Shown here: positions 1 through 64,000 of the stretch, one piece after another
Numbering within the stretch: position 1 is the stretch's first letter
Layout of the letters: each line of letters starts with the position of its first letter
Assembly (NCBI RefSeq): GCF_018977255.1
Contig: NW_024704742.1
Coordinates: 97,404,001 to 97,468,000 of the forward strand
Reading direction: 5' to 3'
Source of the DNA: Callorhinchus milii
Lineage: Eukaryota
Length of the DNA stretch: 64,000 bases
Made by a program: the position numbers and the translations under genes
Notes under the pieces: model-generated
The model's database searches: none
The model's input: the letters and a program-made list of their open reading frames with translations, nothing else
Told to the model about the DNA's origin: nothing

Positions 1-544
1 ACACAAAAAACCTTTCATGTTGGGAGGACATTTCAAAGTGCTGCACAGGATATACTGTAAAGTGTAATGAACGTGTATGCTGTAGGCAAATACAGCCCCC
101 AATTTGTACATAGCAATATCCAATAAAGAGCCATAAATCTTACTGGGAAATGTGTTCTGGTCACCGAGAGAAACTTCTTTCTCATTTCCAATAATGCAGG
201 AGATCTTCAATATTCACCTGAACAGACAGAAAGGACATTATTGTTTCATCTGAAGGATGGTATCTCCAACAATGCAGCACACACCCAGAACTTCAAATCA
301 TAAAACCTAGGGTTGTCAGCATAGCCTTCATAATTTCAAAGTCCCAATATATGGCTTGAACCTAGAACCTTTTGATTTAGAGGCAAGAGTACCAACAGTC
401 ACAGGACACAATAATAATTTTCACACAATTGAGTCACACTTTTCATCTTTACAACTGTGCTATGCGTGCACATTGCACAATGAGAAGAAAAGTCTTGTCA
501 TGTTGCGAGATCTATTTTTGAATTATTTGATTTCCCCACAACTG

Positions 545-1440
545 GAAATATCCATCCATGGTTTATTTGATCTGTTGACAATGAGCCGAATAAAGTTAAC
601 TTGCTTGTTCACCAACTATGTCTGCTGTTGACTGCTTTTCCATGTCACTCCCATGCCTTCTACAATGTACTCAGATATGCCAAGGCTTTAGGTAAACAGA
701 GCACAGGTTCTGAGCAATTTCAAGACAGATACTAGCAACAGCAAGTAATCAACAGCTGCAGCAGGTTAACTTGGTTAGACCAAGATGCTGGACCCTCTCA
801 AGAAATAGATTGTGATATAACATGAAGAAGGTAGGGTGGATATTCTAGAAAGACCAGATCAAATGGGTCAAAGAATCTGGATTTTGTTTTCTCCATTGAC
901 ACACCAACTATAGATAACAGGAAATGCGAACTCCTCACTGGTCCTTGCTCTCTATTATCTGTTGTGGTGTGACAAGGGGCTACATGACAAAGCTACTGAT
1001 TTTCTACACTTTACAAGGAACCCTCTGCAATTTGCTCTGGAGTAACAAAGGTAAATCTCTTCATTTTGTAGGATTCAAAATTGTATCCAAAGAAAGGTAG
1101 AGTTGAAGATGACCCAGTTGACCTTGTTTTTCTAGAATATGCATCCTACCTTCTTCATCTTTCGTCATCAAGCTGATTTCTAAATGAATTCAGCAATGTG
1201 GTATCTAACCAAATTATAGCCATTGATTCTTCTCTGGGTGAATAAATACTTCCTGGTACTTGTCTTTTGCTGTAAACTTTTATTTTCTTGTCCTACAACA
1301 TTGGCATATCTAAATATATCGTAACAGGCATGAGGGTGACACGGAAGAATCGGTCAACACCAAACATAGTTAGTGAATAGACACATCAACTTTATTGGGC
1401 TCAGTGCCATCAGATAAAATAAACCATGTGTAGAGGACAC
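545..1440. repeat. Long imperfect inverted repeat (foldback/MITE-like), arms about 545-870 and 1110-1440
   Basis: For example, gagccgaataaagttaacttgcttgttcaccaactatgtc (583) pairs with aacatagttagtgaatagacacatcaactttattgggctc (1363), and atgaagaaggtagggtggatattctagaaa (822) pairs with tttctagaatatgcatcctaccttcttcat (1129). Confidence 0.85.
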
Positions 1441-1492
1441 CCACAGTATAGGAGTCAGCTCCTTTACCTGTTCCTCCTCAGTTCCTGAGTTC

Positions 1493-1552
1493 TGGTCCTT
1501 GGAAGTAGCCTAGAGCATAATGAGTTATGCTCTAGGCTACTTCCAAGGACCA
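1493..1552. repeat. Perfect 28-bp inverted repeat with 4-nt loop
   Basis: TGGTCCTTGGAAGTAGCCTAGAGCATAA-tgag-TTATGCTCTAGGCTACTTCCAAGGACCA. Confidence 0.97.
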
Positions 1553-2089
1553 TCCAAGGGCTTCCCTTCTGAAATGGCAGCTTGGATTATTCAATAGGTC
1601 AATGCGTAGCCTTGGATGACATTGCTCCAAAGTTGAGAATTGAGTGGAGAGTGAGCGATTACACTCTCATCGCTGTGTATCACCCAGCGATGAGACTGGG
1701 TCCTCATCACCCCCTCCCCTCCTACTCCCCGCCCCAGAATGACCAAACTTGAGCTCAGTTGGCTTACCTCCCAGTTTCATACTCCAAGCATGTTACAGTA
1801 CTGTGTGGGTTTGCTTTATCCCAATGAGCATTTTAATACACCTATCCATAATAACTCCTTTGAGGAGTCTCTTCAACACAGAAGAGCCCCAATTTATCTA
1901 ATCATTTCTCATAGCTCAAGATCATCCTTCAAATACTTGAGATTGGGCTCATTGTTTACATCTGTATTGCCCCGAGACCAGGACAGCAGCATAATTCAAA
2001 ATACTCCAGGTGTGGCATTGTACAGCTTGAACTTCATGTGTTTCCAACTATAGTGCCACAAATATTTCATAAAATAATCTATCATAGTC

Positions 2090-2416
2090 TAGGCTGATAC
2101 TTCAGCGTGGTACTGGGAGAGTGCTACATTATTGGAGATGCTTTCACAGACAAGTCATTGAACCAAGATAACATCTGTCTATTCTTCAAAGATTCCATGA
2201 CTTTATTTGAAAAGAGAGGGGAGGTTCACCTGGTTTCCTGGCCAACTTTCTTTCAGATAAATTAGTCATTCACCTCATTGTTGTCCCTAGGTACTGGCTG
2301 GTGCAAATGGCTTCTGCCTTTCGCTACAAAAATAGTCACTACATTTCACAGTAATTACCGGTGAAGTGTTTTGAGACATTTTGAATTGATAAGGATCTAT
2401 AAAAATGCAAGTTCTT
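2090..2416 (+). mobile_element. Old Deu-domain SINE (AmnSINE1/SacSINE1-like)
   Basis: Degenerate match to the recalled DeuSINE consensus (gctgacactccagtgcagtactgagggagtgctgca...gatcccatggcactatt...ctggccaa...ctatataaatgcaagt). Confidence 0.7.
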
Positions 2417-5400
2417 TGGATGTTCCATATTGTGAAGAAAAATAAATATCTGTCAATGGGTTTATGGCGATAAATAATTCAGCCAAAAAGCTGTGCTGAA
2501 TTTTATGAGCCCCTTGAGTTGCGTTTGCATAGTTTGTCATCAGGACTGCTCAGTTGAATTAATTCCTGCTTCTTGGTGCCAGCCTTCTGTTACCATATAT
2601 TTTGCTGATTCCACTAAGAGCATACACAGCAACTTTCCTTATTGTAATTTCTGAGGTGCTGGCTACTGAGGTGCAATTCTGAATGTACCTACGTTTTGGA
2701 CGTTTTGCTATAGTGATTTGCCTTGAAATAGTTTACTTAAAGGCATTCAAGATAAGAGAACATCACTGGTTGTATCCTTAATTTTTTACCAGTTGAAATT
2801 TGAAGTGCAACCAAACCAGCAATTGGAGATAATGTTGTGAAACGTAAAGGTGAAAGGTTGAAGGAACCATTGTTTGGCAATTAACAGTGTAAGTGAAACA
2901 TTCATTATACAGCATGCTGGGAAGTTGATGAACTGTACAGCAAAACTGAGCCTACAGTCACCACTGAGATGAGTCATAACAAAGACTATAAAATATTTAT
3001 GAGTACAATGAACAGTGAACTGGGGTTTCCTGATGCATGTGTAAAATCTTTTGATGAAAAATTGTTACACCATTAGTTCTTAAAGGAATGCTGTATATAT
3101 AAAAATTAACTCCCTAAAGCCTTTAAAGAATAAAGTTTCCAAAGCTACATTACCAATGTAAAGTTGACCCCTAAAAACGCATTCCTAAAATTAAGGTTCA
3201 ATTTATAATTTTGTTTTAAAAAATTGTATTTTTAAATACATCAACAACATGCATTCGTATTGCACCCTTCAAGTCAGATAACATCTTAGAGTGCTTAAAT
3301 ACAGCCTGCCTTGTCTTACAAACACAAGTGATATTCATTATATTGGGGACAGGGAAAATATTCCAATGAAACCTGTGCTCAGGAACTTTACTTTAAAAAA
3401 ATTAATTAAACAAATAATTTTACAGCACCAATCTTGCTGAGAACTCTTCACAGTTACTTTTCAACCACATCTGCAAAAAAAAATGGGAATCTGAGAAGTT
3501 GTATTTCTGTTAGATTATCGTTACCTACAATACAATATAAAATTACATTTGGAAAACGTCGTTCAAATGTCCTTAGGTGCTGAACAGTCAGGATCATTAG
3601 GACCCGAGCAGGGAGGGGAGACCACTGGTCAGATCACTGGTCAGATCACATGTTTGTGTCACCCTGGCATCCAAAAGATATTGATGCATCAGATAGAACT
3701 TGCTGAGGACACATGAATAATTTTAATACTTGCAGGGATACATTAGAAAGTCTGAAAGAACAGAACTTCCATTGAAGAAAATAAGATCATGGCATGACCC
3801 ACATTATTAGAATGCAAATATATCATATAAAGAAACTTTAGGAAGCCTTTTTAAGAATAGTATTGAATATAAGAAGTCTAGACATTGATGAATACTCTTT
3901 GGAACTCTCTTGAATCGTGGGACCATGAAAATAAATAATACAATAAATGTATTTGTGAACTGAATGTTAGATTGATACTGTATTCTGCGGTTTTGTTGAA
4001 CTATTGCAGAAGGTCAAAGAGACATTTTAGTGTTATGTTGGAAATTATGCTTGTGGTTGGTGGTCTCTTGCAGACACTCTGATAGTATGAATTTGGGGGG
4101 GTCTTTTTAGCCTGAGAAGCTGAATGTCCTTTTCACATAATGTTCGTATAAACCCATCTGATATGTTAGTCTGCTGATTTACTTTAATTTAGAAACGTTG
4201 GATTTGGACGCACTCACATCATGTATAAAATTGCTGGTATAATTGTTCATGGTTACTCCTGAGCTTATGTTTGGGTTTTTCTTGCCCCCTTATGGTCTCA
4301 TCTAAATGACAGCACCTTCAATTATTGCAACCGCCTCAAAACTGCATTGGAGTGTCAGTCTTCACTATCTGAGTTCCAAGTTCTGATATATGTTAAACCC
4401 ACAGCCTTCTGACTCAGAGGCAAGAGTGCTACCAGCTGAGCCAGGCTGACAGACATAATCTCTAAACTGAAGATGTTCTGATTGAACCAGTAAAGTAATT
4501 AGAAAATACATCAATATGTGTCAGGAGCAGGAGGCTTATGAAAAATGAACATACCCTGTTATAACTAGCATTTTGGCTTCCAGCACACAGGATGTAATGT
4601 TGGCGATGACCTGGAAGTTGGTTTGATTTTCTATATGCCGGCTGATTGTATGCACAGATACACCACCTTCCACATGAATGTGGAAGTGCTGAGCAGAGTT
4701 GTACCCTATTGCAGTGCTAGTTGGGATTTTGTGGACCTCTATTGTTGCACTACAAAAGGGTACCTATATTATCAGATTAACTTTTCTTTCTTATTTTCTT
4801 TTGGGATCTAATTTCCAAAGTTCATAGAAAGAATTATAATTTACTCCTTGCATTTGATATAGCACCTTATCACGTCGTCGAAACGTCTCAAAGGATTTAT
4901 CACAGGATTTTCATCACAGGTTTCATTGTAGATCATAGTGACTGTGTATTTAGTAGGCGAATGTGGCAGCTAATTTGCACACAGCATTGACTCACAAAAA
5001 GCCATGAAGTGAATGACTACTTTTATCTCTGGGATTGTTGGCTATGACACTGGGAGAAACTGTTCTCTAGAAGGGGTGGGAAGTGCTAATTTAAATTTTG
5101 ATGATTGGCTGGAACATTCAAATTGGGCTTGATGATTGTAGAAAGGTGCTAATTTCAGAGAAAGGTAGAATATTGGTTGGCGGTTTGTACTTTGGTAACT
5201 TTCGGAAATCTTAATTATCTTATTCCACTACTTTGGTGAATATTACAAATTAAACCAAATCAGGTGAGTTAACAACACGGTTCAGTAAGATATAACTACA
5301 ATAAAGAGTATTGCCTCACAAATTAATCCTTAATTGGAGCTGGGATAACAGGAGAAGCAGATAAATTGTTCTGGGGAATGTTAAGAAGCAGCTTGATGCT

Positions 5401-8400
5401 GCGATGGGAAGATGATAAAATGTGTATTTTGGAATGATGAGATCAAATGGGCAGATTTCATCCAAACCAATCTTATGAATTTGTGAATAATGACTTTACC
5501 AATTCCCAGCAGCCTGAAGAGACAGCCGTAGTCCTATACTCGACGAATTGTTCTAACATAAACCCTTCCACAAGTATCAGAATTCTAGGCAATGATCTAG
5601 GCAGGAGCGCTCCATGGGCAGGAGAAGTAGTGAGAAAAACTATGTGCAGATGTTACAGATTGGTGCAGAATGTTCAAATGCAGTTCCATTTCACTGACTT
5701 TTACTGACTTAAATGTAAGGTGAATGTCTGAGGAAATGGGCTGAAGACTTGGGGAATTAGTGGCTAAGGTGGAGGAATTTGTACAGTTTAATATCCCAGG
5801 AATAGTCGATATTTATCAATAGGTCTTAATCTCATCCAGGTTATTAGGTTTTGATTCTGCTTCAACCTGGTGCTTACAGAATACAAAATTGAGGAGGCGA
5901 AGGGCTTTCATTTTTCTTTGGCTGCTGATGAGGGCTACAACACGCTTACTCTTCACACACTGCAAGGAAACAACATGAAGTGTATTGTTTATGTTCATCC
6001 ACAAAAATACACATATTTTTGTCACAGTACAATATATCCTGTTAAAGGCTGTGAGGGGTCCTCTCAATGTGAAAGCCATTATATCAAATGTAAAGATTAT
6101 TATTATTAATATTGTTAATGTATTATTAATAATAAAATGTTTACCTATGTTCTGGCTCCACCTAGTGGACAGGATTAAGTCTGTTTCTCAGCGAAACCTC
6201 AGCTGTACTTTGAATACAACTCAACTGCAACTTCTTCTCTGTGTAAATTATCCCAAAGAGTCAAGCCTCTTGCAGCTGATCAGATTGATCTCTGTTTAGC
6301 AACAGTCATCAATACCTTGGAAATTCTATTAGAAAACTTTATTCATTGAATGAAACAAAGATATTTCTTTGTTTGGGACTTATTACTCAAAATAATAATA
6401 CTGCAGGGTGCAGTTTGTCAGCTTTCTGCAGATTGTAATAGTTTAGTTGAATATAGTTAGATAAGAATCACAGTATCGTTGCCTTTTCGTTTTGCTCATT
6501 CATGAATTATTTATTCATAGTTTTCACTTTATAATTTGCTGTTCATTCTAGCGTGCCACTGAATTCGTTATTCAGGAAAAAATAATTTTTCTATCATGAG
6601 GTATTGCTCCAAGAGTAATATTTTTTTCCTCACAGTTTAAGGAAATAATTTATTCCTTAAGCTGGGTAAGGGTTGTCCTACTGTTTGAGCTCGCAGCAAC
6701 ATAAATAACATAGAACATAAGAATTTGCTAGGCAAAAGAAGACCAAGGTCCATCCAGTTTGCCTTCCACCATCCTGTCACTTGACATGTCCTGTCCCAAA
6801 CTATATATTGTTTCCCAAGATATTATTTTCAAACAAAAATCGATCTATTTTGTTCTTGAAACAATTGACACTTATGGGTACTGTGGACCCGTGGTTAACA
6901 ATATTCATAGTAGTGTAGTATATTTCTGGCTTCCAGCACATAGCATCTTTTCTTTGCCTTAAAAGTCTCTATGGCTGAAACTCAACTAAATCCCAGATTC
7001 ATGATTGTCAATTTGTTTGTTCTTTCTAGCACTGTGTAAAACATCACTTGTAGCAGTGCAGTGGTTTGGAGCAAACCGCTTAATTTTTTATTTCTCACTC
7101 TCTGTGCTGTACTATAATGTATGATACTTTTTTCTAAAAAAAAATCAAAAGTGGTTCGTTAAAAGTTTTCTTAAAACTTTGGAAATTATTTTAGGAATAT
7201 TTTGCCCAAGAACATTCAAGAGTGTTGAGATGATTTGCACAACTGAATTTATACTGCAGTGGTGTGAAGTGATGCTCTGCCAAAATCATCTACTTAAGGT
7301 GGCAACCTGTCTCCAGTGTAAATCACTTTGCGATGCCCATCTCGAACCAGTTGAATTAATTGGGAGTTGCATCTCAACCTTGATTTAATTCTTTCTCTCC
7401 CCTTCCCCACACACACACCTTGCAGCACAATATTTGTTCTGTTTTTATGGTAGCTCACATATGGATGCAGTTTAGCAGTTATAGGCAAGTGCTCAGGTAA
7501 AGGGTAAAAGTATCAAGAGTTGTATGCAGGTGCTGCATCAAGAGTTGCAAATTCAGAGAGGGACTAAATCTATTTATTTGAATCAATTTGTTAATTTCAC
7601 TGAGATGTCTATTTGAAAGCTAGAAGGCACACAGACCTAGTAATGTTAAGGTCTGATCACAATTTAGGTCTCTGTTGTCCATAATTATAGATAGAATAAA
7701 TATATAATATGGTAGTATAATGTGAATCAAATAATCATAACAACAACTTGCATTTATATAGCATATGAAACAACAACTTGCATTTATACAGCGCCCTTCA
7801 TGCTGAAAGGGGTCACAGAACATTTCCCCCACAAAATATACAATCAATGCCATAGAACCATGTATAGCATAGAAGGAGGCCATTTGGCCCATCGTGTCTG
7901 TGGCAGCTCTTTGAAAAGAGTATCCAAATCAATCCCACTCCCCCGCGCTCTCCCCATAGCCCTGCAAACTTGTCCTCTCCAAATAATTATCTACTTCTCG
8001 CTTAAAAGTTGTTATCGATTCACTTTCACTTTACAGTATATTCTGTGAAGCACTTTGAGACGTCTCGATGACGTGATAAGGCACAATATCAAATGCAAGT
8101 ATTATTCTTATTCTTATAGCATATTCAGGTGAGTAGTGTCTCAGGGCTCTTAACAGTGGTGTGGTTTGACACTGAGCTGGAAAGAGCAGAGAGGTCAAAG
8201 TGGAAAATCTTCAGATGTGATTTGAAGATGAGCAAAGAGGGGGCAAAATAGAGGGATTGAAGGATCATAATACTTGTGCTTGTTCTGTGTTACCATGCAT
8301 CTTAGATCAATTTGTTTAACAAAGGGCATATTCCTGCTAATATTTTCACCATCTGTAATTTTCAACTCTTTTTTTTAAATCAGAGTGCAGATAATACTTT

Positions 8401-8714
8401 TTGACCTGATTTTAAATCATCCATCTGATTAAATTACAATTTTCTGATTTCTTCTTTGACATTTGACATATGGTGAAGGATGAGAATTCATTAAAACTGT
8501 AAAGCTGGTGTAATTTTCAACTCCTCTAAGCACAAGGTAACTCCAATATTAAATGCCTTACTACAGCACTAGTTTGCTTATTATGTGGGTACTTGTGGAT
8601 CCATGATTAACAGTATTTAACAGAACTGCAGTATACCTTTGACTTCCAGCACGGAACAGCTGTTCTAAACAATAAGTTATCAGGTCTCTTCCCTGCTTGT
8701 AGTGACGATGCAGA

Positions 8715-8940
8715 ACAACAACAACAACAAGATTTCATTTATAGAGCTGCTTTCACGTCGGGAGGACGTCCCAAGGCGCTGTACAGTTGGGTCAGGACCG
8801 AGCAGGGGGGAAATGGTCAGAGTGAGGGGAGGGAAGGGAGGGAGTGAGGAGGGGGTAGAGAGTCAAGAGGGGAGCTGAAGACACGGTCAAAGAGAAAGGT
8901 CTTGAGACCGGCCTTGAAGGAGGAAAGGAGGAAACTGGGG
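8715..8940 (-). mobile_element. L2 3' end fragment
   Basis: (CAA)n followed by tttcacgtcgggaggacgtcccaaggcgc, the same tail as the L2 at 44957. Confidence 0.8.
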
Positions 8941-10195
8941 GATGGAGTTGGCCATTTTTTCCCCACTCCGTTTTAACACAGGATTGAGCATATGAATCCA
9001 GACAACTGGCCTATTATGAGGTTGCCCTGTATTTGTAAAGGGAGTTTGCTGAGCAGAGCTTCCTGATAGACCAGGATAGAGGAGCTGGCATTCATTTGTC
9101 TAAGATATGATGGTTTGAATTTATGGTTAACTTGTCTACTGCTCTGGATGCTTAAATAAAATGCAACATTATATTAAATCATTCCCTGGTTCAAAGATGC
9201 AGTGGTATCATTTGCTTTTGATAATTCTCTTAACAGTCATTTTGTAAAGTAGGAAGCCATTTATCCAAATGTCATTTGTCCAAACGAAAGCAGTTTTCTA
9301 AACTGCTTGCGATGCCTTGTGTAATTATTTCATCATATGTGCATCCATCTCCATACTGAATTAATATAATTTAAGATAGTACCACATTGAAATTAATAGA
9401 CAATTAATCACCGGAATTATTCACATATTCAAACAAGGTTGTTTCCCAAGCTATTTGGATAAATGGCCTCCCACTGAGATGATATCCGTAATACCAATTT
9501 ATTATTGCTGTTAAATTTGAAATGGGATGAGAACACAAGAAGTATGGAAGGAAGGAACCCAATCAACCACTCTTTCCAAAGGAGAATGCGTGCTTTATCT
9601 TGAATTCTCAGCAATTTATTCAATCTCTTGAGGGAGGTGAATAACCATAGGTAATTTTTTCAAAGCCCTTGAATGCAGTGTAGTCAAACCTACTAACCCT
9701 GCTTTTTTGAGGAAACATTGCAATATATTTTGCTATAACTGAATTTCCCTTATCAGTTTCTTCTGGGTCATGCTTCTGCTGCATTCATTGTTAAGTATTA
9801 TAACTAGTAGTTCTTTCCTCCATATTATTTATGAATAATAAAAATTAAAAGAGTCTCTGAATAGATTATTTAAATTCCTTCCCTTGCCAGATACAGCTAT
9901 ATTCATTTATTAGTCATGTCTGCTCACTTTTGCCAACCACTCCTTGTTCTAGCATGGGAGTAGGGGGAGAGCTGTGGGCAATGGGGAAGATGACTGAAAT
10001 CAAAGAGATAGGTCTTAAGATGGGCTTTAAAGTGGGGAGGGAAGAGGCAAAGCAGAGAGTTGCCAGGATGGACTTCCAGAGACTGGATCAAATATGCTAT
10101 GTACAATGTGGACAGCAATTTCTTATGAAACTCAATATTATTGTGCTCGTACAATGGAAAGGTATTGCTATCATGTTTATGAATCTTTATAATAT

Positions 10196-10300
10196 AATAA
10201 TAATGCTTGCATTTGATATAGCGGTTTTCAAGTCTTCTAGACATCTCAAAGCGCTTCACAGAATATACTGTAAAGTGAATTGACTATATTTGTGGGCAAA
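10196..10300 (-). mobile_element. SINE 3' part, split by the L2 insertion (5' part at 12918-13010)
   Basis: ...tatatttgtgggc at 10297 resumes as aaacgcggcaaccaattgcgcacag at 12918, which reconstitutes the family consensus. Confidence 0.88.
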
Positions 10301-12917
10301 ACAACAACAACAACAAAATTACATTTGTATAGCGTATAAATTGTATAAATTACAGTCAGAGTTTCAGATCCGAGCTGGGGGAGGGTGGAAGACAGAGGGA
10401 GAAGGAAAGTGAACGAAAGCACGGTTGAAGAGGAGCATCTTGAGAGAAAGGAGGCAAGGGAGGGTGCAAGGCAGAGGGATTGGGAATGGAGTCCCAGAGG
10501 GTGGGGGGCAGAGAGGGAGAAAGCCTGCCCGCCAATGGTGGAATGAGTGTAAAACAGGACGGAGCCCTCTGAGGGGAGAGAGGGGGAAGGATGGTAGGGG
10601 GTTAGGAGGTCACAGAGATAGGGGGAGCAAGTCCATGGAGGGCTTTGACGGTGAGGATCAGTATCTTGAACTGTATCCTCTATGTGATGGGAAGCCAATG
10701 GAGTCGGGCGAGAATGGGGGTGATAAGGTCACGGAGCCTGGTGCGGGAGAGGAAATGGATTGCAGAATTCTGGATAATCTGCAGCCTATGGAGGGAGGAG
10801 TTGGGGAGGCCGACAAGCAGGGAGTTTGCATAGTCGAGCCTTGATGTTATGAAAGCTTGTATAAGGGTTTCACCAGTTTGTGGTGTGAGACAGTGGCGGA
10901 GCCGGGCGATGTTGCGGAGGTGGGGAAAGGCAGAGCGGGTCATGGCGCAGATGATAGAAAGGATAGTTGAGGGTCAAACAAGATGCCAAGGTTCCAGACT
11001 GGTTTCGTAAGGTGGAGTGTACATCATGGGTGGTGATGCTGTCAGCACCTGAAGTGTGGAGAGCCTTGGTCTTGTTGACATTCAACTGAAGAAAGTTAGA
11101 ACAGATTCTGTCAGAACAGCAGTCGAGGGTGGAGGCAGAGAGATACAGTTGGGTGTCATCCGCATACATGTGGAAGTTGACCCCTTGTCTGCTGATGATG
11201 TCGCCAAGGGGGAGCATATAGATATTGAAGAGGAGGAGACCAAGGACAGAGCCCTGAGGAACACCGCATGAGATGGTGAGGTGGCTAGAGGAGAAACTGT
11301 TTGTAGAGATGAAGTGGAGGCAGTGTGAGAGGTACAATCTGAACCAGTCAAGGACAGAGCCATGAAGGTTGAGGTGAGACGAGAGGTGGTGGATGAGGAT
11401 AGAGTTGTCGACGGTGTTGAAGGCTGCTGAGAGGCAGAGGGAGCCCTGGTCGCAGATGGACAGAATATCATTTGTCACTTTGACCAGGGAAGTTTCTGTC
11501 CTGTGGGCAGCACGGAAACCCAATTGGAGGGGTTCCTGGAGGGAGTGGCGGGAGAGGAAGGAGTGAAGCTGGGAAGCAACAACTTGTTCCAGGACCTTGG
11601 AGGGGAAAGAGAGATTGGAGACGGTTTGAGAGTAGAGATGGGTCCAAGGAGGGATTTTTAAGGATGGGAGTGATGATGGTCGTTTTAAAAGGGGTGGGAA
11701 CAGTACCAGTGGATGGGGAGAGGTTTATGATGTCTGTAAGTGGAGGGCCAAGGAGGTGGAGCTGGGAGAATAGAGAGGGGTAAAGATGGGGTCGAGGGAG
11801 CAGGTGGTTGTTTTCATGCGAGTTACAGTGGTGGTGAGAGAGGAGTGGGAGACAGGTTTGAAGCTGTGGAGGGAAGGATGGGTAGGGGCTGGGATGGGAG
11901 GGGGAGACGGAGAGGGGGTAGTGAACGGAAGGACAGAAGCAGCTGAGTGGATCCCCTCAACTTTGGATTTGAGGAAGGCCAGCATCGCCTTACAGTTGGC
12001 ATTGGAGGTGAGGATGGGCGAGGTGTGAGAGGGTGGGTGGAGGAACCGGTTGGTGATAGAGAAGAGGAGCCTGGTGTTGTCCTTGGCCTCCAAGATTATC
12101 TTGGAGTAGAATGACGATTTAGCGGAGTTGAGGGCGGAAAGGTAAGATTTGATAAAGTCCAGCCAGAGCTGCCGATGGACCGTTAAGTTTGATTTAAGCC
12201 AGGTACATTCAGCGGCATGCATCTGTTCTTCAAGGGACCAGAGGTGGCTGGTGTACCATGATGACTTACATGAATAGGAGACAGTTCGGGAAGTGAGGGG
12301 CGCAAGAGAATCGAGAGTGGAGGAGAGGGAGCTGTGAAGAGTGACCGAGGAAGATAGGTCATGCGGGAGGAAGCCCAGAGGGGAAGGAGTTCAGATGACT
12401 CCAAGGCAGCCAAGAGGGAGGGGTGGAGATTTTTTTCCAGGGGCGGTATGAGATGGAGGTGGGTTGGGTGTCAGTAGGAAGAGGGATTGAGGAGTTAAGG
12501 GAGATGAAGTGATGGTCCGAGATCGCTTTGTCAATGATGATCAGTTCCAAGATGGTGAGGTCCGGAGTGATCACCAGGTCGAGGGGATGTTCGCGGATGT
12601 GGGTGGCAGAGCGGATGTGGAGGGAGAGATTGAGGAAGGAGATAAGGGAATAGAAGTCAGCAGAAGTAGAGCAGGAGGGGGTGAAGTGAAGGTTGAAGTC
12701 GCCAAGGATGAGAAGGCGTTCGGAACAGAAGGAGAGGGAAGGAAGGAGGGTGGAGATGTCGGGGATGAAGGTGTGGGAGGGCTTGGGGAGGTGGGGGGGG
12801 GTTGATAGAATTTTGAGGGAAAGGTTGGAGAGGTGATAAAGGAAAAGGTGCTCAAAGGAGGGGAAGGTTCCAGAGGAGTAAGGGGATAGGCCGAGCGGGG
12901 ACTGGAAGATGAGAGCC
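10300..12917 (-). mobile_element. L2-clade LINE, 5'-truncated and degenerate (APE endonuclease and RT remnants)
   Basis: Minus-strand ORF pieces contain LILGDFNLH, HPLDLVIT and ISDHHFI (endonuclease), and GFRAAHRTETSLVKVTNDIL, GVPQGSVLG, HMYADDTQLY and LIQAFITSRLDYANSLL (RT and C-terminus). It has a (TTG)n 3' tail at about 10300 and several frameshifts. Confidence 0.93.
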
Positions 12918-15666
12918 AAACGCGGCAACCAATTGCGCACAGCAGTGTCCCACAAATAGTCATGCATTGAAGTGACCAATTTTATTGTTGTTTTTTCTTC
13001 AGGGATTATTAACGTGCAAGTGAATGAGTCTGAGGAAATTATAATTGTATGATTGACAATCTGATATGAGTAAGAGAGAATTGTTTTGTGGGAAGTAATA
13101 ACTGTATACACTGGGTTACTTACTTCATATAAACAAGTAAAATGTGAAACAAAGTGAAATACTATCCTTTTTTGTGTTGATCAAAGCAGAACATTCCCTG
13201 GACTCAGCTAGGAATCTGTGAATGCCAGGAATGGGTCTGAAATTACTCAAGGCTGGTGGTTATCCCTGGAGGGTTGACAGGTGTGACTATTATCTCTTGC
13301 TGTGGTTGCATCTGTGGTTGAGGCAAGGTGTAGTTTTTCTTTTCTTTCTTCAGAATATTTAACTCATTACATTTCAGTCTTTCCTCCCTGGAGCTGAGTT
13401 ACCCACACGCATTCTGTCAACTTTGTTGCGATAAGCTTTCGCATTCTTGGGCAATTTCTAAAAAAAACTATCTAGCTACATATCTCCTGTTAATAGGTTT
13501 ACAGAGCTCCAAGGCCATTACAGACACATAATCACAAGGCACTGTAAAACATACACTGGAAATGTAGCATGGAATGTGAAAAGGCTGTTCAGACCATTAA
13601 GCCTGCTCCCTTCACAGACTACTCAAAATCAACCTATCATGGTTTTCACTCTATCCTTTCTGTCTACTCAGGGGAAAGCTCAATAGATGATCTCCAAACC
13701 CCCAAGGCTATCAATAAAAGTTCCAAAATATTCTTCCAACTCCACATATCCACCATTCATCCCTGTTCTGCTCTTCACAGAAATCATTTTGTCCAAGGAG
13801 TATTTGTCATAAGCGCCCTCTTGTGAGACTTTGTGAATAATAGGTTTATCTAGGAGGTAGCTTGAGCTGTTTACAAACCAAAAGTTAAAACTCTTTTCTA
13901 GGTCACCAACTCAGAAGTTAAAAATTGGTTGATGTTAGCACAACAAAAGTAGTTGACTCCACGCCTGGCTACTGGACTTGAGTGTTAAGTTTTGGGTCCA
14001 ATCAGCCATTCTCTGATAAACAAATGGGATGGTGCAAAATTTATGTCAATAACTCAAACTGTGATGATACTATCAGATACTAAGTGACAATATGAGATGC
14101 CAATTTCATTTGATGAGTGAGTTGAATTAATTATTTAGTGGACAGATTCCATGACTGGTACTGATGTACACTATTACTTGAGCACTAATAATGGCCATTC
14201 TAGTTGAGGGTACCAACTTAGGCTAGTAATAAACACATAGATATGAATTTCTTATATTATATTCTTAAGAAATTCATTATTAAAAATAAAAGACCTTGCT
14301 GCTCTGTGTACACAATTGTGTGTGCATTGAGGTTCAGAATACGTTCATTCCAAAAAGATAGCTTGGGAATTATATTCCTTGAAGCTGGGGAAAAGCACAT
14401 ATGGATGATCTATGGATGTATCTGCGGATGTAAAGTGTACCAGAGTGACTGACATTTTTCTATTTTGAAAACTTGGTACTTGAGCCTGACAGGAAATTGG
14501 ATCGGAGCCATTCCCTTATGACGGTCAACGTCATGTATTTTCAACTACACAATATAAAGCTTTTCTTATGTGCATTGTAAAGGTTTTCTTAAATGTATTG
14601 TGCCTACACTACATTTTATGTTGGTAAATTCATGTTATGACAGTAAAGTGCCTGTGTCATACCTACAGTGTATTTTGTGTTGCTAAATTCATGTTAACAT
14701 ATTCCATAATTAATAGTGGAGCAAATACACTGCTAAAGTGCAAGCAAAAATAAGTATGTCAGCAGGAAGCTTCTTCCTGTCACAATGTATTTAACTTGTT
14801 TTTCTGTTCCTTGCCATCTGTTTCTTCGTAGCTCATATGTTATACCTGACTAAACCAATTGTAGCCATGTATCTCATCTTTCAGCCGTGCATGAGGTTAC
14901 TGATCTTTCCGCTGTGCATGAGGTTACTGCTGGTTAGCAAACACTACTGCTGCATACTAATAACATCATTTTAGTGGAGTGATACAATATCAGTCTTCAC
15001 GTTTGAGACCTATTTGTGTTCTTGTCCATTTGTGGGGGGAGGGGGAAGAACTACTGGGCAAAATAATTAAAATATATATCATATGTGGGATATTGCTTTC
15101 TGAGGTACTTTAGTTCAGAGTGGAATCTATATTCCCCAGTCCCAATCTTGCCCAGGGCTGAGGAGAGGAATTAACTAGTTGTTTTTATGTTATTATAAAG
15201 CACTAGAAAATGGTTTAGTTAAAAATTCTTGAGTGGTCCATTGAATCATCAAGATCTTTTCATGCACCTTTTCCGAATGTAGGCTAAATCCCTTAAATGG
15301 TATTAAGGGATATGGGGAGAAAGTTGGAAATTGGAATTGAAAGGATTAGTTGAGATTCAGATCAGCAATGCTCTAATTAAATGGCAGAACAGTCTTGAAG
15401 GGCTGAATGGCCTACTCCTGTTCCTATTTTCCTAAATGAATCTTCATGGGTCACATTTATGTTCCACAGATATTTTCTTTGGTCAGCTGGATGTCTAACA
15501 CATGTGGAAACCCATCACCAATCTTAAGAATATCCAAACCAAACTGAAAATTCCATGCATCCCACCTACACATGGAAAATACATAATATGTATTTATTAA
15601 TTTTTGGGGGTCAGTTGGATGTCTGATACAAACAGAAACCCATCACCACACTTTTGCTGTTTATTT

Positions 15667-16060
15667 GGCTCAGTTGGTAGCACTCTTGCCTCTGAGGTAG
15701 AAGTTTGTGGGTGCAAGACCCATGTTGGGACTTTGAACTGACATAGTTTGGGCTGCCACTCCAATGCAGTACCGGGGATGTGCAGGTTTCTTAGAGATGG
15801 CATCAGTCACATAGTTAAAGATGACACTCCAAAGCAGGCTAAGGGGTGTTGCATTGTTGAAAATGCTGTCCTATGGATGAGATATTAAACTAAGGTCCAT
15901 TTGTTTGTTCACGTACATGTTAAAGATCCCATGGCACCATTCAAAAAGAAAAGGGAGTTTCTCCCTGTCTCCTGGACAATAATCCTCTCCCCACACACAG
16001 ACACACATAATAAAATTGGTCATTCACTTCATGGCTGTTTGTGAGACACTATTATGTCCA
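15667..16060 (+). mobile_element. Old Deu-domain SINE with tRNA-like head
   Basis: Head ggctcagttggtagcactcttgcctctgag and Deu core gatgagatattaaac...taaagatcccatggcaccattcaaa. Similar copies lie at 1-400(-), 4290-4450(-), 27787-27990(+), 40585-40780(-) and 42248-42500(+). Confidence 0.72.
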
Positions 16061-16074
16061 TATTGAGGCATTAT

Positions 16075-16330
16075 TCCAGCCAGGGTGAAACCTTAGGCAA
16101 GTTTCCTTACTCCACACGCCTAATAATCCCTACAAAACAAAAACAATAATAAACTGGTCATTTTCAATCCATGACTGTTTGTGGGACACTGCTGTGCACA
16201 ATTAGCTGCCGCGTTTCGCCCACAATTATACAGTCAATTCGCTTTACAGCATATTCTGTGAAGCGCTTTGAGACGTTTAGAAAACGTGAAAAGCGTTATA
16301 TTGAATCCAAGGATTATTATTATTATTATT
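16075..16330 (+). mobile_element. 5'-truncated SINE copy inserted in an older Deu-type SINE
   Basis: Family body (aaaccttaggcaagtttccttactccacacgcc...) and (TTA)n tail. The older SINE resumes at 16330 (gctgtgcacaagttggctgcc). Confidence 0.85.
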
Positions 16331-19300
16331 GCTGTGCACAAGTTGGCTGCCACTTTTGCCTACAAAACAGTCACTGGATTTTACATTAAAGCCTGTGAAA
16401 CACTTTGAGCTGTCCTCCTGATGTGGATTCAATTGCAAGGTTTTTTTTATTATTACGTCATTGTCAGTTCTGTTCTATCCAGTAGTTCTGCTCAAGTTAC
16501 AGAGGCATTGCCTCTTACAAGATTATGCACAGACTAGCCTTATACATACATAGCAGAGAAGGCCTTCTATGTCTCCTGCTTTGCCATAGTTGTTTGAGTA
16601 GCCATTCATCAGTTCCGTTCCTTTAACCCAGAAGTAGAATACATGCACAATGAGCTGTTTTATAATATAAAAGGGAAACGTGGGAGCAATGCATACTGAA
16701 TATGTATACCACTAACATTAATTACACAATTTAATAACAGTTCAGATTAAATATATCGGACAATTGTTTTTTTAAATTATGGTTGAAAGAAACGGTCAGT
16801 GTGCAAAGCCATGTTACAAGTGAAATAATAATAATAATCCTTGTTTGATTTAGTATCTTATCACATCTTCAAGATATCTCAAAGTGCTTCACAGGGTATA
16901 CTGCAAAGTGCTGTGCCAATAATTTTAATGGGCATGTTTAGTAAATATTTAGGAAGAGCAGTGCCCAATTGCGGAGCTCATTGAAACAACTTGGCAATGA
17001 GACCTTTTGGCAGCCATCTCCCTACCTGCAGTGCAATGATTGGGTTGCTGCTGATGGCTCCTGAAGTGCATTTTGTAGATTGCCTGGCATTTCAACTGTT
17101 TTATGTCATCAGCCGGGTATCAGGTGACAACCGTGGAAAACCATCACCATGCTGGAGTTTCCCTACAGTGCGTCATTGCCTTTCTTTATTCATTAATTTG
17201 TACAGAGACATTTTGCAGACTTCAACAAAAGTAGCAAAAATAAACTGACTAAAATATCTCAATTTCTAGGCTATCCTATGCATTACTTGATGACCTCTCC
17301 TCTTCCACTCGTGATATATCTACTAATGTGCTTACTACACCCACACTCAGAAAACTGCTCTGTGCTATTCACTTAAAAGAAAATGCACAAATTTTATTAC
17401 CACCTATGTTGAAATTGTGTGCTTTGTTGAGCTAACTATTAATGTCAACCATGCAAATAATAGTTCATTGTTTAATGCTACCATATACACTGTGGAATGC
17501 TACAAACATTTTTCCTTTATGTCCTTTAACATGCCTCAGTATTTTCCCCTCAGTTTCATTAAAAAGATGTTAGTGGCTGGTTCTCAAGGGCTAGGAATGC
17601 TAAGAGAATTTTTTAAACATGATCTCCCAATGTTCTGTTGCTCTTGGCACAGTCTATGTCGTTTCTAATGTGTCAGGCCGTAAAGTTATTGAGTGTTATA
17701 GTGTTACAGTGAAGTGCTTATCCATGTTAAAAGAAAATGCACAAATATTATTCAATTAATTATTCATCTTGATACCTGAGTGAAAAGTACAGAGCAGCAT
17801 ATCATTTATTCTGTGTTTTTTTGTTATTACATACCAGCGCTCCAAGGTGCTATCTTGCGCGAAGGGTACTATATAAATACAAATAGTTTATATATATATA
17901 TATATGAAAATGTGTAACTTTGTTCACTGTTTTTGAGATTGCTTGGTATTTTTAAGTATTTTTATTACTTATGTGGGAATGATTTGCATGTGTAGGGGTT
18001 AAAATTATGTTTATTACAATAAAAGGAGGGCATTTTTAGGACATTCTAACTGTTTGCATAAAATGCGTGCAGTGTGAATACTTCTGTTTTTCTACTTCCA
18101 TTTCTAGTTTAAATAGCTATACTTATGGAATCTTCTCTCTTAAGCAATCAGCTCTATAACAAATGAGTTGCTGGAGGCATTAGACTTTGCTTGGAAAATA
18201 CAAGTGTTTACAAATAGACTTTTCATTACACCATTAATTGAGATGAAAATTAAAACTGTATGTAGTGTTTTTGCTAAAAATCCAACTCTTTAATTTGCTT
18301 GCTATTTCATTCAGCCCTCTCTTTTATCTCTCTCTCAAATTACTGGTATTTACAGAAGTGTTTTTTTTATCATATTATAAATTGTTAGAAATGAAAGCAG
18401 CGAGCAGAGGAGGTTGAATGATAAAACCGTGTGAATCAGATGAAAGAGTTAAACCTGTAATGAATATTCTTGTTTACTGAAAATCTAGCAGATTTTTATG
18501 CTAGACCAACTTTATCTATACAACCACACAAATAATTATCTATGATAATTAGCAGCCTGAAGATGAATCTCTAAATGTTTTTCTGATGATAGTGCTGGGG
18601 TTGGCAGGTGTTAAAAGTGCCTCCTAGGGACAAAGATTGAAGAGGGGATAGTTCCGTCTAATCCTTGAGGCAAGGATGTTTTGCATTGTATTCTGTCATG
18701 TGAAAAGGAGCCTTGTGTGGTGCCCTGTTAATGAAATTTAATAGGCAAAGGTCATGTATCTTTATGAGAAAACAGAGGAGCTCTAGCATGATGAATGTTC
18801 TGTGCAGAGTTCAATGGAGGGTGCTCATGGATAAAATCCATGTTTAAACAGTGTTCCATGCTACTGATAACCATTTGACAATCTAAAGGACTAACCCACG
18901 TAAATATTTTTGTACCTTGTCACCTATTATCAAAACCCATTCCAACCCGGAATAGTTTTCTGTGCACAAATGTTTTGATAGCTGTAGTCTAGAGCCAGTT
19001 ATCTTTCACATCTAGTATTCAAAAGCAGTTGACATATTAGTCTTCAATAAATACTTAATTCTCAAGTGAAAGTTGGACTTTGAAAATGGGACCAGATTTT
19101 ACTTAGGTTTTTAATTCATATTTTGATTAGTTATATATAGAGATTTGAATATTCGTTTCTCAGCATGAATGTCAAAAATTCTAAAGGCTTGCTTCTTGAA
19201 GTTACATTTTGGTGATGGTGTGTCATTTTATAAATAAGAAAGATGCATTCAAACCTTTCCTGGAGGGTAGAGAGGCAGGGGTAAGGGACAATAAGGAGCT

Positions 19301-20619
19301 TTTGGAAAACCCTGAGTTTTTAGAAGATGCATAAAACAGTTAAATTTAGAAATGCTGCTGGTTTGTAGTAGAGCTGTGATGATACCAGTTCATTTGCTGT
19401 AGTTCTACTGCTGAGTTGGGAGACACTTCAATAAATCAAACAGAGCTTGATGGATTCTCCAATTCATTCAAATGAATGCCTGGAAGAGTGAAGAAATCTT
19501 GCAGTATTCCCTGTTTGACAAAGGCTGTGCAAAGAGCCTGAATGGATGAATGGTTGATTAATTTTTGCCAGAAATATTACTGACAGCAAGAACTGTATTT
19601 TTGCTTTTACTTTGTTTGTGTGGTATGTTTTTTGTTGTTGTTGAAGGGTGCAAAATACTTTTTTGTGCCAATGTATACCTACAGTCAAAGTATGTAATCT
19701 GCTGTCAAGCATTCTGCATCAAAATAATGATGATGTTTAATTTACTCTACTTTCTCAAGAGTTGGATTGTCTTATTTTGTCAGTAGCTTAACCAAATACG
19801 AATGTAATCCCAAACAATTTGTGCCATTTATGTCACCAGTATTCTATATTTCAATTCCAAGTGTTAAGATATTTTTCTGGCTTTCTCACTAAGTATCTTT
19901 GTTGATAGCAAGGGGTTTCCTGTTTGCAGAATACTAAATGTGTTATAGAAAGAGGGACATTTTCATTTTAGTGGAGTTCACATTAAATATTTGATATAAA
20001 TCACAAACAGATGGCCCTCGACAATGTAAGGAAGCAGTATTGCTATTTTCAAGACTCTTGTAACACACTGTTCTACAATTATACCCAGAGGTTTCACAAA
20101 GATGCTACAAATTTATTATATTTACCTTCTTTTTGTTAATGAAAACTAAGATTAAAATGTAGAAACCTCATTGCAAAGGTTTGTGGTTAAGCAGATAGTA
20201 CATCTGTTCTGGTATGAATGTATGGCAGTCAATGGATTTGTGGAGCAGACTACTAGAAATAGTTTCCTTGCACAATTTATTCAGAGAAACGTGAAAGAAT
20301 CCACCTCAATTTATATAGTATAAAAATGGTTTCCGCTGTCTAGAACTCCATCCTGGAGTTTCTCCATCTACCTGCTTTCTCAGCCCACCTTAAGACCTAT
20401 CTTTTGGACTGCACTTTTGGTCAGTTTTCCCCGACCCCTTCCACTCTCAGCTGCCCCCTCAGCTTGTGCTCCCTTTCAGCTGTGTGAAGAGCTTTAAGAC
20501 ATGCTCCCGATGTGAAAGCAGCTGTATAAACATAAATTGCAATTGTAATATAGTTATACAATGGGTTTAGGAGTGTGACAGTGTTGGATTTAATAATAAT
20601 AATAGTAATAATCCTTAAT

Positions 20620-20823
20620 AATAATCCCTCCAAAAATCAAAAACAATAATAAATTGGTCATTTTCAATCTACGACTGTTTGTGGGACATTGCTGTGCGCA
20701 ATTGGCTGCCGCGTTCGCCCACAAATATACAGTCAATTGACTTTACAGTGTGTTCTGTGAAGCGCTTTGGGACGTCCTCCCGACATGAAAAGTGCTATAT
20801 CAAATGCAAGGATTATTATTATT
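20620..20823 (+). mobile_element. 5'-truncated SINE copy
   Basis: Nearly identical to the reverse complement of 45799-46000, including the gggacgtcctcccga tail variant. Confidence 0.88.
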
Positions 20824-23800
20824 ATATTTGTATGGCATCTTTTATACCTGGAGGATGTCCCACAGTACTTCACAGGATATATTGTAAAGTGCAAGGACTT
20901 TTTTTGTGAACAAAAAGTAATAGTGTGCTCATTACTCAGTGGCTCTAACTAGTATTAGAAAATAAATGGACAGAATGCAAATTTATTTAGAGAATTTAAA
21001 AAATGTCTTGTTCTGTAAATAAAGGAACAGTACTGTAGGTACATATGACTCCTGACAATAAGGCTGCATTTTTGTTTTGAGCAGTTTAGTACTGTTTGAG
21101 CTAAAGTGGCAACAACAAAATGCGTTTTTTAAAAAAAAATGTTTTTGGACCTGAAAAGTCCTAATTGGGTGCCCTGATTCTTCCTAACAAGAGTTGGCTG
21201 TATACTATTATGGAATTCAGATGTCTGTTTATTATGTGAGGCTAGAAGACAGAAATCTTAAGATTTTGTGTTAAATACGAACATAGCAGTGTACATGACC
21301 CCAAAAAATCATTATGGTTTATTCTGAGTCCCAAGATGCTATCTGGATCTAGACTTCTGGGTTTCATAGTTGCTCTATGATTTGGGACAGTCAAATACTT
21401 TTGGATATTCTTAGACTTCATAATACAGTACCCAGGATCAGTATGATTGGAATGGTTTGAACAATGAACACTGAGATTGGTCTGTCACAGAAACTTTTAG
21501 GTGTCTTGGGGCAAGTGGGAATGTTACAAATATTTTCACTGGCATATTTTATGCATCTGCAAATACAGATTGTATGCTTTCATTGAAAAATACTGGAGAG
21601 TCCTGCAGATGGAGAGGATATGCTGCAGTCATCCTGCTAAGGAAAACAAGTAGCTCGATTAAGCAGAAGTCTGGAAGTATCAAACAAATAAATGGTCTCT
21701 ACAGGAATTTGAAGTCTAAAATATAGGAGTCAATTAAGATTGAACTTCATCAGAATTTCTAAAGATTGGTGGTTGGGTTTAAGTGAAGAAGATGTATTCG
21801 TATTTCCGGGATACTCAGTTTGCCAGAATAATTGACATTTGGAGCTGCATGAGGCTTTTATGAGACCAGAACTTCCCTATAAATTTATAGAGATACATTC
21901 TTGATAGGTTGTTCAAAGTCTAATAGATGAAACTTTGTAAAATGGTTGCACGTTCAATCAAATAAATGACTGCACTTCTTTTCTAATCCTCAGGATAAAT
22001 GTTTATAAAACAAGCCAAAACAAATGTGTTTAAAATTTGATTTAGTCAGGCCTAAGCTGTAGTTGTGTCCTTTCGAACACTTTTCTTCAAAAGGACAAAG
22101 AAAGTTCTTTTAGAGAGCAAGCATAGATCTAATGAGTCAGATAGCCTTCTGTGCTGTATAATTCTTTGATTCTAGGTATAGAAGTCTGGTCAAATCATTA
22201 AGAATGCAAAAATTATTGATACAGATGTTTTGCTTGATGATTGTTCTGCAACACTTTTAATCTGGTACTTCTGAACCTACCTGCACTCTCATTCATACTT
22301 ACATGAAACACACATCAGGTCTTTTCTGTCATTCCTAATAGAGAATTCATTGTTTGTGCTTGTATCTAAAATAAGAAAAAAGCATTGAAATAAAGAGAAA
22401 GAATGGGAGAGAAAAAAAACACAAGCAATGAACGTGTATTTACATCAAAGCTTATCACATCTATTCCAAAATGTATTTCTTTTTATTGGAAAGTTCACCT
22501 CTTATTGTGAAATGCATGAGGGACATAAATTATAGAAGGACCAGTAGTTCGGCACTGATTTCTTAGACATATAATTAATTCATCTTAGAAATATGGTATT
22601 TTGGTTTGAATTCATGGAGCCATTATCATTATCATGTCATCACTGGGCAGCCACTGGCACATTGGATTAGGCTAGGAATTGGGTCCTCACCACATTTCAG
22701 CTCAGGAGATGTGTACACCAGTGTGGCAAAATGGGAGGAATATCAGTAGGTATCATGGAGTGGGAGGAAGAGGAAAAGACTGTTGACTTGTCTCAGTATT
22801 AGTTATAATGTTTGCCAATTATTTTCACTAACTGGAAACTGTGAATGAACTGCCTGAAATATATAAGTGGAAGTTATTCTTTATAGCACTGTGTAGTATT
22901 GAAGTCTGAGATAAAGACATGCTGGGGGAACATTGGTTGGATTTTAAGTGTACGTTTGATTGACTGATGCTGGGTCTTGGGTTCAACTATAGAGAGATGG
23001 CTTAATTACACAGATCCTGTCTACTGAACTGCCGTTTTTCACCTCACTATTAGTTGATGTCATCCATCTCAATCTTTCCTCTGACATGGTACCCCTCCTT
23101 TCAAAAGCCCCTTTCATTACTCCCTTTCTAAAAAAAGAAACACATTTTATTCCCTCCTACCTCTCCATATGTCCTTCCTTACCAAGGTTCTGGAATTTCT
23201 TGTTCCCTCTCAGTACAGCTTTTTCCTCTCTCATCTGTACAGTCTGATGAGTTAGGCCAAGGTAGATCTCCCACCCTGGACTTTGAGACATTCTCCTTCT
23301 AAGGTGTTATTTAAGGGCAGACTGTTGTCATGTGCACCAGGTGGGTGAATGCATTGATGTCTTAAAGTTTGAATACAACTCACTATCTTGTATGTTATGA
23401 GAAAAGAGTAATGCTTATGAACCACATTTAAAATTCCCTGCCAAGGTATTTCTTCAAGTCATATCTGCTCCTATATGTATCCATCTGCTATCTTTCTTTC
23501 TTTATGCTCCATGTAAAGTTTAAATATGGTACTGATCAAATACCACAATGTGGTTACGATGATGGGAAATGATGGCTGATTAAAGAGTGGCAGAAAATCC
23601 ACTCAACTAGATGTATCCCAGAAAATTTGGCCACATTCTTTGTTATAATCTTATAGGGACAGATCCTAGTGATAAGAAAGAATATTCAATTTTACACAAA
23701 CAATAATTGCAACTGTATACATTTGAAGGACATTGCATTCCAGGATATTCATCAGGCCGCAACATTAAGGAATATTTCACTTTGAACAAATGTTACTTTA

Positions 23801-23964
23801 TTGAATCTTATCGCAAAGAAATAGATGCAATTTTTCAGTGTTTACCACTGCTTTAGATAGTGAAAAGGTATCATCCTCCCTCTTCCCAAGAAATCCTACC
23901 TTGGCAAAATGTTCTCATTCTTTGAATTGGCTCAAGCTATGTATACCTTATATGTAATAATAAT

Positions 23965-24133
23965 AATTTGGTCACTCAATCCACGACTGTTTGTGGGACA
24001 CTGCTGTGCTCAATTGGCTGCCGAGTTTCACCCACAAAATATACAGTCAATTCACTTTACCGTATATTCTGTGAAGCGCTTTGAGACATCTCGAAGACGT
24101 GATAAGGCGCTATATCAAATGCAAGGATTATTA
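23965..24133 (+). mobile_element. 5'-truncated SINE copy
   Basis: Family body and tail. Confidence 0.85.
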
Positions 24134-26045
24134 TATTTATGTAATGGTTATAGCAAATTGTAAATTTCTTCAATTTGATTTTCCATGAAGAAAAGAAATG
24201 ATGTTGGGATACCCACCAACTCACTCTTGCATATACTTATAGCAGCAAAGTGGCTAGCAGCCCTGCTCTCCCAGCATAGGTAAATGGCCTTGGATTTACA
24301 TAGAGTGATGCACCAGCTCCACTCCTTTTATTCCTCTCTCCAATAACCCACTATTCACTTCTCTCCAATGTATACAGGAACTAGAAAGGAGAGAAAATTA
24401 GGTGAGGGAGGAAAAATAATATACATAGATTTTTTAAAATAAAATAATGCAGGGAAAAGGAAGTGTGTTTAAGTTTGTACTATTTGCAAGGGGAAAAAGT
24501 TAAAATGGAGGAGTGATGTGATCAATGAAACATCATAAGCAAAGGCATTGGATTGAACATCAAAATGTCTTAAAGACACAGTGCTGCTTATTCTTTTCCC
24601 TTTTTTGTTAGCTAGATTTAGCCATTGCATGCAGAGGATAATTTCAATGGACTGAAGATACAGTAACTGAAAATTAATTTTAATGTGTTGATTTTTGAAA
24701 ATTATGAGAAATTTCAGCAATAATTTCACAGCCAACACTGTATCCAAATCTAGTGCAATAGAATCCCTTTTGCATTCCTTTAACCTAATGACTTGATTCA
24801 GCACTGTGACAGATTAATTTAAAATCCATGCCCTGACTCGTGTGATATTTGAGGAAAAGAAAATATGCTTTTCACAAATGAATTAAATTGACTTGTTAGA
24901 CAAGGCTAATAAGATAACAGGCGAACTGAATGAATAAGAGAAAACATATTCAGACTGATATATGAGGAGAATTTTGAATATTTTAGAAGATACAAATATT
25001 CTTAATAAAGTTCTTAAACCATCACGATTGTTCAAGCCTGTACTCAATAAAAACAATAATGGCTCTAAATAAACAATTATAATTAAGAACATTAAGATAT
25101 ATTTTTAAACCGGTATTTCACCAAATAAATACACACATTTTCTGGTGAAAGACAGTCAGCAAAAAAACAAATTTCTCCTGAATGTTGTACCCCCATCCCC
25201 CAATTTAACCAATATTGTTTGGTGGTGCACTGCATTGTGAAACAAGTGTGCACATACATGTGTTTGTTAAACTTTCATTTGAAGCTTCTTCAGTAAACGT
25301 GTGCACAGGCAATCAAGTTATTTTTTTGCCTGAGTGAAAGGTAAGCCTTTGATACTTTTGGACAGTGTAGAGATAGAGATAGATACAATCATAGAAAGAG
25401 ACAGAGTTAGAGAGATTGAATGATAGGGACAGAGTGGCCAGGAGAGAGATTAGCTACAAATACCGTTATACAGTGACAGTATAACTGCTGATGAACATTT
25501 GTTTTCTTAGCTTTGTAGCTAATTTATATTTTGGTGATATCTAATTATCTGCACTGACTTATCCACAATAGGGCCAATCACTATTTAACATGGATAATCA
25601 GCTCTCTACTGTATCAAAAATTGTGTTCACCAATAGAGCAACTGTTTTGGTAGAATTTGTCTTGCTTTCTTGAGCTTTTTCGATGTTCCAATTAAAATCC
25701 TAATTCTTACCAAATGTACCTCTATTTGTGTTAAACTATTTCACTCAGTTTTCTCTCATTGCCTCTGCAATCTGCTGAACTCTTATTCCCTCTACTCCTT
25801 CTGCTTTGGCTTGCACAATACTTTCTGCCTGCTTCATCTCACCATCGATAGGCAAGCTTTTAGCCAATTTGCCCTGCTCGCTGAAAGCCTCTTTCGTCTC
25901 ACTGGAGCTTTCTTTCGTCTCTCTCTGCACGCCCCTCCCCATTTTCAACAACATGTCTTAAATGCTTTCTCTCTGATTGTGACTTGAGCCACCTTATCTC
26001 TTACCCCATCCCATTCACTTCCCACCCCAAGCTCGCACTCCTTCA

Positions 26046-26395
26046 TTATAATAATAATCCTTGCATTTGATATAGCGCCTTAACACATCTTTGAGACATT
26101 TCAAAACACTTTACAAAATATATTGCAAAGTGAATTGACTGTATATTTTGTGGGTGAAAAGCAGCAGGCAATTGCACACAGCAGAGTCCCACAAACAGTC
26201 ATGGATTGAATGACCAAATTATTATTAAATTTTATTTTAAAAATTTCATTTAAAAGGGATTATAACCCCTAGAAAAGTGATCCGCCAATTGACTAACAAG
26301 GAAATCTGCCTAACATTTTGCTCTGCCTGATAATCTAATCCAGGTCCTTTTGTTTGCAAGTCGAGTGCTCTAACCAATACGCTACAGGATTCCAC
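26046..26395 (-). mobile_element. tRNA-derived SINE copy (variant middle segment)
   Basis: Tail aataataatccttgcatttgatatagcg at the left and head ...gctacaggattccac at the right. Confidence 0.85.
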
Positions 26396-29300
26396 TCCAT
26401 TGTAAAGCTCTTTGAAACATTCTCCCTCTATGACTGGCTCTATATAAGTGCAGATTGTTGTTAGCACAATGTACAACTAAATTACATATTGTGCAAACAA
26501 TTATGTTATTATATGTTATTGATATAATTGTTAATTATAATGTGCTTGGTTTCTGTTCAAATAACAAAGGATTATTTATTTGTATTATAGGTTGTGTATT
26601 TGGATTATAGCATATTGCATATTTTTTTCAAAATCCTTGCAATTATCTATTTACTCCTTCAATATTATTTTACAAAATACATGAAATATTTTTTCCAGTC
26701 AGTTTTACAAAAAATAGCTAAATGTTCTAGTGCTTTTTTAAAAAAAAATCTGTTGTCTATGTAGAAAAGAATACTAACTGAAGATTAATCTGTATTTGCA
26801 ACAAATGGCACACAGGCTGCTGCTCTGCGTGTGTTCACTAATTTTCTGCCTATTATAGAGCAATTCGAACACATTACAAACTTGAGGCAAAACTGAACCT
26901 TACAAGAAGTCTGATGCAGATTAATGCAACTTAAATGAAGATGTGTTCACCCTGCATTTACCAAATTATTTCTTGCATTCTGTGTAATACACAGCTTGTG
27001 AGGCAGTAATTATCTAAGTACTTTATTAACCCTCTTCACCTGATTATTGTTGGGTATTTATAGTAAATGAGTTGTCAGCAGAAAGGCTTCATTAGACACA
27101 TCAGGATGTCGTCCCCTGAAAAATGATTCCTGCTTCAAACTGACAGTCTCTTCGTGTCAGAGTGATGAAGCAGCTCCGACAAATACCATATTGTGCACTC
27201 CATGAGTAAAGTACCAGTAACAAAATAGTCAGTTTGTTCGCAATTTTGTCAGATTAATATTGACATAATTTACTTGGGAATGATAAGAATGGCACCAAGC
27301 AGACATGGTTAGTTTTAATGGTTACTCGGGTAAATTGGATGTTGGATGGTTGACATCAGTCAGCAAACTACTAAAATATCTAGTTTTTGAAACTGGTCCG
27401 AATTTTCTTTTGAATATTTTAGCAGATTTTTTGATGATGAACAATTTTCAAATGTGTTAACATTTGTCTTTTGTTTCATGAGAAAACTGTGCCCTTCTGT
27501 TTTTTCCCTGTTATTTTCAGCCTCCTTTAAGATCCTTGCCTCCTAGTAATAAGTGCTTAACTATGAAAGGGGGGAGAAGATCCTTTTTTTGAATTAATGC
27601 AGATAAACACATCAATAGCTTCCTTCCACATTTTCTCTTGTTTTTTTCTCAATACCTGTCCTGGTAAAGATTAGGAATTCACCATATGCAAACCTACAGT
27701 TGAGGACCTATTTCTATTTCATTGTGTATTTAGTTCTATTCCTATGTTTATTTCATTTCAAGGTTTCATCTTATTTCTATCAATCTGGCTGAGTTGGTAG
27801 AACTCTCATATCTGAATCAAAAGGTTGTGGGTTCAAGTCCACATCAACACTTTGAACTCATAATTCAGGCTGACACTCCAATACAATGCTGCATGGTTGG
27901 AGGTGCTGTCCTCTGAATGAGACATTAAACTGAAGTCCCATCTGCCTGTTCAGAATTTTGAATATCCCATAACACTATTCAAAAAGAGAAGGAAGTAGCT
28001 AAGTATTCTGACTTATAATAATCTTTGCTCTTGATTTAACATATTTTATATCGGGGAGACATCTCATAGCACTTTTCAGGATTTACTGTAAAGTGCAGGG
28101 ACCATATATTTTGTAGGTGAACATAAGTTTTAAATTTTTTTTATAAAAAAGTACATTTTGTATGTGACTGTATGGTAAAGGCTTAATTCCAAGCTTGGAA
28201 TTCAAATCTCACTATAAATTGCTTTGACTTTTGGTTTCATAGGTTCTGATTCCCTCCTATCCCCTCAGTTGCTTTATAGTCTCATTGCTCACTCTGTTCC
28301 TCTCTATGATGTTGATATTGTTGTTATTCCCTTGTTCTTTTTGTATATGAATCTTTACGCGTAAGGTAATCTATTGTCGATGAAAAGCATTGACATTGAT
28401 GAGTGATTAGAAATTTTCTTTTATGTGCATGTAATGCTCTAATACTGTAATACTGTAAATACTGTATAATTGGAAAGTTGAAGCGAGAAACACAAGTCCT
28501 ACCCCTTCCCAATTAGCGGACGCTTTGCATATAAACAAACAGAACCTTTAATTAGCGCATCTTCTTGCCTTCATAAATCATGTTTTGCATGTCACAAAAA
28601 TTAACATAATTTATGAATTCTGAATAATTCAAGTGCAGTATGATGATTCGTATAACATAAATCATTTATTTTTTAACCTACGTCAAAACAAAACACCCTC
28701 ATATTGTAGTAGCTCAGGTAGGAATAATTTTGCTTTGTTTCACTTAGAGCCTTCATACACGCTTACATGGGTCTGCATATGTGCGAATTACATTTGTCAG
28801 AAAATTACATAACCAAGCAGGTTGCTAACATAGTGAACAGATAACAAGCCGCTAAAAGATTTAATGAATGCAAAGATGAATTGTGAGATGATGATGAAAA
28901 TTGCAATCAATTACTGATAATACCATTAAGAGACACATCAATTGCATTTTGGAAAAGAAAAATACTGTACCTTCCAAATCCCTATATTGTACTGCAGAAC
29001 AAAAATTATGTTTGGTTATAGTATTGTGCTCCACTGCTAAAGTCAGAAGAGAAATACACTGGCTATAAGTATTCAAAATGTCCATGACAAAAAAAATTCT
29101 GTCAGCATTTGTGTGGCACCTTTCACAATGAGGAAATGATAGATTGAAATTTGGAATGGCTCAACAAATATTACCTGTTACGTGTATTGCAACTAATTTG
29201 TCAGCTGGTAGGCAAACAAACAAATTAATGTGAATCATAGCTTTGGTAATGAACTACTGCTTAACATAGGACAGCCCAAGTAAGCAGTAATATAATATGG

Positions 29301-30888
29301 TCTGTTAGGCAGAATCATCCGATCATCAAGAAATTATTATGCAAATTAGGCTTGCAAAATAAGCAGGTACTAATTCATTAGATTTTCTTCTGTTAAAGTC
29401 TCTGTATTGTCACAAATCACTTGACATGTTACTTAAGAACCCTGTTTTGATGCACACACAGTGATGCAAAACTCAGAAGACGTTTGATTGCAATTTAATC
29501 CGGTCCAATTTAATAGTTTATCATGTTTCACTGTTTTGTATATAAAATGGATGTCCAGAATTGAGTTACAAAGCCATGAAATCCAATAGGGACCAGATAA
29601 TTAAAAAGATCTTAGTCTATCTTGAACATGGGAAAGCAATATTAAATTCCAGCATTACCCCACCACACTCTGGGATCCCCAAGCCTTGGCTCTGGGCAAA
29701 CTGCGCTTAATGCTCTCTGTAAATAGGTAAGCAGGATGTGTTCCTCCAGGGAGAGAGTGCACATTCCATTCCAGATATGGACCTGTCCACAAGTGAGTGG
29801 CAAGAATAGAACTCTTAGTCTGCTTTGGATACTCTTAAAGATGGTGATGAGTTTCCATGTGTGTCAGACACCCAGCTGACCAAACAAGATATAGATTCTC
29901 AATGTTGGTTTACCTTTGAACTGCATTTGTGATCATTCAACTTTTTTCTCTCACCTGCTGAAGAATCTGACACAAAAGTCACTCAATTTATTGCCTCTTT
30001 ACAAGCCCCACTTTCGTCTCAAAATAATTTTCTGTTCAACATACTGGTTTCTTCCACTTCCCATTCCTCCCCCCATGCTGAGAAGGTCCTCACTTGTTTT
30101 CAGTCATAATCTGCACCAGAACTTGCTGAGATGTCATGTGAAGACACTCCTCCAATTCTGTCATGTTCTCTCTCAAAGTCTCCTTACTCCACTGCTGGGT
30201 CTGTGGCAACAGAACTGTTGATATTGTTGAGAGCTTGTTTAGTCAGTTAACCACAGTGTGAGATTGCTGTTATGGCAGCCGGCATGTGATCAGCTGCTTA
30301 AAGGGCACATAGTTTTCTCCCCCTCTGGAGATCTGGCTCACACAATCTCCTTCTCCCTCTCACTGAGCAACCAGCTTTAACAGAGTCAGGCGCGAGACCC
30401 AATAATGTGCTTTATACACAACTGAAACACTCAAGGGAGAATGACCCCAATAATGTTTCCTTGTTTTCATTAAATTAGGTTTGCATGGTTTCAATTTTAT
30501 TTGGGATACTACACTTTTAAATAATATATTTAGAAAAGGGCTCACATGCATTGAGGGATTATACCATGGCATTGGTGACATTGAGTGGACCCAGGCACCT
30601 CACACCTGGTAAAGGTGCAGTCTTGCCCCCTCCGTTCCCACCTTCAAATCTTATCTTTTTGACTGCACGTGTGGCCTCTTTTTGACCACACTTTCAGCTA
30701 TTGATTCCCAAATCTCCATCCAGCTCCCCACCTTACTGCTCTGCATCTCAGGAACTGTGTGAAGCTCTTTGAGAAAGATAAATATGGCCTAACGTTTGTA
30801 CTGCAAAACACTTTCTCCTGATGAGTGCCCTTTCAACTAAAATATCAAAACTTAGTTTGGCCAATCCTATTTATCTGTCATCTGTGCG

Positions 30889-30917
30889 TGAGAGAGAGAG
30901 AGAGAGAGAGAGAGAGT
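30889..30917. repeat. (GA)n microsatellite
   Basis: Directly visible run of GA dinucleotides. Confidence 0.95.
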
Positions 30918-31176
30918 GGTGGGGAAAGCTACCACAATCTGGACTGATTTGGGTCAGCTACTCTGTTCTAGCTCTAATATAGCCTTATTTTCTCTTGTCT
31001 ATTTAAACAAGATCAATCTTCTTGAACAAAAATTATGTGAGATGACCCCAACTTAACTGAGGCTAATTTTCAGCTGGCCCCTGTGGAGAGGGAAATTTTA
31101 ACTTTTAAACCAATTTAGAGTCAAATATGATAGACCAGCTTACACATGATACTGGAGTTTGCACTGTGTTTGCACT

Positions 31177-31442
31177 GTGGAGTCCTGTAGCTCAGTGGTT
31201 ACAGATACCTGGATTCAGTTCCTGGCAGGGCGAAAACTTGGGTACACGTCTAATAATAATCCCTCCAAAAATGAAAAAAAAATTATAAATTGGTCATTTT
31301 CAATCCACGACTGTTTGTGGGACATTGCTGTGCACAATTGGCTGCTGGGTTTCGCCCACAAATATACGGTCAATTCACTTTACAGTCTATTCTGTGAAGC
31401 GTTTTGAGACGTTGAGAAGATATGAAAATATCAAATGCAAAG
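31177..31442 (+). mobile_element. tRNA-derived SINE copy with internal deletions
   Basis: GTGGAGTCCTGTAGCTCAGTGGTT head plus the family body and tail. Confidence 0.85.
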
Positions 31443-33307
31443 TTACAGAAATGGACATTAATTAAGCTGGAGGGCATTATTGCATACTCAAGATCATAGC
31501 TGATGGATCAATGCTTTCCTCTATCTAAAAAATTGCAGTTAATATTTTGATATTATATTACTTCCCAGCGCCTTGGGATGTCCTCCTGACGTGAAAGGCG
31601 CTTTACAAAATTTTGTTTTTGTTGTTGATGGTATATTTTGCAATAATCAATCTCATGCCATTGAGTGTTAGTGTTTTTGTGTGCTGTGGCTTAAAGAGGT
31701 CGGGTATAAATTTTCACTTCTTGTTTGCTTGTAATCAATTTCTGATCTTTGATGGATTGTTTGAATGAAGAGAAAAGGTGTACAGATAGATATTTCACAT
31801 TGGTTTAGATTTACTCTAACATCACATTTCAGAGTATTTAACCTGAGCCTCATACTCTCCAGATTTAGGTAAAGAGAGTATGTCCCTCCAGGGAGAGAGT
31901 ATTCCAGTTCAGTTGCATGGAAATTTTCATGTTGGTGACATACATATGAGGAACTCTCAGCTTGGTTTAGATACTCTTAATGATGGTGATGGGTTTCCAC
32001 ATATGTCAGATGCACACAAAAAATCATGTGCAGAATTTGGTAAATTGTTGAATTCAATTTTACATTTTAAGCCTATTTCCTTTCATTTTTTTTGAAAAAC
32101 TACTGGAAAATAAACTTTAGGTTGTGTTGAGAGTAAATTTATATCCAAGTAAGACTTCTGGAAACCTTTTGTTCCTGCATCTTTGAAAAGATTCCATAAA
32201 TAATGTTGATTGTTCTGGCCTCTACAATTTTCAAGGGCAAATACTTGTATTTTCTTGGATTTCTAACTTAAAATAAACAATATATTATTAATAAATATCT
32301 ATAACTTCTATCTGCTGATTATTGCTAAGTCTGCCTGCTAACTATATTCGCCCACAAATATACGGTCAATTCACTTTACAGTCTATTCTGTGAAGCGCTT
32401 TGAGAAGTCGAGAAGATGTGAAAAGCGCTATATCAAATGCAAGGATTATTATAAATTTGGGGAAAAAAACAAGAACAAGGAATTGGCACAACAGCAAAGG
32501 CAGCTGTGCAAAATACAAGCTGGATATGATGTATTTGCCTTGGTGTGAATTCATAGTAATGGCTTTTCTGTCTATCTGTTGAACAGTTTGTGCTACAAAC
32601 TGCCTGTTACGTATCCATTGTTTTGTGACACTGCAGCACCATCTAATGTATACAATGTTAAAGTATCTGACTGAAGCTTGAAAGTGCAACTGGCATTTGC
32701 TCTTCAGGGACTGCTCAATATTCAAAGCCTTGGTACGATTTTTATTTGTCTTTACAAAGTGATTGTAATGATTTCACCTACTCTTCCCCTTTCCCAGGCT
32801 AAATATTACATAGTTTGCAGATTTTAAAAAAAACTTCTCTCAGTAAAATTAAACAGAAGTGTTTTGAAACTCTGCAACACTCTCCCTCAATCCCTCTGCC
32901 TTGCCCCCTCTCTCCCCTTTTTCAAGTCCCACCTAAAAACTGTCCTTTTCAACCTTGCTTAGGGTCACTTACCCCCCCTCCGCCCCCCCGCCCCAGCTCA
33001 AAGTCAGGCTCCACCACTGTTAAGCGCTCATAGACGCTAACCTGCATGGAGGGCGCTATGCAAGTGCAAGTTGTTGTTGTTGAACGTTTTTTCACACTCG
33101 AAAACTGATACCATAGTATAAAGTTACCCACCTTTCTACAGCTGCCATTGTTTTTCACAAATACTTAATAAATTGCAGTATGTTTATTTGTATGTACTCG
33201 CATATAATTGAATGAGTGAAGTATGTAATAAGTCTGTCTATCAATGGATTGAACTTCATCAACTTTAGCAGAATTATGATTTCCGAAATCACTGCTCTGT
33301 AAACATC

Positions 33308-33594
33308 AGAGTACTGTAGCTCAGTGGTTAAAGCACTCGCCTTGCGAGCGAGACACCTGGGTTCATTCTAGGCAGGGCGAAACCTTGGGCAAGTTTCCTT
33401 ACTCCACACACCTAATAATAATCCCTCCAAAACAAAACGATAATAAATTGGTCACTTCAATCCATGACTGTTTGTGGGTCACTGCTGTGCACAATTGGTT
33501 GCCGCGTTTCACCCACAATTATACGGTCAATTCACTTTACAGTTTATTCTGTGAAGCACTTTGAGACATCAAATGCAAGGATTATTATTATTAT
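33308..33594 (+). mobile_element. Near full-length copy of the same tRNA-derived SINE
   Basis: Head TGTAGCTCAGTGGTTAAAGCACTCGCCTTGCGAGCGAGACACCTGGGTTC, the same body as 45799-46110, and a (TTA)n tail. Confidence 0.9.
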
Positions 33595-33639
33595 CATATA
33601 TGTATTTCCTTATTCATTTCTTGTCTGATCCAGCTGTGG

Positions 33640-34350
33640 CCATACGTCTAGATTATACTGTTTCCTCTATTCCTGCCAACATCTCCTGTCTTCCAACTTT
33701 GACCTCCTCAACCTCCCTGGCACAACTTTGAGTTCAGCTCAATTCCCAAGTTTCCTTTCTCCTTCTGTCTGGCCCTCACCAAGACCAGCTTCCATGTTGC
33801 CTCTAACTTATGTCCAATGCTACTGACCACATTCATTCATGCATTTGTTGCATCCCATCTGGACTTTTCTAATGGTCTTTCCCTGCTCACCTCCCTAGCT
33901 TCACCAAGATTCACAAGCTGCAACTCATCCAAAACACGGCTGACCACATTTTCACCTGCTCCAAAATCCACATGTCCATCACCCCAGTCTTTCCTCATCT
34001 ACACTGTCTCCCAATGAATAGATTTCAAGGTCCTCACTTACATATCCATCCACTCCTGGCATCTCCTTATTTCTCTGATCTTCTCCTATCCCAATCCTAC
34101 CCTTGCACCCTCCACTCAGTTAACTCAGACTTGCTATGCATCCCCTGCCCTCTCTATGCCACTCTCTGGATCTCTGGATCTCCCTCCCTCTATCCTCCCT
34201 TATTGACCCCTCCCCTTTCTGTCTTTATCCTTCCTCAAATTCTGCGTCTTGCATGTGTCTGTGGCCATCCCCTTCTGCCCTGTCCGGCGTCCAACCCTGT
34301 CACTGTAAAGCACTCAGAGAAATTACCCTACATAAATGAAGTTCTTTGTT
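33640..34350 (+). mobile_element. Degenerate L2 3' fragment
   Basis: Encodes FIHAFVASHLDFSNGL and ITPVFPHLHCLP, with a pyrimidine-rich L2 3' region. Confidence 0.75.
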
Positions 34351-35129
34351 CTTGCTGGATATGAAATGATATCTCTTTCATCAGCTGAGTGAATGGGAAG
34401 CCAGTTCTCTAGTTTGTGTTTCTAAGCACATTGGCCTGGGCTGAGGAACATTCTGTATAATTAAAACGCAAAATTAAAGCAAAGCTATGCAAACAGTGAC
34501 CAACCTTTCAAAAATTATCCCTCAAGATTTCTTGGTCAGTCATTTGGACCAAACCTACAGAGAGCACTTCTGAGTGAAACCCTAATGAACCTGAACCACC
34601 TACATTCATGAGGCAGTGTTGAAAACTTAAAGAGGTCCCGGCTGCCTTTACCACTTTAATTCTCTTGCAGATTCTGTCACTAAGTTTTACTATTTTTTTT
34701 AACTAGGCATTACAGCTAGTCTGGATCTTGAAGGGTTGGTTTATACTGTACTTTTCCCTTTTCCGAAGGAAATTGAGATTAAAATCACTGTTTCACTTGT
34801 TCTAAGACTGTAAGAAAAGAATGAAAACAAACAATTCATATCCTAAAGCTCCCTGTTGCAACTAATGTCATACTAGTATTCGGTGAGTCTCACATTTGTT
34901 TTATTGGGTGGGGGAGGGGGGCGGCAGGGGGTGAAAACGGCAGCAGATCCAAGTAGTTTCTTTTCCCTGTGACATTGACAAATGTCTCAGCAGGACCCCA
35001 CTATTGGAAAGGTTTGAGATCTTTGCCTTAAGTCAATAGTGATTTATCCTGCTATTGAACTTGTAACAAGTGCTGGTATGAATGAAGCTCATTAAGCAAT
35101 GCCACCTCATTCACATCTCCAGGGTTCAA

Positions 35130-35283
35130 AGAATCGTAGAATCATAGAATTATACAGCACAGAAGGAGGTCATTCGGCCCATCGTGCCGGCTCTTTGAAA
35201 AGAGCTATGAAAATCAATCCCGCTCCTCTGCTCCTCTGCTCCCCATAGCCATGCAAACTTGTCCTCCCCAAATAATTATCTGA
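35130..35283 (-). mobile_element. CR1 LINE 3' end
   Basis: gaatcatagaattatacagcacagaaggaggtcattcggcccatcg. A sister copy lies at 7851-8010. Confidence 0.7.
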
Positions 35284-38200
35284 GAGGTTACCCTGCATCC
35301 TCTTACCACTGCCACTCCAGTCTCCACCAATCTGTAATGCGTCACTGATCTTTCACATTTCCTGCTCGTGCACAGGCAGTGAGTGACCTTTGAGCTTTAG
35401 AGGAGACTGGAACACCCAATGTGTGAGGCCACCTTCAGCCAGCACAATCCGGTAGTGAGTGTAGGGGGGTGGGGGAGTGGGAGATTGGCTCATGAGTCAT
35501 ACAGTAAGATCACAGGATGGTTGAGTCATATGTCATGACTTTGTAACATCATCAGCTTTTGTGTGATAATTGGATGCTAACATGCAGTCAAACCTCCACT
35601 TTCCTTGACCCTGAATTATGGTGATGAAAATCATTGATTTTCAATTTTAGTGTATTTACAATTGGTAATTTGACATGCAATGCATACCAACAATATGAAA
35701 TACATATATATATGTAGTGCTTTATCATTAAATAACTGCAGAGTATCTACTAGTCTATATTCAGCATTATCAAACTGCCAAAGTCAAATTGCCATGGAAA
35801 TATTTCTTCCCAAAGTTTTGAATAAACTATTTCACCCATTGATTGTACATATATCTTTATATTTCTTGGTTATGTCTTATCAAATGTAACTGTAATTCGG
35901 TGATACAGCAGTAGCCACTTTAACCGGATGCCGGTTAACTTCGGAAGCCAGTAAATTGAACAAAATGGCTTAATTGGCTTCCACTGTATGTTAATTGCTA
36001 AATATTAGCAAAGAGTTGTAAAGATGTCATGAAAAAAAATTCCTATTATACAGCCTCAACATAAAAGAGTTCTAATTTTAGCTGTCAGGCTACATTAGAC
36101 TCTAACAATCTTTGAGAATTATGCTGCAGACAAAATTGATGGCTGGATCTACCAAAACACTGAAAATATTTGCGTGGGAAATATTTATAAAACCAGGTTT
36201 CACCACCGGAGGGAGCACTTTAATATGCAGTATTTTCAGATGAGTAGATTTTGGAAAATTGCAACATAATTTGTGGCTGGATGAGAAACTAAATTAATAG
36301 AATTTATAGAAATCTAAATGTAGGCAAGAAAACTTCTACTTTGGAGGCATTTAAATGCATGACATAATAGTCAGATGTGCAAACTTTGGACAAGAGCTTG
36401 TGAAATTTGACCTTTATCGTAAGGGCACAGTAAATGCCAAGTGTTAATGGTTCCAATGCAGGATTTATGTTTTCCACTTCTAATAGCTCTGGCCAAAGGC
36501 TGAGGAGACTTCAGTGATGTGCAACAAAGAGCATGCACAGAGCTCCCCTAAGTAATATTTGTTTTTTTAATGTTATTAAAGAGCTGATACTTAACATTAA
36601 ATATTGCCCCTTAAAAGTTGCGGGCTTTCCCATTAAAATCTCTTGAGAGCTATTAAGGAACCATTACTAAGCATAGCACAAATTTGACTTGCAATGACTG
36701 TTTTGATATTTCAGCAATGTAAATCGAAATGCTTCTGAAACAGCCATCTGCTTTCATTAATAGGGTACTGTCCTACTCAACTCCGATTTCTACTGTAATT
36801 TTCCCTAATTACTAAGGAAACTGAGATTTAGGATCACAGCCAGTTGTTACCTGATGTAACACGGTATTAAAAAATAAATAAACACACAGTCAAAACCACT
36901 TCACAGTATATCCTGTGAAGCGCTTTGAGATGTTTTAACAGTGCTTTAAGGCACTATATCAAATGTAAGGAATATTATTATAAGAACAATAGAAACGAAA
37001 CTATTCAGATTTCAGGTCATGTTTCTGAACCCAAATTACACTTTCAATCACTAGGTTCAAATTCTCAAACTTCCTGCTGATGTGGAGCCTGATCTTAGAA
37101 ATTATATCTTTTTTAATATTAATAATAATAAAAAGATACATTTGGCGTAGTGGATCTCAAACACTTCACAGGATTGAGGGCAGTGACTGTATTTTGTAGA
37201 TAAATACAAAGACTGTGTATTTTGTGCCAAGTACAGACTTTGGCATATCAATAGGTTGCAAATAATTCTTCAACAGTAACATAAATTAGTTTAATTTAGT
37301 TAGTCAATCTTTACTCAATATATATCAACAGTGCAAGTTATGTAAACTATGTGTAATGTAAAGAGGGAATCATGTAATTAAACAAGTGATAATTCCCTTT
37401 GTACATTCCCATTCACACACATGATTTGCAGATGTTTACACAATTTACAAAAAAAGATCCCATTGACTAATTTGTTTCATCAGTCAATTGCTTTATTAAG
37501 ACATGATTCTAATAGCAATAATAATCCCTACATTGATTTAACAGCTTTCACACCAGTAGGACATCTGTATTTTGTAGGTGAATGTGGTCTAATATTATGA
37601 TTAAAAAAATAACTTTGCATTTGATACACTGTCTTTCACATCATCAGAAGGCTGTCTCAAAGCCTTTTACAGGATATATTGTAAAGTGTAATAACTGTGT
37701 GTTTTGAAGACAAAATGATAGTGGTGTTTGAGAGAAATATACCAAAGCGGCAGAAGTATGAACATCTATTGTAGACTGAAGTTGATAATAATAATTATCC
37801 TTGTGTTTGACATATTGCCTTATCACATGGTTGAAACGTATCAAAGCACTTCACAGTATATATTGTAAAGTAAATTGACTGTGGATTTTCGTTGAGATAG
37901 CAATGTGTGGAGCTTGAACCTACATCCTTTGACTCAGGTAAAAGCACTAACTGACCCAGGCTGACACACAAACAACACATAGATGCAGGAAGTGGCTACT
38001 TGTCTGATGTTAAGATTGAGGTGTATTCTTTGAGCAGAGGGGAGGGTGGTTTATTCTGAATTTGAGCCTTGTTGTTACCTCGGGTAGGTGTGACCATACC
38101 ATGATTCTTGGTGGAAGATGTGGAACAGTAAGAGCTCACAGTGGCACGCAACCAAAAGGAGGGAACATTTTGGGGGAGAGACTCAACATGCTTTGCTCTT

Positions 38201-41200
38201 GCTCAACACTTAAGCGGAACAGTAGCACCAGCAGTGGCTGAGAAGCTGTCCACATTTATGTCTTTTCTGTCAGAAAATGATTTGTGACACCAATGAAACT
38301 AAGTAAGGGAAGCAATATTTGTATCAAACATTGAAGAAAATAATTTTCTTCAAATCATTTCCCTTCCCCCTTGTTGACTATGTCCCAACAAAACATACAG
38401 AATTGAACTGTCGTAATAATATCTTTGTTTTATTTCTTTGCATCTTAGTAAGTGTCTTAATTTTCTGCAATAGAAGCTGGATTTTGGAGGGAGCAAAGTG
38501 TTTGGCAATTGCTGAACCCCTTTACATTTGAAAAGAGACGTTACATTAAATCTGCTAGACTGCTTAAATGTCTGAAAAATTGTCCATAGATGTAAAGGTT
38601 AATTATTTAATATATGGTAATCGGTAATAGAAACAAGTAATTATCACACCTTGGGAAAAATGAGGTGTCTGACTTTTCAGAGGATCAGATTGCTGTACCT
38701 TTTCGGCGTGATCCTGCAGTAGTACCTAGGGCATTACAGTATGTTCATTATGTTGAAAAATGTTAAGGTTACACGCTTGCTGAGTAAATTAAAAGGCAAT
38801 GAGATGGTTCTTCTTTAATTTGTGAGTTAATGTAATTAATTTGGTGTCCGTTTTTTCCCCAAAGGGAAATTCGTGCTCAACATTTTGTGTGTTACAAATT
38901 TATCATGGTCCGTCCTAAGGGGCTGTTTAGTGCCCTTTTTGCAAAGTTTGCATTTTGTGGAGAAGAGCACTTAAAACTGAGCATGTCTAGCTGAACGTTT
39001 AAAAGATACCAAGTTATATTTGCTCAATAAATAAAATATGTCATATTGGCTTATTATATTTAATGCTGCTTTAGGTAAACCTGATAAATGTCACTGTGAA
39101 TTAACACCTGTTTTGTCTCCTTGATAACAAATTCTCCCCCTCATCCGTCTCTTCTGAAGGCAGCTAACTAATTTTTCCTTCTATTGGGATATGGTTTTGG
39201 AAGCGTTGGGTATTCTTCAATATCTCGCCCAAGTGGTCATTATTCACATATATATCACATATGAGCTTTGACAATTAGTGTAGGGAGACTCTTTGATCAT
39301 GGGGTGGGGGGGGGGGGGGCGGGGGGGAGTTGAAAGCCAAACCCAATCCTATGTCAAATACAGTATCTACAATTCAGCAAAGGTGGTTTAGGTTCAGCAG
39401 GAAACCTTGCTCTTTTTTTCCTCTCTGACTGGAGGTGGTGATGTGAGTTGTAGTTCTCTTGCTGCAACCTGATTGAGATCATCCAACTGATCACAGATTA
39501 TTGATTGAACCTGGGATCTTCCTGGACAGTATTGCTCAGCTGCTCGCTGAATAAATAGGCTGAGTCATCAGAACAGCTTTTGTTTGTATATAAATCATTA
39601 AGAAAGTTCCCTGTTGGGATTTAAAACGCAATAATCGCAAATTGGAATTTTTAAGTTAATTACAACTTGTGGTTTGCAAATAATGGATTGCAAAATTTGC
39701 ACTGAGGAAATGCAAATGCCAAATAGACAAAGTTGAAAGAAAGATTCGCGAGCAAAACACCAGCCATTTCCCAGTGGCTCGTTGCTGTCTTTCTCTAACT
39801 TTGTTGTTTTGGGATTTACCATTTGCCAGCTGTGTGTTTTCCAATCTGATATTTATAAACTGGCCGTCACAAATCAGAGGTTGCAATTAATGGAACAAAT
39901 CTAGTTTCAAATCATTTCAGATCTCATCTGCCCAACTATGCAGGAAGATTGCCAGATTTTTATAAAATCATGTGTTTTTGCAAGTAACAACAACTTACAC
40001 TTATATAGGAACTTTTCCATAAAACAAATGCCTCAAAACATTTTACAGAGATTAATTAGGGGTGCATTCAGACCTTGTTGAAGTTTAACTGGGTGCAGTT
40101 ATAATATTGATCTTTGTATTTTATACAGTTCAAAACTTTGAAACATTAATTTCAAATATATAAGTAAAAACATCAAATCATCTTAAAGCGATTCACAGGC
40201 AACCCTGTGTGAACTGCCCTAAAAATTTTTTTTGCTGTTGCAGTGCATTTGTAGGCAGTTATATTGTGGCTGATGAAAAGTCCAGACTGGTACAGTCTGC
40301 TCAAAGTGGTATTGAAATACTTTATTAAATAGATATGGGGTTCATAAAATTGCAGTGTTTGTGTTGGTTTGATAACTTCGTAGTATGATTTCCTTATTAT
40401 AATGTGCTTCTTTCCCGACGTGAAAGGTGCTATATAAATGTAATTTTGTTGTTGTTGTTTCGCCCACAAAATATACAGTCAATTCACTTTACAGTATATT
40501 CTGTGAAGCACTTTGAGATGTCTCGAAGATGCGATAAGGCGCCATATCAATTGCAAGGATTATTATTATTATTATTATTATGTCATGGGATCTTTAACAA
40601 CCTGCTGCGCAAGCATTTGGGACCTCAGTTTAAAGTCTCATCCAAATGAGGAAACCTCCAGCACGTCCCCAGTATTGCATTGGAGGGTCATCCCAGACTT
40701 TATGAGTTCAAAGTTGCAACTTGGGAATTGAACGCAGAACCTTCAACTCAGAGGTGAGAGTGTTGCCAAATGAGCCAGGCAGACACTTTGTATAGCGCAT
40801 GCTATACAAATATCATTACTTTTAAAAACAGCATTTATAAAGTCTCTATTTTCCCCCTTAAAAAAATCTAATTCTAGTTTTAAATGGAATTGTTCACTTT
40901 TTAAGGTCTGTTGACTCATAGAGATGAGAGTTTTCAACAACTGTTAGCAAATTCAAAACCGTTATTATATTGTATTTCCTGATAAGGAAGAAGCCCTACC
41001 ATGGGCTTTGCTTCACCATTTTTTGTGTCAATGGATAATTCAAGAAGTAGAACCGTTAACATGATGACTTTCTGTGTCAACAAGAAGAAAAATAGCAGTA
41101 AATTCCCAAGTAAATCAGAAAATTCAATCAGGCATATTTTCACGAAACAGGATGAAACTTCGTTGGTGGAAAATGCAACACTATTATGCAATTAAATAAT

Positions 41201-43894
41201 AGTGGTAACTGTTCAAGTGTAATTTGTTTTATATTGCCATGGAAGAGCTGCGATGAATGTTTATGTCCCTTTGAAATTGCACATTTGAGTTTTATCCTTC
41301 GTTGTGGCCAAAGCTGATTATTGTCAGACATGAACATCACTGAGAAACACACAGGGAGAAATGATGGATAATTATACAATAAATTGTGGATGAAATAGAC
41401 TACCTGCCAACCTTTAATACAGTACAGGTTTTTTCAATTCAAAAAATGAAATTGGGTTTCCTAATTGTCGCTCTCTTGGTTTGAATTCTTTATATCTTCT
41501 TAAATGAGGTGGTGTTCCCTCTTAATATGCTTTGTGCCAAATTTCAATACAAACATACCTTGCTCACTCTGAAGGACTGCTGTAATTTACTTGTCTTTCT
41601 TCCTTAGAAGAGTGGCTGGTTATGTTTTTGCATGGCTGATTTACATACCGTAATTAAAATACCACATCCTATTATCCAGTGGGTCATTCTATGTAGGAGA
41701 ATTCATAAATTACTTGTTTAAAAAAATCAGCTGAATGTAGACAAAGCAGGAAATCTAGTTGACAGCCTCTGCACTGAATATGTAATGCAAAGGAAGTGAA
41801 TTTTCCACTAATTTATCTTCTTGTGGAGTGTGTGATGTGATAGCAGGATAGATTGATGCACAATATTGGTTCACAACCATTTTACCCTCATAATTGCTAA
41901 AAAGATGCTAAGATTTAACTGTTCATTTTAATGGTTTGTTTTTAGTATGCCTAATTGTTGTAAGTGACACATCAGGAACTACCACTTAACTGTAACATCA
42001 CTTGGGTGGCATTGTAGTGTTTGTCAAACCTTAAACAGATATTGTTGAATGCAATTTAAAATGGTAAGAACAAAGAATTAGCTCACACCTCACTCGCTCC
42101 TAGAAAATCCACTATTGGCAATAATTTTGATTTCGTTTGATTCAGATAATTAGACATTCACTAGTATTTATTGGATCAGGCTTTCAGGCACAGCTTTCCA
42201 AAACTGTTAAAAGAAAAGATGGCATTATATGCACAAGGTGACAGCCCAGCTCAGTTGGTAACATCCGGCCTTGGAGTCAGAAGGCTGACGTATTGAGCTC
42301 CTAGCGTAAAATGACACTTCAGTGCTGTGCTAGGGAAGAGCTGCATTGGCAGAGAGGTGCCATTCTTCAGAAGAGATGTTAAATCAAGGTCCCAGTCTCC
42401 TGTTTAGATGGATGCTTAAGATCCCATGGAACTATTCAAAAAGACAAGGGAGTTTCTTGGCTAATGATCTTCCGGATTGGTCATTCAATTTCTGGCTCTT
42501 TCGGCAGTAATCTCAGGCCAGGGTTCAGATAATTATTATGGAAACCTTGCGCTTTTCTCTCACACATTTCATAGTCATCCGAACCACATAATGAGAATAC
42601 TACCCTGCAAGGACTTTTATTTTTGCTTTCATTTTAGTAGGAGCAAGTTGCCTCTATTGGAAATCGGCTCATAAGAGTTCATTGCAAGCCACAGTTTCTT
42701 GAAATAGTTTCAAAGTTTTTAAAAATGTATTTAAAAATTTGACCTGTGGATTCACAGTTATGATTCTGAAAGTGAATACCAGCATACAGTAAGTTTAAAA
42801 AAATAATGGATAAATACCAGTTATAAAGGAATGTAATAGCTTAGTTGATCTTCAGGAGTACATTAAGATTTGACCTATATTTTTACTGATGGATATGTCA
42901 AATATGTCTAATAATTTTTAGTTTTTTATTCTTTTGTTCATTTTATACGTGATATTTGTTCCTTAACATTTTACGTCTAACTCATTCTGTAATGAAGTTG
43001 TCATTTGGTTCTCTGTTCCACGGATCTTAATCATATAAGTTGCCATCTTAATTCCGCTAATATTTTGAAAGGTGTATAACTCATAAAAGCATTAGCTGAT
43101 AAAAATGTGTATGTCAACAGAGAACAATTAATACATTTTCCCCCAAGATTCAGCGAATAATTGAACTGCCTAGTATTGTACTGAAGTACACAGGCCACAA
43201 AGCACACAAGTTCTATCCTGGTTAGCTGAAATTTGTGGGAAAGATGGTGGTACATTACAATTCACTAGGGGCCTCTGGTATATAGAGGGGGAAACAATCA
43301 GCCTGACTTCCTGCTGATGATTGATGATGTGACCCACACTGGAAGTTTGAATTTTGAGCAAGGAGAGGATCTGGATGCAGTTTAGTGAAATAGCTGAATA
43401 ATACTCAGTGTGCAGAGACACATGTGAAGATTTGCCACTTTGGTCAAAGTGTAGAATCTGTAGACTTGGCGCCAGCATGTCAGGGAAATCAGTGTCTTGC
43501 CAATGGTATGGTATAAATGCGAAATGAATGACCGTTTGTTTATACAATTATTTAAAATAGAAATAGCCATCTTCTGGGGTCTAGGTTTATTCTATTAATG
43601 TAGCATTTTAGAACATCTAGAATTTGGTAAATTGTTGAATTCAATCTTAACTTTGGTTTCTGTAGTCCTTTAAAGAACTGAAAGAAAACGGGCTTGAAAA
43701 TTACGGCTGTATTTGAATTTGCTAAGTTCTGAAATGGTACATTAAATAGAGTAAATCTAGACCTAGGTGGAATGATATACTCGTGTCTTCATTTTTGTCA
43801 CCTGACCTCGTCAATATTTGGTTTCTGGTAAATTGTATTTTGTTTTGATAATTCTTTTTGAATTGTCTGACATTTCTGTTTATCTGTGTCACAG

Positions 43895-44053
43895 AACTTT
43901 CTGTTCCGTCCGAACTTCATTAATGATCTGAAAATGTTTGCCGGAAGGTACTGCTATGATATTCATGTTCTGATGACCATCTCACTAAATGAAGGGGGTG
44001 AACCGAGTAGGCAGGTTGCCATCTATACTGACAACGATGATCTGTCCAACAGA
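43895..44053 (+). CDS. PRUNE2: PRUNE2 internal coding exon (part of the DHHA2 region; equivalent to human exon 7 as I recall the numbering)
   Basis: Acceptor ...tttatctgtgtcacag| and donor AGA|gtaagt, 159 nt, phase 0/0. It encodes NFLFRPNFINDLKMFAGRYCYDIHVLMTISLNEGGEPSRQVAIYTDNDDLSNR, matching recalled human PRUNE2 NCLFHSNITSDLKAFTDKFGFDVLIL...QPRRQIAVYSENMELCSQ. It joins in frame to the next exon. Confidence 0.92.
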
Positions 44054-44956
44054 GTAAGTCATTTAAACTTGCCATTTTAATTTGACTGGTTAAGTTAATA
44101 AAATTTATATTTATTAATACCAATGATTAGAAAGAAGCTATTTACAATAGAACCTCGTCATAATCATTGTGTAAGCAATTTGGGTGTAGACTCAAAATCA
44201 ACTTATCCCAAAATCAATTCAGACAGTATTTTTAAGCGCTGATAGAGCCTGGCGCCTTTCTGGGTAATTGATCAGTGAATGCTGAAGCATGACTAGCAAT
44301 CGTGCCCTTTTATAGCACTCTTTGGCATTGTTATAATGGACCCCACTGTATACCATTTTTCTTTGCAGGTGATAGTAAATGTGTGCTTATAAGGAGAGCT
44401 TATAAGGAGAATGGAATACTGTCTGGAATGGTCTGTCATAGCATCGTCAAATGTAGAATAATATCCATTATATTGCAAGATACCAACCAATAGTTTTTCA
44501 GCCTAACAGACACCCTGCTTCCCTTCCCCCCCTCCCCCAAGATATTTTTTGGTTTATTGTATCTCAGATGTGAAGAGCTAATAACTAAGTAGGCCCAGAA
44601 CGTTTTGTTCCAAGATGGGTAATCAACTGATTTGAGTAATCTGCAATGTTAATCCAATATAAATTTACAGTTATAGCTGCTCTTGCCAAATCAGTTTGTG
44701 TATATTTCAGGGTTCAAACTTCTGTGTTTTCCTTTTCACCCATTCTAAAGACATTGTTCAGACTTCTAGACTCGACCACAAAAATGACAATGGCGTATCA
44801 ATACACCTGTTGGTGTTTTATACCAGATCCTTTTTAAACTTGTTATCCAGTGAGATACTGTATCAACTGAACTGAGAACAACAAAATTGCCATCTTACGT
44901 TTCACCAACCAAAATGCCATTGTAAAAATTCTACTTATGGTAATAGTGATTGGTAC

Positions 44957-45791
44957 AACAACAAAAATACAAAATTACATTTGTACAGCGCCTTTCACGT
45001 CGGGAGGACGTCCCAGTCAGGGATTAGGACCCGGTCGGGGTGGGTTGGATGGGGTAGGATCAGGGAGCGTGGAGGGCAGAGAGGGTAGGAGGGTGGTTGA
45101 AGGCATGGTCGAAGAGTTTTGAGGCGTGCCTTGAAGGAAGCAAAAGAGGGAACAAGGCAAAGGGAATGTGGGATGGAGTTCCAGAGGGTGGGGGCGGAGA
45201 GGCTGAAGGCCTGACATCTGATGGTGTGGCAGGCCGGGCGGGGGACATGGAGCTGGCCGGAGCCTGCTGAGTGGAGGGAGCGGACAGATTAATAGGGGAT
45301 TAGCAGATCAGAGAGGTAGGAGGCAGCAAGGCCATGGAGGACCTTGAAGATGAGGACAAGAATTTTGAACTCAATCCTCTGAAGGATGGGGAGCCAGTGG
45401 AACCGGGCGAGGGAGAGTGTGATAGGGTCACGGAGCCTGGGGCAGGAGAGGATACGAGCTGCAGAATTCTGGATGATCTGCAGCTTGTCGGAGGGAAGAG
45501 TTGGGAAGGCCGACAAGCATGGCGTTGGCGTAGTTGAGCCTGGATGTAATGAAGGCATGTGTGAGGGTTCTGGCGGCCTGAGGGGTTAGGCAGTGACGGA
45601 GTTGAGCAATGTTGCAGAGATGGGGGAAGGCAGAGCAGGTCATAGCACGGATGTCGGGGAGAAAGGACAGTTGAGGGTCGAACAAGATGCTCAGGTTCCT
45701 GACTGGCTTGGTGAGGTGGAGTGTGCATCTGTGGATGCTGATGTTGCCAGTGCCTGAGTGCGGAGGCGCTGGTACGAGCCAATCAGAATGG
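44957..45791 (-). mobile_element. L2 LINE 3' fragment
   Basis: Encodes LTHAFITSRLNYANAMLVGLP, LQIIQNSAARIL and HWLPILQRIEFKIL. The 3' tail has gggacgtcctcccgacgtgaaaggcgctgtacaaatgtaattttg followed by a TTG-type repeat. Similar to the 10300-12917 copy. Confidence 0.92.
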
Positions 45792-45798
45792 TACAGAT

Positions 45799-46110
45799 TA
45801 ATAATAATCCTTGCATTTGATATAGCGCTTTTCACGTCGGGAGGACGTCCCAAAGCGCTTCACAGAACACGCTGTAAAGTGAATTGACTGTATATTTGTG
45901 GGCGAACGCGGCAGCCAATTGCGCACAGCAATGTCCCACAAACAGTCGTAGATTGAAAATGACCAATTTAATTATTGTTTTTTTTTGGAGGGATTATTAT
46001 TAGGCGTGTGGAGTAAGGAAACTTGCCCAAGGTTTCGCCCTGCCTGGAATTGAACTCAGGTCTCTCACTTGCAAAGCGAGTGCTCTAACCACTGAGCTAC
46101 AGGACTCCAC
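45799..46110 (-). mobile_element. Full-length tRNA-derived SINE with L2-type 3' tail (young family; resembles elephant-shark SINE2-type elements)
   Basis: The minus-strand head GTGGAGTCCTGTAGCTCAGTGGTTAGAGCACTCGCTTTGCAAGTGAGAGACCTGAGTTCAATTCC carries Pol III A and B boxes. The tail shares gggacgtcctcccgacgtgaaa with the adjacent L2 and ends in (TTA)n. Confidence 0.92.
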
Positions 46111-46225
46111 GGTACTCCATTGGTACAAACATGTCCTGCTTTTTCTTTGCTTGATATGTGATATCAACTGTGCAGTTCTAGATGCAGTGAAAAAAAAACT
46201 ACTGATATTATTGTTCTTTGAACAG

Positions 46226-49200
46226 GTATGTTGTACATTAGAAGAGTGCCAAAATCCATGTCTCCAACTGGAGCCAATAGAGCATGGATTTCAAGAGATC
46301 CGAGCATATCAGCAAGGGAGCTCCTCAGTCTCTCAGAAACAGATTGTTCCACTGATAAAAGACTGTATTCACAGGCGACAGCAAGGATTGTCGATGAACA
46401 GGAGAACTTCGTCCACAGAAGCTGTCAATGGTAGTGCTCCGGTTTCGGAAGGATCATCTGGTGTTCTGGATTTATCTGGTCCTGATGTGGATTCACAGAA
46501 CACTGAGTATATGGGTGAAAATTTACTGGATAACTCACAAGTTTTAAATGCTTCCTTACAGGCTCATGGTGATGTTAACGTTGATCTTATGAGCCCAGAC
46601 AGTGGACTAGCCACTATCCGAAGCAACCGTTCCTCCAAAGAGAGCTCAGTTTTCCTAAGTGATGATAGTCCCATTCGAGAGGCAATTGGACCATCATCCA
46701 GCCTCTTGCAGGGCTACGATATGTTTAGTTCTTTGCCTGAAGATGAGACAGTGGAAGATGGAGTTGCTCCAATTGATAATGCAAATAGGTTTGATTTGTT
46801 TGGTCTAGATCTAGTGCATAGCAATAACATTAAGACCGATTCTTTGGAAGATAATCAAGATTTTTTGGTGAATGATGGAATACCAAAGGCAGAATTAGCC
46901 CCTCAGAAAGATAATGATGTGGAAGCAGTTCCATTAAGTGATCATGTTTCCATGGATTTAATGAAGGAAACCACAATGTCAACCGAGCTGGTGAAGGCAG
47001 AGGATGATAAGATTTACAATCAAGATCGTATTGGAGATGAACCAGTAAAAGAGCAAGTGAGATCCCAAATTTCCTACACAACTGATGGAATTGGAATGGT
47101 CATTGTGGATAAGAAGGTTCCTCCAACACCCATGAACAGTCTTGTAGAAGGGTCACCTCTAGATGAGGGACCTCCTAACATTTTTGCAGAAGATGTTATA
47201 GAGAAAATGAATGAAATTGGCAATGTTGGCTCACACCAAGCAGATTGTATGTATCTCAGGCAAAAGAACGAATATGAATCTACCAAGACCATGTCAGAGG
47301 AAAGCGATGGCTGGACATCACATCAGAATGAACTGAGTAACACGGTTACTCAAGATTCTGATTTATGGATGAAGTTTGACCAGGGATCCAGTCAACTAAA
47401 TTTCAAAGACTATGACAGGTGGAGTGAATTTGATCTACAGCCAAATGTATCAACAGAAATAAGTGCTAGTGATATATGGAATTCAATTGAGCAAATCTCT
47501 ACCCAGGCCTTTGGTGATGAACCAGCCACGTCAGACGAATTAGACAAAACCCCATCAGTCTCTCATGATTTGTGGAACATCTCTGGGAAAGAAACTGTTC
47601 TGTCAGGGTTCCATAAATTTGATGAATATTACAAGTTTCAAAACGAAATTCCATCAGTGTCTGAGAGTTCAGATGTAGCCGATAAACAAGAGGAAGGGAA
47701 TGAACAGCAATATGAAACTACTTTTAATGTAGGGAAACTTCCTGTGTCAAAGGAATATTCAGATCAACCACGTTTGAGGGATGAAGCTGTAAAAGGAGCT
47801 ATCCAGCCTATTAAAATCCTCCCAGAGGTGTCAGACAATGCTGAACAGAGAATCCAAAGTTCAGACCATGAAAATCCAGTATGGACGAAACCGATTTTAG
47901 AGACGTATTTACATCCTTCTTATAATTTGAGTGACCCTAAACAGGAAGTGACTTTGAATTCAGATATATTGAGTGAACCTAAAAATGATGATGGCCAACC
48001 AGTTGCAGAAAATGCAGATGATTGGGCTACATTTGACCAGGAAGCTAACAGTTCTGCATCAGACAGTGATGATCCATTATCTGAAAAAGCCACCCAAAAA
48101 ACTGTGTGCACCTATAATGTATGTGGTTCAAGACAGGAGAAGAACAAAGGCTTTGAAAATGTAAATGTTTGGAATGAATCCACACAGGCAGATAGTCAAC
48201 TTACTGCACAAGGTCTTGAAACGTGCAATACTTGTCAACATGATATTAAATATTCACCATCTGACCATGTGGAAAAGCAGAATACACATGCAGACTTGGT
48301 TACGGAAGCAAGGAATGATTCTGTATGGGATATTACCCAGCCAGCATTTAAAATGCAAACCCTGGAAGTACAACAAGAACATGATCACAGTCGGACCATA
48401 TTTGAAGCTGTGGATTCAGCAGATGCACAGGAACACAAGCCACCATCTCCACATTTGTCTGATGTGTGGAATGAATTTGAAAAAAATAGATATTCATCTT
48501 CTGAAAGTTTAGATGCTTGGGGTGCTCCTGTCAAAACGTTCAGTCAGCAAAGTGTAGAGTTACCAGTTAAACTGAATAATTCTGACCAAGAAGCTAGATA
48601 TTCAGCAACTCAAAATGTGTATGTGTGGAATAAGGAACAAGAGAATCATCAGCTTCAAGAAGGGAAGCAAAATCCATGGAATATTTTTGAGCAGGATAGT
48701 GGCCAGTCAACATTTGAAAGCCAAGCCTGGTACAATCAGATGCAAGAGATCAGTCAGGCAGATACAGATCATCTTGAGATGTACCATGCATCTGACATTG
48801 GAAAACAATTTGGAAATGATAAAAGTCAGGAGAAAGAAAAAGATCTCACACAGAATAATAAGGAAACAACATTAGACCTTTATGATACACACTGTGAAGC
48901 TGAAGAGCACAGTCATTTGTCAAGCCAACATGACTACAGGCATCATGAATCAGAATATCATGTGAGACCTATTGAACATCCAGATGAACCTTTAGAAAAA
49001 GTTTTGAAGCATCCTGATCTGTGGAGTGATTCTGAATATGAGTTTATCCATTCACCTGGTGATGTTCTTATTTCCAATAAATTCGAACATAAGTTAAGTC
49101 AGTCAAATGTGCCAAATCCTGACGGACAGACAACAGGTGAGTCTAACCAGTCTTTTACTGAAAATTACTCTGTTTGGACTGAGTCTTGGCAGGAAGTTCC

Positions 49201-52200
49201 CCATTTGCTTTCTACTACCAGTGATGATTGTAAGGAATCTAAACGGGAGTTAATTGAACCAGATGTTCCTGATGTAATAACTGACTATCACCAATACACC
49301 CACCAGACTTTCTCTGCAATTCCTGATTTATGGAATAAATCCAATCAAACATTTATTGCTTCAATTGCTGAAAACACATCTCTTTTGAATGATAGCTACT
49401 CTGCTTCAAATAGTCCAGGTATATGGAATGAGGCAGAGAGACAAGGTTCTAAAAGTGCAGATAGGTGGACTGATGTAAAAGAAAACAATAAGGAAACTAT
49501 GACTAATCAACCTGATCTAATGATTGTATCTGAGCCAAAGTTTCACCTGTCTTTCTCAGCTGGTGCTAATGCATGGACAGAATCTGAACATACATTTCTT
49601 TACCCAGATGCAGAAAGCCTTGGTGCATATAATGATTCCATGCGGCAGATAGCCCACTCGCCCATAGTCGATGCTGATCCAGGGCATGTACATGTACAGA
49701 GAGTTTCGACTCACCCAGGACAAGATTTTGCTTTAACACCAGATGAAACATTTCATAAAGATGAAGATTTATCCGAGCTATCCGGTTCTGTTAAGTTTGA
49801 ATCCATGCAAACCTGGCAAACCTTTGGAATTCCTGTCCCTTGCATACATTTGCAGCAAGGAGTTACTGACCTCTTTGGGAAAAGTCCAATTTCACACAGT
49901 AACTATGAAAAGGGATTCACTCATTCTGACTTAGGTGAATTTAGGGTCCATAGAGCACATGAGGTTAATCAGTCAGCTTTAGAATATCTTGATCCCTGGA
50001 ACCCAGTGGAAGGGGTTACTGCTGAATCTATTTCTGTGGAGAGCAAGTCATCTCATGTAGAAGACATTGCATTGATGGATAAAAAACAGATCCAATGTTC
50101 AGGTTTTGATAATATGTCAAACATTATCAGAACAGATGAGGTGGAGGCAACAAATTTGGAGTATACAGACTCAATTTCATCAAACAAGCAAACGACAAAC
50201 ATGTACAGCCCAAATGTAGGAGTAACCAAAAACGAAATCCCTTTTTCAAAGTTTTCATCTCCCGATGAATATTTTACATCTACTGCACCCGACAGAATCT
50301 TAGCTAGCCAATCAACTGGTTCTCAGGGCTCAAACGTGATGGAGTACTTCTCTGTATCAGATAAAAATCTTTTGCCAATCGAACCACTAAAAGAATTTTC
50401 ACCAGTGCAAACAGAGGATGAGCCCTTGTGCGGTACTATTTCATTTGCAGAAACTACCACACATAAGTGTTTCCCTACTCACATAATGCCTGGTAAGGCA
50501 GAATTATCCTATGAAAATGTAGAACCAGTAAATGCTGCTTCTGATTATTTTTATGAGATAGATGGACTGAAAGCTTGGCCAAAGGCGATTGAACACAATA
50601 ACCTATTTCTGCCAGCAGATGATGCTGCAGCACTTCATAACTCTAATGAATCAAACCAAAGAAGCATAGAAACAGAACATGTGGAAAATAAGCCTAGCGA
50701 AAATTCGTGGGTTTCATTTGGAAATTTAGACAGCAACATTAGTATCAATATGATGTCCTCCAGCCCGCCCACCTGTGCCCAGAAATCAGACTTTTGGGAG
50801 GCTTTCAGTGCTCAGAAGTGTAATTTAACTCATGATGTGGATCATTCTCATTACAAGGCCATAGAAAACTTCAGCCCTGACTCAGAATGCATAACTAAAA
50901 CAGATGGGCAGGACGAAGATGGAGAAAATGTACTAAGCACGGCAAATACAAATCTCCATAGCACACAAAGTGATACCAATTTGGCGAAAAGGTTTGATAA
51001 ACAGTCCAGCTTCTTGCTAACAGATATTTCGTCACTTACTTCTCTAATTTCCTCCACAGAGATTGATAGCAGCTCACTAGAAGTTGAATATGTGGATAAA
51101 AGTGACAGCAACCTAGCCTCAAAGATCTTTGAACACGGAAGCAATGAGGACAATAAATTGATTTCAGATGAGGATGAGAGGATGGGAGAAATGGATTATA
51201 TAGTTGTAGCTGGAAGAGAAAGGATGTCTGGAGCAGACACAAATGGACAGGACAAAGAAAATATGGTCATGGAAGATATAAATGCAAGAATTTTGAACAT
51301 TGACTATCAAGGACAAACTTTGTCAACCTCTCCTTCAATCACTGTTCAACCAGAGCTCAGTGACAATGAAAGCAGTGCCTTGGAGAGTTCTTCCACTGAA
51401 TATCTTCCTGCAAACAAAATCTTAGATGACCCTTTTATGAGAACTAATTGCCAGGATGAAGGGAAAATAAATTTAGATGAGAATGCCAGTATTGAGGATG
51501 AATTCAATTATCAAGTCAATATTGAGGAGGAAATTGATGAGAAAGCCAGCATTGAGGATGAATTCAATGATCAAGTCAATATTGAGGAGGAAATTGATGA
51601 GGAAGCCAGTACTGGGGATGAATTCAATGAGGAAATCAATATCCAGGATGAAATCAATGAGAAAGCTGGCATCGAGGATAAATTCAACAAGCAGGACAAT
51701 ATTCAGGAGAAAATCGATGAGAAAGCTGATATCAAGGATGAATTCAATGAGGAAATCAATATAGAGGACAAGATTGATGTGGAAGCCAATATCAAGGATG
51801 AATTCAAGGAGCAAGGCAAGATTCAGGAAGAATTTGATGAAAAAGCCAACATTGAAGATGAATTCAATATCAAGGACCCAATTGATGAGAATGTTAGTAT
51901 AGAAGACGAAGTTAATGAACAAGCCAATATTCAGGAGAAAATCGATGAGAAAGCTGATATCAAGGATGAATTCAATGAGGAAATCAATATAGAGGACAAG
52001 ATTGATGTGAAAGCCAGTATCAAGGATGAATTCAATGAGCAAAGCAAGATTCAGGAGGAATTTGATGAAAAAGCCAACATTAAAGATGAATTCAATATCA
52101 AGGACACAATTGATGAGAATGTTAGTATAGAAGATGAATTTAATGAACAAGCCAATATTCAGGAGAAAATCAATGAGAAAGTTGATATCAAGGATGAATT

Positions 52201-55179
52201 CAATGAGGAAATCAATATAGAGGACAAGATTGATGTGGAAGCCAGTATCACGGATGAATTCAATGAGCAAGGCAAGATTCAGGAAGAATTTGATGAAAAA
52301 GCCAACATTGAAGATGAATTCAATATCAAGGACACAATTGATGAGAATGTTAGTATAGAAGATGAATTTAATGAACAAGCCAATATTCAGGAGAAAATCG
52401 ATGAGAAAGCTGATATCAAGGATGAATTCAATGAGGAAATCAATATAGAGGACAAGATTGATGTGGAAGCCAGTATCAAGGATGAATTCAGTGAACAAGG
52501 CAAGATTCAGGCGGAATTTGATGAAAAAGCCAACATTGAAGATGAATTCAATATCAAGGACACAATTGATGAGAATGTTAGTATAGAAGACGAATTTAAT
52601 GAACAAGCCAATATTCAGGAGAAAATCGATGAGAAAGCCAGCGTTGAGGATGAATTCAACAAGCGAGGCAATTTTCAAGCGAAAATCGATGACAAATCCA
52701 GTATTGACAATGAATTCAACAAGCAAAGCAAAATTCAGGAGGAAATCAATGAGAAAGCAAACATAGAGGACAAATTCAATGAGGGAATCAATATTGAGGA
52801 TACAATTGATGAGAATGCCAGTATAGTAGATGAATTTAATGAACAAGACAAGATTGAGGAAGAAATTGATGAGAAAAACAGTATCGAGGATGAATTTGAT
52901 GAGGAAATCAATATCCAAGGCAACATTGATGTAGAAACCAATATCGAAGATGAATTCAACAAGCAAGGCAAGGTTCAGTTGGATATTGATGAAAAAAACA
53001 ATCTAGAGGACAAATTCAATGATCAAGTTAATATCCAAGACAAAATCAGTGAGAAAACCAGGATTGGGGAAGAATTCAATGAGCAAATTAATACTCAGGA
53101 GGAAATTGATGAGAAAACCAGTGTCGAGGATGAGTTTAATGAGGATGGTAATATTCAGGAGGAAATCTATGAGATAGCCAGCATCGAGGATGAATTCAGG
53201 GAGGAAATCAATATTCAGGAGGAAATTGATGACAAAGCAAGTATTGAGGATGAATTCAACGAGCAAGGTAATATTCAGGAGAAAATCAATGAAAAAGCCA
53301 ACTTAGAGAATGAATTCAATGAGGAAATCAATATTCAGGAGGAAATTGATGACAAAGCAAGTATTGAGGATGAATTCAACGAGCAAGGTAATATTCAGGA
53401 GAAAATCAATGAAAAAGCCAACTTAGAGAATGAATTCAATGAGGAAATCAATATTCAGGAGGAAATTGATGAGAAAGCCAACATTGAGGATGAATTCAAT
53501 GAGGAATTCAATATCAAGGACACAATTAATGAGACATTAACTATTGAAGACAAATTCAATGATCAAGGCAAGATTCAGGAGGAAATCAATGAGAAAGCCA
53601 GTATTGGGGATGATTTCAAAGAGCAAGTTAATATTCAGGATAAAATTGGTAAGGTAGCCAGTATCGAGGACAAATCCAATGATCAAGTTAATATTCCGGA
53701 CGACATCTATGAGAAAACCTACCTAGAGGATGAAATCATTGAGGGAATCGATATCCAGGATGAAATCAATGAGAAAGCCAGCATCGAGGAAGAATTTGAC
53801 AAGCAAGGCAATATTCAGGAGGAAATGAATGAGAAAGCCAGTATCAAGGATGAATTCAGAGAAGAAATCAATAATCAGGAGGAAATTGAAGAGAGAACCA
53901 GTATCAAGCATGAATTCAACAAGCAAGGCAAGACTCAGGAAGAAATCAATGAGGAAGCCAGCATTGAGGATGAATTCAATGAGGAAATCAATATCGAGGA
54001 CACAATTGATGAAAATGCCAGTATAGAAGATGAATTTAATGAACAAGGCAAGATTCAAGAAGAAATTGATGAGAAAGCCAGTATTGAGGATGAATTCAAT
54101 GAGCAAGGCAATATCCAGGAAAATAATGATGAGAATGCCATTATAGAAGATGAATTCAACAAGCAGGGCAAGTTTCAGGAGGAAATCGATGAGAAAGCCA
54201 ACATAGAGAATGAATTCAATGAGGAAATCAATATCCAGGACAAAATTCATATGGAAGCGAGTATCAAGTATGAATTCAATGAGCATGGCAATATTCAGGA
54301 GAATATCAATGAGAAAGCCAGCATTGATGACAAATTCAATGGGCAAGTTAATATCCGGGAAGAAATTGATGAGAAAGCCAACATCCAGGAAGAATTCAAT
54401 GAGCAAATTAATATTCAGGAGGAAATTGATGAGGAAACCAGTGTCGAGGATGAGTTTAATGAGGAAGGTAATATTCAGGAGGAAATCTATGAGATAGCCA
54501 GCATCGAGGATGAATTCAGTGACGAAATCAATATTCAGGACGAAATTGATGACAAAGCCAGTATAGAAGACCAATTCAACGAACAAGACAATATCCAGGA
54601 AGAAACCAGTATGAAGAATGAATTCAATGAGGAAATTGATAAGAAAGACAGTTTCAAGGACAATTTTAATGAGAAGGCTCACAGTGAAGACAGATCAGAT
54701 AGAAAGTTTAATTCTAAGGATGAACTAGTTGAGAGAGCTAGTATTGAGGAAGGAGACACCCAAAGCTGGACAGTGCTAAATGCAAATGAGCCAGTTGACA
54801 TCTTGTCCGAAAGTAGTATAACAGAAACAAGTGGATCTGAATCAGAGCATTCAGTCAAAGAACTGGAAGCAATAAGTTCACTTGCTGATGGAAATGCTGC
54901 TGCAAATGAAACTGAAGAAACTAAGGATGTCCAAAATATGATACATGATGTATCTTTAGAAATGGAAAGCATGGTGTGGTCAAATGAGATGGTATCTATA
55001 GATGGATCTGAGAGGATTATGCCGGAGTTGCCAGTGAGGGAGGTCCACCTTTTATCTAACACTGTAGAAGGTGAAAAGATTCTTAACCTTTCGCTACCAG
55101 GTCTGACAGATACTTGTACTTCAACGGAACTACAAGAAATTAACTCAACTGAACTAAGACTTTCAACTGAAGATGTACG
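46226..55179 (+). CDS. PRUNE2: PRUNE2/BMCC1 giant internal coding exon (8,954 nt, about 2,984 codons; acidic, largely low-complexity region)
   Basis: Branch-like CTGAT (46202), pyrimidine tract, aacag| acceptor at 46225, and donor CG|gtaaga at 55179/55180. The reading frame is uninterrupted. PRUNE2 signature peptides are present: CCTLEECQNPCLQLEP, RTSSTEAVNGSAP, NVDLMSPDSGLATIRSNRSSKESSVFLSDDSP, KKVPPTPMNSLVEGSP, MDYIVV, QSWTVL, LSTEDV. Confidence 0.93.
51473..54750 (+). repeat. Coding tandem array: 30-nt/60-nt units (consensus roughly EEIDEKASIE-DEFNEQGNIQ) with higher-order 228-nt and 120-nt repeats
   Basis: 60-nt periodicity is directly visible (GAATTCAA in most units). 228-nt units start at 51707, 51935, 52163 and 52391. 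53221-53340 is identical to 53341-53460. Confidence 0.97.
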
Positions 55180-56271
55180 GTAAGATATTCATACTCCATT
55201 CAAATTCAACAGTTTCTCCCAGAATAGAAACTTATATTTATATCTGAATATGTTTCACTCTGGATAGTAATTGTTTTTCATGCTTACACATCTGACTAAA
55301 ATGTTATTCAGATCAGTTTTGCTGGGCAAAATGAGGGATCAATTAGAATCCGAGGGAACATTCCTTACCTTAGTGTACGAATGGAAAATGTCTGCTCATC
55401 AACAGGTGTAAAGAAACCAAAGATGGAATGAGCAACTCAAAACGAATGTAGAGTACTGTGTGGTTGGAATTGGGCTATCCTTGTTTCCTCAGCAGCAGAG
55501 TATGCAATCTATTCTGTTCACCAAAGTTAGCAGGATATTTGTTCCTCCAATGTTTTCTATAGCTGTGAACCTGACTGAGAGAGGATGACAGTGATGAGAG
55601 ACCAGAAGCATGAGATTTGAGGACAATGAGTAATAAGAGGGTGGTTTGGAGTAAATGTGGATTTGCAGTGTGGAAGAGAACTGCTTGCAGAAAGGTGGTA
55701 TTGAAGAATTGAAAAGCAAACACAATTTATTTCAAAAGTCGGCCAAATTTTAAGCAGATGTACAAGTTTAAAAGGCTGCAGTTCATGCTGTATGGCAGTA
55801 AGCAGCAGTAATTTCATGAAAGGCTTTGTACTAAGGTTTTATACTTTAACCTACTTAGTTTGTGTTTGAATATAAAAACTGATATGGGAAGCACATTATG
55901 CTATGGTGTTTTAGATTTCATGAGTACAGGCAGAAAGAAGTTACAAAACAGAAGTTACAATACTAACTGTAGAGTCGGTAAACGATGCAATTTTATAGGA
56001 TAGTTCCTTCCTATTGTGTGACTGGTGTTCTTGAGAGACTTTCTCTAGGTTTCTGAAGCAAATGTAGTCTGTCACTAGTATCTTGAACAGGCTATATGTA
56101 GACATGCTTAGTTTGCTAATTGGCCCGAGAATATTGAGGAGTGGTCTTGAGTGAAAGTAAAAGTAAAAGCTGACTAATCACCCAAATCTATAAGTTGTTT
56201 TAAGAAGTTTTAATAAATGCGACAGTAATTCCAGACCAAAGTGAAATTTTGTTGATATTAAATAATAAATA

Positions 56272-56474
56272 GATAGATAGATTTCTTATTGCAAAAGAGA
56301 TTAAGGGATATGGGGATAAGGCAGGTTAGGTTATTAGCTGGAGTTAGATTAGAAGATCAGCCATGATTGAAAGGCGGGGCAGGCTTGAAGCGCCGAATGG
56401 CCTATTCCTGCTCCTACATGTTATGTTATGTTATGTTATGTTATGTTATGTTATGTTATGTTATGTTATGTTAT
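56272..56474 (+). mobile_element. CR1 LINE 3' end with expanded (TTATG)n tail
   Basis: attaagggatatgggg...gatcagccatgattgaa...gaatggcctattcctgctcct, followed by about 11 TTATG units. A similar 3' end lies at 15295-15432. Confidence 0.75.
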
Positions 56475-57007
56475 AAACCACACACTCAAGTATAGAGAAA
56501 AGAAAGGAAACAAGAAGTACAGGAAATAAACTATACATTTACAGTATGCATGTCATCGTGAAACCATATCCTGCTCTTCTCCTGAGTTCTCGACTTTTGT
56601 TTGGGTATGACTGCATAATGTCCTAGACTGACTGCTCTCATAGCCACAAGAAAGATATCAAAAGTATGTATTTCTCATGGCTTATATCCAGCTGAGGAAT
56701 AATGACATGGACCATTATTGCTCTAAGGGAGGGCAAGGTGGGGGGGAGGGGCAGAGAAGCATCTAGTACACAGGTACATTCCCAGGTCTGATACACTAGG
56801 TTCAATTTTCATAGAAATACCCTGCCAAAAAGGTCAGGTTTTTAATTATTATTTTTGTTTGTTCTTGTGTTGGCAGTTCAGGAATGTTAAATTTTTTGAA
56901 TGTTCAGGAGCAGGCTCCTCTGGGATCCACACCAACCACGCAAGATTCGCTTCACACCGTCTATAAAGAAATAAAAGGCTTGCGAATTGAAGAATATACA
57001 AGGTTAG

Positions 57008-57349
57008 AGCTTAGTGGTTAGTCTTGCAAGCGACAGGACCTGGGTTCGATTTCCAGGCATTCCCAGCAAGTTTCCTTACTCCACACACCTCTGTTTACCT
57101 AGCAGTAAGTAGGAACCTGGTTATTAGCCAATTAGCAGATGCTTTTCCGGGGGTAATAATTCCTTAAACAAAATGTGGTCACTCAATCCATGACTGTTTG
57201 TGGGACATTGCTGTGTGCTATTGACTGCTGCATTTTGCCCACAAAATATACAGTTACTACACTTTACAGTATATTCTGTGAAGCACTTTGAGACATTTCA
57301 AAGACATGATAAGATGGTTATCAAATGCAAGGATTATTATTTTATTATT
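57008..57349 (+). mobile_element. tRNA-derived SINE copy, long variant
   Basis: B box GGTTCGATTTCC, an extra central segment ctgtttacctagcagtaagtaggaacctgg, then the family body and tail. Confidence 0.85.
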
Positions 57350-57854
57350 AATATGTCAGGTTATTTAATGGGTTAATGTAAGACCAAGTTAACTTAAGTT
57401 GAATTGTCGTGTTACTGCACAAATGCAACAGAAAATGCCTCTGCACCTAAGCAATGTGTCAGTCATTTTATTTCTATGTTTTGTTCTTTAAGCTGTTGGC
57501 TAGAGGTAATAAAATCTCAAGGCATCATAAATAGGAATATAAAGCTTGGTTTTACTTTCAGTTCATAGTGCTGCTAAAGAGGAATTGTATGCACAATATC
57601 TACTTCCAACAAACATTTTTCATCCTCTATTTCACACTTTAAAAAAAGACCGTCAAAACTTTCATTTATAATTATAGTTGTGTAGCAAATTACATACATC
57701 TACAGACTTTTTAGATCAAAACATAGTCCTTTTTCCAAGAGATAAGGCGCAGCATCTCTGGAATTTGACGTTTGAAAATTCAGTTCTTCATGAGTCATGC
57801 AGCATTTACACTGTTGTGTACTATTGGCTTCATCAAAATGTCAGTTGTTGATTA

Positions 57855-58058
57855 TAATAATAATAATCCTATAATAATTTGATATAGCGTTTTTCACGTC
57901 TTCTAGACGTCTCAAAGTGCTTCACAGAATATACTGTAAAGTGAATTGATTGTATATTTGTGGGCGAAATGCGGCAGCCAATTGCGCACAGCAGTGTCCC
58001 ACAAACAGTCAGGGATTGAAGTGACCAATTTATTATTGGTTTTTTTTCTTGAGGGATT
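57855..58058 (-). mobile_element. 5'-truncated SINE copy
   Basis: Family tail and body on the minus strand. Confidence 0.85.
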
Positions 58059-58131
58059 CCAAGCTATAGGTCATGTGGTGTCCGTAGGTGCGATTTTGCA
58101 CATACAGACACCACATGACCTGTAGCTTGGA
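58058..58131. repeat. 34-bp near-perfect inverted repeat with 6-nt loop
   Basis: TCCAAGCTATAGGTCATGTGGTGTCCGTAGGTGC-gatttt-GCACATACAGACACCACATGACCTGTAGCTTGGA, with three non-Watson-Crick positions. Confidence 0.95.
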
Positions 58132-58593
58132 GCCTGTATGATATTGCGCAGAAAGAAACATACAGAATCAAGAGAGCAGATTTTCATCCCCAAGTTGCTA
58201 CTACCCCAAAAGCGTTAGGTTTCAGTGGAAATGTTAATATTTCAATGGAGCATATAAAGCATAACATTTCCAAAAAGGGTAGCAACTAAATGAAATTTCC
58301 AAGCACAAAAATTGTGTCTTCAATCAAACCCGTAACTCCGAAGGTGCAGTTTAGCAAGTCTTTGCGTAACTTTGGTTTCAAAGTGAATAACATTGAATTA
58401 GCAAGCTTTTTTTTAGGTATAAATGAATGCATTTCTGTATTCTCTGCAGATACAACAGCACAACAGCTGAGTACTTACTCTTCCGAGCATTCCGACTTGA
58501 TCTAAAGCAGTTGTCAAGGCCCATTGTTGTAACTGCAGAATTAATTTGGTCCCTGGTCAGGATTCTCTTGGAGCCAACTTGGTAGTGTTAAGA

Positions 58594-58730
58594 AAAAAAA
58601 GCCAAAGTACTGTAGATGCTGGAAATCTGGTATAAACACAGAATTTGCTGGGAACACGCAGCAACTCAAGCAGGATCCATGGGGAGAGAAAAATTTGTTA
58701 ACGTTCCAGGTCTATAACCTTTCATCAGTT
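58594..58730 (-). mobile_element. 137-bp Penelope-like terminal-repeat insertion with a hammerhead-like core and 15-bp TSD
   Basis: Flanked by identical TTGGTAGTGTTAAGA (58579-58593 and 58731-58745). The minus strand starts aaCTGATGA-A-AGGT-TATAG-ACCT-GGAAC-GTT and ends in a T-run. Confidence 0.72.
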
Positions 58731-59439
58731 TTGGTAGTGTTAAGATTGTTTATGGGGCTGCTGAAAATTAGCTGCTGTGTTCACTTACATAATACACAGT
58801 CACTACACGTTACAGTAAATCCTGCAAAGCGTTTTGGGGCATCCTCCTGATGTGAAGGGCACTATATCAAATGCAATGATTATTATTATTGTAAGATGAA
58901 CTTCTCAAGGGCACATATGTTGGTTCAGGGTCAGCAGAACCTGACACAAATATTATTCGGCATCATCTTGTTCCCCATTTATACTAAATAAATAAAGGGG
59001 TTTCATACAAAAAAGCAAGCGAGAAAAGACCCAGATTCAATTCCTCATCAGAGCGAAACAAAGGCACGTTTCCTTACTCCACATACCTGTTTACTTAGTA
59101 GTTGTTAGTCCGCCAGTAGACTGTTACACTGCCGTCTTATACCAACTGGCTTGCAATCAATTGCACAAATTTTACAAAGCTGGAAAGGAAGAGTGACCAA
59201 TGGGTTGAATGATAAACTACACAAAAGAAATGAAAACAGAGATTAGGGGAGGTTAATAGAGATAACTGGAAATGGATCACAGCAGCAAATCCAAAACATA
59301 ATATCAAAACATTCCTTCAATTTTATAATAATAAGTGTGTAAACAGGTTCTAGATCACTGCTGACATCACTTCCTGCTTTGTTGCATACACAGTAATTTG
59401 GAAGTGACATTGGTGGTGACTTAATCACAAGAATGGTTC

Positions 59440-59630
59440 AGTTGAAGAAGACCCTTCAGTCCATCAGATCTCATCCTTTAGAACACTCACCCTCCCATAC
59501 TCCCATCACAGCATCAAGCTCCTTTTTAAATGAGTTCAGTGTCCTGACCTCAACCACCTTTTCTAGCAACCAGTCCCAGTCATTAATTACCCTCCCACTA
59601 GACAAAAAACTTCCTTGTATCTGTTCTAAA
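59440..59630 (-). mobile_element. CR1-clade LINE 3' fragment
   Basis: Encodes GRVINDWDWLLEKVVEVRTLNSFKKELD, typical of the CR1 ORF2 C-terminus. A similar + strand piece lies at 62110-62300 (FFTHRVNNNWNRLPGRVVEA). Confidence 0.7.
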
Positions 59631-59960
59631 ATTGCGAGAGAAGGGGAAGTTGCGTGACCAGCATCTGGGTGGGGAGGGGGTCGAGGCAGCAGGTGGTGAA
59701 CTTCATACGTGTGCTTGTGGTTGAGAGGGAGGAGGGAGAAATGGGGGGCAAAGGAGTAGGGAGTGGCAGGAGCCATGGTGGAGAGAGAAGGCGGTGTGGA
59801 TCATCTGGGTGAGGTGGAAGGCGACATGGGGGGAATGGACGATGCAGCCAAGCAGATGTTTTCAATCTTTGAGGCTAAGAAGTCTTGGACCTCTTTGCAC
59901 TTGGTGTTTGATGTGAGGATAGAGGGAGCTTGAGGGGGTGCACAGAGAAGGTGATGGACA
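59630..59960 (-). mobile_element. L2 internal fragment
   Basis: Encodes MKFTTCCLDPLPTQML and is similar to 11780-12070 of the long L2. Confidence 0.75.
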
Positions 59961-62900
59961 GTGAAAAATCTAATAATAGTTGCAGATCTGATCAGAAATG
60001 AGAACCAAACTGTTTTAAATGAACTGTTGCCTACAACCTCAAGCACAATTGCCCAATTTTAATGTTGGATTACAATTTGGCAATTTCGCTGAAAGAGCCT
60101 TGAACGGTATAAAAAGCAAATATTCAACTGGTTTATAGGGATTGTTGATTTTAGACAAGCTAAGTCAGCACTGCTTTAAGGCTGTGTAGCAAAAGGGTTA
60201 CATTGCAAAATAATTTGGTAATATTTACAAACAGGATGGAAACTGCTATTTCGAGCCATCTCAGTTGGACCAAAAGTTCAGTTAGGGAGGGTATTCTTTG
60301 AAAGTTGCTAGTGTATGCAAAGCAATAATGCAATCCCTTGAAACCTTTTGTTACCACTAGCAAATCCCATCTCTCTGGCTGACGACGGCTCAAATTAACA
60401 TTTCCCACTATGTTTAATAATAATAATAATCCTTGCATTTGATATAGCACCTTATCACCTCTTCGACACGTCTCACAGCGCTTCACAGAATATTCTGTAA
60501 AGTGAATTGACTGTATTTTGTGGGCGCTTTGAGATGTCTGAACGACATTTTGCAAAGGATACAAATAAATCACATTTCGTGTTACCTGACCAAAATGTAC
60601 TTGATACCACTGAATGCACAATGGAAATATAATGTGCTGCTGGAGGCGAGTGCAATAAAAGCAAATCTCTGGTGATTTTGACATGGTGGTTGCTGAAAGT
60701 CTTGCAGGAATTATATAGTGGTATTCATAGACGTCTCACAGAATTCCCATAGCCTGACATATGTTCTAACAACCCTGATTTGACAAATGATGGCTTACCC
60801 TATATTTAAATCTGTGCACACCAATGATGTATTTCTAGACCATGCACTGAAATTTAAAAAGTGCTCTTACAGCATCGCCCAACATTTCTCCAGGGAATTT
60901 CCTATACATGAAGGTAGAGTTGCAAGATTTTGGCTCTGATGAGATCACGAGCCTGAGCTGAAGTGTTGTGACTCTAGGTGCCTTACACAGAATTTCCAGA
61001 AGAAATCAATGCTTATGTTACTAGTGTTTTTGCCACTGTGTAAGGCTTAATTTAATGCTGTGACCTTGCTGTGAAGTAAGAACTGACACAAATGTTGTGC
61101 AATTAATCAAGGTTTATTAATTCAGATTAATAATGGTTATAAGTAATTAAAAGAATACATCCAATTATGCTTACGTATCTACCTATACTGTAGTCCACAA
61201 CGATTTAATTTGATCAAACCCAATACTGCAGGAGAGATAGAGAAGCAATGTCCAATGTAATGTCCATTTTAATCCAATTAGATGTCCATCAAAAGACATC
61301 CAAGTATTGTTGTATGATTCCCACTTCGACATCATCGAATCCAGGTATCCAGGTATTTTTGTACGGTTAGTGTTTAAATCGTAGTCTTGATTTTCTTTCT
61401 TTAGAAACTGGAATATGGTTTGCGACTCATTCGAATTTCTTCCTTCTCTCTTCTCTATCGAATTGATCTCTGTTTATACCATTGATTAGGTGACCTTTCA
61501 CCTATTGTCTTTTGCAAGATGTAAAAACATCTTTGTAAAAACAAATGCAATATAGCTGTTTCTCCAGCTGCAGACCATTTGTCCATGAGAAAATGACTGA
61601 TAAGGAATCAAAACAGTTTGTTGTTTATGAACAGTCTTTTGTTTCTCTTCTTTGAGAAAGGATCTTCTTCGAAGCTAGTCACAACCAACTCCCTTCATAT
61701 GAGATTGATCATATGTTTCAAATATATTAACATTGCAAATATAAATTGAAATATTATTTAACACATTAATTTCAGAGTATTACAAGTGGACATACAGCAG
61801 TGTTACGAATTGAATACTTTTTAAGCGCTGCTATCTCTTCTGTCTCTCTATGTGTCTCTCTCTTCATCCATTTATTTCATATGCAAAATATATAATAAAT
61901 TCACTTTACAATATAAGTGTTATTATTATTAATAGTATTATTATTATCCTTGACTCACAGTTTATTTCTCACATAGTCCAGAACATTCCCTATAATCAAT
62001 ACAGATATGATCAAAAGTAAGAAAGCAGTAGCTTTGGTATTTTATTTTTGATGCACGAACTGCAGAAAAAGAGAACACCGATTTAAATTTGCAAAGCACA
62101 ATTTTAGGTTGGACACCAATAAGTATTTCTTTACCCACAGGGTGAATAACAATTGGAACAGGTTACCAGGAAGGGTGGTTGAGGCCAGAGGCTGGACCCA
62201 TTGAAAAAAGGGTGTGGGCTGTAATTTGAGGATGATAAGATTAGTTTTCTGAAAGGATTATTCAAATATACATAAGGACCTTCTTCATCCAAACATCTTT
62301 GGGGCTCTTGCTTTCAAAGCAAATCTTTTCAATTGATCTAGAATTGATCTAGGTTTAGCTGCATCAACTTGTCTGTTCCTTCATAATTATGGAAATTTGA
62401 CTCAAGCAGAGTTTGGTGAGAATTCCCTCTTGTGGTTAAATTCGTGACTTTGACCAATGGTGTCGAAAAACAAAAATTCACAATCTACGGTCGTAAACAT
62501 CAATATAGAATTCCAACTAGTGATACCTGCCAATAATCAGATATGAGATACTCAGACATGCAGGAACTCCACTCCAATTGAAAGAAAGATGCTTTTGAAA
62601 ATCCAAGTCACAAATACTGCATTTTAAGCACTCAACTTCAAAGTTAATAAATGGTAATAAGGGACATTTACCCCCTTCGTTCAGTCAGAATATCTACTCA
62701 GCCATACCTCTCCAGTGTAATCCAAAAATGGACTGAGGTATTCCCTGGATGGTTTAAAACAATATCAGATGATTTTCTTTGCAAACTTCCGCAAAACGCT
62801 ACAGTATTCCTATTATAAGAATTTGTAGAATATTGATGCTCTTGCATTTCTTAGCATAGTTTATCATCTCAGAGGCAAGTATTCCAAAATATAAGATCCT

Positions 62901-63724
62901 TGATACCACAATAAATATAGTGCCCTTCGCAAAGGATAACATCTTGGAGCGCTTCACAAAGATGGAGTGGGACACCGAGCAAGGAAAGAAGTGGGAGGAG
63001 GAGATGGCAAAAGGGAGGTAACTTTAGGCACAATCAAAGGGGTAAGTTTTTAGTTAGAATTTAAAGACTGATAGAGAGAAGGCCTGAGTTGGAAGGATAC
63101 ATCAAGGGAGTTCCAGAGGATGGTATAGTTGCTGAATGCTGCGCGATTAAGTTGAAATTCCTTTATTTTCACAATACATTGAAGTGCATCACGGCTTTCC
63201 GTTCTTCAAACTGCATGGAATTTTCATTCCTGTGACAAATGGACTGCGGACTTCATCTCTGTATGACAAGGACCTCTCATCAATGTGTGGTAGAGATGTC
63301 TTCCTTGATCAGCTAGCAAATCAGCTATTTTTTACTTTATGCTAAAATGAGATACCACAATTGCAAAAAGGCTTTTCTTTGAAGTAAGAGCCTTACGTTG
63401 ATTTTTAACTAAGCTCAGCATATGCTGCCACAAACATATTTACTGGCACAATGAATCAGCAGACTGGATATATCAACTAATTCCTTTACGTTCTTTACAC
63501 ATCAATGATAACTCTTCTCAATTCAGACAATAGATATTGAATACTACAAAATGCAAAGTGTGAATAAAGTTAGTAAAGTTCAAACAATGCTTTAATCCAC
63601 ACAGCAAAGGCATTCCCCTTTCAATCAAGCCCTTTCATAAGACTTTCTGACTCATCACAATCCTACCTTGGAGTGTGTGTTTAGAGTGAACTCAAGTCAG
63701 TCTCTGGTGGAAGCCGTACAGGCT

Positions 63725-63750
63725 GATGTTTCGGATTAAACCTTCCTCAG
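63725..63750 (-). ncRNA. Minimal hammerhead-ribozyme-like core (Penelope-type)
   Basis: The minus strand reads CTGAGGA-A-GG-TTTAAT-CC-GAAAC-ATC, i.e. CUGANGA plus a short helix II plus GAAA. Helix I pairing is weak. Confidence 0.4.
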
Positions 63751-64000
63751 ACCTTGCAGTTTTGCATCTCATCACTTCATTAGAAATGGTTCTAGTTATT
63801 ACAAATTAGGATAATAATAATAAAGGATAGCGGATAATAATAATTGATAATAATAATCATCCTTTAATTTGATACTGCTCCTGTTATGTTGGGCATCTCA
63901 AAGTGCTTCACAGGATTCACAGCAAAGTGTGGTGTATTTTGTTGGTAAATGTGGCAGTAAATTTGTACAAGTCAATGTCCCCCTAATTTCATCCAGAGGA

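Follow-up and report, generated by a model that had tools for sequence, protein, structure and literature searches.

The PRUNE2 locus of Callorhinchus milii

The window analysed here, a stretch of 64,000 nucleotides from Callorhinchus milii, contains part of PRUNE2, as the original prediction had held: the database model P0001 is 100% identical to the protein of the window and carries PF02833, PF12496, PF13716 and PF00650 in a precomputed domain assignment. As expected of a PRUNE2/BMCC1 orthologue, the full-length protein combines an N-terminal DHHA2 domain with C-terminal BNIP2 and CRAL-TRIO (BCH) domains. Exons outside the window were taken from database models; those of the BCH domain lie beyond it according to a tblastn search with the RefSeq model. 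The following features were found in the window:

43893..44053, + strand: PRUNE2 exon of the DHHA2 region, upstream of the giant exon and spliced to it (tblastn of RefSeq model; splice joint)
46226..55179, + strand: giant internal PRUNE2 coding exon, 8,954 nt, predicted to be mostly disordered (ORF; acceptor and donor sequences; RefSeq/UniRef match; composition)
49137..51059, + strand: in-frame alternative intron (exitron) in the giant exon, 1,923 nt or 641 codons, GT..AG (skipped in RefSeq models)
51191..51208, + strand: MDYIVV anchor, upstream of the array (motif search; alignment)
51473..54750, + strand: acidic tandem array, 1,092 aa (Tandem Repeats Finder; motif positions; segmentation)
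51497-54598, + strand: regular part of the array, 101 decads and four 6-aa units, followed by a degenerate tail to 54750 (segmentation)
51707..52618, + strand: higher-order unit of 228 nt (76 aa) in four copies with 96-97% identity (self-match)
53068..54568, + strand: distal part with younger internal duplications (self-match)
54761..54778, + strand: QSWTVL anchor, downstream of the array (motif search; alignment)
56884..57002 (end approximate, read from sequence), + strand: coding start of the short RefSeq isoform X6 (RefSeq model)

The giant exon lies within a single open frame (46004-55183, 3,059 aa in the ORF list), and its joint to the upstream exon (44053>46226, GT..AG ends) is seen in sequencing runs X1 and X4. 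The array is inserted in frame within this exon, as had been predicted. What the earlier account of the exon overlooked is the exitron upstream of the array, whose removal leaves the array in place. Contigs of run X1 break exactly at the exitron ends, the retained form being spanned by a third contig; the exitron is supported by these breaks and by the RefSeq models, its splice joint not being among the X1 alignments listed.

The array is already contained in the long RefSeq isoforms X1-X5 (XP_042189598.1 and others) and in UniRef A0A4W3I8X4, automatic models of the same protein, in which no Pfam entry covers it; the short isoform X6 has neither the giant exon nor the array. Literature searches returned no publication describing the C. 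milii PRUNE2 array. The accessible text of PMC13370473 contains nothing on it, nor does that of an exitron preprint (10.64898/2026.10.06.756961), from whose accessible main text PRUNE2 is absent.

A hierarchical acidic repeat array

From MDYIVV at 51191 to QSWTVL at 54761, the distance is 1,190 aa, as originally stated. Tandem Repeats Finder describes positions 51476-54605 as 53 copies of a 60-nt period with 70% matches, and segmentation resolves the array into 49 decads of type B (DEFNEQGNIQ) and 57 of type A (EEIDEKASIE; degenerate in the last five), together with five six-residue units (four DEFNIK and one at the array start) and three unassigned residues. The four DEFNIK units are each 12 nt short, in agreement with the deletion length proposed earlier. 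The proposed 6,4,6,4 spacing of F and I also holds, except that position 7 of the B decad is I, V or F in 24 of 49 cases, so that half of the B decads are spaced 4,2,4. EcoRI sites are as frequent as foreseen (36 were counted), 442 of the 1,092 codons are indeed one change away from a stop, and the strong D/E bias amounts to 35% of the residues. With a net charge of -0.26 per residue (about -280 in total) and an FCR of 0.45, the array is about twice as acidic as the remainder of the exon; it contains no Trp, 0.2% Pro and 5.8% S+T.

The 228-nt higher-order repeat had escaped the original description. Its copies differ from one another at 7-9 positions, with private differences in each, and the distal part contains duplications at offsets of 120 nt (starting from 53200, 180 nt at 97%) and 1,320 nt (96%, 53068 versus 54388). 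The hierarchy comprises 30-, 60-, 120- and 228-nt units and larger offsets, all multiples of 3, and the best self-match offsets within the array are divisible by 3 in 200 of 200 cases. These are the properties of a coding minisatellite: units (30, 60 and 228 nt) and all indels (12-nt deletions) are multiples of 3 nt, and the array lies in a transcribed long internal exon, with coverage inside the array deduced as described below. Two ORFs on the minus strand, at 51473-53002 and at 53723-54694, were taken for shadows of the repeat and set aside.

Transcription and copy number

Runs X1 and X4 were judged to be RNA solely from the splice joint 44053>46226, no run being recorded as RNA; run X2 has no such joint among the alignments listed, its cover is low and patchy, and it was excluded. 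The spliced run X1 contains 0.91 of the sampled words of the region, against a ceiling of about 0.68 if the array were absent, and one of its contigs extends 67 letters beyond the array start. From these words and this contig we infer coverage within the array, which appears to be transcribed.

Not all database models have the same number of 228-nt copies: one distal copy is missing from older models, and a proximal one from RefSeq isoform X5. The difference fits an allele, as in a VNTR whose copy number varies between individuals, or a collapse in assembly or alignment, and makes the copy number uncertain. This disagreement, together with the indirect view of the array's own read coverage, is what speaks for an artefact, that is, for an array that is misassembled or spliced out of transcripts. 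We regard an artefact as extremely improbable, given that the array is present in models of two annotation generations, that the 228-nt copies carry private differences, that run X1 exceeds the word share expected without the array and enters it with a contig, and that none of 86 registers gives the 228-nt gap of isoform X5 ends of the type GT-AG, GC-AG or AT-AC.

Selection among the repeat units

Omega among units is 0.59-0.73, with 0.75-0.81 on terminal branches (p 0.05-0.11, not significant); from IQ-TREE, which printed no omega, only likelihood differences were used. Variants confined to a single unit are nonsynonymous in 38 cases and synonymous in one, and variants found in at least four units comprise 18 of 21 synonymous and 23 of 85 nonsynonymous ones. 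Swaps between D and E reach about twice their neutral share, and changes from E/D to K/R show no depletion.

Selection among the units is thus weak: stops are avoided and private changes are unconstrained. Of the proposal that selection keeps a repeat domain in frame, the avoidance of stops stands, but amino-acid constraint is weak (omega about 0.6-0.7), and 'domain' overstates the case. Moreover, an intact frame can be explained without any function of the array: the C-terminal BCH domain is encoded downstream of it in that frame.

Some observations count against a mere spacer. Constraint is non-zero and position-dependent, with an internal-branch omega of 0.41-0.50 and four core I/F columns that take 11% of amino-acid changes, compared with 16-20% in neutral simulations (p up to 0.035; p 0.28, not significant, in a base-matched site test). 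In addition, it is the synonymous variants that have become widespread in the array, nonsynonymous ones remaining rare.

Predicted disorder

The mean hydropathy of the array, 0.356, lies far on the disordered side of the charge-hydropathy boundary (0.505), and AlphaFold gave no confident fold in two of two models (pLDDT 44-46), both with low-confidence helix or coil and no strands. On these grounds the product is predicted to be intrinsically disordered, although the AlphaFold failure is weak evidence, since the alignments were shallow, with only 11 and 26 self-derived rows. The 'regular decad fold' suggested earlier finds no support in these models, both below a pLDDT of 50. A decad coiled coil has 3-4-3 hydrophobic spacing; it was rejected for the array, where the spacing is 4-2-4 or 6-4 and hydropathy gives no signal at periods of 3.5-3.6. 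Also rejected was the acidic calcium-binding or biomineral class (SCPP-like, EF-hand), marked by secretion and phospho-Ser-rich tracts or by EF-hand loops, as the array is an internal part of a reportedly cytoplasmic protein (PMC3765211), with few S+T and no EF-hand pattern.

Pfam holds no family for the array at E up to 1. A profile search against 1.84 billion representatives gave 90 matches, only two of them strong and both from C. milii; the ten inspected among the other 88 were unrelated repeats, with no true relative. The best ESM Atlas score was 0.83, an uninformative result with low recognition.

PRUNE2 in other vertebrates

As predicted, the array is absent from sharks, rays and bony vertebrates. 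All 12 of the shark and ray species compared lack it at the aligned site and have there a short stretch of LDEK type, apparently its seed. The spacing equivalent to MDYIVV-QSWTVL is about 100 aa in a turtle and about 103 aa in a sawshark (hand counts from an alignment with no human sequence). No other chimaera occurs among 120 listed of the 435 matches; size-filtered searches for chimaeras gave one unrelated match among shorter proteins and six matches among longer ones, none of them another chimaera. The linker around the array is fast-evolving: its identity to the sawshark is 34-48% per 200-aa block after the first, as measured upstream of the array only, since global pairwise alignments misplace it. 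Between human and chimpanzee, PRUNE2 exon 8 has a dN/dS of 1.38 (PMC2655648).

A diagonal scan found internal repeats in 19 of 123 PRUNE2 proteins, and unrelated tandem units occupy the linker in a caecilian (Geotrypetes, 80 aa, about 15 copies), three afrotherians (56 aa), sandpipers (Calidris, 109 aa) and two lizards (62 aa). These arrays share with that of C. milii the gene, the linker, the in-frame tandem growth and an acidic and polar character, but they are unrelated in sequence, differ in position, have longer units and are Ser/Thr-rich, mostly with Trp, with a D+E fraction of about 0.2 against 0.35. The claim of lineage specificity, which an equivalent array widespread in vertebrate PRUNE2 would undermine, therefore holds for the repeat itself, which is unique, but only in part for the linker, with unrelated arrays in at least four named lineages. 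In contrast to the units of those lineages, and as a further point against a mere spacer, that of C. milii is short, without Trp and almost without Pro, and its acidity is about double that of the remaining exon.

The accessible part of PMC12457776 describes disordered segments gained by repeat expansion in long internal exons. The array resembles these cases in its frame-preserving growth within a very long, disorder-encoding internal exon, but stands out by its unusual size (3.3 kb), its hierarchy and its strong acidity; the accessible main text of that paper does not mention PRUNE2.

Origin and possible roles of the array

We consider it probable that the array is a tolerated acidic disordered spacer, a coding minisatellite in an expansion-prone PRUNE2 linker; a spacer had been one of several options in the original prediction, and this option is supported. 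The minisatellite would have arisen in the long disordered linker between the N-terminal DHH/DHHA2 part and the C-terminal BCH domain, where a local 10-codon stretch with an LDEK-like core may have duplicated and diverged into A and B, these units then presumably being amplified by unequal crossing-over and conversion. The product would be an expanded polyanionic coil by which the long isoform gains reach from one end to the other, in the range of tens of nanometres by polymer scaling. Selection would keep the frame, which the downstream BCH domain needs, and loosely the acidity and the regularly spaced I and F, and neither a fold nor a specific site.

Other readings assign the array a function of its own. 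Human PRUNE2 binds AP-2 (PMC3765211), and multiple DxF motifs in unstructured regions bind the alpha-appendage's top site with avidity, as described in the accessible part of PMC1540706. With about 43 DxF motifs spaced 20 residues apart along an acidic, unstructured chain, the array might bind clustered AP-2 alpha-appendages in this way and strengthen the link between PRUNE2 and the endocytic coat. Such a role seems unlikely to us. The 43 motifs do contrast with 4-8 in the entire linker of four other species, and F belongs to the most constrained columns (ratio 0.23), but the Ile of position 13 and the Asn of position 8 are constrained as strongly, and a pattern of three letters such as DxF would be multiplied automatically along with one seed unit. 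The array shares with the motif domains of Eps15, AP180 and CVAK90 (PMC1540706, accessible part) the many DxF on an acidic unstructured chain, but its AP-2 binding is putative and the AP-2-binding fragment of the human protein (residues 575-904; PMC3765211) lies far upstream of the array site. As for the higher-affinity patterns, the array has no DPF/DPW, no WxxF and a single FxDxF; LIR, SUMO-interacting, clathrin-box and NPF patterns are absent from it.

Alternatively, the net charge of -280 might buffer Ca2+, Mg2+ or polyamines, or bind basic partners (e.g. MAP6-like), with total acidity under selection. Short PRUNE2 isoforms bind MAP6 (PMC3327665), and the twofold excess of D/E exchanges would fit. 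Yet changes to K/R are not depleted, no EF-hand pattern occurs, and the low S+T content does not suit a phospho-acidic mineral protein. Free Ca2+ is low in the cytoplasm. PRUNE2 is found in this compartment and on vesicles (PMC3765211), and its MAP6 partner is the short isoform, which lacks the array in C. milii, all of which makes a polyanion function quite unlikely. Finally, the units might form a cross-beta ribbon or a meander of beta-hairpins once their charge is screened; N-E-Q-G and D-E-K-A would then be the turns, and I and F would make ladders on one face. The strongest hydropathy period is 2.0 and all core residues fall on odd positions, although the same parity of three positions is expected by chance in one case in four; Asx opens the putative turn in most units, and the core columns are the more constrained in simulations, if not in the base-matched test. 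Among solved structures, matches were obtained only to engineered OspA proteins in which hairpins are repeated (PDB 2fkj, 2af5; best E 8.7e-8) and whose middle part is a single-layer beta-sheet (PMC9523718). This likeness is local, around the F-N-E-x-G turn, and its score is built from repeated weak matches with large bias corrections. The OspA hairpins have 23 residues, balanced charge, a fixed Gly and globular caps, whereas the C. milii unit has 20 residues and is very acidic, with the turn Gly in 16 of 49 B units (one third) and in none of the 52 A units, Ile or Val often taking its place; the likeness is convergent, not homologous. With the turn Gly not conserved per unit, and no strands or confident repeat fold predicted from the shallow alignments, we see very little chance of such a conditional fold.

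It is likewise rather doubtful that the chimaera lineage made a chance duplication into a working module, be it a 50-fold DxF-plus-Ile ladder binding clustered endocytic adaptors by avidity or a polyanion that, with its charge screened by cations or by a basic partner, zips up as a ribbon of beta-hairpins. If so, free single-unit changes together with filtered spreading variants would mark a functional repeat domain caught at birth, and AP-2 binding or a conditional fold would make it a rare, datable new repeat domain from local sequence in a slowly evolving vertebrate. As the tolerated spacer that we favour, the array is an ordinary though large case of repeat growth in a disordered exon. A modest new comparative point is that at least five vertebrate lineages have acquired tandem arrays, unrelated to one another, in the PRUNE2 linker, which makes this linker a natural series on the effects of length, charge and aromatic-motif count.

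The repeat array and its host exon

The array, an acidic decad-repeat stretch of PRUNE2 (51473-54750, + strand), is a real, annotated coding minisatellite. It is apparently previously undescribed: in openly accessible papers, judged by title and abstract, no account of it was found. A single open frame on the + strand (46004-55183; ORF scan) contains it. Compared with the best 120 of 435 matches, the first 420 residues of the host exon agree with Callorhinchus milii PRUNE2 models at 100% identity; for sharks and rays the figure is 54-60%, for tetrapods about 42%.

46226-55179, + strand: PRUNE2 giant exon, with acceptor and donor sequences
49137-51059, + strand: in-frame alternative intron inside the giant exon (1,923 nt, GT..AG), skipped in RefSeq models
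51707-52618, + strand: four 228-nt higher-order copies, differing by 7-9 nt; a younger layer of the array
56884-57002, + strand: alternative first coding exon of short isoform X6 (RefSeq model)

The array encodes 1,092 aa, rich in E (23.6%), I (14.8%), N (11.8%), D (11.7%) and K (8.9%), with a net charge of -280. Segmentation yields B decads (DEFNEQGNIQ type) and A decads (EEIDEKASIE type) in alternation, 101 regular decads up to 54598, together with four units of the 6-residue DEFNIK type and a degenerate tail; the original prediction, made from the sequence alone, had described frame, alternation and DEFNIK units accurately. The A and B consensus decads have 21 of 30 nt in common, and the 47 distinct 60-nt units (48 less one duplicate) share a mean identity of 74%. 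Younger duplications also occur at offsets of 120 and 1,320 nt.

Among the long models compared, RefSeq isoforms X1, X3 and X5, two older RefSeq models and UniRef models hold the array whole or nearly whole, while X6 and X7, the short isoforms, have neither the giant exon nor, with it, the array. X6 is comparable in kind to the short BCH-only isoforms of mammalian PRUNE2 described in PMC3327665.

Transcription and copy number

Two sequencing runs from separate studies, X1 and X4 (named independently of the isoforms), connect 44053 to 46226 with GT..AG ends, and three intron bins are without cover in run X1 and continuous in the DNA-like run X9. Because of this splice joint and the empty bins, we regard X1 and X4 as behaving like RNA. 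Read mapping covered 42500-51472; one X1 contig begins at 51056 and extends 67 letters past the mapped stretch, into the array. Of the words sampled from 46200-55300, run X1 contains a share of 0.91 and runs X9-X12 0.92; since 32% of the distinct 31-mers there come from the array, run X1 must include the greater part of the array's words. We infer from this word share that the array is transcribed in run X1. Breaks between X1 contigs also fall at 49136 and 51056, and a third contig bridges the gap; this matches the 49137-51059 intron. Run X1 seems to contain the retained and the spliced form alike, and splicing takes out 641 aa alignable to shark coding sequence. In the non-repeat part of the exon, runs and window differ by single bases at 47200, 47789, 48181, 49098, 50587 and 51323 (four altering a residue, two silent).

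The older models are without one distal 228-nt copy and also differ at two residues; RefSeq X5 is without one proximal copy, a gap for which canonical splice ends were found in none of 86 registers. The 228-nt copy number is uncertain: these differences could reflect either a shorter allele or a collapse artefact.

Origin and recurrence of expansions

With the array omitted, the C. milii flanks align almost gaplessly to every one of the 12 shark and ray species compared, a set that leaves aside a truncated Pristis model and a duplicate isoform from Amblyraja, and the array is absent at the aligned site. Heterodontus has GEIYLDEKTTGD there; C. milii has KINLDENAS at the array start and IDEKAS in the A unit. 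Judged at the protein level, local duplication of a short stretch like that of Heterodontus would be the simplest source. No other chimaera was found among the PRUNE2 matches listed (best 120 of 435, plus shorter and longer proteins), so the array is undatable within holocephalans.

Scanned along diagonals, 19 of 123 PRUNE2 proteins, a biased sample of mostly birds, showed internal repeats. Four of these are from C. milii, nine hold 160-1,200 residues of repeats, and in six, from sharks and turtles, the duplications are old and dispersed.

Internal repeats in other PRUNE2 proteins (diagonal scan)
Geotrypetes: 80-aa unit
Manatee, elephant, tenrec: 56-aa unit, copy numbers differ
Ruff and godwit: internal repeats
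Two lizards: 62-aa unit
P0020: internal repeats within the 160-1,200-residue class

The afrotherian 56-aa unit occurs in about 3 to about 11 copies, depending on species; these independent linker expansions are those of P0022, P0210-P0212, P0075, P0093, P0029, P0078 and P0020. The units of other vertebrates are unrelated to that of C. milii and lie elsewhere in the linker. Array growth, judged by sequence comparison, is not unique as an event in the PRUNE2 linker. PMC2655648 gives a human-chimp dN/dS of 1.38 for PRUNE2 exon 8.

Selection among units

Stop codons are avoided in the array (about 9-17 expected on the inferred unit history); in a tree-free comparison, none of the 9 stop codons reachable in one step occurs, against 70 of the 144 missense codons at that distance (p 0.004). 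This avoidance follows from the downstream position of the BCH domain and tells nothing about what the array itself does. Omega = 1 is rejected in three codon models with a doubled log-likelihood difference of 13-17, and in GY+F3X4 with one of 6.5. Simulations place omega at 0.59-0.73 across mutation models; internal branches give 0.41-0.50 and terminal branches 0.75-0.81, which does not reach significance. These and other tree-based figures are rough, because conversion between units breaks the tree assumption. Variants in at least four units (synonymous 18/21, nonsynonymous 23/85) and doubled D/E swaps count for constraint. Counting against it are single-unit variants, at 38 nonsynonymous to 1 synonymous (about 33 to 6 in neutral simulations), and the four 228-nt copies, where 11 of 13 variable codons are amino-acid changes. 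The four I/F columns change less than in simulations, but a base-matched test gives p 0.28. This is consistent with units that are redundant and in which bulk character is loosely preserved.

Structure and possible function

The array is probably an acidic spacer that the long PRUNE2 isoform tolerates. Between the RTSST and GMDI anchors, the C. milii linker measures 2,291 aa with the 49137-51059 intron removed. This distance is 1,928-2,025 aa in models from sharks and rays (12 compared); across 88 measurable proteins its median is 2,378 aa. Composition predicts an expanded polyanion; that the array works as a functional polyanion appears improbable. Its 43 DxF motifs could form an avidity array for AP-2, a putative role that we consider unlikely, the human AP-2 site being placed at residues 575-904 in PMC3765211. 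An artefact is scarcely credible.

The regular decad fold once envisaged was not borne out: with self-derived alignments, AlphaFold modelled 100 aa at a mean pLDDT of 45.8, with helices of low confidence, and 160 aa at 44.3, without any elements. A Pfam search of the array returned no family. A repeat-profile search of 1.84 billion representatives gave 90 matches, only two of them strong (E below 1e-30), both from C. milii; the ten next ones inspected were unrelated repeats in assorted proteins. Among 177,635 PDB sequences, all 8 matches were OspA variants, with repeated hairpins in the two alignments inspected. This likeness and a period-2 hydropathy signal are suggestive of a conditional beta meander, which nevertheless seems quite improbable, as the array, unlike OspA, keeps the turn Gly in only 16 of 49 B units and has unbalanced charge.

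Other features of the exon and window

The stretch 46226-51472 (+ strand) contains 26 Trp, most of which sit in acidic surroundings of the D-x-W (14 matches) or W-x-x-F (8 matches) kind; D/E-x-W counts are similar in shark, alligator and chicken linkers. The true binding motifs of the linker may lie among these. The intron just ahead of the giant exon (44900-46110) holds very high-copy interspersed repeats, matched by thousands of contigs. Further features are:

10246-13180, - strand: element decayed in several frames, presumably LINE-type, with a YADD reverse-transcriptase motif in ORF 10870-11724
33873-34364, + strand: further LINE-like fragment
56418-56474: perfect (ATGTT)n microsatellite, 11.4 copies
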